Shown: piece by piece, positions 1 to 64,000 of the stretch | Layout of the letters: each line of letters begins with the position of its first letter | Position numbering within the stretch: the first letter of the stretch is position 1 | Assembly: GCA_038087875.1 (NCBI GenBank) | Contig: CM075989.1 | Span: forward strand, 13,518,001-13,582,000 | Length of the DNA stretch: 64,000 bases | From: Malacoraja senta | Taxonomy: Eukaryota | Reading direction: 5' to 3' | Position numbers and translations under genes: made by a program | Notes under the pieces: model-generated | The model's input: the letters and a program-made list of their open reading frames with translations, nothing else | The model's database searches: none | Told to the model about the DNA's origin: nothing

Positions 1-150
1 AGTCATACTGTCTCCGCCTACATTCCATCTTTGTCCCACCCCCTCTCCTGACATCAGTCTGAAGAAAGGTCTCAACCCGAAACGTCGCCCATTCCTTCTC
101 TCCAGAGATGCTGCCTACCTGCCGAGTTACTCCAACATTTGGTGTCCACC
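1..150 (+). mobile_element. Penelope-like element 3' terminal repeat fragment with minimal hammerhead core
   Basis: Nearly the same sequence as 39901-40045, which ends the RT/GIY-YIG Penelope copy. CTGAAGA at 59-65 and GAAACGTC at 79-86. Confidence 0.75.
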
Positions 151-943
151 CATGGTTTAGATGTGTTCGGCTGTGCACCCACATCAACTCCACAAACTCA
201 GTCTTTTCAGAAGTTTATTCACAGACAACTAGAAGTAAAGTATTTGTTTAGTTAGTTTGTCTTTGACCACTTACTGTGAGGAGGGAGAACAGATGCCATC
301 CCAAGTTTAGACATGCTCGGCGGGTAAGTGGGCGAAGACTCGGGAAGTGGGAATCGCCCATTTTATGTCAGGTCGGCACAATTGGCTGAATTGTCTCCTT
401 TGTCCAGCAAAGTTTTCAAAATGAAAGACATTTGGGATAATTTTGTTCAATATCTAACCAGAGGCATAATTTCAGATTAATGGAAAGTTACCATCGTGTC
501 CTATGAGTGATACCAGCTATAGGAAGTCCCTTTGTTGGGGAGATGGGCAGTCCACCCTGAGCCAGGCCCTGTGCTGCTCATGGCTGCACCAACTCAGGTC
601 CCACCAGCAGAGGGTTTGGGGCAGCAGCAAGAAGCCAATGTTCAGTCACATTTGCAAAAGATGGAAGCCAAGGCCAGCTGAGAAGGTACATTCCCCCCAA
701 AGAAATCCTTCCCCAACTTTCCCTCAATCTATTCTTTGCACAAATTACGGACAGTTTGGTTCAATTATTCCAAGATGGATTGTTGAAAGGTCATTGCAGT
801 TAGTCAGTGCCTGGGTGTGTACTAGAACAGTCACGTCCGGCCACTGAGTGGGAGAAAATCAGGGAGAAAGGCAGAGATGTATCGTCGACCGAGCAGAGTA
901 TGTCAGGTCTGAGAGCTGGACACTGGGAGGGGTCGCGTGGTAC

Positions 944-1066
944 CTGCAGCACTCCACCCCCACGGCTGTTGGGGTGATGGTGTAGGAAGTGATCAGGGAG
1001 CCCCAGCATCACCGCCAGCCAGTCCATCATGCTTATCTCCAGCTCGATGCAGGCGCAGCTCGAGGC
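944..1066 (-). CDS. HDC: Isolated histidine decarboxylase-like exon (equivalent to human HDC exon 4); possibly a pseudogene remnant
   Basis: 123-nt exon with CAG acceptor and GTA donor. Encodes [41 protein letters not shown]; recalled human HDC is [47 protein letters not shown] is HDC-like rather than DDC-like. Confidence 0.85.
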
Positions 1067-1301
1067 CTGCATATCAAAAACAGTCCATCAGTGATTCCAC
1101 GAATATTCAGGGCAGAGATTCCCAGAGATTTACCACCCTCTTCAAAAAGTCCCTACACTGATCTCAAGTGTCACTGATCTCTTAACAGATATTGGTCCTG
1201 ATTACTATAGGGAGGTTACATGAAAACAGTTGATTTCCCAAGACTGGAGTGGGGTGCTGGGTGCTGGGTGTGGGCTGCTGGGGGTGGGGTGCTGGGGGTG
1301 T

Positions 1302-2518
1302 ATTTTCCCAGATTACACCGCAGCGGTGGCTAAAAAGTGAGCGGCCTTCCATGAAGTTAAGCGGCTACTCCGGACCTGCCAGGGCATAAAGTTTGGAATC
1401 CTGTACCCTGCGACTCTCCGTATCTCTTGTCGACCGGCCAAGATAAGCGGTTTGGAGACCCGTCGGAGGCGGTGGACTACATCAGGAAGAATCTTAAGCC
1501 CCAAGACTGAGATATCGACATACTCGTATTAGCGGCTAACTGGTGTTGGCTAACCAGCACTGATAGCCAAGTGCTGGCAGCTAGTGCAGCGGACTGGCAA
1601 AGAGTCGAGTTGTAGGGTAAAGTTATGTTTCGAGTTTGACTTTATTTCAGTATTCAACTATCATATTCCCAAATTTACATGTAATGTTGCCTTTATTGTT
1701 TAATACAGATGTGTTTCAATAATGACTAATCCATCTGAAAAATATTTATTTTATATTCTATAAGGACACTTATTGTTTGGAAATTATCCTGATGACCGAG
1801 TTTCACAGACCTATAAGGGGACTGCTATGATAACTGATGTACAGAGGTTAATGCACATATTTTTCAATCAGAAATATTGTAAGTTCATTGTAATATAATC
1901 TTTATAAGATTATAGTTCACCCTGTGTAGGGCTTATTGTTAGAGGTTTTTTTTAATATGGTTATTTGCTACGTTACATTGGCAGTGGGGAATGCGATCTC
2001 TAGGGTACTGGTAGATCAGCAGTGGTTTTTAAGGCTCTGTTTTTTGTTTGTAGGCAGGGACTTTATTGTTTTTTTACTATTTTACTACCCTGTAAAAATT
2101 GGATGAAAACAAAATAAGGACTACGTTTGCTTTTCGAGTTGGAATATAAAGGGAATTAATAATCCAGCAGGGTCTTTGAACATTTAAAATTTCTGAAATC
2201 TGATATTATTTTCCTTCAGGAAACTCACCTCCGATCAAGTGAACATGTGAAATTGAAAAAAGCCTGGATAGGTCAAATATTCTGCTCCAAAAATGAGTTT
2301 AGATCACGAGGCACAGCTATTTTAATCAGGAAGGGGATTCCAGTCATCCAATATATCGACCATCACCGACCCCAGGAGAAGGTTTGTAGTTGTAACATGC
2401 AATCTATATGGCACACAGGTTGCACTAGCCAATATATATGGACCAAATTGGGACGACCCATCATTTTTCTCTAGCTTCATAACATCCCTCCCAAATCTCA
2501 AAGGCCACCAACTGATAT
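1302..2518 (+). mobile_element. Degenerate L1 LINE, 5' part (ORF1 C-terminus, spacer, ORF2 endonuclease N-terminus)
   Basis: ORF1 IFPDYTAAVAKK*AAFHEVKRLL...GIKFGILYPATLRI. Endonuclease motifs SWNIKG, DIIFLQETHL and ANIYGPN. Stops and frameshifts present. Confidence 0.9.
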
Positions 2519-3311
2519 TGAAAAAGTTACTTTTATAACTACTAAACCAGGTTCGCTTCTCAATAAACAGACACCACACAAACTGTTTGGTAGACCAGTT
2601 CAAAACTTTACTTAACATCGGCCGATGGAAGGGAGCGAGAATTCCAGCTAAGTGACCAATGTAGACACTCGACTGTCCTCGGTCCCCTTCTCTGAACAAC
2701 AGAATTACATCGCATTATATAGTGTTTCTTTGTCACATTAGCACATTCCACAGACATTAGTCGTGGTCAGAGGTACAGGAAAAGGCATCACATCAAAGGC
2801 CTTTTGTTTACAGGTTATGATATACTAAAAACATTGGCCATTTGTTTTAGGTCATTTTATCTTCAAAGAGATCACCCTAGCTCGTTCGCTGTTTCCTCTC
2901 TGTCACTTGGTCCTTCATAAACATAGGCCATTTGTTTTATGGCATCTTATCTTTCCACTTCCCTGGATCCTCTCTCATCACTTCGCCCCTCCTAAACATT
3001 GGTCATTTGGTTTACGGCATCTTACTTCAAAGATGTGACTAGCTGTTTCTCTCTTCCTTTATTGCCTCCTCCCCCAGAAACATTGGTCATTTGGTTCATG
3101 GCATCTTACTTCAAAGATGTGACTAGCTGTTTCTTTCTCTGTCACTTCCTCACTTGGGAGACAATGTTATGGTATTTATTATCTCAATACCCCAAAACCC
3201 GAGGCAACTTAACTTGCCTTTCTGTATTATTCTACTGGAGAAAAGCCTGATTTGAGACTAAATATAAGCTGTAAGCTTTTCTTATATTTTTAACATAATT
3301 CAGCTTTATCA
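2519..3311 (-). repeat. 3' LTR of the ERV
   Basis: Direct repeat of 7157-7949. Differences seen by eye at 2763/7401, 2884/7522 and 2952/7590. Confidence 0.95.
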
Positions 3312-3323
3312 TTCCATCCTTTT
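3312..3323 (-). other. Polypurine tract of the ERV
   Basis: Minus strand AAAAGGATGGAA directly precedes the TG of the 3' LTR. Confidence 0.7.
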
Positions 3324-3574
3324 ATCAAAATCTTGATAATAACTACAGTCCTTGCCGAGTACATACGAAAGACCATAAGCATCTCATCAGGCAAATTATC
3401 TCACTGTCTGTAGTCAGGGTATCTTTGCTGCATTTGTCATGTTTGACTCCAATCTTGTTTAAAAGGATGTGTGTACCATCCTTTAAATGTGGGTTAGTCC
3501 GCAAGTTTGCCATTCTGAAGAAAGTCCAGTCCATGTGGGCCACCCCAGAATAAAAGAGGGTCAATAGCTCCACA

Positions 3575-3850
3575 AACCGTTCACAGTCAATCAAATGTAT
3601 CCAACGACGACGATCTTCAATCTTCACAGCAGTTTATGTTGTTGATAGCACTTGGTTTTTCCTTTCAACACAATCTCAATTTCTTCTTGTCCCAGCACAT
3701 GGTCATTTTGTAGCCTTTATGGACTCGTCCCTGTGCTCACAGCTCCTCTAACCTGGGAATGCAGATCTGGCAAGACCTGGGTTAATTGCTGTCCATACAT
3801 AATTAGTTAATTGCCCAGGGCCTGTAGTTGGCTTCCCCCCACTCTCCAGG
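3575..3850 (-). pseudogene. Degenerate C-terminal part of retroviral integrase
   Basis: QVLSTT*TAVKIEDRRRWIHLIDC matches the class I (GPY)xVLLTTxTAVKxxxxxxWIH motif. LHSQV lies upstream. Confidence 0.7.
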
Positions 3851-4930
3851 GGGTGGGCACAGCAGCCTTTCCTGTATCAATAAAAAAGTTGTAAATTCTG
3901 TTTCTCTGGCTGCAGTTGAATGACCCCAATCTACTCTGAAGAAGGGCTTCGGCCCAAAATGATGCCTATTTCCTTCGCTCCTTTGATGCTGCTTCATCCC
4001 CTGAGTTTCTCCAGCACTTTTGTCTACCTTTGATTTTCCAGCATCTGCAGTTCCTTCTTAAACACTTCTCTGTGAACTTATTCTTTAATCCGATTATATC
4101 TGAAGAGGCTCTCCCCACCTAAATATTAAATTCTCCAAATATGTTCTCTTCCCCAATCTACTTATCTTCTCACCTTTTATCCCTCATTATGAGATCCCTC
4201 AAACCCCCTTTTGTAAGCCATAAGACAATTTTACATGTACATTCATTTCCCTTACACAGCACATGCTTCAACATCTTTGTTCGTCTGCAGACCGTAATCT
4301 TGCTTCATTTGCATTTTAAAGGACAACCTCTGTTATCACATCAAAACAATCTTTCCCAAAAGAACTCACTCAGAATCAGTAATCAATAATACATTTTCTT
4401 TTTCTCTGTAATTTTGACATTTCCAATCTCATTTAACACTTTAATTGGGATGAGTCTCTTTTTGAACTCGGCTCAAAAGATTTATAACAACCAACACATT
4501 TTATCATTTGAGTATAGCTCCACCCCCCATTCATGGCAGTGTCTTAAAGGAACACACCATAACCTGCCTGTTCATTTGCATTTTAAAGGACAAACTGTTC
4601 TTAAAGGGACTCACACCTTTGCTCATTGCTTCAAATTTCACACATTCCACATAGAAAAAACATTGTTTTACAAGCAGTACATACACACAAAAAAATTGTT
4701 TTACCAGCAGTATATAATATTTCATCTTCAAAGACGTCTCTTTGTAATTTACTTTCCCTTTTTCTGACAAGACTTCTGTTTACCAGAATCCTGGTTACCT
4801 AACCCTAATTGGACTTTGATCCAGATCATGATTAGTCAGACTCCCCGTGACTTTTCAGTCTCCCTATCCTATCCTCATTTCTCCACCGAATTTGTCTTCA
4901 TCCCCAATTTTTCTATAACATAGTTGCTTG

Positions 4931-5545
4931 TCAGAAAAAGGATTCCCCCGGGGTAATTTTGTTTTGCAATGCCCCATAGGCTCTTTCCACCATCCCAGAT
5001 GCCTGTGGGTGATGTACACAGTGAAATTGCTGTCGGATATAAAAATGTGTACATATTTCCTTATTAATAGTGGCAATAAAATGGGGACCATTGTCCAAGC
5101 TTATGACAGTAGGTAGGCCAAACCTGGGAATAACTTCCCTTAACACCAATGTTACTGTAGTCTTAGCAGTATCATTAGTGGTTGGTAGAGCTTCAATCCA
5201 CCTGCTAAATAAATCTAAAATAACTAAGCAATATTTATAACACTGGGCCCTTGGCATTTCAATAAAATCAATCTGTATGCATTCAAACGGTCGTGATGGC
5301 ATTGGTGTCACCCCTGAGGGTATCCTAATTGGTTTGCCTGGATTATTTCGTTGGCAAATTTTACATTCAGAGGCCTGCTTCAGTGCCTCTTGCCGGATTT
5401 TTAGGTGCCACCACGTTTCCTTTGTCATCCTTATCATTCCCTCCTTACCAGCATGGGTAAGTGAGTGAATATATGTTAGTAAAACAGGTAAAAATGCATC
5501 AGATACACCAACTTGTCCAAGCGGGGTGAGCCGAATCAATGGCAC
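4931..5545 (-). pseudogene. Retroviral integrase HHCC zinc finger and DDE core, 3' truncated
   Basis: HSLTHAG...CKICQRNN; PFECIQIDF; LVILDLFSRWIEALP; EVIPRFGLPTVISLDNGPHF; HPQASGMVER. Confidence 0.92.
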
Positions 5546-6482
5546 AGCCCTCTTGTTTCCATAGTTGTTTTGGGTTATCAGAGGCGTCCCTCTGTAATGT
5601 ACATACTTCCCTCATGTTTGGCAGGACCGTTCTATTTGCTAGCATCTGTTTACCTGCTGTCACTAAGCATTTGTATGCATAGGCTGCTTGTTTGGCTACA
5701 CTATCGGCAAATGCATTGCCTTTTGTTATAGGGTCCCCAGCACCAGTGTGTGCAGCACATTTAATAATGGTCAGCTGTTCTGGTATCATCAATGCCTTAA
5801 GCAAATAATGCACAGAAAGGCATTCCCGTGCTCCCAATCCTGGGGAGCTTTGTAAGGTCAGAACTTCAAGGTATAGGGATATTACTGACGGAGCTGTCAG
5901 AGGTAAGTATGCCATCGCTACTGGTAGGACGTAGGGAGGTGGACATCTCCCAGGATTATCTAACTCCTCATCTTCACTACCAAACAGGGTCGTCGTGCCA
6001 GACATGAAGTCTCCTCCAGAGGATTTACCAGTACTGAGGTTATTTTTACTAACCATCACCTGTTGCTCACCTCCTGCCTGTCTCTTAATTATTTTCTCTT
6101 GTTCCTCCGCCCACTGGCATTCTAGTTGCAATACTTTCCATCCTTTCATAGTGCCATCCTTATTTCGTAACTCTATCCCTTGTTTACATGCAGTATCCAT
6201 CCAACTTCGATCTCTACTCTCCTCATGCTTCTTCTCTGCTTCTGCTTTCCACGTTTTAATTCCCTTCTTCCATTTCTTTCCTGCCTTCCTTTCCCATATC
6301 AACATTTCTGCTTTTTTAATTGTCTCGACATTCCATGTGCCCCCTACTGGCCAGGCTTCATCCCCCAACCGTTTGGTCAACTTGTAACTTAACATTCTAA
6401 ATTTCTTATTATACTTAGGATTCAAATAACACATATGTTGGACGGGGGTTCCCCCCTCACTGTTATCCAAAGCATTCCCCAT
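5499..6482 (-). CDS. Chimeric ERV ORF (327 aa): Gag matrix plus PPPY late domain fused in frame to RNase H C-terminus and IN linker
   Basis: Starts MGN (myristoylation-type). Has WPVGGTW matrix motif and CPPPYV, then LLKALMIPEQLTIIKCAAHT...GNAFADSVAKQAA (RNase H). No CA, NC, PR or RT. Confidence 0.75.
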   Translation of the reverse strand: MGNALDNSEGGTPVQHMCYLNPKYNKKFRMLSYKLTKRLGDEAWPVGGTWNVETIKKAEMLIWERKAGKKWKKGIKTWKAEAEKKHEESRDRSWMDTACKQGIELRNKDGTMKGWKVLQLECQWAEEQEKIIKRQAGGEQQVMVSKNNLSTGKSSGGDFMSGTTTLFGSEDEELDNPGRCPPPYVLPVAMAYLPLTAPSVISLYLEVLTLQSSPGLGARECLSVHYLLKALMIPEQLTIIKCAAHTGAGDPITKGNAFADSVAKQAAYAYKCLVTAGKQMLANRTVLPNMREVCTLQRDASDNPKQLWKQEGCAIDSAHPAWTSWCI

Positions 6483-7138
6483 AGCTAGATAGAGAAAAAG
6501 AGAGAGAGAGAAAAAAAAAATAAAAGAAAAAGAAAAAGAAAAAGAAAGCAGACCGCTTGATTCCGAAACGTGCAAAATATATCAACCAGGCCGACTCGCG
6601 ACTCGAGACCCCAGTTTCTCAATTTGGCTGACTGTTTAACTTTGTAATATACAACGCCACTTATTTCTCAATCCGACAACTCCCCGGATGTTTCAATAAG
6701 CCAGACGCACACCTCACCTCCCGTATCTCAACCCGACAAAACACGGATGTCTCAACGAGGCCGATAAGCCCTTAGTAGAGAGAAAAGAAAAAAACAAAGA
6801 GAGATAGACAGAGAGAGAGAAAGAGAAACCACTCACGTCCTTCTTAACAAGATACACAAGCCCTTCTTAAAAATACAAGCACAAGTCTGTCTTAAAAATA
6901 CATACACAATCCCCACTAAAAAAACCCTATAAAGCCCAACTGGTCTTACCTTAGTCTGTTGCTAAGAACCTCGGCAGGGAACCTGGATCAACCTCTGATG
7001 AAGGATCACAGACGTTCCCGGGAGTTTCTAGGGAGTCGGTCTTACAAGGGGGCCGATAGAGCTCAGTTATCTCCCTTCCAATCCCGGCAACCTCTGCAAC
7101 CTCTTGCACAGTCAGCCGTTGATGTGGTCCCAGCGAGG

Positions 7139-7155
7139 CCTGCATAACTACGCCA
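7139..7155 (-). other. Primer binding site, tRNA-Ser-like
   Basis: Minus strand TGGCGTAGTTATGCAGG lies 1 nt after the 5' LTR. It is an imperfect complement of the recalled vertebrate tRNA-Ser 3' end CCTGCCGACTACGCCA. Confidence 0.75.
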
Positions 7156-7156
7156 A

Positions 7157-7949
7157 TGAAAAAGTTACTTTTATAACTACTAAACCAGGTTCGCTTCTCA
7201 ATAAACAGACACCACACAAACTGTTTGGTAGACCAGTTCAAAACTTTACTTAACATCGGCCGATGGAAGGGAGCGAGAATTCCAGCTAAGTGACCAATGT
7301 AGACACTCGACTGTCCTCGGTCCCCTTCTCTGAACAACAGAATTACATCGCATTATATAGTGTTTCTTTGTCACATTAGCACATTCCACAGACATTAGTC
7401 ATGGTCAGAGGTACAGGAAAAGGCATCACATCAAAGGCCTTTTGTTTACAGGTTATGATATACTAAAAACATTGGCCATTTGTTTTAGGTCATTTTATCT
7501 TCAAAGAGATCACCCTAGCTCTTTCGCTGTTTCCTCTCTGTCACTTGGTCCTTCATAAACATAGGCCATTTGTTTTATGGCATCTTATCGTTCCACTTCC
7601 CTGGATCCTCTCTCATCACTTCGCCCCTCCTAAACATTGGTCATTTGGTTTACGGCATCTTACTTCAAAGATGTGACTAGCTGTTTCTCTCTTCCTTTAT
7701 TGCCTCCTCCCCCAGAAACATTGGTCATTTGGTTCATGGCATCTTACTTCAAAGATGTGACTAGCTGTTTCTTTCTCTGTCACTTCCTCACTTGGGAGAC
7801 AATGTTATGGTATTTATTATCTCAATACCCCAAAACCCGAGGCAACTTAACTTGCCTTTCTGTATTATTCTACTGGAGAAAAGCCTGATTTGAGACTAAA
7901 TATAAGCTGTAAGCTTTTCTTATATTTTTAACATAATTCAGCTTTATCA
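7157..7949 (-). repeat. 5' LTR of the ERV
   Basis: 793-bp repeat adjacent to the PBS. TATATAA on minus strand at 7353-7359, with tandem repeats upstream in U3. Confidence 0.95.
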
Positions 7950-7953
7950 ATAT

Positions 7954-10900
7954 TAGGGGGGGGGGGGGGGTTTAATTGTGTATTACATCCTTATTTGGAC
8001 AGACCCAACCCAAGACCTAATAGTAAAATTTCAAATTCTGGTGCTGTTATCAATTCATTTATAGAATCCTATACACTTTTTGACCCCTGGAGAAGAAATA
8101 ACCCAAAAACAAAACAATATTCCTTTTTTTCCCCAGTACACCATTCTTATTCAAGAATTGATTCTTGTAGATAGTAGGATCCTTTCCATGGTTAAGGGGA
8201 GCCAGTATAACAGTATTGTTATTTCTAACCACAGCCCTGTGCAACTAGATATAGGCTTCCTAGACTGCCCTAGACCTCGACGCACTTGGCAGTTTGGTCC
8301 TCTGTTGCTATCTAGGGAGTCCTTCAAAAGATTTCTTTCTCAACAAATTTGGAAATTAATAATACTCCGGACATGCACTTAGCGACTATCTGGGAGGCTC
8401 TTAAAGCCTACCTTCGAGGCCAGATAATCTCATATACAGCATAGGAGAGGAAGAAATATAAACAACGTCTGACAGAACTGTCCCACAGTATAGCAGAAAT
8501 AGACCGTTTGTATGCCAATTCGCCAACACATGAAGTTTACAAGGAGAAATTATTACTTAAGACGGAATTTGACAATTTATCCACCAGACAAGCAGAACAA
8601 TTAATCTCCAAATCAAAGCAAATTTTCTATGAACACGGAGAAAAGGCAGGAGAACATTTAGCTCACCAGATCAGACAGTCCACAGCCGCCAGTACTATTC
8701 CTAAAATTCTAACATCACCGGGGATAAAGACTACTGATCCAGATGCCATCAATGACCAGTTTAAGCAGTTTTATTTTTCCCTCTATGCTTCAGAACCACC
8801 CAGTGATCTGTCATGTATTCCTGCCTTCTTAGACAGCCTGTACATCCCAGAAATTACTTCAGAGGACCAAGCACAAATTGACAGGGAAGTATCAACCGAA
8901 GAAATATTACCATTAAATCGATGCAGAGCAACAAAGCTCCAGGACCAGACAGTTTCCCAATTGAAATATACAAAGAATTTGTAATCAAGCTGGCTCCAAC
9001 ACTTAAATTGTTGTATCAGGAAATGTTTAGCCAACAGAAACTACCTCAAACAATGTGGCAGGCAACCATATCAGTCCTACTTAAAAAAGATAAAGACCCA
9101 CTATTGTGTGGTTCATACCGCCCTGTAAGCTTGTTGAATTGTGATTATAAAATCCTCACAAAAATTTTAGCCACCTGTCTTGAAACAGTAGTCTCCAAAG
9201 TTATTAACCCTGACCAAACTGGATTCATACCGGGCAGGCAGTCGTTCTATAACATGCGGGGCCTACTTAATGTATTGTATACACCTCACACCACAGAACA
9301 ATCGGAAGTAATTATTACTTTAGACGCCGAGAAGCTATTCGACCGTGTCGAATGGCAATATTTGTTTGCTATTCTCAAACGATTTGGCTTTGGTCCATCA
9401 TTTTTATCATGGATTAAAATATTATATTTTGCGCCAACGGCAGCTGTGCGGACCAACAATATAATCTCTGACTACTTCCAGCTCTATAGGGCTGCAGCCT
9501 TTCTCCCTACTTATTTGATTTGGCAATAGAACCACTTGCTATAGCTCTTAGGACAGAAGATGGTATCAGAGGTATCTTTCGAAGTGGTAAATCTCACAAA
9601 GTATCGCTTTTCACGGACGACCTGCTGGTATATATATCCAACCCAACTGACTCCATACCAAAGCTACTGCATATATTAGAGAATTTTGGCCGCCTGTCAG
9701 GTTATTCGATAAATTACTCAAAGAGCTTGCTTTTCCCAATCAATCACACTGACGCCGACTACTCCAGCTTCCCATTTAAGTTTGAGAAAAATGTATTTAC
9801 TTACCTGGGAATTAAAGTCACCCATACCATGGGAGGTTTACACAACCACAACTTTAAATCATTATTAGAACGAACAACACAGGACTTCAAAAAATGGTCA
9901 ACACTACCACTCTCATTAGTAGGCCGCATCAATATCGTTAAGATGACAGTTTTACCTAGATTTCTTTATCTTTTGCAAATGATCCCCATATTCATACCTC
10001 GGACAACTTTTCAGCAATTAGATAGACTAATCTCATCATTTATTTGGAACAATTCAAATCCCAGGATGAATAAAATATACTTGGAAGTTCCTAAGAAGGC
10101 GGGTGGTCTAGGTTTGCCTAACTTTATCTATTACTACTGGGCTGCAAATATTGTAAAACTTTTACATTGGATATATTCATATGAGAGTAAACAGGGCACA
10201 GACTGGGCACAGATGGAACTCCTATCTGATCCACTACCGAAAATCACCTGCTCACTACCTTATAATCGTAAAATACAAATGACAAACCCGGTGGTTAAAA
10301 CCTTGCTTAAAATATGGCTACAGTTCAGGAAACATTTTGGACTAAAAGGTACCAGCAGGCTTTTCCCGGTGGTATAAATCAATTTTTTACATCCTCCATG
10401 TTAGATACTGCGTTTTCATATTGGCATAGGAATGGACTGGTATATTTTTGTGACTTGTTTACTGACGGAACGGTTACTTCCTTTGAAACGCTTGCTGAAG
10501 ACCACAATATACCCAGATCTAATTTCTTCAGGTATCTTCAAATACGTAGCTTTGCTAAAAAAAAGTGTTTCCCTCATTTCCTTATCTGTCCACTAAGAGC
10601 CAATTAGACACTATTTTGGAGTTGGACCCATTTGACAAGAAACGTGTTTCAGCAATTTACATATTAATACAGGAATTAAAACAGATAACCTGGGACAAAA
10701 CTAAAACGGCATGGGAGAGGGACCTGGGTGTAGAGCTTTCTGATGAGGCGTGGCGAGAGCTTAATTCGTATACACACCTCTTCGCTGTGTATACCCCATG
10801 GGTTGATCCAATTTAAAGTGCTCCACCGTCTTCATTATTCAAGAGACAAACTTGCCAGAATCTTTTCTACCACAGATCCTGGCTGCCCTAGATATTGCCA

Positions 10901-11050
10901 TAGCCCAGCCTCTGTAGGACACATGTTTTGGACATGTCCCTCTCTCAACAGCTACTGGGGTAACATATTTGAGGTATTCTCCCATATCTGCAGGCAGAGT
11001 ATAAATCCTGACTTGCACGCAGCTATCTTTGGAATACCACCCCCAAATTG
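7954..11050 (+). mobile_element. Degenerate L1 LINE ORF2 (rest of endonuclease, RT, C-terminal zinc knuckle)
   Basis: SNHSPV; KAPGPDSF; YRPVSLLNCDYKILTKILA; DQTGFIPGR; LDAEK; SLFTDDLLV; YLGI; GGLGLPN; HMFWTCP. Many frameshifts. Confidence 0.95.
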
Positions 11051-11052
11051 TA

Positions 11053-11055
<3 letters not shown>

Positions 11056-11104
<49 letters not shown>

Positions 11105-11110
11105 TGTGTG
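11056..11110. repeat. (GA)n then (GT)n microsatellite
   Basis: Seen directly at the L1/Helitron junction. Confidence 0.95.
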
Positions 11111-11667
11111 TTTTTTTTTTCATTTTTTTTTTTTCATTTTTCATATCTATGCCAATGTAGCGCTAAAAGTTTTGCATAACCTTACTCAGGTTTTTCCCGT
11201 CATCGATCTTGTCAAGTTTCCTTCAGATTTGATGTTATATTTCATGTTATTGATATTTAAAGGTTTAAAAAAAAGTCGACTTTAAAAAGATTTTTACTGT
11301 TAAATCCTTGCAGTCCCAGCTTACAACAAACTTCCATACAAAGTTGCAATCCAAGAACACTCTGTGCTTCCACCAAGTTTTCACCTGAATGGAATCTCAC
11401 AGTCCCCCGACATTTGCAACAATGTTGCCATCATAGAACACTAACTCCTGCTACTGCCAGTACAGGAGGGGAGGGTCCAGGGGAAGTGGAATTGGAAGTG
11501 CTGGGGGAGGCAGGGGAAGTGGAATTGGATTTTTTTTAAAGTCCAGTGCTGAGGAGGCAGGGGAATGGTGGAATCTTATGTTGGGGAATGGGTTGCGTTG
11601 GGGGACCAGGCCTCCCCTGGGGCCATGGGTGAGTGGTGAAATATTGCGTTGGTCCTACTTGGTCTAG
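11103..11667 (+). mobile_element. Non-autonomous Helitron-like element, tandem copy 1
   Basis: Diverged duplicate of 11668-12296. Ends in CTTGGTCTAG|T. The 5' boundary is approximate. Confidence 0.65.
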
Positions 11668-12296
11668 TATACCATTAAAGTCTTCTATTGTTTCTGTGTG
11701 TGTGTGATGGTATCTACACCAAAAAGGTATACGGTAGCGCTACATTTTTTGCAGAACCTTACTCTGCTTTTTCCCGTCGTTGCCCTTGTCAAGTTTCCTT
11801 CAGATCTGATGTTATATTTCACAAGTTATTAATATTTAATGGTTTAAAAAAGCCAACTTTAAAAAGATTTTTACTGTTAAATCCTTGCAGCCACAGCCTA
11901 CAACAAAATTCCATACAAAATTGCAATCCAGGAACACTCTGTGCTTCCACCTGAATGGAATCTCACAGTCCCCCAATATTTGCAACAATGTTGCCATCCG
12001 AGAACCCTTACTCCTGTTCCTGCCAACGCAGGAGGGGGAGGGGCCAGGGGAAGTGGATTTGGAATTGGAAACGCTGGGTGAGGCAGGGGAAGTGCAATTG
12101 GATTTTTTAAAAGTCCAGTGCTGGGGGAGGCAGGGGAGTTGTGGAATCTTACGTTGCGGGAACGGGTTGTGCTGGGGGATCAGGCCTGCAGTGGGGGCTA
12201 TGGGTAAGTGGTGGAATATTGCGTTGGGGGAACGGGTTGCGTTGGGGGACCAGGCCTCCCGTCTGACCAGGACCCAACTGGTCCCACTTGGTCTAG
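11668..12296 (+). mobile_element. Non-autonomous Helitron-like element, tandem copy 2
   Basis: 3' GGACCCAACTGGTCCC hairpin followed by ACTTGGTCTAG|T. Same termini as the elements at 36520 and 45626. Confidence 0.7.
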
Positions 12297-12839
12297 TAAA
12301 ATATAAAACGCTATACAATGACAATTCTAGATAGAATAAATAGCCAGATTATGTTTCCATTGTAGAGGTGTCTACAATTATACGACATATAATTAAGATG
12401 GGAGGAAGTTTTTAAAGGGGGTAATATATATCTGGAATCTGGAATGAGCTCTGGGAGGAGGTGATGGAGGCAGGAAGAGTAAAAAAAAAGAGGCATTGTG
12501 ATAGGTACTTGAATGAGCAGGGTGTAGTGAGCTACGTAATTAAAACAGGTAAGTTGGATCTGCATGAATAGGCACAATGTTGGGATAGGATGGGGGAGGG
12601 GGAGGCGGGGGAATGGACACCCAGATGGAAAAGCGCTTAGTGTTGCTGCAGCGTCACGCATTTGAATGGCAAGCCGTTGAGTTTGGTCCCTTTCGCCAGC
12701 TGGATGCGGGGGATCGTGCAGGGCGGCACGACACCTCTCCACCCCCATCCTGTCTCCCCGCCACCTCTGTTGGGAGGGTGCTGAGGCGAAGGCCTCGATA
12801 AGATTTCTAAGTTTGGACATCTTCAGGATCCGGTGAAAG

Positions 12840-12895
12840 GTCAGGCGGGGCCGTCAATAGCAGCCAATAGGAGCTGGGACAAGACTATAAAGGGG
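12840..12895 (+). promoter_or_regulatory. GATM: GATM core promoter
   Basis: GC box near 12844, CCAAT 12864-12868 and TATAAA 12886-12891, about 100 nt upstream of the ATG in a CpG-rich stretch. Confidence 0.7.
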
Positions 12896-12988
12896 CGGCT
12901 TGGCGAGAGCTCCGAGCAAGGGAAAGGTTGCTCCGGCTTTAGGCAGCGCGACCGCAGACCAGGAACACGCGGCAGGCAGCGAAGGACC

Positions 12989-13057
12989 ATGATCCGAGTG
13001 AGGTGTCTCCGCGGAGGTAGCAGAGGTGCAGAGTCAGCCCATTTCTTAGGAGCTCTG
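12989..13057 (+). CDS. GATM: Glycine amidinotransferase exon 1 (mitochondrial transit peptide)
   Basis: MIRVRCLRGGSRGAESAHFLGAL, ACCATGA start context, GTCAGT donor, 69 nt. Confidence 0.95.
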
Positions 13058-16000
13058 GTCAGTATGCCCTGTCCCTTCCTCTCGAATGTGCCGATGCAAG
13101 GATCCCAACACCGGCGCTTCGCCTCAAGGCTGCAGTTAGGACAGCAAACAACCGGTCTTCTAACAAAGCGCTGGTTTCAGCATCCTGCCCGGCCCGACAA
13201 ACCTCACCAGGGAAATGTACAGCAAGTTCACAGATTCTAAATTCCACTCGAGATCATACATTTAAAATCGGCTTTGCTGGGGTACAAAATGAGTTTTAGG
13301 AAATTGAAATTAAAGCCAAAACTAAAATTCGCAAAACAGAACGAACGAAATGGTAGTATGTTGAACTCAGTCAAAATCAAACATCTAAAAACTACAAGAA
13401 TAAGTTAATAACGGAAAGAACATCCGAAGAGTGAAACAACAGACCGAATGTTTCTGACTGTAGCGTGTGAGGGTGAGCGTTCACATGCGAACGCTTTGGG
13501 GAAGGTCTGACAACGCAGAGTTGTTTTTTATCATTAAATTATCAATACCAACAATGCACCGTGACAAAACAGTACCCAGGTCAGTGTTGGATTCCGGGGG
13601 CTCGGGAGCACTTCGGCATTTCAGTGCACTTTCCGGCAGCAGTATCTTGAATCCCGACGATTCCCCTGCCGTTGAGTGAGAATTGGCTGACGGCTGGTTA
13701 AATCTGACTGGGACTGAAATTCCCACCCAATCAGTTCATTTCCGATTAACTTTTCATCCGTGTCTCAAATTTCTGGGACAGGTTAACCTGGGGGAATCCT
13801 CTCCTTTATCAAGATTCGCTCTTGAAAGTCTGAGGCAATACAAGAAGCCGATCGCAATTCTTTAAGAATTTAGACTGAAGCTGTTCATTAAAGTATTGTA
13901 TAAATCACACCAGATGTTTGTTTGGACGGGTGGGATTACTTCACGCTGCAATATCTACCATTTACTGTGTTTTGAGACAACTATTTCCTACTTCATGAAC
14001 AAAATCATACCGAGCATTAAAGGAAAAGAAAGGTTTCCATTTCAATAGTGGGGAGAAAACGATCTAGAAAATATTAGCGTTGACAATAACATTTAAGCCA
14101 ACGAGTTGGAAGCGTGGCCAATAATCTAAGGTGGGTGGGGGCACAAGAGTCTAATTAAAGAACAGAAGAAATGAAAACGGCAGCAATTTCACTCAATAAA
14201 CCCAGGATAATTTCTCCAACAAAATCCTGTTAGTGAAGATAGTTGTATTAAACTCTGCATTCATTCAATGACAGTTCGTTTCAGTGTTATGATCTCTGGG
14301 CTAATGGACAATGAATGTTGATTGTGTTCAGTGATAGGAAGGATGCGTTTGGGACCTTGCTTTAATGAACAGACCTTTGGAGAACAGTAGTTCTCCTTTA
14401 TGATAAAACTAAAGATATGATTCAAACGGTCAGTATGGATGCAGAGGATTGAAGGGTACTATTCTGTTCTCTACAACTCCGTGTTTAATGTAACCTTCAC
14501 ATCTGTAGGAATGCAGAGGGATAACAGAAGCTTGTGGAGGAGCCCTGAGAACTTTCATACAATTATGTGCCAGGACGGATTTATTTTGAAGGCCATTCAG
14601 ATATGAGCCAATCTGCTTTCTGTTTAGATATTTTACTTCAATCTGGAATCTGTCCAGTTGTAAACACATTTTCATTCTGCTGGCAGTCTTTAATGCGTTT
14701 AACATCACAAGAAAATGAAAGTGAACTTCAAATGAGAACAATGTGCGAGAGACAACAAATGTTACAAGCGACATTTTGCGTCCAGCGTACCTACGATTAG
14801 GTAGATGTGCCTGGCAGAAACGGCAAATTATTGAACACCAGCTCTGAGCCGAAGTTGTTGCATAACAGGCTACACGTAGTGAAGAAGGAGATCAAGTTAA
14901 CTGAAGCTTCAGTCCCAACATTCTCAGTCCCTGTGGGAATGTATCTCCTCCCAATCTGGCCTAGTTGAGACTGAAGCGTTATCACACGGTGATTTCTAAA
15001 AAATATCTTTTAAGTTAGAACTGCAGAAGTAAATTACCACAACATACTGCTAGGAAAATGTAAACTAAAACAATGCCGCTGTTATTGTTCAATGTGCTGA
15101 TGAGGATTTAATTGTCCTGTATTTTTTCTGGAAGTAACGCTAGGTTTTTCCCTGATTTTCTTTTAGAAAATTGAAACATTAAATGGGAAAGGATAGCCTG
15201 GGTTCTTTTTGAGTAATAAGTTCATAAGTTATAGGAGAAGAATTAGGCCATTTGGCCCATTAAGTTTATGCCATTCAATTATGACTGATCTATCTTTCTC
15301 TCTCAACCCCATTCTCCTGCCTTCTCCCTGTGTACCCCTGACACCCGCACTGAGAAGCTGTCAATCTCCACCTTAAAAATATCCATTCACTTGGCTTCCA
15401 GCCTTCTGTGGTGCTCTGAGTGCTGCTCATACATTCCACTTAGCCTGGCATTCCCTTTCACAAGTCTTGGCCTCACTGCACCAAAAATAGAAATGTCGCG
15501 ACCAGCAATTTCCCTTTAACAGCTGATCCAGAAAAGGTTTGAAAGAAGATATGTCTTTCAGATACACTAGCTGTAATATGAATGACCATAAAAGTTTGAG
15601 TGTACATGAGAAATTATCAGGCTGCAAAGTACTAAAATGCCATTCACTCTTTTTCACTTTCTAGTACAGGGTGGAAACAGACAGCATGTGCAAATACACA
15701 GTGCTGGCAGTGCAATGAACATAATTTATCATTTAGTGCGTGAATAGGGAGATGCAGAATGAGCTTGACATTCTGCCTGAGTGAATAGAATTAATATTAT
15801 TAAACTGATTGAATGTAGAAACCACAATTTTCATTAGTGCAAAATAGACTCTCCACAGCTGTCCTTTAGTGCTGGGTCTTTACGATAGTTGTTAATACAC
15901 TTTATTTCAGCAACCTTCGAATGTAATCTCTGCCATTTCCAGAAGACCAACCTGAGCGGTGGGGAAGAGTAACTCATGGTTTGTACATGGCATATACAAA

Positions 16001-16809
16001 GGTTTATTAATTACAATATATTGATGCGTCAGGATTGGCTTCTAATAACTGAAAATGTCCAGGTTTTAATGTGACTGGGAATTGCCTCCTGCTGCATTGT
16101 CTATGGGTCGCAGGAGGTAAGGATTCCTTTCCAATCACCTCTTCATACTCTAGGAGAAATATCATAAAAGCATCAAAATATTGTGCTGTGTTTTTCATTC
16201 ATGTTGAAAAATTTCATTTATTGCTTGTACAAATATTGGTGGAAAGATTGAAAACAAATGGGTTGACTGATAGTTTTCAACCCAAATATTTACAGGATGA
16301 GGGTAGGTGGGTGTTGGTCAATGCCTAGGTGAGGGTGTGTGCTGGGCAATGTCCAGATGGGGTGCTCGTTTAGCAGTGTCTTGGTGGGACTGGGTGGTGA
16401 CAGAGCCAGGGCAGTAGTGGATATTTGGCAGGGATGGGGGGAGTGGATGGGTGCTGGGAAGTGCGCAGGTGGTGGGCAGTGCAGGGGGGTTGGGGTACTA
16501 AGCAGTACCAGGGTGGGGATGGGAATAGGTGCTGGTCAGTGCCCTGCATGAATGGTATAGGAGGTCATATGAGGTCACACACAGCCATATACTCCCTGGT
16601 TTGTCTATTCCAGCTGTGAAGCTCCCTTCCGCAGAAGCCCAACAATCTACTGTTCCTTATACAATTGTGATGACGTAATTTAACTGGCAGTTCTAACTGT
16701 GCTTGTCCCACTGCCTCGGAAATCCAACGATGGATGAAGGATCCATTTTTAGCTCATGATAGTAGCCAAGTCTCAGCATTTTCTGATGTTTCAGCCTTGT
16801 GTCTTTCAG

Positions 16810-17046
16810 ATTGGACGGGCCGTTGCAGGATGGGTGCAGAAAACGTTCCAAAGCACTCGGGCTGCTGCTGCTGCTACTACAGCTAAGAGTTCCTGTGTTG
16901 CAGATGATGATCACAAGGACCAGGCTACTGATACACTGGCCAAAGAGTGTCCCGTCTGCTCCTACAATGAGTGGGACCCACTTGAAGAAGTGATTGTTGG
17001 GAGACCAGAAAATGCATGTGTACCCCCTTTCACAATGGAAGTGAAG
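16810..17046 (+). CDS. GATM: GATM exon 2
   Basis: [16 protein letters not shown]...[37 protein letters not shown] ends, 237 nt. Confidence 0.97.
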
Positions 17047-18642
17047 GTTTGTATTGAGTCCATGAGGAAAGAGGTCAAGGGAGGTTCACAAATATCTATA
17101 TATTTCTAAATCTCTATAACATCATGCCTCAGCTGCCTACATTCCAATGAAAATAAACCCAGCCTATCCAATCCCTCCTTTAACTATAGTCCTCCATTCC
17201 AGGCAACATCCTGGTGAATTGTCTACACTATCTCTATTGCTGTCACTGCTTCCTGTTGTGTGACAACAAAATTGCACACAATACACTAAATGCATTCTAA
17301 CCAATAGTATGTACAATTGCAACATAACATACCAACTCTTATACTCAATGCCTGTCAATGAAGGCAGGCAGATCAAATTCCAGCTGCGTTTATTTTCTTG
17401 CGCCCCAAGGTTTCTCTGTGCATCATCACTCCCTATGGTCCCTGCATTTACTCTACGTATATCCTACCAGAATTTGACTTCCCAAAATGCATTACCTCAT
17501 ACTTGTCTGGATTAAATACCATCTGCCACCTAATTTTCCAGCTGATCAATGTCCCACTGTATCTTTCCACATCTTTCTATGCTGTCCTTGACACCCAATT
17601 TTCATGTGATTTGCAAATGTACTAATCAGACCACCTACAATCTCATCCATGTCATTTATATATATTCCAAAAAACACTGCAAGTCAGACATCTACTGAAG
17701 CCCAGGGCTAGTGCTGCTAACTAGTGGGTTAATTCCAATTATTAGTGCAGTGATTAATCTCTTACCACTTCAATCAGTTGGAACAAAAATTAAAGCATCA
17801 TCTTACATTATCTTTATTAAAAATATCAAAGAGTTTAAACAAATTAAATAATGTTCAAGAAGTTTCAAATTAAAATGCTTGTTTTAAAAATGCATTCATT
17901 TACTGAATAGCATAATTCTCGGTAACAATTCAGTTGAACTGCAGAAACTGATTTCCATTCATGCTCATAAATAAAAGCTGCGCAGCTGAAGGTGGGGAGG
18001 GGGGTGAGAGTAAGGATGGAGTGAGGAGGTAGGTCAGGATAGGGGTGAGCATGCAGGAGCTGGTGAGGGTGAGGATGAAAGTATGGGTGGGTGTGAGAGA
18101 GTAGGTAAGGATGTGTGTGAGAGTAAGGGAGCATGTGAGAGTAATGGAGCGGGTGAGAGTGAAGATGGGGGTGAGGGGAAATAGGAAAAATGTAGCTGCA
18201 GGTTTGCTTCATTTGATGGACTGTTTTTCTCAAAAAATGAAAAATGTAAGTTGTTATATGGCACCTAGTTCATAAAATAAATTATTTGTGACTGAAGAAT
18301 CTTTTGTGACTTGGATAATGGACCAAATGAGGTAAAGACTAATTACTCTGTTTCTGGTGGAAAAGGTTGAGAGAAGAAATTTGAGCCCAGGAGAACCCCT
18401 TGCTCTGCAAACCCCAGGGCCAACCTTTGACAGAAGCATGATTTTGAAAATCACCTGAAATAATGTTGCACTCCCCCAGCAATAGACTGGAGTGTCAGCA
18501 GAAAAAATATCCTTTGGGAGTGAAACCCCCAAATTGGCCATCAAACCCAGTACCATAGAAATTGATCATTTAATAAAAAATGACAGTTCTCTCATTTCCT
18601 ACTAATTGCAAAGACTGCCCTGATGAACGTTTCCTGTTTCAG

Positions 18643-18838
18643 GCCAATACCTATGAGAAATATTGGCCCTTCTACCAGCAATATGGAGGCCAGAGATTTC
18701 CTAAAGAGCACATAAGCAAAGCTGTTGCCGAGATTGAAGAGATGTGTAATGTACTCCGTGGTGAGGGAGTGGTTGTCAAGCACCCAGAGATTATCAACTG
18801 GTCTGAGAATTATAATACACCAGACTTTAAATCTACAG
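18643..18838 (+). CDS. GATM: GATM exon 3
   Basis: [12 protein letters not shown]...TPDFKST, AG/GT ends, 196 nt. Confidence 0.97.
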
Positions 18839-19169
18839 GTAAATTGATTTTTTATTTGGTTAAAATATTGTCTAAGACAATGAATGATGAATTCAACTTT
18901 AGCTTCTATTTGGTAAGAAATAAAAACAGATACTGCTGTAATCATTTAACAGGTCAGGTAGCATCTGTGGAGAGAGAAACAGAAATGCTTGAAGTTAAAG
19001 ACTCTTTATTGGGTCTTTGACATGAAATGTTGATTGTTTCTCATTCCACAGATGCTGCCTGAACCGTTGAACGTTTCCAGCATTTTCTGGTTTTCTTTCA
19101 GATGTCTACCACCTACAGTTTTTTATTCATATTCAGTAGGTACGAGTGCTTGTTGAGGTGCAGCTAACT

Positions 19170-19668
19170 TTTTTTTTTTTTTTTAATTTTTATTTTATTA
19201 GAAGTAAGTACAATTGTATACAATCATATTTTCATAATACCTTTTATGTACAGCTTCTTATTTAAATTTTTTTTTGAAATAAAGAAGAAAAAGAAAAAAG
19301 TTAGATAATGAAAAATAGAAAAATGTGAGATATATAGTGTGTGAAAAGGAAAAATAAAGAATGAAAAAAGAAAGTTGAGACATAGAAAATAGAAGAAAGA
19401 GAATAAAAGAAAAGAAGAGAAGAAAAGAAAATAGAAGGAGATCATTTATAATCTTGACCATTCGCAGTCACGGATTAGCTTTTACACCTGTTTTGCACCA
19501 TACGTTTCCAAAAAGATGACAAATGGAGACCAACTCGTTATGAATTGGTCAAATTTATCTATTAGGAGGAATCGCATTTCCTCAAGATGTGCGGTATCCA
19601 ACATACTTGCAATCCACATTTTGAGCGTTGGTATTGGTGTATTTTTCCAAAATTTCCAAAATTTCAAT
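19170..19668 (-). mobile_element. 5'-truncated L1 3' end with poly(A) and TSD in GATM intron 3
   Basis: Poly-T at the left end, ORF2 C-terminus KFWKNTPIPTLKMWI...HLEEMRF...WSPF, and TSD AGGTGCAGCTAACT (19156-19169 and 19669-19682). Confidence 0.88.
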
Positions 19669-20249
19669 AGGTGCAGCTAACTCATAAGGACCCATCTCCA
19701 TTTCATCACTTCTTACAAAGGATGTTTGGAGGCTCTGGGTAAACTTCCACCATCCCTATCCACCAACTTTGCTTTCAAAGCAGTTCTTTGCTCCTGACAA
19801 TTTTGAATCCGTCTCTCTGCCACTGCACCCCTGCCAGGCAGTTATTTTGTGAGGTCTGCCAATGATTTAACCACAAAATAAACCAGATGATCACACTTCA
19901 GCTGAACAGCGAATCAATCTACTGCCCAAGCAGAGATTGGTACCACAGGAAATATGTTCTCCCTTTAACCAGGTCCTTTGCAGCAATCGTATTGATGACA
20001 GAAACATAGTGACCAGAGAAGACTATTCGTCTGTAGAGCCTGTTCCATCACAGTATTATATTTTCATGCTCTGAATGTGGGTGTCACTATTAATGCAAGC
20101 AGTTTTTCCTCACATGCTGAAAAACCATTAGACGGGGCTGTTGATGAGGCACCTACTAGAACTGCTATATGTGTGATGTTGGGATTCACTTTTGGCAGGT
20201 ATTGACCGGCCTTTGTGGCATTACTAATTCAGTGAAGTCAAGCAAGGTA

Positions 20250-20950
20250 ACTTTATTAAAGTTTGCTATTGATAAAGTGAGTCATGAGGAAGATGTAGTA
20301 TCTACAAAGAGATATAAACAATTTATGTAAATGGGCAAATGTTTGGCAGATGGAGTATAATGTGGAGAAATGTAAAGCTGTCAGCTTTGGAAGGGAGAAG
20401 ATATATTATTTAAATGGTGTGAAACTATTGAATTCCAGTGTTCAAAGTGAGCTGCATGACTGCATGGATAAAATCCTCATGCAAACAACTTGGAAGACAA
20501 ATGGAACGCTGGCCTTCAGTGCAAAACTAAGATAAAAGAAGATTGATTTTACCACAAATTTATAGGACTTTGAGAGCTCTTCTAGAACTTTGCTTAGGAT
20601 TGGTCTGCTTATTTAAGGAAGGATAATTTGCCTTGGATACAGATTTAGTCTCTGGGTCCAGGTGACTGAGATGATGTTTTGAAACCAAGGAGGATTGACT
20701 GGATGGATGCTGTGAGGGTGCTTGGTAGTGTGCAGAACTTTCAGATGAGCGATCACCAATTTAAGATGGAGATGAGGAGAAATTCTTCTCTCAGATGGTC
20801 GTGAATTCACCACCATAGAAAACTGTAGGAATGGAGTCACTGATTTATTCAGGTCTGGAATAGCAATACTTTTGGTCAACGGGGAGGGGGTGTGTTGGGG
20901 ATTAGTCAGAAAAATGGAATTGAAGTCAATAACCAAATTAGCCATAGTTT
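20250..20950 (+). mobile_element. Old CR1 LINE 3' fragment
   Basis: Degenerate KWA..WQMEYNVEKCK motif and CR1-like downstream sequence. Boundaries approximate. Confidence 0.6.
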
Positions 20951-21385
20951 TACTGACCGATACTACATGGCCCGGGGACTGACTGCTCAAAAGAATCCAA
21001 CAGACTCAATTTTCCAGGTTTCAATTGACCTAGAACCGACAGTCTTTGAGGAGAGACTGCCTTTTACTAAGGTTTAGAACAAATGAGGCAGCAGGTCCCC
21101 TTTTCTCATATCCTGGTCCCTTGAGATGTTCTATGAGCTCTTCAGGGCAGGAAGACACTTCTGGAATGTTTCAAATCAGAGTTCCTCAGCACTGAATCAT
21201 TGTACAGTGGATCATTGTGATAATGGTAATTGGGATATGTGGAGGTGAACTGGAAGTCTTAATATTGATATCCATGATAAACATTAAGGCCTCCCAGCCA
21301 CCCGTCCAATGATAAACTGTTTTCATACTTTGAGTCTCACGGTGTTGCAGTGGACATTGCCCATAAGTTTATTCTCTCCTCTCAG

Positions 21386-21576
21386 GCATGTACGCTGCCA
21401 TGCCAAGGGACATACTGCTGGTGGTTGGCAATGAAATCATTGAGGCGCCGATGGCATGGAGGGCTCGTTTCTTTGAATATAGGGCATATCGGCCACTCAT
21501 TAAGGATTACTTTCTGCGTGGAGCCAAGTGGACAACTGCCCCCAAACCACAAATGTCGGACAAGCTGTACAACATG
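21386..21576 (+). CDS. GATM: GATM exon 4
   Basis: [36 protein letters not shown]...KLYNM, 191 nt, AG/GT ends. Confidence 0.97.
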
Positions 21577-22284
21577 GTAAGTCAGGAGTGGTGCTCTCAA
21601 GTGGGAGGCTCATTGAGGCAGAGTACATCTTACACCAGAATGAATGATCAGGAAGGGAATTCTCTCAAGTCCCAATGTGTGTAAGGGAGTAGGGGTTGGA
21701 GATCTGGGAAGGGGATAAGGAAGAGTCAGGGCTCTAGTCATTCTATGGATGCTATGAGGACATGTTCACCCATAGTATTAAGGACATGTGCACAAGCTTG
21801 ATTACATTCACCTTGTCGGGAGGGGTTGGGGGAGAGGACACTAGTCACAACAATGCTGGTGAAGCCAGTCTCTAATCCCATCGGAGGTATGATCACTAGA
21901 TCTTTGCCTCCAATCTTTCTGCCCAGTTATCTCTTTCTTTCCCAACTGCAATATTTTAAAGTAATTGACTTTAATTTAAAGAAAATATTTTTTTGAAAAT
22001 GCACGAGTTTTCTTGCGAGTTGATTACAGCAGTAACTCAGAAGCAAGCCTTTGATCATTGGAGAGTGACAACATTTTTTAAATCCGCAACACCAGTCAGA
22101 GGCTACAAAACATTCAGCTATGGAAACCTGATGAACTCCCCATCAAAGCAGAATAGTTCCACAGCATGGCACTGGGGGAGGACCTGGAATTTGTGTTCTA
22201 TGGGGAGCGACGTCATGTTTTGCGTTCTGAATGTTGTCTTTGTGCAGTGGGAATCTGGATGTGAGCCAAGTGTTTCTTGTGCAG

Positions 22285-22422
22285 GAGTACCCTATTTTCT
22301 CCGTGGAAGACAGAAACAAGCTGGCTGCTGAAGGGAAATTTGTGACCACCGAGTTTGAACCCTGCTTTGATGCTGCTGATTTCATGAGAGCTGGGAAGGA
22401 TATATTTGTACAAAGGAGTCAG
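22285..22422 (+). CDS. GATM: GATM exon 5
   Basis: [10 protein letters not shown]...[22 protein letters not shown] (catalytic Asp region), 138 nt. Confidence 0.97.
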
Positions 22423-22653
22423 GTAGGCACATTCTGTCAGCTTCACTTTGCCCTCGTCAATGTCTAATTGTTTCAGTATTCCGTCCAACCTTGGCTGGCA
22501 GTATTAGTGAGATAATTGGACATCAGTCGTTTCTCTCATGCAAGTTCTATTCCCACTGCATTCAGCCTAGCCTCTGATTACGTGAATCACCTTTGTTTAT
22601 TGCTCAGATGCATTGTATATTACACAATGTGATGAGATTGTTTTATTTTACAG

Positions 22654-22818
22654 GTGACTAATTTCATGGGGATTGAGTGGATGCGAAGACATCTTGCTCC
22701 GACATACAACGTTCACACCATCTCCTTCAAGGATCCAAACCCTATGCATATCGATGCAACTTTCAATATAATCGGACCTGGTTTGGTTTTATCAAACCCT
22801 GACCGTCCCTGTCATCAA
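22654..22818 (+). CDS. GATM: GATM exon 6
   Basis: [14 protein letters not shown]...[11 protein letters not shown]...RPCHQ (catalytic His), 165 nt. Confidence 0.97.
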
Positions 22819-23256
22819 GTAAGGTTGCCTAGAAGTATGAGTTTAATTTGAGTAAAGGATTCAGGATTAGATTTTTAAAACTTGTGTCAGTGTTAAGTGT
22901 TTTCATTTGCTTTTAAATACCAATCCATTCCAGCTTAAGAACTTACAGAAAATCATGTCTGAGCCGAGAGCCTCATCCTAAACTTCTCAACAATAATTAG
23001 TATTTCCACACAGTCCTTCTATTGCAGTCATTAAAACTGTGTTAAAGCTGGGCTATTTCACCCCCAGCAGTAACCTGAAATAGTTATTGCAGAATATGTT
23101 CGGGTCTGTGGTTTTTGTAGTCCAAGAATATATTGATGATACAGGAATTTGATATGAATGGTATTTATGTTGTGTATCTCTGCTTGTGTAGAAGATGGGC
23201 GCCAAAGGCTAATACACTGATCCCTCACTCATTCACTTTCACCTTATAACTTTCAG

Positions 23257-23320
23257 ATCGAGGTCTTCAAAAATGCTGGCTGGACTATCATCTCTCCCCC
23301 TACTCCTCTGATACCAGACG
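23257..23320 (+). CDS. GATM: GATM exon 7
   Basis: IEVFKNAGWTIISPPTPLIPD, 64 nt, AG/GT ends. Not in the ORF track. Confidence 0.95.
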
Positions 23321-24337
23321 GTAAATACAAAAGCTTTATTTAACCCATAAAACTTGTCAGACAAACACAGGCACTTCAATCTAGTTTGATCAATAATTTA
23401 TTATGGGATCAATGGCTCGAGTGCTTGGGTTAGTACAAATGTGGTAGATACCCTTATCTTCAGCCGGTACAACCTGCCAGAAATCAGCCGAACTCAGATA
23501 AACAAATCAGTGACTTTTAAGCCATAGTTCAATTCTGTGTAAAATTAATTTCCATTATCCTTTCCACTAATATAAGAGCCATGGGTGACAGTCAACATAC
23601 AAGCTGGGCTGAGCTTATGCTAAAAGTATTTGATGCAATCTTTTCAAAATGTTCTTAAAATTCCATCCTTTAAGGTAATAATCATGTTTTAGAAATTTAT
23701 TACAGACGAATGACTAGAAATCCTTCTGTATGTATTTTGTGTATTGAAGCAAGGCTAGTGTGGGCTGCACAGCCTGTGTCAGGACCCAGGCTCCAAGGTC
23801 TTACCGGACACAATGCTGCACAGGTCACTGTGACAGGTTCCCACACTGCACGGCACTCAAAGACCAAATTCAATATTTATCTCCTGCAGGCAGCGAGCTA
23901 TTGAATGTTGGACAGTAGACTGGGCTGGGATGGATAGGAGACGATTAGGGTTGAGGAGAGATTATGGGTTGAGTTTTGGGAGAGGATTAGGGAGACTCTA
24001 GGGTGAGTGGAGGGGTCTATCAGAGTAGTGACTCCCTTGAGGAGGATTGATGTCTTGGAGACCCCAGCTCTGGCCTGGTAGCGAGTGGGGTAATTGACGT
24101 TCTGAATTTGGGTAATCAAATTTGTTTGCATAGGATGGGCAGAGTGTGTGCTGTGTTCTGGTTGTAGATGGTATGTATTATATGCAAATGTTAAATGTCT
24201 ATTTTGCAAAATGACAAGGAAACAATTCTTCTGACAAAAAAATTAAAATCTTGGTGGCCAATTTGTGAAATAATTTTTGTACTTGAGGTCCAATCTTATG
24301 TTTTGCCCCTCCACAACCCTACATCCCCACCCTCCAG

Positions 24338-24454
24338 ATCACCCTTTGTGGATGTCTTCAAAGTGGCTGTCCATGAACGTTCTGATGCTGGATGAGAAGC
24401 GAGTGATGGTTGAAAAGAATGAGACCAGCATTCATAAGATGTTTGAAAAACTAG
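24338..24454 (+). CDS. GATM: GATM exon 8
   Basis: [26 protein letters not shown]...MFEKL, 117 nt. Confidence 0.97.
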
Positions 24455-24617
24455 GTAATGTCATTCACAATTCCTTTCTTCCTTGATTAAAACAGGAATC
24501 CTTTGCCCATGTTTTGATAGGGAAATTTCAACATTTCAACATGCCCGACTTCCAAAGATAGAAATTGAACAGTTGATTAGTGATGTGATTACATCATTAT
24601 CTACTCAGAGTTTTGTG

Positions 24618-24820
24618 TTACTTATGTAAATGTGATATTTCAGTTATTTCTTTTTAATTACTTTGCAAATATTTCTAAACACCTGTTTTCGTTTCTTAAT
24701 TCTGGGGTATTGTGTAGAGATTGATGATTTAAAAAAATGAATTTAATCAATTTTAAAATAACACTGTAAAGTAACAAATTGTGGAAAAAGTGAAGGTCTG
24801 AATACTTTCTGAATGCACTG
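24618..24820. mobile_element. Tc1-like DNA transposon terminal fragment
   Basis: Ends ...GGTCTGAATACTTTCTGAATGCACTG|TA, matching the recalled teleost/amphibian Tc1 TIR CAGTGCATTC(G/A)GAAAGTATTCAGACC. Confidence 0.75.
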
Positions 24821-26039
24821 TATTCTGTTGTGCTGCAGCAAGTAAGAATTTCATTGTTCTTTCTGGGACATATGACAAAACACTCCTGACAGGTTTGTAA
24901 GATGGGCAGAGCATTGGCAGATGGAATGTGATCCTGAAAAATGTGAGATGATGCATTTTGGTTGGACTAATGGTTGGGTCCTAGAGTACTGAGGAACAGT
25001 GGATGGGCCCAAAGATCCCTAAAGGCAGTAAAGATAGAGGGTAGTACAGAATACACACAAGATACTTGTGTGTATTCACAACACAGAATATAAGAGAGAC
25101 GTTATGGTACAAGTTTATAAAACCTCAGATAAAATAGTCACGGTACAGTCTTGGTTGCCATCATATAGGATGGATAGGATGGATTTACCTTGAGTGGAGG
25201 GAGCCGAGGGTGGTTTATTTTCCTTGGAATAGAGCAAGCCAAGAGTGCTACAAAATTATGAGGCAAAGATAAAGTAGACGGTAAGAAATGTTTCCTTTCA
25301 GCAGTGGTGTTTATAACCACAGAGAATAGATTTTTGGGTGGGAGGTTTAGAAGGAAACAAAGGAAAACATTTTTTCAGTCAGAAGTTAGTTAAAATGTGC
25401 ACCACATTGCCGGAGGGGATGGTGAAGTCAAATATACTCTATAAAATTTAAAATAAATTTAGATGAGCACTTGAGACTTCATGGCATAGAAATCCATGGG
25501 CTGAGTGCTGGGAAATTAGATTAGTATAGATCAGTACTTAAACTGGCATTGAATGTGGCCTGAATGGGCTGTTTGTCTAGTGCAACTCTCTCTCTTACAC
25601 ATACCCATCCAGCTGCATGGCCAAATGGTGAATTGCCAACATTCGTTTTCCCAAGGGATGTTAATAAACAGTTGCTTCCTAAATCACTCAATGCCTGTCC
25701 AGTTACAATACATCTGCAACTATGCTACAGAGAACAGGAGTGACACAGAGGAGTCTCGCGTTAATTGGTATTGGTTGATAGTTGTCATGTATACCGAGAT
25801 ACTGTGAAAAGCTTAGTTTGCATGCTAGCCAGCCAAACCAACCTATGCACAAGTATAATCAAGCCACACAAGATACTGCAAAGAGAAAATACCAGTGCAG
25901 GCTATAGTATTATCTTATCACATATATAGTTTCGAAAAAAAGTCTAAGATCAAAAATTAGATAGGTTGGAAAATCTTAACTACAAGACTGTTCAGTTCTC
26001 TGATAACAGTAATTGAAAATCCCCTTTTTTTCTTTTTAG

Positions 26040-26152
26040 GCATTGCCACAATTAAAGTCAACATTCGGAATGCTAATTCTTTGGGAGGTGGTTTTCATTG
26101 CTGGACATGTGACATCCGTCGCCGTGGCACTCTCCAATCGTATTTCAACTGA
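26040..26152 (+). CDS. GATM: GATM exon 9 (last coding exon)
   Basis: [37 protein letters not shown] (catalytic Cys). The nine exons sum to 1290 nt, or 429 aa plus stop. Confidence 0.97.
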
Positions 26153-29100
26153 GTATTGCAGGGAGTCGAATAATTAATAATAAAAATGGCTATTGGAATT
26201 TATCCCAAGGAGCTGGAATACAAAGAGGTGAAAAGAGGTCTCAGTTCTACGAAATTGTGATTAATCTCTATTTAGTTTTGGGCACCACAGGTTGGAGCAT
26301 GAATTGTTCTGTGAGCATTACACCACAAATTTATCCGAATTATAATCAAACTGAAAATGGTTAAATTATAGAGACAGGTTGTGATAGCAGACAGAGGCAA
26401 TGCAGCCCGCCATGTGAATATTGACTTCTAGTACAGTAATCTCTTCCAATTATTCCCGTTCCTTCCCTTGAGCCTTTAACTATTCTTTCTCCAGTACTCA
26501 TTCAATTTCCTTTGGAAAGTTTTGATTGATTCAGTTTCCACCCTCCTACAGACAGCAAGTTTCTTCTTTTGCTCCATAGGTCAGGATCGTACCCCTCGAG
26601 GCATCTGCTAATGAGAATGGCTTGGCCGAGCAACTGTAATTTGGAGAATAAAAGATAAAACAATAATTGATCTGACAAAGATGTTTAAGAAGTAAAAAAA
26701 CAAATTCCATTGATGTGGGTAGGAGGGTTGTTCCCATACAAGAAGCCATCATATAATCAGATCTCAGCCATTTGGTGGTAATATCAAGAAGTGGTGGTAA
26801 TATCAAGAAGTACCTCTTGACAAAGAGTTTAAATGCAATAATCTTGGGCAGGAAGAGGCGATTTGCCAATGTTGATTTTTTGTAAATTATTTGAAAAAGT
26901 CTCCTAATTTACTCAATATCGTGCCCTTTAAATGATCACCCATTTTGTTGTTAATTAACCCATTTCCAAAACTCTCTGACATGTATTTCAGAGCACAGTC
27001 ATATGACAACTGACCATCTTGGGCTGTTACTGGTTCTTTTGTCAATTATCCCAAGTCCATGGTCTCTTGGTCACCAACAATTTTGCCAATGTAAATAATT
27101 TGTCACTATTTACCTTATCCTCATAATTGTGGATATTTCTATAAAACTTTCTTCATAGCTGATCCATTTATCATCAGTTTATCCAAGCGCTCCACAGAAA
27201 TCAAGTTCTTCTTAACTGGGGCACCCTCCTTTACAGCCTGTCCATGACATTGGCAACCTGCTCAAATGTGATGCCCAAAACTGGCACAGTACCCCAGCTG
27301 GTCCTTAAGCAATAGTTACAAAATAAGCTTCAGTGCAACCAGCTTGCTTTTGTAGTCTATGTCTATTTATAAAATCAAGGATTCCAACTTCCTTTTTCAT
27401 AATCTTCTCAATGTAGCCTGCAACTTTAAAATGTCTCTTTTCTTACAACCCCTTCTTCTAACATTACTTAAGTCAAATGTATTGTCATATGCACAGGTAC
27501 AATGAAAATCTTGCTTGAGGCAGAACACATACACATAGGCTCAGACAACACATTGAAACATAAATTACACATATTTTACAAGACCGCAAAAAAACAGACT
27601 GTGCAAGAAGACGACATTAGTGCAAAACACAATTAGAAAACAAATCCATGGTAATGCTCATCAACTAATAGTGAAACTTTGGAACAATTCTCCCCCAAAA
27701 GCCTGGTTTGGAACAAACTGAAATTTTCAAAATTGAGATGGATACATTTTTGTTAGACGATGTTATTGATTCTTATGGGGGAAAAAAGATGGGTAATTAG
27801 AGCTAAGACTTGGATCACCCACGATTAACCGAATAGCAAAACCCGTGCAAAAGCCACTGTTGATCCTATTCACCCGTGTTAATTCAGCTCAAGCCTCGAC
27901 TCAAACATAGGTTGAATTTACTTTAGACAAACACATGCATGAATTGTAGGTTGTACTTTAACGGTGGTCAATCACTGCTCAAAGCTGGTTTTTTAAATTA
28001 TATCGAAGAGATATGCTCAAATTAAAGTGTAATCTGCAACAAAGGTCCTCTTGTTGACTTACAAACATTTCCTCATTTAATGACTCTGGCTTCTCAATTC
28101 CTCTTGACAAAGTCACAAGTTATTTCAGGTTTTTTGTGATACCATTCTCAGTCTTCACGTACTGTTGTCATTCTCCACTCTATTCAACATTTTAAATTAA
28201 ATTTACTGGAATTCCATTGAGGACCATGTTTGTATTTGGTGTAGGAATTAGCAGTTTTGCAATGCTCATTTAAAAAAAATCTTGTATAAGATTTTACTTG
28301 GCAGCTGAATATAGTGAGGCAAATGATTTGGCATAAATCCATGCATTACCATAAAATGTCTCTCTGTTCCCACCTGATGTCGAGAGTTGGGACTTTAAAA
28401 AAAAATAAACCCGAGAGACAGAGTGCATGAGCTCATACCCAGGTAACTAGAGTTTCACAGAGGCAGTCACCACTTACCTGAATAAAAGTGAAAATGCTAG
28501 AAAAAAAGCACAGCGGGGCAGGCAGCATCTGTGGAAAGAGAAACAAAAAGGGTTGCAGTCACATGTCAATTGCTTCTCTCTCCATGGTTGCTGCCTGACC
28601 TGTGTGTTTCCAGTATTTTCTGTTTTTAATTTCAGATTTCCAGCATCAGCAGGTTTGATTGCCATTTCCAGAATGATTTGCATCACTTAAATTCATTAGG
28701 CATCTCCAGAGGAGACCACTGGTATGCCGAGACTTTTTCCATATGTGAAATGTTCTTTTGGAGGGTGCTTAAGAATTGAACCATGTTGTTTCAGGAGCAA
28801 CTGTGGTTGCTCGCTGGAGAGACTACAACATAGCAGACTCCTGCTTGGCGAGGCAATTCCTTCCACTCCTATCCTTCTGACTGCATCTCTGTCCCACAAT
28901 TATCCTATTTCCAAGCCCCAATATCACCCACCTCTCAACTTAACACCATTCAAGCATTGTAGTTTCCTCATCTCCCCATTCCTATCCAATTTGCAAGGCT
29001 TCAAAGTTCAATTGGCCACTGCCCAACTACACGTGCCACACCCAATCACCTGCACCCACAACTTTTAGGGTGCAGTAGAATTCCTGGGCATGCATGTATT

Positions 29101-30849
29101 CAGCTTTGTGTGGATCTTCATACTGTGAATCTCTTAATTGGTGAAGTGTTTAAAATAAGACTGGGATGCTCCATCATTTGTCTTCAATTAATTTGTTTCA
29201 AGTCTAATTGTTTTGCTTGAATGCTGAACTCACTTGAACCCCAGAGTGTATTGCATGCGGTACAGGCTATCAAATATTGCTGGTATACATTTTGGCCCGA
29301 GGAGACATGTTGGGCTCTAGCTTTCTGATTGAAAAATCATTAAATTTAATTCCTGTAAACAAAGTTTTCCCACTGCTGTAAACCTATTAAGATCCAGGGG
29401 TTTAGAGAATCCATACAGGGAGAGTTGCAGAGAGTGTTGCAGGCTGACAGATTGTGTGGCCAGTGGGTGGAGCTCATTAGCTCCCAAACAGCAGCATACA
29501 GTCAGTTACAGAGTATAGAAATAGGCTCTTTGAACCTCTACATCTCTGCTGACTCCATCTGCCCGCGCAGAAGCATTTGCTTTATTTACTTATCTGGCCT
29601 TTAAGCCCAACCGTCTGCAGGGATGCTCTTCTAGCACGCAAGACTTGCCACAGGCACTCGATGCTCCTAGAGAGGAGACTTCAGATTGCAGCAGCTCTTC
29701 CCTGGATGTGCAATTCCCTGTCCTTTTCCTCTTTTTTGTGTCTAGGAACAAATGTTTCCCAGGTACATAGAACTGGACCATTTGCCCTTTGGAATGATAT
29801 TTTAAAAAATCTGCAAACATTGTTTCTGGGAAACAAGCAAAATGACAAGTGAATGAAATTCTGAAGTGTATTTAGCAACACATGGTTTAGTTAATGGTTT
29901 ATTTGTATTTTACTGCAGTATGTTGAATGAGCATGCAAAATATGTAGAATTCTTTTTCTTAATAAATAAATCTATTGAATTCAATTTCTTCAGGGTGTGT
30001 TGTGAGTAATTATAATCCTTGTTCAAGAACTTTATTCCATTTGCAGGGCTGAAAACAAGCAGAGTTTGATGATGGAGAAGTGACAATTGAGGGTCACTTT
30101 TTGGCCAGGAACCACATCATGAGCATTTAACAATTCCTTGAAAACCTGTGACTATGATTGATGGATTTCACTGTCCATACTTACACTTGTTTATCTGCAA
30201 GTAATGTGCCTATTTGCAGAGATTAATTTCTATCAAGCTTGCAATCAAATGAATGAAAATCAGCTACATTATTACCTGATAACTTGGCAGAAGTGATCCA
30301 TGTAAAGCTTCTAATAAGTAGTAGTCCACACTACAGCAATGATTACACTTCAAAGGATAGTATTGGTGTGGGGCATTTATGTTGGTAAAAGAGCTCCGGT
30401 AATGCAAGCTCTTCCTTTACTGTTGCACAGCACTTGATTTCCAATATGGATTCCCTGTTACGCGGCTAATTGTTGTAGCAAAGGAGTAGGGGAGGCTAAA
30501 ATTAGGACCAAACGACAGGACCAATCTTGTCTTAAACTCTCATTGAGAATACAAATTCCCATAGATCTGAGGGATTATAATTAGAGAAGCTCTGCCTTGT
30601 ATCACAAATTAATTGGGACTGAACTGCTGCCTGTGGATTTGACATTGGACACAGTTCTCAGAAGCAACAGATACCTTGCAACCTTCAACCAAGGATCTAC
30701 TGATCCATCCCCTGCAAGTGTAAGCAGGTCTCCCTGAAGTAGCCATGTCAGTTTCTTAATCAACAGTAACTCCCTTCTTTGAGGACTTCTCATAGGATAA
30801 CAGATGTTCAACTGTTTTGTAACAAGGAAAAAGCACCCCAAGACTTCAC

Positions 30850-31545
30850 ACTAATGGGTACAGAGTGAATAGAGCAGGGGACTGAGCACACAGCTTTGAG
30901 GTGTTCTGGTGCTGATGGTTATTGAGAAGTGTTGTTGCCAATTCGCATTGCTTGTGGTCTGCCGATGACGAAGTTGAGGATCCAATTGCATAGGGATGAC
31001 CTCTCCCTCAATGTCAGTAAAATTGATGAGTTGGTCCCAGACTTCATGAAGACCCACCCAGTCTGCATCAATGGTGTTGAAGTGAAGATGGTTGGGAGCT
31101 CCAGGTTCCTAGGTATAAATATAATCAACATGGCATTTGTCCTGGTCCAACCACATCAACAATACAGCCAATAAACCATTCCAACCTCTCTACTATGTCA
31201 CAAGGCTGAGGAAATTCAGCAAGTCCATAATGACTCTAATCCCATTTCTACATGTGCACCATGAGAAAGCACACTATTGGACTGCATCAGAGTTTGGTAT
31301 GGCAATAACTCTGCCCAAAACAACAAGAAATTGCAAAGACATGGATGCAGCCCAGTTCATGCTAGCCAGCCTCTCTCCTCTACTATCACACCACCTTCTT
31401 CACACATCCATCTGTACCAAGGGAAAGCAGCCGATATTATCAAGGACCACTCACACTCATCATTCCCTCTCCCAACAGGCAGATACAAAAGCTTGAAAGT
31501 ATGTACCAAGATTTAATAATTTCTTACCTGTTGCTATCAGTCTCC
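30850..31545. mobile_element. Rex1/Babar-like LINE fragment with inverted 5' segment
   Basis: Minus strand PQSCVLSPLLYSL (30851-31000), then plus strand SLNVSK...RFLGI...WSNHI...RLRKF...CIRVWYGN. Confidence 0.7.
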
Positions 31546-33184
31546 ATAATTAGCATATAACACTCAGCATTTTGAATATCTTTACAATCTATGCAGAATA
31601 TCAGATCTTTTCCAGGGAGGGCAACCTAGTTTCTCCAGTTTCTCCACATAAATGAAATCTCTCACACAGGAATCATTTTGATAAATCATCCTATTTAAAG
31701 CCTCCACATCTTTACTACATAGTGGCCCAGAACTGCACACAATACTTCAGTTGTGGCAGAACCCATATTTTACAAAGGTTCATTGTGACCACAAGTAAAT
31801 TCACAGGATGAGAAGGTTGTCCTATCATAAGTAACAAAATCAATCAGATCTATGTCCTTTGGAGTTTATAAGAATGAAGAGGAGCCTTAATAAAACATAT
31901 AAAATCCAGAGGGAACATGACAGGATAAATATTGAGATATCTCCACTGGTCTCAAACAAGGGCACATATTTATATAACTCCACTGGTCATTTAAAACTGA
32001 GGTGTGACAAATTCTTCTCATAGAAAATGTTGAATGTCTGCAATTCTCTATCTCATACTTGAGCAGGCTGCATTCTTTAAAATTGTAAGTTACTACATTT
32101 TTGAAAGATCAGGTAAGTGTGGGCTAATGGGAACTTGAGAGAATTGGGTCAGATCAATCATGATCATTTTGAACAGCAGGACAGGCTTGAATGGCACACC
32201 TCTGCTTTTATTTTATTTTTATTCCTTGCTCTTGCACTCTGTGCCTCCATTACTGAAGCTCATGAACCAGTTGCTTTTGTAACCACTTTCTGAACTTACC
32301 CCAAAATTTTCAACAAACCACATACAAGTACTCCAGATCTGTCTCGTCACATACCCTTTAAAAAAAAAAATCACTATTCCTACCAGAATGTAATGCTTCA
32401 CATTTTCTGTTTTGATTTTTACTCATTACACCAGCCCATTTATATCCCTGCGGTCTATAACAATCCTTCATGATGCCTCCAAATTTTGGTGATCTGTAAA
32501 TAGGAATGACTGTGCTCTTCAGAAACTAGGATGTCTATCATGTGAAGTAGATGATTTACCCACCATAAGTACTGCTGGCCTTTCTAGTACCTCCTCTATC
32601 AATTTCTATCCCATTCAGACTCTAGCAGGATTCTCTTCCTTGGAGAAAACTGATAAAATCATTATTTTTTGTGTGGATAGGAACTGCAGATGCTGGCTAT
32701 GGCACCCATCATTTTTATTTAACTTCTGCTATATCCTCTGCCTCAGACTATGTTTCTCTATGGTTCCAACCTGTTCAGTCTTTCCTTATACAAGGCCACT
32801 GCCATGGATGATTCAATGGCACTTTGCCACTGATTCTTTCTCCTGGAAAGATGTTTAATTCATAAAATACATAATTGTATTTATGTTGCAATTTACAGGC
32901 TAATACAGGCCGTTCTCCTATATGACCAGGTTGCCATTACACCAGGTTTCTCAACAAAACAGTTCAAGGTTCCACCCAACAAATTCCAGCCACTCAGCGT
33001 CAAATGGGAGGAGAGCTGTAAAATGCGGCTTTTCCCCTGTTATCTCCCTCACACTTTTCTAAACTTCAGCAGATGCAGGTATAGCTTGGTCAACCCACTC
33101 ATTACAGCATCTGTCCAATGAACTTGTCCTCAATTGCTTCCAATGCTTTAACATTCTTCCTTAAAGAGAACCAGTGCTGTACAC

Positions 33185-33820
33185 ATAATACATACATAGA
33201 TACATAGAAAATAGGTGCAGGAGTAGGCCATTCGGCCCTTCGAGCCTGCACCGCCATTCAATATGATCATGGCTGATCATCCAACTCAGTATCCCGTACC
33301 TGCCTTCTCTCCATACCCCCTGATCCCTTTAGCCACAAGGGCAACATCTAACTCCCTCTTAAATATAGCCAATAAACTGGCCTCAACTACCCTCTGTGGC
33401 AGAGAGTTCCAGAGATTCACCACTCTCTGTGTGAACAAGTTTTTTCTCATCTCGGTCTTAAAGGATTTCCCCCTTATCCTTAAGCTGTGACCTTGTCCTG
33501 GACTTCCCCAACATCGGGAACAATCTTCCTACATCTAGCCTGTCCAACCCCATAAGAATTTTGTACGTTTCTATAAGATCCCCTCTCAATCTCCTAAATT
33601 CTAGCGAGTATAAGCCAAGTCTATCCAGTCTTTCTTCATATGAAAGTCCTGACATCCCAGGAATCAGTCTGGTGAACCTTCTCTGCAATCCCTCCATGGC
33701 TATAATGTCCTTCCTCAGATTTGGAGACCAAAACTGTACGCAATACTCCAGGTGTGGTCTCACCAAGACCCTGTACAACTGCAGTAGAACCTCCCTGCTC
33801 CTATACTCAAATCCTTTTGC
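33185..33820 (-). mobile_element. CR1 LINE 3' end (young-looking)
   Basis: LYRVLVRPHLEYCVQFWSP...LQRRFTRLIPGM...RRLRGDLIETYKI, with a short tandem-repeat tail at about 33185-33210. Confidence 0.92.
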
Positions 33821-34289
33821 TATAATTCAGGCATGTGCACACTAATATCTGTACTATATCACTAATGTTTTTACAAACCACTCACCTTTAGAGGACAGTT
33901 AGATCCCTCTGCAACATCACAAGAAATGAATATACAATAACCAATAATACAGGCACTGAATAATACAATACGCTGAAGCACAAATTCTCTATTTTTCCAT
34001 AAAATAACATTCTGGTAACTTTCCTGATTACATGTTGCTCTGTATACTAGTCTTTTACAAAGCATTCATTCGGACATCTAAACCCCTCTGTGTTTCAAGT
34101 CTTTGCAATATCTCAACACTCTGATAAGACCATTTTTATTGTATAGAAAATGGACAATTTCACTTTTCGCACGCTACACTACATTTGCCCTCTCATTAAC
34201 CTCTCCGTATCACTTTGTACGTTCCTCTACATTCCTCTTCCTATCTTTTATTTTGTATCGTCACAAAATGTAGCGACCAAAGCTACGGT

Positions 34290-34786
34290 GGCTTCACCTC
34301 AGGTTAATGGATGGAGTCCCGGCGCCGATGGCAGCGGACATGGGCTCTGCCGCGCGCGGAGACGGTTGGTGCGAGGCACGCGGACAGCTCGTGCCCGGCG
34401 CGTCCAATTCGCCGCTTGAAATTTCCCACCACAGCTCCAGCTGCTGCCCCGCGCGCCCGCCGGCCAATTGGGTGGCGAGTTCCATTGACGTCAGCCGAGG
34501 TGAGAGGTGAGGTGGCAGCTCTGGACGCTCGGTGGCAGGTCTGGGGCCGGATTCCGGACTCGAGTGATCGTCGACAACTCGCCGCCCCCCCACCCACTCC
34601 ATGGTACACAGGGCCGTGAACCTGCCATAGTCGGCAAACCCGGAAGCTCGGGTTCCCCGATGGAGGACTGAGGCGTTCGGTCCGTCGCTTGCGCCGGACA
34701 GCGGTCGGTGCGAGGCGAGCGAGCGGGCGGTGCGGGCCGGGCCGGGCCCGGGGGGCGGCCTGGCGTTAGCCGCCCGCCCGCCCGCC
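34290..34786 (+). promoter_or_regulatory. PDE8A: CpG-island promoter and 5' UTR of the PDE8 gene with CCAAT and a full CRE
   Basis: Very GC/CpG-rich. GGCCAATTGG near 34462 and TGACGTCA at 34486-34493. Confidence 0.75.
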
Positions 34787-34954
34787 ATGGGCTGCACCCC
34801 AAGTGTCCACGTCTCCCAGAACGGAGTGGTCTACAGCCGAGACTCGGATGTCTCGAGCTCGTCTCATCGAGACGGCGGCCCGCTCAGCCTCCCCAGCACC
34901 AGTTCCTGGACGTCGGCTGGTAAGAAGGAACGGGTCTCCCGATCCGAGATCCAG
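34787..34954 (+). CDS. PDE8A: cAMP phosphodiesterase 8 exon 1
   Basis: GCCATGG Kozak; MGCTPSVHVSQNGVVYSRDSD...SEIQ matches the PDE8 N-terminus MGCAPSIH; GTGAGG donor. The A versus B call rests on exon 2 and synteny. Confidence 0.88.
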
Positions 34955-36519
34955 GTGAGGCCGGATGCCGGAGTAACAGACTGAAGTTAACGTAATATTT
35001 GGAAGGAAGAGGGCGACATTGTGGGAACCCATTGGGACGGGTCAGGGCTGGTTCAGTAAGGGGGCGGAGGGAACACAGTGGGTGGGGCAGTTCAGTGCCG
35101 CGGCGGGGAGAGGACACTGGTCATTGTTGGGGAGGGGAACAAAGGGGCAGGTCACCGCGGGGCTGGGTCGGAGGAACAAAGGGGAGAGTCAATGAGGGGG
35201 CGGTGTTCAGGGGATGCAGTGGGGCGGGTTAAGGTGGAGGCGGTACAATGTGTTTTGGGGGACTTACTATTCTATACCTGCCGAATGATAGCCCGAGCTT
35301 TGATCGTCTATTTCTGTATTATGGGCTCTTCCCTAATTACTTCATCCCTACCTCCCTCTAAAATACAGAAGAAATCTCATTCTGGAACCAATCTGGGATT
35401 CTTCCATTTCTTTTCTCTCATACCTCTAACTCAGAATCTCTGCTCTCTTTTTAAGCCCCAAGTTCTCCAATTGAAGGTGGACTGTTGGTTTGATGATCCA
35501 GCAAATTACTGGTTTCTTGAAACCTTTGTTTAAATTTAATGGAAACAATCTTTGTTTTGTACCCTACAATAGATTGTTGTTTCCTTGTCATTGTATTTTA
35601 AGTATAAGAAGAATGGAACATAACACGATAAGAGTATTTCGGAACAGTCCCCATTTAAACTGTGAATCAGATGCTTGTTGAATGAATGGCCTCTTTCCTT
35701 GCTATTCAATTATAGATTTTTACTGTTCAGGAAAAGGTTGTGGTGTGGAGATTTCTATGAAAATGCTTGCTTTGTTGCCTGGCAAGCTGTGTTTTGAATG
35801 CACTCATTATCTTGACAGAATTTTAAATGTGTTTTCGAACATAGAAAGTGGAACAGTGCAGGGATAAATACTCTTTGGCTGACCAAGATGCCAATTTAAA
35901 CTTACCCTATCTGCCTGCACCTGGTCCACATGCTGATTTTTGTGCCTTGGTGGCGGAGGGTTTTTGGTATTTTATATCATAATTGAGTACAAATGTGGAT
36001 TAAAATCCTTCCTATTGAACAACATTTTGGACTCCCTTGTATATGGGCTACGGTGAGTCAAGAGAGCGTTATCAGAGATGGCTAGTGAATGCTAGGCAGT
36101 ATTGCCTATGATCCATGAATTTTATTTGTGGGGGGAAAAAAATGTACAGCGCTGGAGTAATTCTGTTGGTCAGGCAGCATTTCTGGAGAGCCTGGATAGG
36201 TGGTGTTTCACGTCTAGACCTTTTTCAGACTCTACAGTCTGCAGCATGAAGAAGAGTCCCAATCCAAAACTGCACCTATCCATGTTCTGCAGAGATGCTG
36301 CCTGATCTGCTAAGTTATCTCAGCACTTTGTGTCTTTTTTTTGTAAACCAGCGTCGGCAGTTCCTTGTTTCTAAATTGTGTTTGTGAAGGTGCATTTGAG
36401 GTGCAAGAGCTGCGAGAATCTGCAGGAAGCAAATTAGATGCATCAGTCTCTTTTGATCACCCCGAGAATGAGTGAATTAACTTTTTCATTTTAAGAGAGT
36501 CAAGTGTTTTATTGTCATA

Positions 36520-36968
36520 CTAGACTAAGTGGGACCTGTTGGGTCCTAGCTTCACACGGGTGGACTGGTCCCCCAATGCAATATTCCACCATCCCACCAA
36601 TTTCAATATTGCTGGCCAGTGGGGTGGGGGGTGGGCTTTCTGGAGCGCTAGCATGGTGTTGTGGGCCGAATGGCACTGGTTTCCAGAGGGCTAGTATGGA
36701 CATTGTGGGCCGAATGGGTTCTTGGGCTGGCAGCTCAGTCACTGAGACCACACACACACCCACCCCCCCCCCCCCGCACACACTCACACTCACACTCAGA
36801 CACTCACTCACACTCACATTCATCGATGGGAAAAATCCTCGGGGCCTGCTCAGCGGAGGAGGACTGAGTAAGATGGCCAAAAATCATAGCGATATATGGT
36901 GCCCTTTTTTCTAAAATCAATTTACAGCGCATACAGGAAGTGGTCAAGATGAGACTTTAATTATATAG
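36520..36968 (-). mobile_element. Non-autonomous Helitron-like element
   Basis: Minus strand 5' CTATATAATTAAAGTCTC and 3' GGACCCAACAGGTCCCACTTAGTCTAG|T, with an internal CA-rich microsatellite. Confidence 0.75.
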
Positions 36969-36969
36969 T

Positions 36970-37780
36970 TGTCCCAGAGAGAACAATGAAATTCTAAGTT
37001 GCAGCAGCACAACAGAATATGTAAACATTGTACACTGCAAACAATATAATAAATGAGAGAGAGAAAAAAAGTTCAGTGTGTATAGATACACATACTCACA
37101 AATACAAATATATGTAGATCACACACACACCCACATATATATGTATATGCATATAAATCTCCTTGAGGCTCTCTCATGCTGATTGTTATTGAGGAAGAAG
37201 TGTTTCTGACAATTCGAACAGACTATATGGTCTATTGATGAGGAAATCGAGGATCCATTGTTGAGGGATGCGCAGAGACCCAATTCCGTGAGCTTGGTAA
37301 TGAGCTTGGAGGAGATGATGGTATTGAACGCTGAGCTGTAGTCTATAAACAACAGCCTGAAGTATGTGTTTTTATTGTCCAAGTGGTCCAGTGCAGAGTG
37401 GAGAGCCAGTGAGAATGCATCCTCCATTGACCAGTTGTGGTGTTAGGTAAACTGTAGTGAGTTAAGGTTCTTATTGAGATAAGAGTTGATAAGCACCATA
37501 ACCAACCTCTCAAAGCACTTCATCACCACTGATATTAGTGCCACCGGTTGATAGTTGTTGAGGCACGTCACCTTATTATTCTTGGGCACCGGTATTATTG
37601 ATGCCGTCTTAAAGCAGATGGGAACCTGAGTCCTCAGTAATTTTAGAACAGGTCCAGACGCTTTCCGAGGGTTCACCCCCGTGAAGGATCTTCTGACATC
37701 GGTAACTGTGACTGCAATACCATCAGGGCGTATGGGGGCTTGGGAAGGCACATCAGTGTTCTTCCTATCAAAGCGCCATT
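36970..37780 (-). mobile_element. Rex1/Babar-like LINE RT fragment
   Basis: FKTASIIPVPK...LNNYQPVALISVVMKCFERLV and [14 protein letters not shown]. Confidence 0.85.
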
Positions 37781-38739
37781 AATGTTGATTGAAGCATGAA
37801 TATTAGCACATTCTGTTGTCCAGAATGATACCATAGAACTGTGATGGGCCCCATTTTAACAACTAATCGAAAGGCAGTAAATTCTTTTGCGATGCTCCCT
37901 TTCAATGTCGGCTTATATTCTTGAATTTGCGTGTCTGGAATGGCAGTTGTGGATGTTTACTAAATGATTGAAGGCTTAAAACCTGCACATGATTGGATGG
38001 AGGATTAATCCTAGTAGTGTTAATGCAGCTGTTGCTATCTTGGATATTTTCTCCATTTCTGAGGCGCTTACTTACAGTATTTCTAACAGTTCTTTTCCAA
38101 TATAATAAACCCTTGTTTTTTACAGAACTCTTTATAACAGATTTTTCTTATAGCGGACTGGCCTATCGACTTATCCTGCCAGACAGGGCTGCTAATGCCA
38201 CCCCAGCCCGTACCATCTACCCAGCCCCTCCTGCCGCTGTACTCATCCTGACCGATCACAGGCTATGCCTGCCTCCAACGCACCACTGCAGTCATCACCA
38301 CCGCCGCTAACACGGCTGTCTATACCACATCCACCATCACCACCACCACTGTAGTTGTCTCAGCTACCATCACCACTGCCGCAGTTGCTGCTGCCACTAC
38401 CACAGCCACCATCACAGTCACCATTGCTGCCACTACAACCGCCGCCACCTCAGTCATCACTACCACGGCTGTCGCTAACACCACCATCATCATCACCACC
38501 ACCACCATCACCATACCGCCAAGCCTTGCCTGGACTCCGGCCGCCCGTGGGCAGTGACCAATGACTGCACCGATCCTCGCCTCTTCCCTGGCCATCATCT
38601 CGGCAAGATTCCGGGTCCAGTTATAGACCGAGACTCTAAAAAATGGTCTGGACCTGAAACATCACCTATCCATGTTCCCCAACACTTTATATCCTTTAGT
38701 GTATTATCCAGCAGAAAGAACTGCAGTGCTGGTTTAAAT

Positions 38740-40045
38740 ACGTCGAACAATCCCTGTTCCAGGCGTACACTGGACCTATCCCCGAGCTCTTCCTCCGCTA
38801 CATTGACAACTGCATTGGTGCTACCTCCTGCACCCATGCAGAACTCACTGACTTCATCAACTTCACCACTAATTTCCATCCTGCACTCAAATTCACTTGG
38901 ACCATCTCCAACATCCCCCTATCATTTCTAGATCTCACCGTCTCCATCACAGGAAACAGACTATTGACTGACATCTACTACAAACCTACTGACTCCCATA
39001 GCTATCTTGATTACACTTCTTCCCACCCTGCTTCCTGTAAAGACTCTATCCCCAACTTCCAATTCCTCCGTCTACTCGGTATCTGCGCCCAGGATGAGGT
39101 GTTCCATACCAGGTCATCGGAGATGTTGTCATTCTTTAGGAAACGAGGGTTCCCCTCTTCCATTATAGATGAGGCTCTCACTAGAGTCTCCTCGATATCC
39201 CGGAGCTACACTCTTACTCCCCCTCCTCCCATTCGTAACAAGGACAGAGTCCCCCTAGTCCTCACCTTCCACCCCATGAGCTGTCGCATACAGCATATAA
39301 TCGTCCACCATTTTCGCCACCTCCAACAGGATCCCACTACTGGCCACATCTCCCCATCTCCACCCCTTTCTGCTTTCTGCTTTCCGCATAGACCGTTCCC
39401 TCCCTGGTCAACTCGTCCCTTCCAACCCAAACCATCCCCTCTCCAGGTACTTCCTCTTGCAACCGCAGGAGATGTAACACCTGTCCCTATACCTCCCCCC
39501 TCGACTCCGTCCAAGGACCCTGACAGTCTTTTCAGGTGGGGCAGAGTTTCACTTGTACCTCCTCCAACCTCATCTACTGTATCCGCTGTTTCAGGTGGGG
39601 ACTCCTATATATCATCAAGACCAAGCGCTGGCTCGCCGATTGTTTCACTGAACACCTACGCTCAGTCCGTCTTAACGTACCTGATCTCCCGGTGGCCCAG
39701 CACCTCAACTCACCCTCCCATTCCCAATCTGACCTTTCTGTCCTGGGCCTCCTCCATTGTCAGAGTGAGGCCCAGCGCAAACAGCACCTCATATTTCGCT
39801 TGGGTAGTTTACACCCCAGCGGTTTGAACATTGACCTCTCCAGCTTCAGATAGCCCTTGCTTTCTCTCTCCATCCCCTTCCCCATCCCAGTTTTCCCACT
39901 AGTCATACTGTCTCCGACTACATTATATCTTTATCCCGCCCCCTCCCCTGACATCAGTCTGAAGAAGGGTCTCGACCCGAAACGTCGGCCATTCCTTTTT
40001 TTCCAGAGATGCTGCCTCACGCATTTACTCCAGCATTTTGTGTCA
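38740..40045 (+). mobile_element. 5'-truncated Penelope-like retroelement (RT C-terminus, GIY-YIG endonuclease, terminal repeat)
   Basis: FLRYIDN; HPALKFT; FLDL; DIYYKPTDSHSYL...SSHP; FTCTSSNLIYCIRC...LLYI...EHLRSV. Frameshifted. Confidence 0.92.
39950..39992 (+). ncRNA. Minimal hammerhead ribozyme motif in the Penelope terminal repeat
   Basis: CTGAAGA (39959-39965), A, GGGTC-TC-GACCC stem II, GAAAC, then GTC triplet (39984-39986). Stem I is weak. Confidence 0.6.
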
Positions 40046-43000
40046 ACCAGCAACTGTAGTTGTTTGTTTCTACTATTTATACAATGAGAATCCATTACTC
40101 GGTTATAGCGAACATTTGGCAATAACGGACACTACCTCCCCCGACATGATCCGTTACAACGAGGATTTATTGTATACTAATTCCTAATTTGCACGGTTTT
40201 TCCTCTTGCTTTTTGTTCCTGATTAGCTGTTGCCTATTTCCTCACATGGTAATCTTTCTGAACTCACTGCTCTTATTTAGATCACTGACATCACAGTTGT
40301 TTTGTGTAAACAGGTAAATGTTATTATGCCTCTATATCTGGTATAGTTGGGTTGTGATGTTGCCTGGCATACTGCGTATCCATAATTCATGTACCCCGGA
40401 TGGCACGGTCCTGTTTGTCCAATAAAAAGGTATATAAAAATGGATTCCGATTTCTAATAATGAGTGAAATAAGATCTGTTCATGTGACGGAACAATAAAA
40501 GCACAGAGATACATATTAACACCATTGAAATACGAATGATTGTATTTTTGCTTTTGGAAGGTACTGACCATCTACTCTGTTGTGACTTGATGATTGGAAT
40601 TGTTGAATGTTTGAGAGATTTAGTATCTTAGTTAAGCACAAACTTGCTGTCCTTCAAGCTGACAGTTTCCATCCTGATGTAATCCACATTTTAATCAATT
40701 GCTGGATTAGAGTATTGGTCGATATTTATCTGCTGCGGACAGATGCAGCAAACTACCTTTTATCTGCAGTGTTGCTGTTATGCTTGTGGAATAAGCTGTT
40801 CTGTCTAAATTACTGGGAGTCTGTAGACATCACAGACATTTGTTGAGCAATATGTGGCTACTGTCGAAAAGCAAAGGTGTGAGGCTGATTAGTTTGGAAT
40901 TGATTAATCTGCAGTGAAAGGTCAGCTAGGACAGGGATAATCATCTGTTTAGTGTCTCCACTTTAGAGGAGACCATATAGAGGAGACCACATTGTAAACA
41001 TAATGTACCACCATAGATTGAATAAATTACTGCTTCACCTGGAAAAACTATTTGGATCTGTTCATGTTGGGAAGGAAAGAGGTGGAAGAACAGGTAGTGC
41101 ACCTCCTGCAGTGGCATGAAGATGTCACAGGATAGAGTAGTGGATGGGGATGGAAGAGTATACCAGCGAATCACGAGTTCAAAATGGTGGAAGGGAAGGG
41201 AGGGGAATTTATATCTGATAGTCATCTTATGATGACATTTGTGTAATATGATCCATTGATTGCAGATGTTAATGGGGTAGAAGGTAAAGATCAGAGAAGA
41301 TCCCTTCATGCTCTATCCAGGATGAGAGCAGAGCTGTGGTCAATGGATGAGTTGTGGTCATGTATCTGTTTACTGTCCTGGTTCAGAAAGAAGCTAGACA
41401 TTTCAAATGTACTTGTGCTAAAGGTCTGGAGCAATTATTGGAGCAAATCGAATGAGACAAAGTAACCGGCAAAATGGAATAGAGTTCTTCAGGAGATAAG
41501 GTGGGAGGAAATATAGTGAAGGCATTCATTGGAGTCTATATCCCAGATCATCACGCAAAAACCCTCTTTCCCTCCCACCCCTCCATCGACTCCGTCTATA
41601 CTTTGCACCCCAGATGCACTTCCCCCTGCAGGTTCCCCCCCGAGTTGCGCCTCCCTGACCTGGAAATGCTTTGCCCTTTCTTCCTGGAACACAATTCCCA
41701 ACAGTATTTCACAGACAGGTTGAAGACAGTGGCAATTATTTTGGTTTTAGTCTTATTACCATACATGAGGTGGTTCATAAGAGAGAGTATACAAAGTGCA
41801 GAATATGGTGACATAGCTAGAAAAATAACATTGTTGGTAATTCTGATGGTCTTAGAATTGAAATGTAAGAGTAGAACGATTGTAACACATGTAAGTAGAT
41901 CCGCTTGGGCTACCACACAAAGAATCGCCATCCATCTTGGATCCTGGGCAATAAATACTGAACGTGCCAGTGAGGCTTGGATCCAGGAAAAAAAATGAAT
42001 AAAACATCTCTTCCAAATAAATTCAAAAAGACTAAATTTATTACGTTTGTTCAGAATTACAAGCTTTGTTCCTTTGCCAATCGCATTGTATTTGGCTGGC
42101 ACGAACCAGAATCTGAACCAGATTGTTTGCAGTTTTGTGTTGCGTTTAATCCCAAGTTGAATAGTGGACCTCGACACCATGCTCTACAACCTGCTTTGCC
42201 TGTGTTTTGTTGAAACCCATTCATAACTTTGTTACCTTTTTAAAAGCAGTACACTTGGCTATTCTCCCTCATGATACCTCTGCAAACCCAAGATCATCCC
42301 AAAGTCTTGTGCCAGTATTCAAATTGTTGCAAGACTTGTTTGTGTAGTCTTTTTTAATTTTTTTAATTTTTTAGGACTATTTTCAGATTAAAAATTATCA
42401 TTTGGTGCAAGATTGCATGACGAATCACAGGATGTGCTGTAGTCCCAGCTGAAGTCTAAGTGAACAGCATGCAACTGATTCAAGGTTAAGGACATAATCG
42501 TGTTAAACATGGGATTGTCTATTAATCTGATTAAGAAGGGAGAAATTCAGAAGGTGAACTTGTGAAGAGTAAATGGTAGGTTAGATTTCTGTTTTTGCAA
42601 TGTTATTTGCCTTGGCTATAAGAATATTCTGTGTACATTATGTGGAAAAAGTTTTTAAAACTGTTTTGCTACATTGCAGTTTATCAGGTGCAGATTACAA
42701 ATAGTGTTCATCTTTTTAAATTTGCAGGAGACTGTATAATGTTCTTGGGCATCCCTGACGGTTGAGTATTTCTTGTTGCCAGTCCTGTGGGCTCTGAGAT
42801 GGCTGCAGAAGCCTTTTGTGGGAGCTACAGAAAATGTCACAGGTGGATCAGGATTTACACAACTGATGTGGGTAGTTTGGGTATTGTTTCACTCCTCCAC
42901 GTTTTATACTAGACTGTGTTCTTATAAGCTCAAGATTGTCAATGCTATCCTAAATGCTCCTTGTGGTTTATAGATTCTTAGAAGTTGGAACGACTGTTGT

Positions 43001-44503
43001 GCCTTTGACACTGATTTAAGAGCTTCCTTGAGCCTTTACCGTTGCCCACATGGTAATTTCTTGTTATGATGAAAGTTGGAGTAGGGTGCATTCTTTTGGA
43101 CTTGGGTGTCACATACCCAAATGACATTGTCTGCCATCTGAGACAACAGTCATTTAGAGTCCGGACATTGGAGAATGTTATCTTGGGGAAGCTGGCTTGC
43201 TTATCCTTCCAGTTGACCTGGAGGAATCTGTGGTCATTTTTAAAATTCTGTTTGAAATATTTGTTCATGTGTATTTGTTGTCTGTGAAACTACAATTCCT
43301 ATGGTCACTAATATCCCCACTATCTGCTATTAAGCAGCACATCTTCCTGACTGTGTGAAAGCTACTATATTACGCATATTCTTTCCTTCCATCCCTGTTC
43401 CCGCTTTTACACTGGAAACTACCTGTGTATCTTTGTGCCTGGAATTCTGTAAACTACAAATCAAGTTTCCACAAGCTACTTAAAATGCTGCTGTAATATA
43501 TGCCGTTTGCAGTTTATGTTCAAAATGATGACATAGACAAAATTAATTGGAACAAAATAAAATGCAGATGCCGTTTGGCCCATTGCGTTCATCTTGGTTT
43601 CAAAAGCTGCTCAGTCTAATCCTACCTTCCAGCACCTGGTCAGTCACTCTGCAGGCCGAGACGTTGCCACGCACATCAAATACTTCTGAGAAGTGAAGAA
43701 CGTGTTTTTCATCTCCACTTTTTCAGGCAGAGAATTTGGGACCGTCTCAGTGGTGGAAATCATTGTCCCTGTATTTTTTTTGTTTATTTTACTGTAACAA
43801 AAACAAATTGCTGGAGGATTTGTCAAGTCAAAGATATGGTCAACGATGCAGCTCAAACCCTGCATCAGGACTGAGAGTAAAGAGGGGGGAAATAGCCTGT
43901 AAAAAGAGGTGAGAGGGAGTGGTGAAACAGGGGGCCAGTGGGTGATAGGTGGAAGGAGAAATATGATGAGCAGATGGAGCCAAATGGTGGAGGGATAGCG
44001 GGTAATATAGAGATCGAGGCTGGCAGGTAACAGGTTGAATGGATAAGGAAAAAAAACAAGCACATTGGAGGGGGGAAGGGAAGGCCAAGTGAGGAGAAGC
44101 CCAGGTGGATTGGTGCGTGTGAAGGGCAGACAGATAGTTCAGGGGGGTAAAAATGTTGGAAATAGGCCACATGGTCAATTCTTGTACTGTAAAAAAAATT
44201 ATTACACACCATACACTCAAGTGTTAATTAATAATAGTATAATTAATAATAGTAAATTGATAATAATCATTAAAATCAAAGGCCTGGCTACTAGGCTCTG
44301 AAATCTTATTTGTAGCAAACTTCCTGTCAAAAAATAAATTAGTTGAGGTGGATTTGTTAACCAATTCTACATTGTTAACAAGAATAACAAAAATCCCACT
44401 GCAGAAAAAAATAATGTCAAACATCTTGAGGACCCTGCAAAAATATTTCTCCATCAGCTCCCCACAGACAATCTGATGTATCTTAATCAACACGAGCTAC
44501 AAT

Positions 44504-45542
44504 TAGCAATGTTACAAAATTTTGAGATTTTAAAAATAAAGTCTCCAATTTATCCCATCAGATAAAGCATAAAAAGAAGTTTAATTTGACACCTAATTCA
44601 CTTTCATATCTTCAGTATTAAAGAAGTTATGGCCATTTTCATACTCGGAAATTAGCATCTTGTTCCCTATTGCTTTTCCATTGACTTAACACAAAAGCTG
44701 TGATCGAGGACAGTCAAAAGCCCATAACTTTCTTAAAAATTAAGATAACTGAAAGAAATTTTCAGTTATTATAGATTGAAGCATTCTGAAACAAATATGA
44801 AACAATCTTACTTAGAAGACATGAAAGTAAAGCATATAATTAGTTAATTACCTAATTGTAGCTAATTACAAAATTCAATTACTAGATCTAAACATCTATC
44901 AATTTCTTAAGAATAGATTAACATTTTTAAATAGCCTGTGTCCAAATAACATTCACACAATAATTCACAATATAACATAATTTTTAAATCTCATTTTCAT
45001 GAATTTACAGGCCAAATGGAAGGAATTGAATGTTTAATACCTGTAAATTAATGGGCATTTAAATCATCTTGTGAGTGAGGATTTCTGGAACGCGATCTTT
45101 TGGAAGGTTCATTTGCGGTGAATTTAACCCCGTATTGGCATGAAAAATACTGCCGTTAGTTCAGGGAATAAAATCACCGTTTCACATGAAAAAATGTGAA
45201 TTAAAGGCTTCTTAAGAAGCACTTTTATACATTTAAAGAAACCACTTTCGTTTACCTGTCCCGTGTGTGAAATCCGTCCCCGTTATCGGCATTGACGCTT
45301 CAGGAGCTGCTTTTAAAATTACTCCAGCGCTGACATTGACGATTTAATAAAAATAAAAAATTCACAAAACGCCCCTAGGAACGATTTTTCAGCAAACGCT
45401 TGTACTCCAACGAAATATAATTCAGGACAAGGGAGGAGAAGCCGCGTTTTAACCCCGCCCCCCCCTTAAAGGCGCCAAAATCACGCACACGGCCAGTGAC
45501 AGAATTACAGCGCGACTGAAGGTAAGTTTTGTAACATACCTA
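44504..45542. mobile_element. Non-autonomous TIR DNA transposon (hAT-like) with 7-bp TSD
   Basis: Ends TAGCAATGTTACAAAA and TTTTGTAACATACCTA, flanked by CTACAAT on both sides (44497-44503 and 45543-45549). Confidence 0.8.
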
Positions 45543-45625
45543 CTACAATGTCCACTGTTAATAGCCCCTATGATATGATTCACGGCTTCCGCGCAGGATA
45601 CCCAGGAACTAATTGTAAATGTAAA

Positions 45626-46716
45626 CTAGACTAAGTGGGACCCGTTGGGTCCCTGTCACATGGGAGGCCTGGCCCCCAATGCAATCCGGTCCTCCAACGC
45701 AATATTCCACCACTCACCCGGAGACCCCCCAACTGCGCAGGCGTGGCTCATTTCCCCTCATTCCCCCAGCATTCCACCCTCCTCCTCTTCACCCTCCCTC
45801 TTTCCCCTCTCCTCCACCCCTCCCCAATCTCTCACTCCATCCATCTCCTTTCCCCTAGCCTTAGTTTCACCCTCCCTCCCTCCATAACTCCTCTCCCCTC
45901 CCTACCCCCTCCTATCCCTCTATCCCCCCACTATCCCTCCTCACCTCCCTCCTCTCCCTCTATTCCCCCTCCTCACCTCCTCCCTCTTCCTTCTCCTCTG
46001 CTACCCTCCCCAATTCCTCCCTCACCTCTCCTTTCCCCTACCCTCAGTCACTCCCTCCCTCCATAATTCCTCTCCCCTGTCTACCCCCTCCTCTCCCTCT
46101 ATCCCTCTCCTCCCCCACATCTTCCTCCTCACCTCCCCCACTTTACCCTCCCTCCCTCCCCCTCCCTACGACTTCCTCTCCCTCAATCTCCCCACTCTTC
46201 CTTCTCACCTCCCCAGGATCTCGTGGTTGCCGCTCCTCTCCCTTCTTGCGTACCCTGGAGGAGCATCAGCCGTCAGCGCCCTCAGAGCCAGGCTCAACGG
46301 CCAGGCCTCGGGATCCCCGGCAGGAAGGCCGCACCAGCAGGTGGGCCGCGCCGGCAGGCAGGTGGGTCACGCTGGCAGGGAGGGAGCCGCACCGGCAGGG
46401 AGTGGGGCCGCGGCCGGTGACTGATAACGGAGGCGGCCAATCAGTGCGGCAATGGTGCTGGAAGGGGCATCGCCATCCCGGCCGTGACTGACAGGAGAGG
46501 AGACCAATCTGCGCATGTGCAGTTTTAAAGATTATTAAACCTTAATAACCTTTAAAATATACCACCGATCGGAACATAACTTGGTGCATTTGCAGCACAG
46601 GACAACAGTGAGGAAGGTGGTGAAAAATCGTAGCGCTATGGCGTACCGTTTTTGCGCAAATGTAAAATCAACGCAAACCGGAAGATAACAAGATGAGGGT
46701 TTTAGTTATGTATCGA
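45626..46716 (-). mobile_element. Non-autonomous Helitron-like element
   Basis: Minus strand A|TC...GGGACCCAACGGGTCCC hairpin ACTTAGTCTAG|T. Inserted at an AT dinucleotide with no TSD; internal CT-rich tract. Confidence 0.8.
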
Positions 46717-46879
46717 TGGGTGGATTGTTTTGGACTGGATTATTATGGCTCAAGGATGGCGGTGTGGGTAGGGGAAATCTCTATGCATCTGATAGCCAAT
46801 CTGTAACAATATAATGACTTCATAAAAATGATAGTGGGTGGAAAGGGCACAAGAGATCAAGTATCCAGCCAATATCCAT

Positions 46880-49340
46880 GGCATGCCTGGATGCTTCAGC
46901 ACTTTTATAACCCTAACTCCCAAAGGCTTTATTTGCTGAGTGCTGACAATGGAGGAGAACTTAACACCAAAAAGGCAGTCTGCATCTTTTGAGAGAAACA
47001 TTATGAAGTTCTCTTGAAGCAAACTTTCCATTTTGATATATGTTGTGGGATGGATCAAGGATCAAGTTATCTGCTGAAACCTTAGGACAGCCTTGGCCTG
47101 GTGATTCAACTGTTGTAAAATAAACCCCTTGGATCTGATGAAATTGCTGCTGAACTATTCAAACTTGATCGAGAAGTATTTCAGTGAAAGATTCATGACC
47201 TCATCTGGAAAGGGGATTGCATGCCAGGATTCTGGTGACACCATAATTGTGATTTCAGGAGAATGCCAATTCAATTAAAGGGTTCTGCTTCTCAATTTCC
47301 GAAGTTACATAAGTGGTTATCTAGTTCCCAATTGAAATTGCGTTATAACTCATTCGGACAGCGTTCCTAAATTCATCAATTGTTTTATATCCAATTTGCG
47401 GTATAAAAGTGTACGTTATAGCAGAACTAAATGTAGTTTTACAGTTCATCTATCCAAGTTTGTTGGGTGTATTTAGTGACGTACCAAATCTCTAAATTTC
47501 TAAGTAAAGCCGCTGGTGTGCCTTTATCGTGATTATATCTACCACTGGGACCCAGACAGGTTGTGAATTTATTAACTGCCAGGAATTTGAAGCTTCTAAC
47601 TCTCTCCACCGCCTGACACACCAATAAAAACAGACCTATTTCTGGTGAAGATTAGGGGTCAAGCTATCATCAATCTTCCTATTTGTTCCTAGCTAGCTTC
47701 CTGCTGGAATGAAATTCTTCTTTCTGCAAGATCAACAGGAAATGGATCAATGTTGTTTCTAGCCCAATATTGATTTACAGTATGCAGACAAATTTCCAAG
47801 TGATTGTTGATCCTTTGCTGATGTATACAAAAGTGTGCAGTGCACTAAACCAGTGCTTCTTAAACTATTTCACTGTCATTCACCCTTGAGTCTTTATCAC
47901 AAAATTTAATTCACCCTCGACTACATTTTCTTATGTTTTTTGGTAATTTTCGTCTTATTCTCCCTTGTGTATAATTTTATATATAATTTATTTTGTCACA
48001 TGAGCAAAAAACATAAATTAACTAATTTCATGAGTTTATTTTATTCAACTTTTTAAACATCCTAAAAATATGTAAAGAAAACTAGTAGTGAAAAAAAAAG
48101 TTTAATTACCACTGGAGTTGGAAAATCATTCTATTAGAATGATTTAAAAAAACATTCCAACGTCTAAACACTGGGCTTCAGCCCCATCCTACCCTTTCGG
48201 GCTTTGATTATTGCAGTTTTTTTCTTGGAAAACTAGTTCAAAAAACCATTTGTATGCGATTTGATATATTAGTATCCAACTAATATAACGTTCTATAACT
48301 CCCTCCGACGAAAGCTCACAATACCACCAAATATCAACTTTGGTAGCTAAATTGCTACACAAAGTAAAGTTACAGTTCAACAGTTGCCTATGGCGATCCT
48401 CCAGTGTTGCCATTTATAAATTTATGATCCCACTAGCTCATCTGGTCTTCCCTAAAAGGTTATATTACAGTAAATTTGGGAAATATCCTGCTACTTTGAA
48501 ATTAGAAAACCATAGGCAGAGAGAAAAAAAACATATCAAATTTCCAGTTCCACTGCCATTAAAACCAATAAGAGCTTACTAACCACTTTAATGGCAATGC
48601 CTTTTTTAAGTATAGAAAAATGTATATAAATATCTGAATAAATTAAGTCATTCACCATTCATTCACCGCTCTAGTTTAATTCACCCCAAAATAATTTCAT
48701 TCGCCCTTGGGTGAACCATTCACCAGTTTAAGAAGCACTGCACTAAACTTCCAGACACAAAGTCTTTGCCATATTCTACAGCCGCCGACACAATTCACCC
48801 TCCCAAATCCTCACCCTCTGATTTTCAAGAACCCACAATAAGACGCTGGGGAAATGTGGAACTTTTCCTGTACTGAGAAGCCAAATAAAAGTGGTGAAGC
48901 TTGCCGCTACTGAAACCTCAAACCTTGTCTTCAACTTGTGGTTTACATGCCAGCACACCAGAATCTGAAGGAAAACATGCATCAGGGCAAGATACTTTAC
49001 ATAGAAAATACTTTTGATTTCAAACTCATTTTTTCAAAACAACTTTGCAACCAATGGTCTATGGACATGCAAAGCATTGAAAGAGCATCTAAACAATCCC
49101 AAGTCTCCATGATGGGAGCACTGAGCTTTGACCAAGTAGCAGAGCATAACATCCATCCACCCCATCCCTTCAAACACCTACTCCTGCCTCTCTCCAACTC
49201 AGTGGCAGAATCTGCAGATAGTCTACACAGAAAGTCTGAGTCACTTCAGAACCCACAGAAGAGGGGTGGAAGTAAGAACATTCTCAGCCCTGAGGGACTG
49301 CCTAAGAAAATGTTGTACTGATGGATTTAATATGTGATGC
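46880..49340 (+). mobile_element. Ancient RTE-like LINE remnant interrupted by younger elements
   Basis: Degenerate DEIAAELFK, LQYAD and FPYL-type motifs in several frames. Boundaries approximate. Confidence 0.4.
47851..48740. mobile_element. Non-autonomous hAT (Charlie-like) DNA transposon
   Basis: Perfect 16-bp TIR CAGTGCTTCTTAAACT and perfect 8-bp TSD CACTAAAC (47843-47850 and 48741-48748). Confidence 0.92.
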
Positions 49341-50339
49341 ACAACAATCTAGTCCTGTGCTTCAAGCAACAAATGTCACAATGATCTGTTTAATGAGTAT
49401 AGAAAAGATCAGAGTGCATTAACTGAAGAATCGAGCCATTCAGAATCCATTCGTTCAATAAAACCATTGTTATCACTGTCTCTGGAAGCACTTTCAAACA
49501 GAAATGTATCAAATTCATTGAGTACGCGACGACAGGGTGACAGTGACGCAGTAAAGCTCAATTTGAAGCAGGCAAATCTGTTTAGAGCTATAATTTGATG
49601 AATAATTCAGAAGAATTCCAGAATTATAGCACTGAATTGGGCCAATCAGCCAAGTAAGCTAGTTACAACTTCATCATTTGTACACGAATTCACTGCCTCG
49701 GTAACCTCTGGAGTCCTTAGAGATGCCTAAATTCTATTTCCATTTCTATGTGAATGTCTTTTATATTCCTTCCTGTTTTGTTCATTGCCTTAAGTTAAAA
49801 CATTCCCATCCTTATCGAAACATTTATTTTATAGCCCTCTTGAGAGACTTCTTGTGGGAGCTGCAAAACTGTAGCAGTTGGTCATAAATGCTCTATCCAA
49901 CATTCCACATGATCTATGTTCATCTGTATCCTAGGATAACCATCCTCGCTATCTAAACTCCACCAATCTTCGAAGCAACAGCAAACATAATTATCAGACC
50001 ATAGTCTTACAGCGCGGAAACAAGCCCTTTGGTTCAACTTGGCTTTTGTGATCAAGATGTTCATCTACACTAATTCCAATTTTCTTCATTTAGCCCATAT
50101 TCATTTCCAGTACTTGTACCTGTCCAAATGCATTCTAAATGTTGTGATTGTACCTGCCTCTATGACTATTACTTCCTTTGGCAGCTTCCATATACGTCTT
50201 GGAAACACTATTGACTATCTAGCCCATCTATGTCCCAAATAGTTTGAGACCTCTGAGGTTTCACCTCTGCCTCCTGTGCTCCAGTGAGAACAATCCCAAC
50301 CGATCAAATCTCTCCATGTAATTAAAGCTCTCCCATTCC

Positions 50340-52340
50340 AGGTCATAGAGTGATACCGTGTGGAAACAGGCCCTTCGGCCCAACTTGCCCACACCAGCCA
50401 ACAATGTCCCAGCTACACTAGTCCCACTGCATCCATATCCCTCCAAACCTATCCAAGTACCTGTCTAACTGTCTCTTAAATGATGGGATAGTCTCAGCCT
50501 CAACTACCTCTGGCAGCTTGTTCCATACACCCACCACCCTTTGTGTGAAAAAGTTACCCCTCGGATTCCTATAAATCTTTTCCCCTTCACCTTGAACCTA
50601 TGTCCTATGGTCCTCGATTCCCCTACTCTGGACAAGAGACTCTGTACATCTAACCGATCTATTCCTCTCATGATTTTGTACACCTCTATAAGATCCCCCC
50701 TCATCCTCCTGCGCTCCATAGAATAGAGACCCAGCCTACTAAACCTCTTCCTATAGGTCACACCCTCTAGTCCTGGCAACATCCTCGTAAATCTTTTCTG
50801 AACCCTTTCAAGCTTGACAATATCCTTCCTATAACATGGTGCCCAGAACTGAACACAACGGTCTCACCAACGTCTTATACAACTGCAACATGACCTCCCA
50901 ACTTCTCTACTCAATACTTTGACTGATGAAGGCCAAAATGCCAAAAGCCTTTTTGACCACCTTACCTACCTGCGACTCGACCATCAAGGAACCATGCACC
51001 TGTACTCCTAGATCCCTCTGCTCTACAACACTACCTAGAGGCCTACCATTTACTGTGTATGTCCTGCCCTTGTTTGACATCCCAAAATGCACCTCACAAT
51101 TCTCTGTATTAAATTCCATCAACCATTCCTCCGCCCACCTGGCCAATCGATCCAGATCCTGCTGCAATCTTTCACAACCATCTTCACTATCTGCAAATCC
51201 ACTCACTTTTGTATCATCAGCAAACTTGCTAATCTTGCCCTGTATGTTCGCATCCAAATCATATAGATGACAAACCGTAATGGGCCCAGCACTGAACCCT
51301 GAGGAACACCACTAGTCACAGGCCTCTGGTCTGAGAAGCAACCTTCCACCATCACCCCCTGCTTCCTTCCATGGAGCTAATTTGCTATCCATTCAGCTAT
51401 CTCTCCTTGGGTCCCATGCGATCTAACCTTCCAGATAGTTTTTCTTAGATAGTCCCCCTATCTAAGAAAAACATCCACAAAAACTCATTCATACCCATTG
51501 CCATAAACAGCTTAAATAAAAAATGAACAATGGACAAATTAACCCTGACGCACTGTCACTTTACACGTATCCACAACTTTCATCTTGTCTATTTTTACAG
51601 TTTTTAATCCTTATACTTGCTTTTAAGATCTATACACATGGTGTGTGCTCGCAGAAATCTGTGTTGTATGACTGCTTATCAGTACATTGTCCTGTTTGTA
51701 TGTTGAGCCACGCCAAAGAAGATTTTCTGTTACGACAGACAATAAAGTTTTCTGAATCTGAATCTGAACAGCCTACCATGCGGAACCTTGTCGAATGCCT
51801 TACTGAAATCCATGTACACAACATCTACAGCTCTGCCCTCTTCGACCTTTTTGGTCACGTCTTCAAAAAACTCAATCAGATTTGTGAGACATGACCTCCC
51901 ACGTACAAAACCATGCTGACTATCCCTAATCATCCCTTGCCCATCCAAATGCCTGTATAACTATCCCTCAGAATACTCTCCAGTAACTTTTCAACTACAG
52001 ATGTTACGTTCACCGGCCTATAGTTCCCAGCATTTTCCCTGCACCCCTTCTTGAAAAGAGGCACAACATTTGCCACCCTCCAGTCTTCCGACACCTCTCC
52101 TGTATTTAAGGACGACTCGTAAATTTCAACTAGGGCTCCCGCAATTTCCTATCTAGTTTCCCGCAATGTCCTCGGATATATCTGATCAGGCCCTGGAGAT
52201 TTGTTTACCTTCATACACGACAGTACCTTCAGTACTTCTTCGACGGTAACAATGCCTGCTCTCAAGACACTTCCCAAGTTCCTCTGTCCCACTGTCTTTC
52301 TCCTCGGTAAATACAGAGGAGAAATACTCATTGTAATATG
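50340..52340 (-). mobile_element. CR1 LINE RT and 3' end, with a nested insertion at about 51436-51767
   Basis: KSPGPDQIYPR; SQHGFVRGRSCLTNLIEFFE...MDFSKAFDKVPH; ISKFADDTK; RRRMRGDLIEVYKI. Confidence 0.93.
51436..51767 (+). mobile_element. Short retroposed 3' end (LINE/SINE) nested in CR1
   Basis: AATAAA followed by a (TCTGAA)3 tail. It interrupts the CR1 reading frame in opposite orientation. Confidence 0.6.
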
Positions 52341-55300
52341 CTGGTGTATCTCTTCTGCACTCTTTCCACATGGTTTTACATTGTTTGTATATATAGTGTG
52401 ATCATCAAACCACACAATATTTCAAGTGTGCCTCATGATGTCCCAACTCTCATACTCAACAGCCATGCCAATGAATGTAAGCAAGATAAAAGGTCCTGTT
52501 CGCTACTCTATCCATCTGTGTGGCCATTTTCAGGAGGCTATGAATTTGCACTCCAAGGTCTCTCAGTACATCAATAGTACTAAGGTCCCTACAGTTTACT
52601 ATATATGGTCTATGGGAATTTTAGATATCTCTTTAAAAAAAATTATGTTATTAATTTGTATTATCTCATACTTGTCTGGATTAAATTGCAAGTGCTACTG
52701 CTCTGTCCAATGTTCCACCTGACCTATGATCTTCTGCACCATTAGGCAGCTATCATCATCTGAAACTGCACTTACCTTTGTGGCAACAGCAAATTTTATT
52801 AACTTGATTAAAGAACTGTACATTGTGCCTTGAGTAGGTAAACGGGAAACCAATCACCAAAGCAATCCATAGATGGACATCGGAGAAAGAATAGTAATGC
52901 AGCATTACAAAGCATGAGAGCCGTGGGATTGCTTTGGTTATTGGCATGGAGACTCTCGGTTGAATGGCGTGGTGTTGCGGTAGCTACATAACTCTTTGGA
53001 CCTCACCTTTTGAGCAAGGCCCTTCAACCTTTTCATCCTATCCTGATATCTTTGCAGCTGTGTTACAATCCTTATGTCCATCTTTACATCTCCCTCCTGT
53101 GCCTAATGTTATCAAAATATAGCAGACAGAACCATGCACAATATACTGTGGTCGAGGTAGGTTAGCATACTTCTTAATTATACCAGTTTATCTCCCCAAG
53201 GAACAGCCTACTGCTCCTTTGTCCAATGGCATAATTGCTTTTGTTAATTTTCTGGGCTCCCATTTTCACTAGATTCATATTCCTCAAATAATGTTTGTTT
53301 TCTTAAAATATAATACCACATGCCTGTGGGCATTGTAGTCTTTTGCAAATTGCATGCTCTTTCTATATGTTTATTAATGTTATCCCTAATTTTAGAAATT
53401 TGTTTTACAGAATCTACATTTTTAATAGAAATTCTGAACAGTGGCCTGGCATTGGTCCATATGAGACCCCACTAAAACATAATGACCTTTAAAGCTTGGT
53501 ATTATGGTCAATATCCCTGAAATGCTTTTCCACTGATACTCCCACCACTTGGAGCACTACATTCCCCAAGTCATGTATCATGCCTTCTGTAAGATCATCT
53601 GGCACAAAACATTTTACTGAACACCCTTTAAAAGTTCCATACTTGGGCGACTCCAGTTAATATCGAGAAGTTAAAGGTGTAATTGCAATGGAGCTCGACA
53701 GCAATTGCTGCATTATTTTTACACTCTGTAATTTCCTTACATATATGTTCTCTATCTCCCACTGATGGCTGCATGTGGTATATCCCTGTCAAAGTGCTCA
53801 CCCCTTTTTGTTTCTAACCACCCATATAGCCTCATTTAAAGAACCTTCAAGGTTCTACTGCAGCAATTATCTCTTTGATTAATATTGCCATGCCATTTAT
53901 TTTGTATTCCCTGCACACCCTCTTCCCACTTTCACTTTGGTCAACAACATTTTGAGGAGTACATCAACGTTTCAGATCTGAGAGAGACCCTTTGTCAGAA
54001 TTGAAAAGGGAACAAAAGAAGCTTGCAGGGAGGGTAAGAGAGGAAGATGTCTCTGATGGTGTGAAAGCATGGTGACCGTGGGGATAATCTGTAAACAAGG
54101 TTATCTGGCCAATGAATGAATGGGAACTGTTAGAATGTGATGACCTAGACAAAAGAATATAGAAGTTTAAGAAATTCAGAGCATAAGCATAAGTTCAGCA
54201 GGAGAGGCAGGTCATGTTCTCCATTCCCAGAGAGAGTGTGTTTGCTTTCTCACTACTTATCCCTTCTATATGTTTGCATATGGCTCCAATTCTATGTGTG
54301 CCACACCACCACCTGTTCTCATGAACACTCCATGTAATGCAAGAGCCTTTCTGGTCACCTTTGCATTGTAAATAAAATAAACCCCCACATAAAGTAATTT
54401 AAAGTTCTCTATCAGTCTGGCAAACGTAACTAGCTGTTTTAAACGTTTGCATGTGGAATGATGGCACAGCTGGCAAACCTTGGCATAGTGTCTTCCAAGT
54501 CTTCCTTACTTGCACTTGAGAAGGTGAGCTCAATGAATGGACATTTTAAACCACTATAATCCATGTGGTGAGGCTGGGAAGTTGTGGAATAGTTTCAGGA
54601 TTTAGCTTAAACAATGAGCAGACAGCAATATCTTTTCAAGCCAGATGCTGTGCGACTTGCAAGCAGTGACTTTTCCCCTCTTTGCTCGTTGGGTCTAAGG
54701 GTGCCTACAGATTGGGTGAGAATGTAGATGGTTGATATTTGTTGCGAATGTGGAATAAAATTGGTTTCAGTGGTGAATATGGGGTAAAGAGCAGAGTAAG
54801 GCTAATCTGAGGTTAGTACAGTTGAGTAAATCATTTATCAGTCTTATTTTAATCACTTAACTGAACTTTCTAAACTTTGTCTACCTGATTTTAAAACAAT
54901 CATTTACAAAAGGTACGTTTTTTTCCTTAATCCTTTGGATGAAGGTTAATCTTTAACTCTGGACACTGAAAGATATAAATCTGTAAATATAAATCTGTCA
55001 ACAGGTTTTAAATTATTGTGAATCACAAATTATTGTGAATTTAATTTAAATCAACAATAATTTAGTCTTTTATAAATCGTACCTTTAGTTTATACATTTC
55101 AGTTGTATAGATGGACCCCGGTTTTCAAAAGCCCTGATTTATGAACTTTCAACTATGAAAATTTCCCAGTGAATTTTTGAACAAATTTTTGAAACGGGTC
55201 AACTTTCTTAACTTTATAGTAGTGCTTCGCAATGAGTCTGAGGCAGATGGAATGATTTGGTCCGCGCGTGACCGTGCTGCTTAATGCTGAGGAGGTGATA

Positions 55301-55926
55301 CATTTGGCTGGATTTAGTGGTTTGGCCACTGTGCTGGTTGTATGGAAGTCTGTATGGGAATTGATTTGCCTGCTCCCATGGCATTGCAGCTGGTCTATTT
55401 TAGGGTTCATTTCTGACATGAAATATTCAGATTGTAGAGAGTTCTCGGGAGTGGAGCTCTATTGTAAGCTGGGGACTGTCTTATTGGCAGTTGAGTATAT
55501 TGCAGCTGTGTATATTTCCACTGCACTGCTACATCCTCCAGAGTCGTGAAGAGGCTTACTTGGGCGTAGGGCATGTCCAACTCTAATTTGTTTTTTAAAA
55601 ATTGTAAACTTTGATTGCTAGGATTGGTGTACTTTATTGCCTCGTCAAGAAGGGGTGGAGGATTCTGTGCATGCATAAAAATGGATCTCGACCTGAAACG
55701 TCAGCCATTCCTCTCCAGAGATGCTGCCTGTGCCGCTGAGGTACTCCAGCATTTTGTGTCTATTTAGGATCTGGTACAACTGTGTATTGATGTAAGTCAG
55801 TGGCAGAATTCTGTGCCAAAAAAGCAGTGGATTTTCTTATCGCCAGCCTTAATGAGTTGGTTTAACTTGGGAGGTTTTCATTAAAAAGTGTTTATTTTAA
55901 TTTTGTGCTGTTTCTCTACTCTGCAG

Positions 55927-55983
55927 GGAGGAGTGACGGAGGTTCAGTTTGGACCAATGAAGATCCGACAGGAAGCCGTCCAG
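55927..55983 (+). CDS. PDE8A: PDE8 exon 2
   Basis: 57 nt with CAG/GTATGC ends. GGVTEVQFGPMKIRQEAVQ is closer to recalled PDE8A VQFGPM than to PDE8B VRIGPM. Confidence 0.9.
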
Positions 55984-56069
55984 GTATGCACTATGCACCA
56001 AGACCAAGACAGACCTTTAGAGTTGGCCTTGACATTTAATTAAATAAATTTGACCAGGAATTGCCCTGT

Positions 56070-56610
56070 TAGAGTCAGCTATTGAGCACACAAACAGGTC
56101 TTTTGGCCTAACCTCTCCATGCTGACCAAGTGGCCTTGCTGAACTGGTCCTAGTTTTTGCACCCGACACATATCCCTCCAAACTTTTCCTATCTGTGTAC
56201 CTGTCTAAGTGTCTTTTAAATATTGTAATTGTACCCGACTTTACCACTACTTCTGGCAGGTTGTTCCATGTAGATATTACACTCTGTGCAGAACAAGTTG
56301 CCCCTTGTGTCCTTCTCATATTAAACCTATGCCATCTAGTTATAGATTTGCTTACCCTGGGAAAAGTCTGCACCTGTTCACTTTACCTGTGTCCCTCATG
56401 ATTTTATAAACCTCTGTAATGTTATCCCTCTGCTTTGTACACCCCAATGAAAAGCCACGCAACCCATCCAGCCTCCCCATATAACTCAAATTGTCCACAC
56501 CCGAAAACATGCTGCTAAATCTTTTTTTGCACCCTATAAAGTTTACTGCTATCCTGGCTAGAGAAGGGTGACCAGAACTGTACACTGTATTCAAAATGTG
56601 GCCTTACCAT
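56070..56610 (-). mobile_element. Older CR1 LINE 3' fragment
   Basis: MVRPHFEYSVQFWSP, EVYKIMR and WNNLP. Confidence 0.8.
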
Positions 56611-57289
56611 CGAGTTTTGTTTAAAGATGCAGCATGGAAACAGGCCCTTCGACTCACCGGGTCCACGCCGACCATCGATCACCCGTTCAAACTGGTTCAA
56701 TATTATCCTGCTTTTAAACCCGACACATTAGAAAGGTTAATTAACCTACAAACCTGTGCATCTTTGGGATGTGGGAGGAAACTGGAGCACTTGGAGGAAA
56801 CCCACTCGGTCGCTTTTCTACCTATCCTTCTTCCATCTACTCTCCTACTTTAAATTAACCTGTTTTTCTTTCTTTCCCAGTTTAGACTTTAGAGATACAG
56901 CTTGGAAGCAGGCCCTTCGGCCCACTGAGTATGCGCCGACCATGATGATCCCATACGCTAACACTCTCCTACACATTAGGGACAATTTTGCAACTGGCCG
57001 AATTGGTTATAATGTGATTTCCATCGAGAAGTAGAGCACCGTTTAAGTTTCTTTGGAGATTGATAAGCAGAATAAAAGCTGTATTGGGAGGAAAAACCTA
57101 CTAAGGAAAAAAACATTTCATATAATTTCCCTGAAGTAATCAAACACTATTCTGTTAAGACAGTCTGTTAGTTTCACTGCAGTAGGCTATTGAAATTGAT
57201 AAGCAATCACTTATTTTGACACATAGAGGCGACGCCTCCTATAGATCAATTCGAGGTTGGGGATGTCAGTATCCATGATGGAGTGGGTA

Positions 57290-58010
57290 GTATTCACCAC
57301 TTTTTGTAATCTTCTTCATTTCTGGGCATTTGAGTTGCTGAATCAGGCCATGATGGCAGTCAATATGTTCTCGACCATACTCCCGTAGAAGTTGAAGAGA
57401 GTATTCATTGACGTACTATATATCCTCAATCCTCCAAGGAAGTAGAGGCATTGATGGGCTTTCTTTATGATTGTATCAATGTATTGCATCCAGAACAGAT
57501 CTTCATAGAAATGTACAGCCAGGAACTTGAAGTTGTTGGCTCTCTCCATCACTGACCCTTTAATGAAGACAGGTTTGTGGATCCTCGGACTTCTTCCTTT
57601 TGAGTCAACAATCAACTCCTTGGTTTTATTGACAAAGAGAGCAAGGTGGTTGTTCTGGCACCATTCAATTAGACAATCAACCTCCCTCCTCTACTCTGAC
57701 ACATCATTGCCTGTGATTCATCCAGCAACTAAGGCGGATTTAAAGATGCAGTTGAAATCGTATCCGGCTAGTGAATCATACATAAAATAAGTGGAGCAGG
57801 GGACTGAGCATGCAGCTTTGGGATTCCGCTGTGCAGATGGCTACCGAGGAGGAAATGTTGCCAATTTGTATCAATTATGTTCTATTGATGAGGAAGTAGA
57901 GGATCCAGTTGCAAAGTTATGTGCAGAGACCCAGTTCCCTAAGCTTGGTAACAAGTTTGGAAGGGAAGATGATGTCGAATGCAGAGCTGTAGTCTATGAA
58001 CAACAGGTGT
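57290..58010 (-). mobile_element. Rex1/Babar-like LINE fragment
   Basis: FKFLAVH...IIKKAHQCLYFL, plus a degenerate DYSSAF motif near 57990. Confidence 0.75.
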
Positions 58011-60446
58011 GGTCTTACCAAAACCCTGTGTGTTTTTGCAAGGCTTTCCTTCTTTTCTACTTCAACTCCCGTGCAATAAAGGCCAATTTGTGTTGGTCTT
58101 CCTAGTTACTACATGTACTCGCATGCTAACTGTGTTTTATGCAAAAGGTCATAGATTGGTATGTGCAGCAACATTCTCTAGTCTCTCTTTATACAATATT
58201 TGTTGGAGAGCATGATAGAGTTATACAACATGGAAAGGGGTACAACTTCCAAACTTGTCCATGACGACCAAGCTGCGTACTTGAACTGATCTCATTTGCC
58301 TGCATTTAGCCCTTATTCCTTTAAAACATTCCTATCAAGGAATCTTCCAAATGTCTTTTCAATGTTATAATATTTCATTTTCTATTTTTCTCAGGCTTTG
58401 TAACCTCATTTTTACCTTCACTTATACCCTTTCTGCTAGTTTTTACTCTCCATCTTTACACTCCTGATCTATTTGCATATACTGTCTTCACCATATTGTT
58501 TTCTTTTTATCTATATAACATGGGGATTATATGCTATAGTGCATATGGTCCCTTCATCTAACTTAATGAAGACCATAAATTGTTTTGGCCCCATTTCTGT
58601 TTCCCATTAAATCCATGAAGTTACAACTTGCTAACCTGAAAATGACCCATTTAATTCAATCTTATTTTATGTTGTTACCTAATCCCTTATCCATGGTAAT
58701 GTATTACTTCTAGACATTTTGGTAATCCAAACACAATACATCTACTGGTTCAACTTTATTCACCAACCTAGTCATGTCCTCAGTACTTTGATCAATTTGT
58801 CAATTATTTTTCATGCTCACATTCAAAATTTCTTTCAACTTTCTTGCTGCTATTTCCAGCATCTTCCAGTGATAGATCTTTAACTAAGTGAGCAAAGGTT
58901 TTCAGCTTTTTTTTCCTTTCTTGGATGAATGTATTGCAGTTTGTGGCATACCCATCCAAATCTTAAAGATTACGACCAATTCAACCACTATCTCTCCAGT
59001 AATTCTCTTTAAGATCACAGGATCCTAACTGTAGGTCCTGGGTACATTTCATTTGTTAGTTTATTAATATTTGTTTTCTAGTGATTGTTTTGTGTTCATC
59101 CCTCTCAGTTGACCTTGATTTTCTACTGTTGCTAAAATATTTAGTGTTTTCTATTATGAAGACACATACTGACATTTTCTTAATTCACATTCTTAATCCA
59201 CACTCAACCTGTAATGCAACGCTATTTGCCTTCTGACAAGGAGGCCTTCAGACATATTGACTCTTGGAACATTCCCATCAATACTCACCTATTTCTGTGT
59301 AGCCTCTACTCTCCAGCATGTCCATAAACCCTCTTTTCCTCTCTTAGCAACCACCTATAAATGAGGCAATCCCTGATAGCCAATTAACCTAACCCCATGA
59401 CACCTTTGGGATGTGGAAGGAAACCAGACCTCCCGGGAGAATGTGCAAACTCCACACAGCGCTCGATGTCAGGATTGAATCCCAGATGTAAATCAGCAGC
59501 TTCATCTGCTGTGCCACCAATATATTTCAGGTTTCATGGCATATGATGAATAACAACTTGGTCTTTACGTTATGTATGATAACTGGAAAAAAACAACGAA
59601 ATATTTTAATCTCTAAGAAAATGTTTATTATGTAACAAAAACTACATATTATTTACCTATCCACCTCAGTTTTGTTCTTCTCCTTTGATTCACCTTTCCT
59701 AACTTCTCTCACACTTTGTTCCATCTGCCTATCATCCCTTCCTTATCTGATTCTAACATATCATGTACCAACCTTTGAATCTATCCATCCCCTCCATTCT
59801 GCCTGCAATTCTTTTTCCCTTCTATGTTTCCACCTTTCAGGTATGAGTCTCTCACATTCTGCACATTCCTCTCTCCCATTCCCACCCAGCTCCACCCCCC
59901 TGTCGATCTCCTCCCGGTTCCATGTATATCACTAAACCTTGTTCTTGAGCTCACTTCTAAATAATGGCTACCTTCCCTTCGTTCTCTATTCTGATGCATT
60001 CTGTTTTGATTAGACACATCAACCACAGATACTGCTTGACCTGTTGAGTTATTTAAGAAGTTTTGTTTTTGCTCCACATTCCATCATTGAAGTGTCTGGT
60101 GTCTCCAGAATCTTAAATAAAACCTGAAACCGGGAATCTTAAATAAAACTAGAAGATGCCAAAAATGTACAGTTCAGTCAACATCTTTGGCAGAACGACC
60201 CTGCGTTCAAACTCAAAACTAGAAAGCTAGGTTGTCCGAGTAATTTTGGTCAGCAATCTATCACTGCCAGTGCCTCTGTCACTTCACATTGCTGTAATTT
60301 TTTTTTCTACCTGCAAGGGGATTTACTTGACATTGATTCTACACAGAAGAGTGATATTTTAGATATTTATATAACCGTAATATGTCTAATGCAGGCTCTT
60401 TGTTCTGTAAACATACTGCCAAATGTATGGATCTGTTTTCCTCCAG

Positions 60447-60637
60447 GTGCTTTTAGTGTTTCCCAAGGAAGATATCCAGAGTGCTGGATTCTGTTGGGCA
60501 TGTGATCAAGCAGGGTACAAGTGCAATGTGGCAAAGTCACCAGAGGCGGCACTCAAAACTTTCTTGGACAAGAATCATGAAGTCATCGTCATAGATAACA
60601 GGCATTCCACACATTTTGATGCACAAGCTCTCTGCAG
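60447..60637 (+). CDS. PDE8A: PDE8 exon 3 (REC domain); the gene continues beyond the window
   Basis: 191 nt: [26 protein letters not shown]...[15 protein letters not shown]...DAQALCR, AG/GTGAG ends. Confidence 0.93.
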
Positions 60638-62486
60638 GTGAGCAGCTCCCTTGACTCCAGTGAACAGACAGATTCATCGTGCTTAGTGATCATCTTCCTG
60701 GTGTCAGATTGCTTCTAATGCTTGGTTTAAATTTCCTATTAAACACCTACCTATTGACTATTTGCGTTTAGTCTGTACAGTGTTTGAGCTTTTCCAAGGT
60801 TGTGATTTCCCCACTCCCATTCTCCCAGTTAGAAAGAACCGAAATAATTACAGATTTTTGGGAAAACTAGCATTGATCAAAAAAACAAATGAGATAAAAA
60901 GGAAAATGTTGGAAGGGCAAGGGATGATCTTTGCTTCTGTGACATTGGGAAGGAGTCTTTGATGTGATTTTGGGTCTCTATCTTTGGGCTCGCCTGCTTC
61001 TGCACTCTTCATGAGGATTCCCCTGTATTCATTTATTTTTAATGGCACCTTATTGGAAGGCCGCAACAAGGTATCAGAATAGTGTAAAACTAGTATTTGG
61101 GTCCTATTTGTACCATTGAGCACTTCCATTGCACCCATTTCTTCACTCTAACCCTGAGTCTTAATTTAAATTTGCAAATTTCCCCATGTTCTGTTGGAAA
61201 AAACTTAAATTGCTGCTCTCTCCTGGAATGCAGCACAGCAAATATTCCCAATATCTAATGCATAATTTAATAAATTCATTTCTTCCTGATATTTATGGTT
61301 TACCTGAAGTCTCTCGGTGAATGATTCGTGTACAAACAGTTGTGCTCTGGCTCTCTTTTTGTGTATGTTTACCCAAAAGTGAATCATCAAGCTATTGGTT
61401 TAGTTAGTTGCTGAATATTCTACTGCATGGTACAGCATAAATGATTGCTATTTATATACAGATTATCTGAATTGCACTTGATGGTAACTAAACTAACTGT
61501 GGCATTACTTGTAGATCTATCAGAGCAACAAAGTCATCAGAAGGAACCGTCATTGTTGCTGTTGCAAAACATCTGTAAGTACCTCATTAAAATGGGAGCT
61601 GAAAGAAAGGCAGGATTAATTCAAAGATGCAGCTTACTTTAATGTCCCTGATGTGGTAGAATTGTACAATGCAAATGACCTTTTTAACCAAAGTTGTCTA
61701 CGTCTTTGAAAGAGCTATCCAGTTAGTTCCATTTCCCTGCACTTCCCTCATAACATTATCTGCAGTGGCACAGTTTATGATACTTTTGCTTTGGGTCCAA
61801 ATCCGTGAGGTAGCTCACTTTCAGATGATGCATTCATTCCACGCTCAGTCCAAAATTTCTTGATTAATATTCACTCCTTATTCAACATTACCAAACCAGA
61901 TGTGATCTAGCATTATCACATTGCCTGTTGTTGGAATCTACTTTGCAAAAACATCTATGCTAATCCCATCTACCCATAATAGAACTGCATATTTATATGC
62001 CTTGCCCATTTAAGTGTCTGTTTAAATTATTTTTAAACACAGTACAGGCTCTCTCTGGGTTACTAACACCTGGCTTTGGGATGCCTGTATATTCAAATGA
62101 GCTCCCATAAATATTAAATTCGAACAAGAACTGGTCTTGGAAAATAAAACCTGTGTGTGTGTAAACTCCTGCAATAATCAGACACCATTGTCTCAAGAAC
62201 ACAACTGGCTGCCAGTTTCAGTGCTCACTTAAATGATTTGCTCGGGGAATTGACCAGCAATTGCTTCTATTGAATCTTGTGCAAAAATATCCTATTGAAC
62301 AATGCACATGCACTGATTCTTTAAGCCTATTGAAACCCACCATTGGGTGTGGTACATCCTGATTCTGTACAATTGTAATTAGACAGGGGAAGACAATCAA
62401 TAAATGTTTATTTTGCTTGGACATCATCAACACCATTACAATACTGTCAAAACATGGTCATGGTAGAAGTGATTTTAGTGCATTTT

Positions 62487-63901
62487 ATTTTTATTTTTTT
62501 ATTTTATTTATTAGAAGTACATTACATTACAACAAATTACATAAGTACTCATCACGTATATCTTATTACAATTAATGTACATCATTTTAAAAAACTAATA
62601 AAGAGAGAAGGTTGAAATTAAGAAAGAAGAGAAAGTGAGGGAAAATAGTGAAAGTGTAAAAACGTGTCAACAGGAAAGGACAGAGACCCTGTAGAAAAGA
62701 GATTGGAAAGAAAAGATTAAGAGATAGACCCTAAAGAAGAAAAAAAAGAGAAAGAAGAGAAAAGAGAAGCATAAGTACTTTATTATGAGCATCTCGCAAA
62801 TGGGGTATACCAACTCACCACCTTTCATCCCCCTTTACCTGACATCGGTACTTTTTAAAGTACTTTTGCACCTTATGTTTGTAATAGTTCTATAAATGCA
62901 GATGGAAGTGATCTGATTTGCCTGCCAGGAGGAGTCTTATCTCTTCTAAGTGTAATGTTTCAAACATATTTGAAATCCACATGTTTATAGTTGGTATTGG
63001 GGCGTTTTTCCAGAATTTTAGGATAAGCTTTTTTCCAGTTATTAACCCGTAATCAACTAATTTCTTTTGAAACATATTTAGTTCAGGGCTATCTTCCGTT
63101 GTTCCGAAGATAATCCATTCTGCTTTTGGTGTCAGTTTTATTTTAAATAATATTGTAAAGATTTCAAAAATTTCAATCCAAAATTTTTGAATTTTTGTAC
63201 AAAAAACAAATGTGTGCGCTATCGCAAATAGATGATACATTGGGGAACATTTTATTAATTTTAGTTTTTGAATAATATCTGTGTAAAATTTTGAATTGTA
63301 TTAAAGTGTGTCTTACATTAATCGAGCATTTATGCACATTTAATAAATGTTCATTCCACTTTTCTTTTGAAATTTTAATAGCTAATTCTTGTTCCCAGTC
63401 TCTTCTAATACCTTCCGTAGATGGTATTCTACATTTAAGATAATACTATACAAATACGATATTAAGTTTGCTGATTCAGCTTTTATCTGCATTGCTTCGT
63501 CCAGTACATCTGCTGGGATATTATAATGATCTTTTGTATATTTTTTCAAATAGTCACATATTTGAAAATATTTAAAATATTGATTATTTCCCAGTTTATA
63601 TTTTATTTGTAATTGTTGGAATGATAGTAATTTTCCAGTTTCATACAAGTCTCCGAACATTTTAATTCCTAGTCTATCCCATTGTATAAATGATTTGTCT
63701 GTAATAGAGGGATTAAACGAAGGGTTATTAACTATTGGAGATAAAAGCGATAGATTTCTTAATTTTAAATTTTGTTTTATTTGTTTCCAAGTTCTGATTG
63801 TACTATGTATAATTGGGTTTTTGTTATAATTTATGTTATTCAGTTTCATTGGTGAGAGGAGGATCGCTCCAATATTACAAGAGGAGCAGTCCTCTCTCTC
63901 C
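62487..63901 (-). mobile_element. 5'-truncated L1 3' end with TSD in PDE8 intron 3
   Basis: L1 ORF2 C-terminus (YFKYFQI, KFWKNAPIPT...LHLEE), (A4-5T)n tail, and TSD ATTTTAGTGCATTTT (62472-62486 and 63902-63916). Confidence 0.9.
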
Positions 63902-64000
63902 ATTTTAGTGCATTTTCTGATGTGGACAAATGTCACTTATGGACGTCTGTAAAATGGAATCAATTCATAACACAAGGACGACATTTAACTGTACCTGATT

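Follow-up and report, generated by a model that had tools for sequence, protein, structure and literature searches.

A lone, altered HDC exon beside GATM in a rajid skate suggests a unitary pseudogene formed by deletion at an L1 element

The window analyzed here, meaning the whole stretch of 64,000 nucleotides, contains a single recognizable exon of the HDC gene next to GATM and PDE8A. It is best explained as a unitary HDC pseudogene at the single orthologous locus of a rajid skate, probably made by a deletion at an L1 element, a reading given a probability of about 0.62. The features of the locus are collected in Table 1, where X3 and X4 denote sequencing runs of relatives of the skate.

Read on the minus strand, the exon is free of stop codons and encodes 41 residues. 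Its top protein match is the HDC of Leucoraja erinacea (little skate), with 90% identity, and all 18 of its protein matches carry the names HDC or DCHS. The match to human HDC 4E1O (E=3.6e-17, 63.8 bits) is much stronger than that to DDC (4.9e-6, 29.6 bits), and by these sequence comparisons the exon reads as an HDC orthologue, with DDC and the other group II decarboxylases more distant. Its splice signals are canonical and in phase 0 (acceptor ending in TGCAG, donor beginning with GTACCA), its two edges coincide with the start and end of exon 4 in a bird HDC locus, and its ISMM residues are also present in the HDC proteins of Leucoraja and Amblyraja, which points to a rajid skate as the source of the window. 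The description given in an earlier note on this DNA, a clean and spliceable HDC exon-4 equivalent on the minus strand, is therefore upheld. The window thus agrees with vertebrate HDC (PLP-dependent group II, PF00282; human 4E1O) in the sequence, boundaries and phase of this exon and in the conserved position of the gene beside GATM and PDE8A. Exon 5, if it exists, lies beyond the window edge, as would the rest of exons 5-12, which in a functional HDC include the PLP-binding lysine. Read-through from exon 4 into intron 3 to give a new N-terminus was considered and ruled out, since an in-frame stop is located nine codons upstream, and no Met occurs between that stop and the exon.

Table 1. Features of the window, with positions counted from its first nucleotide
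Feature	Position	Strand	Remarks
HDC intron 4 (part)	1-943	minus	420-943 common to relatives B and C, ~93-95%
End of dispersed repeat within HDC intron 4	1-150		
HDC exon 4 (residues 106-146)	944-1066	minus	open frame, AG/GT ends, P109C and T112I
HDC intron 3 remnant	1067-1245	minus	relatives' contigs match up to 1245 (X3 contig 19) and 1246 (X4 contig 27)
Two short multi-copy repeat pieces in intron 3 remnant	~1101-1160, 1198-1231		depth peaks, loose ends
G-rich minisatellite, GGGTGCT-type	1246-1301		tract at 1249-1300; left breakpoint in or at minisatellite
L1, 5'-cut inside end of presumed ORF1, then ORF2 start (endonuclease)	1302-2518	plus	
Internally deleted LTR element (provirus) in L1 endonuclease region	2519-7949	minus	integrase and RNase H remnants
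L1 ORF2 remainder	7950-11054	plus	several frameshifts and stops
(GA)23, (GT)n, T-rich microsatellite at cut 3' end of L1	11055-11140		candidate right breakpoint
Two tandem non-coding Helitron-like (presumed) repeat copies	11141-12297 (approx.)	plus	84% alike
GATM upstream region and 5' UTR	12298-12988	plus	CpG island, CCAAT 12864, TATAAA 12886
GATM coding span	12989-26152	plus	five exons inspected open, splice ends where read
PDE8A, first exon and later N-terminal exon	34787-60638	plus	gene runs off window

The missing exons were sought in two ways. The tblastn search proposed in the earlier note was carried out with 18 HDC proteins against the window, and exon 4 was the only strong match among the matches listed. 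A set of 12 exon-wise profile HMMs, with exon limits that were first assumed and then checked against the bird locus, was run unfiltered (--max) on six-frame translations in which stops were read as X. These profiles detected exon 4 alone in the window (80.6 bits) and gave every other match a score below 0 bits, with no match in 1067-12990 and no HDC exon signal in the GATM upstream region. As a positive control, the same profiles recovered 12 of 12 exons from the bird HDC locus. Exons 2 and 3 score 120 and 98 bits in that control and would not go undetected, whereas exon 1, with 10 codons, reaches only 8.5 bits, such that a decayed exon 1 could go undetected. Exons 1-4 of the bird gene span 3.8 kb; the sequence outside the repeat block here amounts to just 235 bp beside exon 4 and ~600 bp ahead of the GATM start. 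The earlier claim that exons 1-3 are missing between 1067 and the GATM promoter is confirmed within the window by both searches. A functional gene would be expected to have, ahead of exon 4, a promoter and the three exons that encode residues 1-105, neither of which is present within the window, and the orthologous locus thus bears the disabling lesion expected of a unitary pseudogene, with a candidate right breakpoint.

The surviving exon is itself altered. It was previously noted that the conserved SPACTELE reads SCACIELE, and the alignment bears this out: P109 and T112, as expected of a functional gene, are invariant in 139 of 139 aligned HDC proteins, including 16 cartilaginous-fish records, whereas the window has C and I at these positions. 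The two replacements require at least three base changes, and each of the remaining exon 4 residues is present in at least three intact HDC proteins. Private changes at otherwise invariant columns number 0-4 per 480 residues (mean 1.7) in nine intact cartilaginous-fish HDCs, compared to two in the 41 residues of the window exon, both non-conservative; a rough Poisson estimate for this count is ~0.01, for a choice made post hoc. A general decay of HDC across skates was also considered and rejected, since three intact skate HDCs have only 0, 2 and 1 private changes, all conservative. The contigs of relatives diverge from the window by 4.6-6.6%, and exon 4 has three coding changes where 2.2-3.1 would be expected on this branch for a neutral exon. 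The changes fit an early loss of constraint, though the numbers are small, and the frame and splice sites of the exon are still clean, which counts against the pseudogene reading. In the paralogue DDC, the change A110E, adjoining P109, yields a kcat of 0.0003 per second (PMC10382914), which indicates that the same loop is important in that enzyme. P109C and T112I, along with the lack of exons 1-3 in the window, support the view of the earlier note that this HDC copy is 5'-deleted or decaying. Both codon changes jointly create a direct 8-bp repeat, TCGAGCTG (minus strand), with copies 16 bases apart at window 1041-1063, either by chance or by local template slippage.

Full-length HDC proteins with SPACTELE are found in three other skates, Leucoraja erinacea (XP_055517276.1), Amblyraja radiata (XP_032906412.1) and Rhinoraja longicauda (XP_078283303.1), from which the window differs by lacking exons 1-3 in the interval and by P109C and T112I. 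The intact skate proteins (P0002, P0020 and P0021) have Arg at position 200, where Gly is present in 129 of 139 sequences, and end at approximately residue 480 (skate numbering), lacking the extended C-terminus seen in bony-vertebrate HDC.

The interval between exon 4 and GATM had been described as almost all L1, ERV and Helitron, and ~10,996 of the 11,834 bp in 1067-12900 (93%) are indeed repeat. The name Helitron is our assumption for the two tandem copies, based on their TC...CTAG ends and hairpin, and the 5' remnant of the L1, for which Pfam gave no match, is taken to be ORF1. Excluding the provirus, the L1 is 4.3 kb in length and is cut at both ends. Its ORF2 aligns over residues 9-1187 of the 1263-residue closest relative and stays collinear throughout, including at the provirus, where residue 144 is followed by residue 145 in agreement with a 4-bp target duplication. 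At the 3' end, the last 76 ORF2 residues, the 3' UTR and the tail are all missing, and (GA)23 follows directly. No target duplication of the L1 was found, as 1225-1310 and 11040-11170 have no 6-mer or longer word in common. The provirus LTRs (2519-3311 and 7157-7949) differ at only 3 of 793 positions, while the L1 has accumulated frameshifts and stops, and the provirus is therefore much younger than the L1. Each LTR also contains an internal repeat of ~90 bp in three diverged copies.

Related repeats occur elsewhere in the window. More copies or ends of the Helitron-like family are located in PDE8A intron 1 at 45625-46690 and 36503-36581, and the copy at ~46 kb includes a long C/T-rich tract. 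A 375-codon open frame at 38700-40048 has no Pfam match and looks like a retroelement remnant; the repeat end that follows it is 86% alike to the repeat end at window 1-150. More distant L1 remnants are present on the minus strand at 62899-63831 and 19500-19649.

The proposed history begins with a deletion that would have extended from the G-rich minisatellite in intron 3 to a point close to the GATM promoter, removing exons 1-3 and the HDC promoter. The 4.3-kb L1 piece at the deletion site would be either repair filler or the stump of an older L1 cut by the deletion. The provirus would have inserted into the L1 afterwards, and exon 4 would then have drifted, acquiring P109C and T112I. Residues 1-105 of HDC form the dimer-forming N-terminal part of the enzyme and include residues of the substrate pocket. 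Because these residues are encoded by exons 1-3, no working enzyme would be possible, and a start at Met118/119 would miss the entire N-terminal part. We infer that exons 1-3 were deleted and not displaced, that events ran in this order, that the lesion is fixed in the species and that histamine synthesis was lost; the last of these is plausible.

The L1 resembles the endonuclease-independent insertions compiled by Sen et al. 2007, which measure 34-4410 bp and patch double-strand breaks (PMC1920257). Deletions of 5-14,534 bp accompanied 18 of the 21 loci in that compilation, and one of these removed a gene (PMC1920257). Like those elements, the L1 in the window is 3'-truncated, without a poly(A) tail or a target-site duplication, has simple repeats at its junction and falls within the size range; unlike them, it is old, as shown by its frameshifts and stops. 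Sen et al. 2007 also state that later deletions may mimic the anatomy of a non-classical insertion (PMC1920257). An endonuclease-independent L1 insertion would leave the same anatomy as an older L1 that was subsequently cut by a deletion, and the two cannot be told apart here.

Contigs from sequencing runs provide a second view of the locus. In a comparison of 24 runs by words, the two runs of organism A (X1 and X2), which is the same organism as the window, contained 0.89 and 0.70 of the words, compared to 0.13-0.20 for the runs of seven other labelled organisms and 0.00 for run X24 of the same study. Contigs from four of these runs were aligned to window 151-1650 at 85% likeness; reading covered 88% of X2, and contigs that resemble human DNA are removed silently. 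The assembly itself may have been built from X1, and X1 and X2 may come from one animal, given that the same two alleles are present in both at 325-551. Contig 6 of X1 matches 1189-1331 without a difference, passing through the minisatellite into the L1, although only 30 of its letters fall within the L1, one below the 31-letter bridging rule, and it ends where entry into a repeat would also halt a contig. The contigs of relatives B and C match the window to 1245 and 1246; the 696 and 126 letters that follow are unlike it and do not join back onto the L1 after 1245-1246. The left break is placed at the G-rich minisatellite because the relatives' contigs stop matching at this point. Other L1 copies in the runs diverge from the window before 1302, and from these alignments organism A seems to be alone in having the L1 junction.

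A single unbroken 697-bp contig spans 522-1218 in each run of organism A (X1 contig 5 and X2 contig 14). The two contigs differ from the window at 2 and 6 sites, none of which are within exon 4, and the same altered exon 4 letters are present in the contigs of both runs. Intron 4 of organism A has two deep haplotypes over window 325-920, which differ, for example, by six substitutions and three gaps in 125 bp.

The most serious competitor to the preferred reading, though an unlikely one, is a polymorphic null allele, in which the assembled haplotype truly carries the deletion while another haplotype retains exons 1-3 and a working gene. The two deep haplotypes are compatible with this explanation, as are eight sites (419, 468, 476, 490, 642, 750, 890 and 908) at which the non-window letter in X1 or X2 is the letter of relatives B and C. 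The depth of X2 also falls from 48.7 on exon 4 to 26 at 1251-1300, approximately half, and X1 includes a contig of depth 3 with a different minisatellite (joint 1289 to 1270), from which a second haplotype may lack the left junction. An intact allele could furthermore hide among the contigs, since simple SNP bubbles collapse in them. However, contig 14 of X2 has the non-window letter at all six of its listed differences and yet retains C109 and I112, so that the other haplotype probably carries P109C and T112I as well. The C>G change needed for a Pro codon at 1056 was found in neither X1 nor X2, and no second record was found on exon 4 at 85% likeness or above among the contigs of these runs, which show presence and not absence.

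An assembly error, in which two L1 copies, or an L1 and a (GA)n tract, were misjoined and exons 1-3 really lie between them, is improbable. Such an error would account for an L1 that stops abruptly at a microsatellite without a target duplication, in an interval that is mostly repeat. It is difficult to reconcile with the collinear ORF2, including its continuity across the provirus, and with the presence of the left junction in the run contigs, and it leaves unexplained the two changes of invariant residues that are observed in both runs.

An intragenic inversion or translocation is given similarly poor odds. In this case, a break in intron 3 would have separated surviving exons 1-3 from exon 4, and the gene would be dead regardless. 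The possibility arises from gene order in other vertebrates, and its assessment depends on the normal orientation of HDC relative to GATM. GABPB1 and HDC lie in tandem in the human genome, and this layout at first implied that HDC points to GATM, which would make exon 4 inverted here. The order in chicken is GABPB1, HDC, GATM and PDE8A, given without strands (PMC13018949 Table 5, PMC7597553), and in combination with a tandem arrangement it likewise directs HDC towards GATM. The HDC-GATM strand is not given in the gene lists found or in the supplements of two chicken papers, and the text of PMC6443941 contains nothing on synteny.

Two observations argue against an inverted exon. First, on a bird contig (L023) an SLC27A2-like gene is positioned tail-to-tail with HDC, making SLC27A2 the 3' neighbour of HDC. 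Second, little-skate promoter anchors, defined by H3K4me3 HiChIP and assigned to genes, place Pde8 at 11.21-11.22, Gatm at 11.23-11.24 and Slc27a2 at 11.27-11.30 Mb on one chromosome, with no Hdc row among the rows listed (PMC10115646 SI Table 10). The Slc27a2 promoter is therefore located 30-70 kb beyond the 5' end of GATM, which leaves room for HDC and the body of SLC27A2, and the spacing of PDE8 and GATM is ~20 kb, compared to 22 kb in the window. These arrangements suggest by analogy that HDC normally faces away from GATM (head-to-head), as in the window. Because the normal orientation of HDC appears to be the same as that found here, exons 1-3 were probably deleted and not inverted. The bird contig (L023:2922-20108) comes from a metagenome, represents host DNA and includes a complete HDC; it was the one recognizable vertebrate HDC in a scan of 79 metagenome loci, among which neither a set of four in-frame GATM pieces nor a single PDE8 piece was found at any locus. 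A tblastx comparison of the whole window with L023 returned exon 4 only.

The suggestion in the earlier note of a partial duplicate is not supported and is very improbable. Under this reading the exon would belong to an additional, decaying copy, and the genome would have an intact HDC at another site. A copy could be concealed by the contig filters or in the 12% of X2 that was left unread, but each run has one unbroken contig over exon 4 and no other record at 85% or above, the depth in the exon bin equals that of the single contig and therefore no second copy aligned there, the locus is at the conserved HDC-GATM-PDE8A position, and both introns flanking exon 4 match the relatives' contigs.

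Unitary HDC pseudogenization by deletion thus remains the preferred reading, and as a type of event, a repeat-associated deletion that yields a pseudogene is ordinary and well known; the affected gene is the unusual part. A close parallel is provided by the gastric genes of stomachless fishes (PMC10991444), which are likewise single-copy unitary pseudogenes disabled in place at a syntenic locus; hdc and histamine have 0 occurrences in that study. HDC is the rate-limiting enzyme in the making of histamine, with one orthologue in zebrafish (PMC5515482), and a 2022 review describes histaminergic cells as uninvestigated in sharks (PMC9385951). No vertebrate in which HDC has been lost naturally was found in the literature searched, which covers subscription journals only to a small extent. 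HDC knock-out mice have a lasting loss of histamine synthesis with mild effects. Zebrafish that are hdc-null show largely normal sleep/wake behaviour (PMC5334454), and by analogy the loss of HDC may therefore be tolerated. Both of these animals are engineered mutants, whereas the skate is a wild lineage.

The skate may thus be a natural histamine knock-out. It is an even bet that it represents a wild jawed vertebrate without its only HDC, in a lineage that, in contrast to Leucoraja, Amblyraja and Rhinoraja, does not itself produce histamine, and that the loss is old enough for two deeply diverged haplotypes to have it in common. Such a loss, if true, would surprise specialists. If it is fixed, the skate and its intact relatives would test the need for home-made histamine in the acid secretion, inflammation and arousal of cartilaginous fishes, and would also allow a test of whether the histamine receptors and HNMT decay alongside HDC. 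A natural knock-out with close intact relatives would then be available for examining what roles histamine plays in elasmobranchs, whether in the stomach, in mast cells or in the brain.

Follow-up and report, generated by a model that had tools for sequence, protein, structure and literature searches.

A shortened, env-less endogenous retrovirus family of skates, very probably multiplied in trans

The window analyzed here, a 64-kb stretch (64,000 nucleotides) of the Malacoraja senta genome, harbors a provirus on the minus strand that is bounded by two LTRs with TG...CA sense ends (Table 1). When aligned, the LTRs differ at 3 of 793 positions (2763/7401, 2884/7522 and 2952/7590; 0.38% divergence), exactly as the initial annotation of this DNA had counted by eye, and both copies of the ATAT target-site duplication (TSD) that it had called intact are present. 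The frame of a host LINE endonuclease reaches the left target copy and continues past the right one. The insertion into this LINE is therefore clean. The description of the element as young holds only in part: the LTRs are indeed nearly identical, but three differences correspond to millions of years at published shark rates, perhaps about 9 (2–25) million years on a shark clock.

Table 1. Features of the provirus and its insertion site (positions within the window; a point marks features given no strand)
Feature	Position	Strand	Remarks
Host LINE endonuclease region	2163..2514	+	Insertion target, outside the element; Exo_endo_phos E 7e-4
Left target-site duplication	2515..2518	.	4 nt, ATAT
3' LTR	2519..3311	-	793 nt; differs from the 5' LTR at 3 positions
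Polypurine tract (PPT)	3312..3326	-	Short, T run before it
3' segment at the env position	3327..3579	-	Short
Decayed integrase C-terminal half	3580..3900	-	Two stops and one frameshift in the C-terminal domain (3694-3580)
3' tail of a host repeat, SINE/LINE-type and very abundant	3936..4067	+	132 nt, antisense to the provirus
AT-rich non-coding segment splitting the integrase	4068..4950	.	44-nt internal repeat; carried by the family
Open N-terminal domain and catalytic core of the integrase	4955..5560	-	rve E 5e-18, Integrase_H2C2 E 1e-6 (Pfam)
RNase H C-terminal end and linker to integrase	5544..5813	-	Frame break near 5540
Deletion junction	5840..5850	-	CA, NC, PR, RT and most of RNase H gone
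gag 5' part	5847..6482	-	212 stop-free codons with an ATG-Gly start, a matrix-like domain and a PPPY late motif
5' leader, presumed packaging region	6483..7137	-	Highest CpG retention of the element
Primer-binding-site (PBS) position	7138..7155	-	TGG start, 1 base past the LTR
5' LTR	7157..7949	-	793 nt
Right target-site duplication	7950..7953	.	4 nt, ATAT
Remainder of the decayed ORF2 of the host LINE, including reverse transcriptase	7954..10377	+	Target, outside the element; RVT_1 E 2e-19 and 1.5e-9

The U3 region of the 5' LTR contains four imperfect tandem units of 75–90 nt each. A TATA-like box at 7359 and a candidate variant poly(A) signal at 7250 presumably serve these roles. The PBS, leader and PPT, which had been described as retained, are present by position and composition. 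We take the letters at the PBS position to resemble the 3' end of tRNA-Ser; one contig of organism B has differing letters there. The 64-kb window holds no tRNA genes, and a literature search on the PBS motif returned nothing relevant. Over 6483–7156 the observed/expected CpG ratio is 0.78, against 0.38 for the whole window, and regional CpG ratios gave no useful separation of the LTR from the interior. When 52 sense-strand windows were folded, a single one fell below a z-score of -2.5. This is the level of chance and leaves a structured export or packaging element unsupported; Rfam gave no match over 2400–8100.

The gag 5' part is 55% identical to the skate protein P0012 over 212 columns, 83% to P0013 over 53 aa and 60% to Rhinoraja P0014 over 104 aa. 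Its frame continues across the deletion junction into the RNase H end, giving an ORF of 327 codons with its stop at 5499–5501. Homology to Gag ends at about 5846 and homology to RNase H begins at about 5813. Searches of the interior with full-length relatives of Pol and Gag turned up no match to CA, NC, PR or RT, so the reported absence of these parts is borne out. P0013 leaves the element at the junction and runs on into CA and a CCHC knuckle (CA-NC), and is thus an undeleted gag relative. In contrast, P0018 reads through the gag-to-RNase H junction identically, with 79% identity along 108 aa; its homology to the element stops after residue 108. P0014 represents an independent in-frame deletion form that joins matrix to integrase. 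The ESM Atlas held nothing for the matrix part; Gag clusters appeared for P0012 only, with recognition below threshold.

The integrase, which had been called broken, has an open frame of about 200 codons that spans the N-terminal domain and the core and preserves both HHCC and D-D(35)-E; the break follows the core, and a decayed C-terminal domain is retained, 59% identical to P0014 over 39 columns. Between 3900 and 3700 only weak matches were seen. The integrase is split by the non-coding segment (about 880 nt), which has no further match within the window. Of the roughly 1 kb of foreign sequence that had been proposed, this segment makes up the larger part, and the adjoining 132 nt are the tail of a very common host repeat. 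Five related copies of this tail lie in the window; they are only 63–76% alike, and dating the tail by them failed. In the contigs described below, the tail shows a depth peak with loose ends at 3935 and 4064–4067. Apart from the integrase frame, 12 scanned frames overlapping 3302–5100 matched no env family, in agreement with the env-less reading, and gave only weak unrelated matches; Pfam matches to Adeno_E3B, DUF716, DUF7812, DUF7244 and Oleosin were below the cut-off and were set aside.

Lesions are unevenly distributed over the coding remnants. The 612 nt of gag are free of stops, and the 850 nt that make up RNase H and the integrase core contain a single frameshift, whereas the integrase C-terminal domain has three lesions within 115 nt (binomial 0.0015 to 0.024, depending on the choice of region and calculated post hoc). 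The stronger decay of the 3' integrase piece hints at a mosaic resembling recKoRV. The proposal that the interior had decayed agrees with its structure; the 5' reading frames carry few point lesions.

The element is probably a class I-like (gamma/epsilon-like) ERV, judging from its MLV-type RNase H and from the C-terminal domain and Gag features of its relatives. The RNase H end has nine matches among solved structures; every one is a reverse transcriptase/RNase H chain, and one is named XMRV. Among the relatives, P0014 and P0002 match MLVIN_C, P0012 and P0013 contain one zf-CCHC stretch each, and P0012 shows a weak Gag_p30 match (E 0.02). Against class I, the best solved-structure matches of the integrase are to foamy virus. 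In an integrase tree of 14 rows, which included no named reference virus, the element falls into an open fork that comprises 12 rows, vertebrate and other, which leaves the epsilon-like label given earlier tentative. The closest integrases are 45–48% identical; Leucoraja P0001 (45%) and Amblyraja P0030, which lie in this range, belong to another lineage, and no complete helper was found among the relatives. Pattern matches for integrase relatives in viral and metagenome contigs (5 and 119, respectively) gave no confirmed case, and an LTR motif occurred in no stretch of either set.

Whether other copies share these defects was judged from proteins and from the contigs of four sequencing runs, including X1, X2, X3 and X9; no further full copy with a TSD of its own was seen in these data, and contig depth is no copy number. 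The deletion is not unique to this locus, since the gag-to-RNase H junction occurs in P0018 and in contigs of two of the four runs, X3 and X9, which come from two other organisms. These contigs bridge position 5846 with at least 61 letters per side and are 88.9% (X3) and 89.0% (X9) identical to the element, a divergence about 29 times that of the LTRs. About 15% of the depth in X3 and X9 carries a one-letter insertion at 6042 in gag. Contigs also depart from the element at 5840–5846 in X1 and X9; gag contigs that do not carry the junction are 92.7% and 94.1% alike and are thus not sisters of the Malacoraja senta copy. Among the contigs listed, no deep one of organism A bridges 5846 under a 31-letter rule (X1 record 6 extends past it by 12 letters). 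The overlap across the junction near 4950 is no more than about 20–25 letters (X9 record 28), and none of the listed contigs bridges the repeat tail. No RNA run was listed as containing sequence of the element.

Near-identical copies are abundant. X1 contigs covering 4294–4583, 4612–4798 and 3283–3432 (the PPT-LTR border) differ from the element at 0, 1 and 0 positions and have depths of 346–364. The near-identical contigs reach 21–38 times the depth of four lone diverged contigs in X1 and 27–35 times in X2. With the repeat tail excluded, X1 depth is 375–1266 in interior bins but 16–21 in flank bins, which places copies at other loci. The depth of the non-coding segment matches that of the remaining interior in all four runs. 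Organism A shares 0.68 of the sampled words, which corresponds to an identity of about 98.8%.

Taken as a whole, the locus very probably belongs to a multi-copy and long-lived non-autonomous class I-like ERV family whose RNA is copied in trans, because the element encodes neither RT nor PR and yet occurs in many copies. An old deletion would have removed CA through most of RNase H, env would have been lost, and a non-coding kilobase would have come to split the integrase. The shortened genome would have retained all cis signals (LTR promoter, PBS, leader, PPT and LTR ends), so that its transcripts could be co-packaged, reverse transcribed and integrated by proteins that a complete, related retrovirus of class I-like type supplied. 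An active helper had been proposed before; copying in trans agrees with this, but the search yielded an undeleted gag relative, P0013, and no helper. Such copying may have been repeated in several host lineages, the Malacoraja senta locus having arisen in a late burst by insertion into a dead LINE. There is about an even chance that the 3' integrase piece predates the 5' part and was acquired by a template switch with the RNA of a decayed ERV. A more far-reaching version appears rather improbable: a mosaic lineage, composed of a younger 5' gag-pol part, an older 3' integrase part and a captured spacer, that outlived its parent, was remobilized over about 11% divergence in separate bursts in several skate lineages under selection for the matrix-PPPY fusion frame, and possibly crossed between species in helper virions. 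Passage between species is considered because in one organism the interior is about 99% alike while the flank alleles of the window are missing.

In addition to copying in trans, the frame from matrix and PPPY to RNase H, together with the integrase core, might be kept partly for a product. A Gag fragment may, for example, aid its own RNA into particles or interfere with incoming relatives. The open gag and the nearly lesion-free RNase H/integrase core, as opposed to the three C-terminal lesions, would fit this idea, as would the separate in-frame form P0014. However, a mosaic origin accounts for the same contrast, P0018 homology breaks off at residue 108, part of the depth in X3 and X9 carries the insertion at 6042, and protein libraries hold open frames only and are biased to in-frame fusions. 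Without CA no particle would form. We regard such a product as a doubtful addition. A very unlikely alternative is an old provirus that decayed in place. Its interior does carry large lesions, and gene conversion between LTRs, a known process, could have homogenized the ends. A copy that aged in place would differ from others, but the deep contigs match at 0–1 differences over 150–290 nt, including the PPT-LTR border, and 0.68 of the sampled words are shared with organism A. Gene conversion and assembly collapse had both been named as explanations for the LTR identity; both are unlikely because the defects are common to other, partly diverged copies and the interior is deep while the flanks are not. 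The flank alleles of the window were found in contigs of none of the four runs, so that the locus lacks independent confirmation, though contig gaps prove nothing; collapse or segmental duplication as the source of identical LTRs or many copies is nevertheless scarcely credible, given the three LTR differences, the 4-nt TSD, the LINE frame continuous over the site and a flank depth that is not elevated alongside the interior.

Mouse ETn elements and their helper MusD are class II. ETn resembles the skate element in being env-less, with LTRs and gag/pol pieces around a replaced center, and in being copied in trans (PMC10924933). It differs in that it is active now and has a known helper. The recombinant recKoRV (helper KoRV) and the D-type of ERVK[2-1-LTR] in cattle (helper C-type) are likewise defective, multi-copy, disrupted in their frames and carriers of an older, unrelated or degraded piece (PMC6112702, PMC10924933). 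Both are very recent and retain the ends of gag and env, whereas the skate element keeps the gag 5' end and integrase pieces and lacks env, and among its copies that bear the junction the divergence reaches about 11%. Zebrafish BHIKHARI (Bik-1, Bik-2) is a non-autonomous fish ERV with gag but neither pol nor env; it is lokiretrovirus-related and has a whole 617-aa Gag and a host function (PMC12067270), while the skate Gag has lost CA and NC.

The logic of a defective element plus helper, set out for the mouse, koala and bovine pairs in PMC10924933, would thus extend to cartilaginous fish, which are little-studied hosts. By implication, skate germ lines harbored a working class I-like retrovirus long past the origin of the deletion. 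Copies of the family also form a natural series in which to study the cis signals that a parasitic retroviral RNA retains. In the open-access literature on endogenous retroviruses of sharks and skates, no title or abstract start mentions a skate family of this kind, which may stand in Repbase or Dfam; the cartilaginous-fish ERVs we found described are old and mostly env-bearing. The elephant shark screen demanded pol and env (PMC4422223), criteria that would not define such families, and recent retroviral activity in slow-mutating genomes may therefore be undercounted. Its epsilon-related CmiERV lineages II and III, also ERVs of a cartilaginous fish, have LTR divergences of 0.024–0.033 (PMC4422223), compared with 0.0038 for the skate element, which has neither env nor RT.

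The gag frame opens with ATG-Gly at 6482 and runs for 212 codons, a matrix-like part through a PPPY motif, with 55% identity to P0012, a complete Gag of 566 aa. Another undeleted Gag, P0013, is closer (83% identity over 53 residues, up to 5847); past this point it has a region of capsid length and then a CCHC knuckle, neither of which is present in the window. Here the gag frame is instead joined to the RNase H end in one fusion frame of 327 codons. CA, NC, PR and RT are lacking, as reported. The best solved-structure matches of the RNase H end are RT/RNase H chains, one of them named XMRV. The named relatives belong to Leucoraja, Amblyraja, Rhinoraja and Scyliorhinus, which makes a skate the probable host. 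One of them, an annotated 244-aa product of Rhinoraja longicauda (XP_078286998.1), has a similar Gag matrix fused to the integrase end; it is an independent matrix-to-integrase deletion form and a second deletion-type ERV in skates.

The initial annotation held that the interior defects predate this insertion, and this is borne out for the main deletion. The junction at 5846 is not unique to the locus: the relative protein P0018 crosses it with the same residues at only 79% identity over 108 aa, and it is bridged by contigs from two other organisms (run X3, 5755-5983, 88.9%; run X9, 5636-5907, 89.0%), whose divergence is about 29 times that of the LTRs. These contigs were drawn from 4 of the 24 runs listed, namely two for organism A and a single one for each of B and E, and were aligned to 1900-7156; the results hold among the rows listed, with 248 substitution rows and 110,091 pieces beyond these. 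Among the same rows, no deep organism A contig satisfies a 31-letter rule for crossing 5846, contig overlap across the junction near 4950 amounts to just 20-25 letters or so, and one X9 contig leaves at 3926, close to the repeat tail. A deep organism B contig has gaps relative to the window over 5411-5564; the one frame break, near 5540 between RNase H and integrase, may therefore have arisen after the gag junction.

The element (minus strand, 7949 to 2519) interrupts a decayed LINE within its endonuclease part (Exo_endo_phos, with RVT_1 farther right); the LINE frame reaches the left target copy and picks up again past the right one. The LTRs, 793 nt each, differ at 3 of 793 positions, and ATAT stands at either end as target-site duplication; on comparison, both observations of the first reading proved correct, as did the retention of PBS, leader and PPT. 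The 64-kb window holds no LTR or interior sequence of this kind beyond the element itself. Few contigs per run are at least 88% alike over the left flank, which marks the host LINE, nearly full length with several frameshifts, as a low-copy subfamily. The PBS-like stretch may resemble tRNA-Ser. At 7144-7156 one organism B contig departs from its letters after the first bases, so the primer site is variable within the family. Each U3 unit carries a CCAAT-like box in sense orientation, which we take to be a candidate motif.

Features of the element and its surroundings (window positions)
Feature	Position	Strand	Remark
5' LTR	7157-7949	minus	
PBS-like stretch	directly after 5' LTR	minus	begins TGG
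Non-coding segment	4950-4068		within ~1 kb after integrase core
Internal repeat, 44 nt	4288-4329; 4553-4596		82% alike
Direct repeat, 12 nt	3924-3935; 4151-4162		exact; twice only in window
Host repeat tail	4067-3936		very common repeat; within the same ~1 kb
Integrase C-terminal domain	3694-3580	minus	decayed
Short purine tract	just before 3' LTR	minus	
3' LTR	2519-3311	minus	
U3 tandem units	2813-3147; 7451-7785		four, imperfect, 75-90 nt each
Host LINE	2163-10900		
Tandem duplication	11157-11432; 11734-11998		imperfect, ~577 nt, 88-94% alike
Open frame	38700-39827		375 codons

The integrase, described as broken, is indeed cut by about 1 kb of non-coding DNA, but the reading frame stays open through the N-terminal domain and the core as far as 4955, and HHCC and D-D(35)-E are present. 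That kilobase had been called foreign; it is there, but 132 nt of it are the tail of a common host repeat. The 12-nt direct repeat encloses this tail plus 83 bases, and may have arisen as the target duplication when 215 nt were inserted, or else through template switching. The 44-nt repeat in the non-coding segment holds what we take to be an octamer-like motif, and contigs of both organism A runs (X1, X2) show a joint skipping between its copies. Past the C-terminal domain about 270 nt are left before the LTR, and a profile search of the frames of the 3' region matched no env family, in agreement with the claimed absence of env.

All 30 bins were covered in each of the four runs. Depth over the non-coding segment is of the same order as over the remaining interior, and the segment is therefore a family feature. 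Three X1 contigs, of 290, 187 and 150 nt with 0, 1 and 0 differences respectively, reach a depth of 346-364, and the flank bins of that run only 16-21. Near-identical contigs are 21-38 times (X1) and 27-35 times (X2) as deep as four lone diverged contigs. Since contig depth is no copy number, as the tool itself warns, we take this to indicate that similar copies, some tens of them, sit elsewhere in the genome. Around 4912-4971 the deep variants of B and E are marked by small indels particular to each, as if the family had expanded separately in them.

The LTR divergence of 0.38% (0.08-1.1%) corresponds to 8.6 (1.8-25) million years at an assumed 2.2e-10 per year (PMC4422223), or to 2.7 million generations at a measured 7e-10 per generation (PMC10587355). 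By comparison, the two elephant shark ERVs dated in PMC4422223 (LTR divergence 0.024 and 0.033) are six to nine times older. Gene conversion could have homogenised the LTRs of an old provirus, which predicts an aged interior; contrary to this, the interior is about 99% like the deep contigs. By the LTR clock it should have gained about 7 (1.5-21) substitutions since insertion, and 8 positions differ in all or most depth of every run (among 40 substitution rows listed), a number of the same order. Assembly collapse or segmental duplication is at odds with the three LTR differences, the target duplication, the frame of the LINE and flanks of low depth.

The element cannot replicate on its own, since PR, RT, CA and NC are missing and the integrase is incomplete; the LTRs, PBS, leader and PPT that it retains allow others to copy it. 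Mobilisation in trans, with proteins supplied by a related complete retrovirus, is therefore the best reading, and in our view a highly probable one: the element is real and belongs to a multi-copy family, most likely copied in trans. Forms that leave at the junction occur at depth 11 in X1 (92.7% alike, <1% of local depth) and 906 in X9 (94.1%, about 9%). As to the helper, no integrase closer than 45-48% identity was found among the relatives searched. Class I features appear via relatives (MLVIN_C, a single knuckle, a weak Gag_p30); against this, foamy integrases rank first among the solved-structure matches of the window integrase. An integrase tree of 14 rows, built without a reference virus, gives the element no placement. 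The label "epsilon-like" is thus a guess, though one in keeping with the host group (PMC4977317, PMC4422223). Non-autonomous ERVs are described as a recognised class (PMC8672886), with BHIKHARI among the fish examples (PMC12067270); our search of article titles and abstracts found no description of such a family in skates.

Decay is uneven, with 0 lesions in 612 nt of the gag part, 1 in 850 nt of RNase H and integrase core and 3 in 115 nt of the integrase C-terminal domain (5' part versus C-terminal domain, binomial 0.0015 to 0.024, post hoc). Two readings would account for this: a mosaic genome whose 5' part is younger than its 3' part, as is reported for recKoRV, ETn and bovine D-type elements (PMC10924933, PMC6112702), or selection acting on the 5' frames. 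The window's flank alleles are absent from the contigs of all four runs; in A, the nearest LINE contigs are about 95% alike to the flanks, and the interior contigs about 99% to the interior. This likeness without the flank alleles fits a hole in the contigs and passage between species equally well.

Elsewhere in the window, the tandem duplication lies to the right of the host LINE, and the 375-codon frame, judged by eye, may be a remnant of a Penelope/GIY-YIG-type reverse transcriptase.
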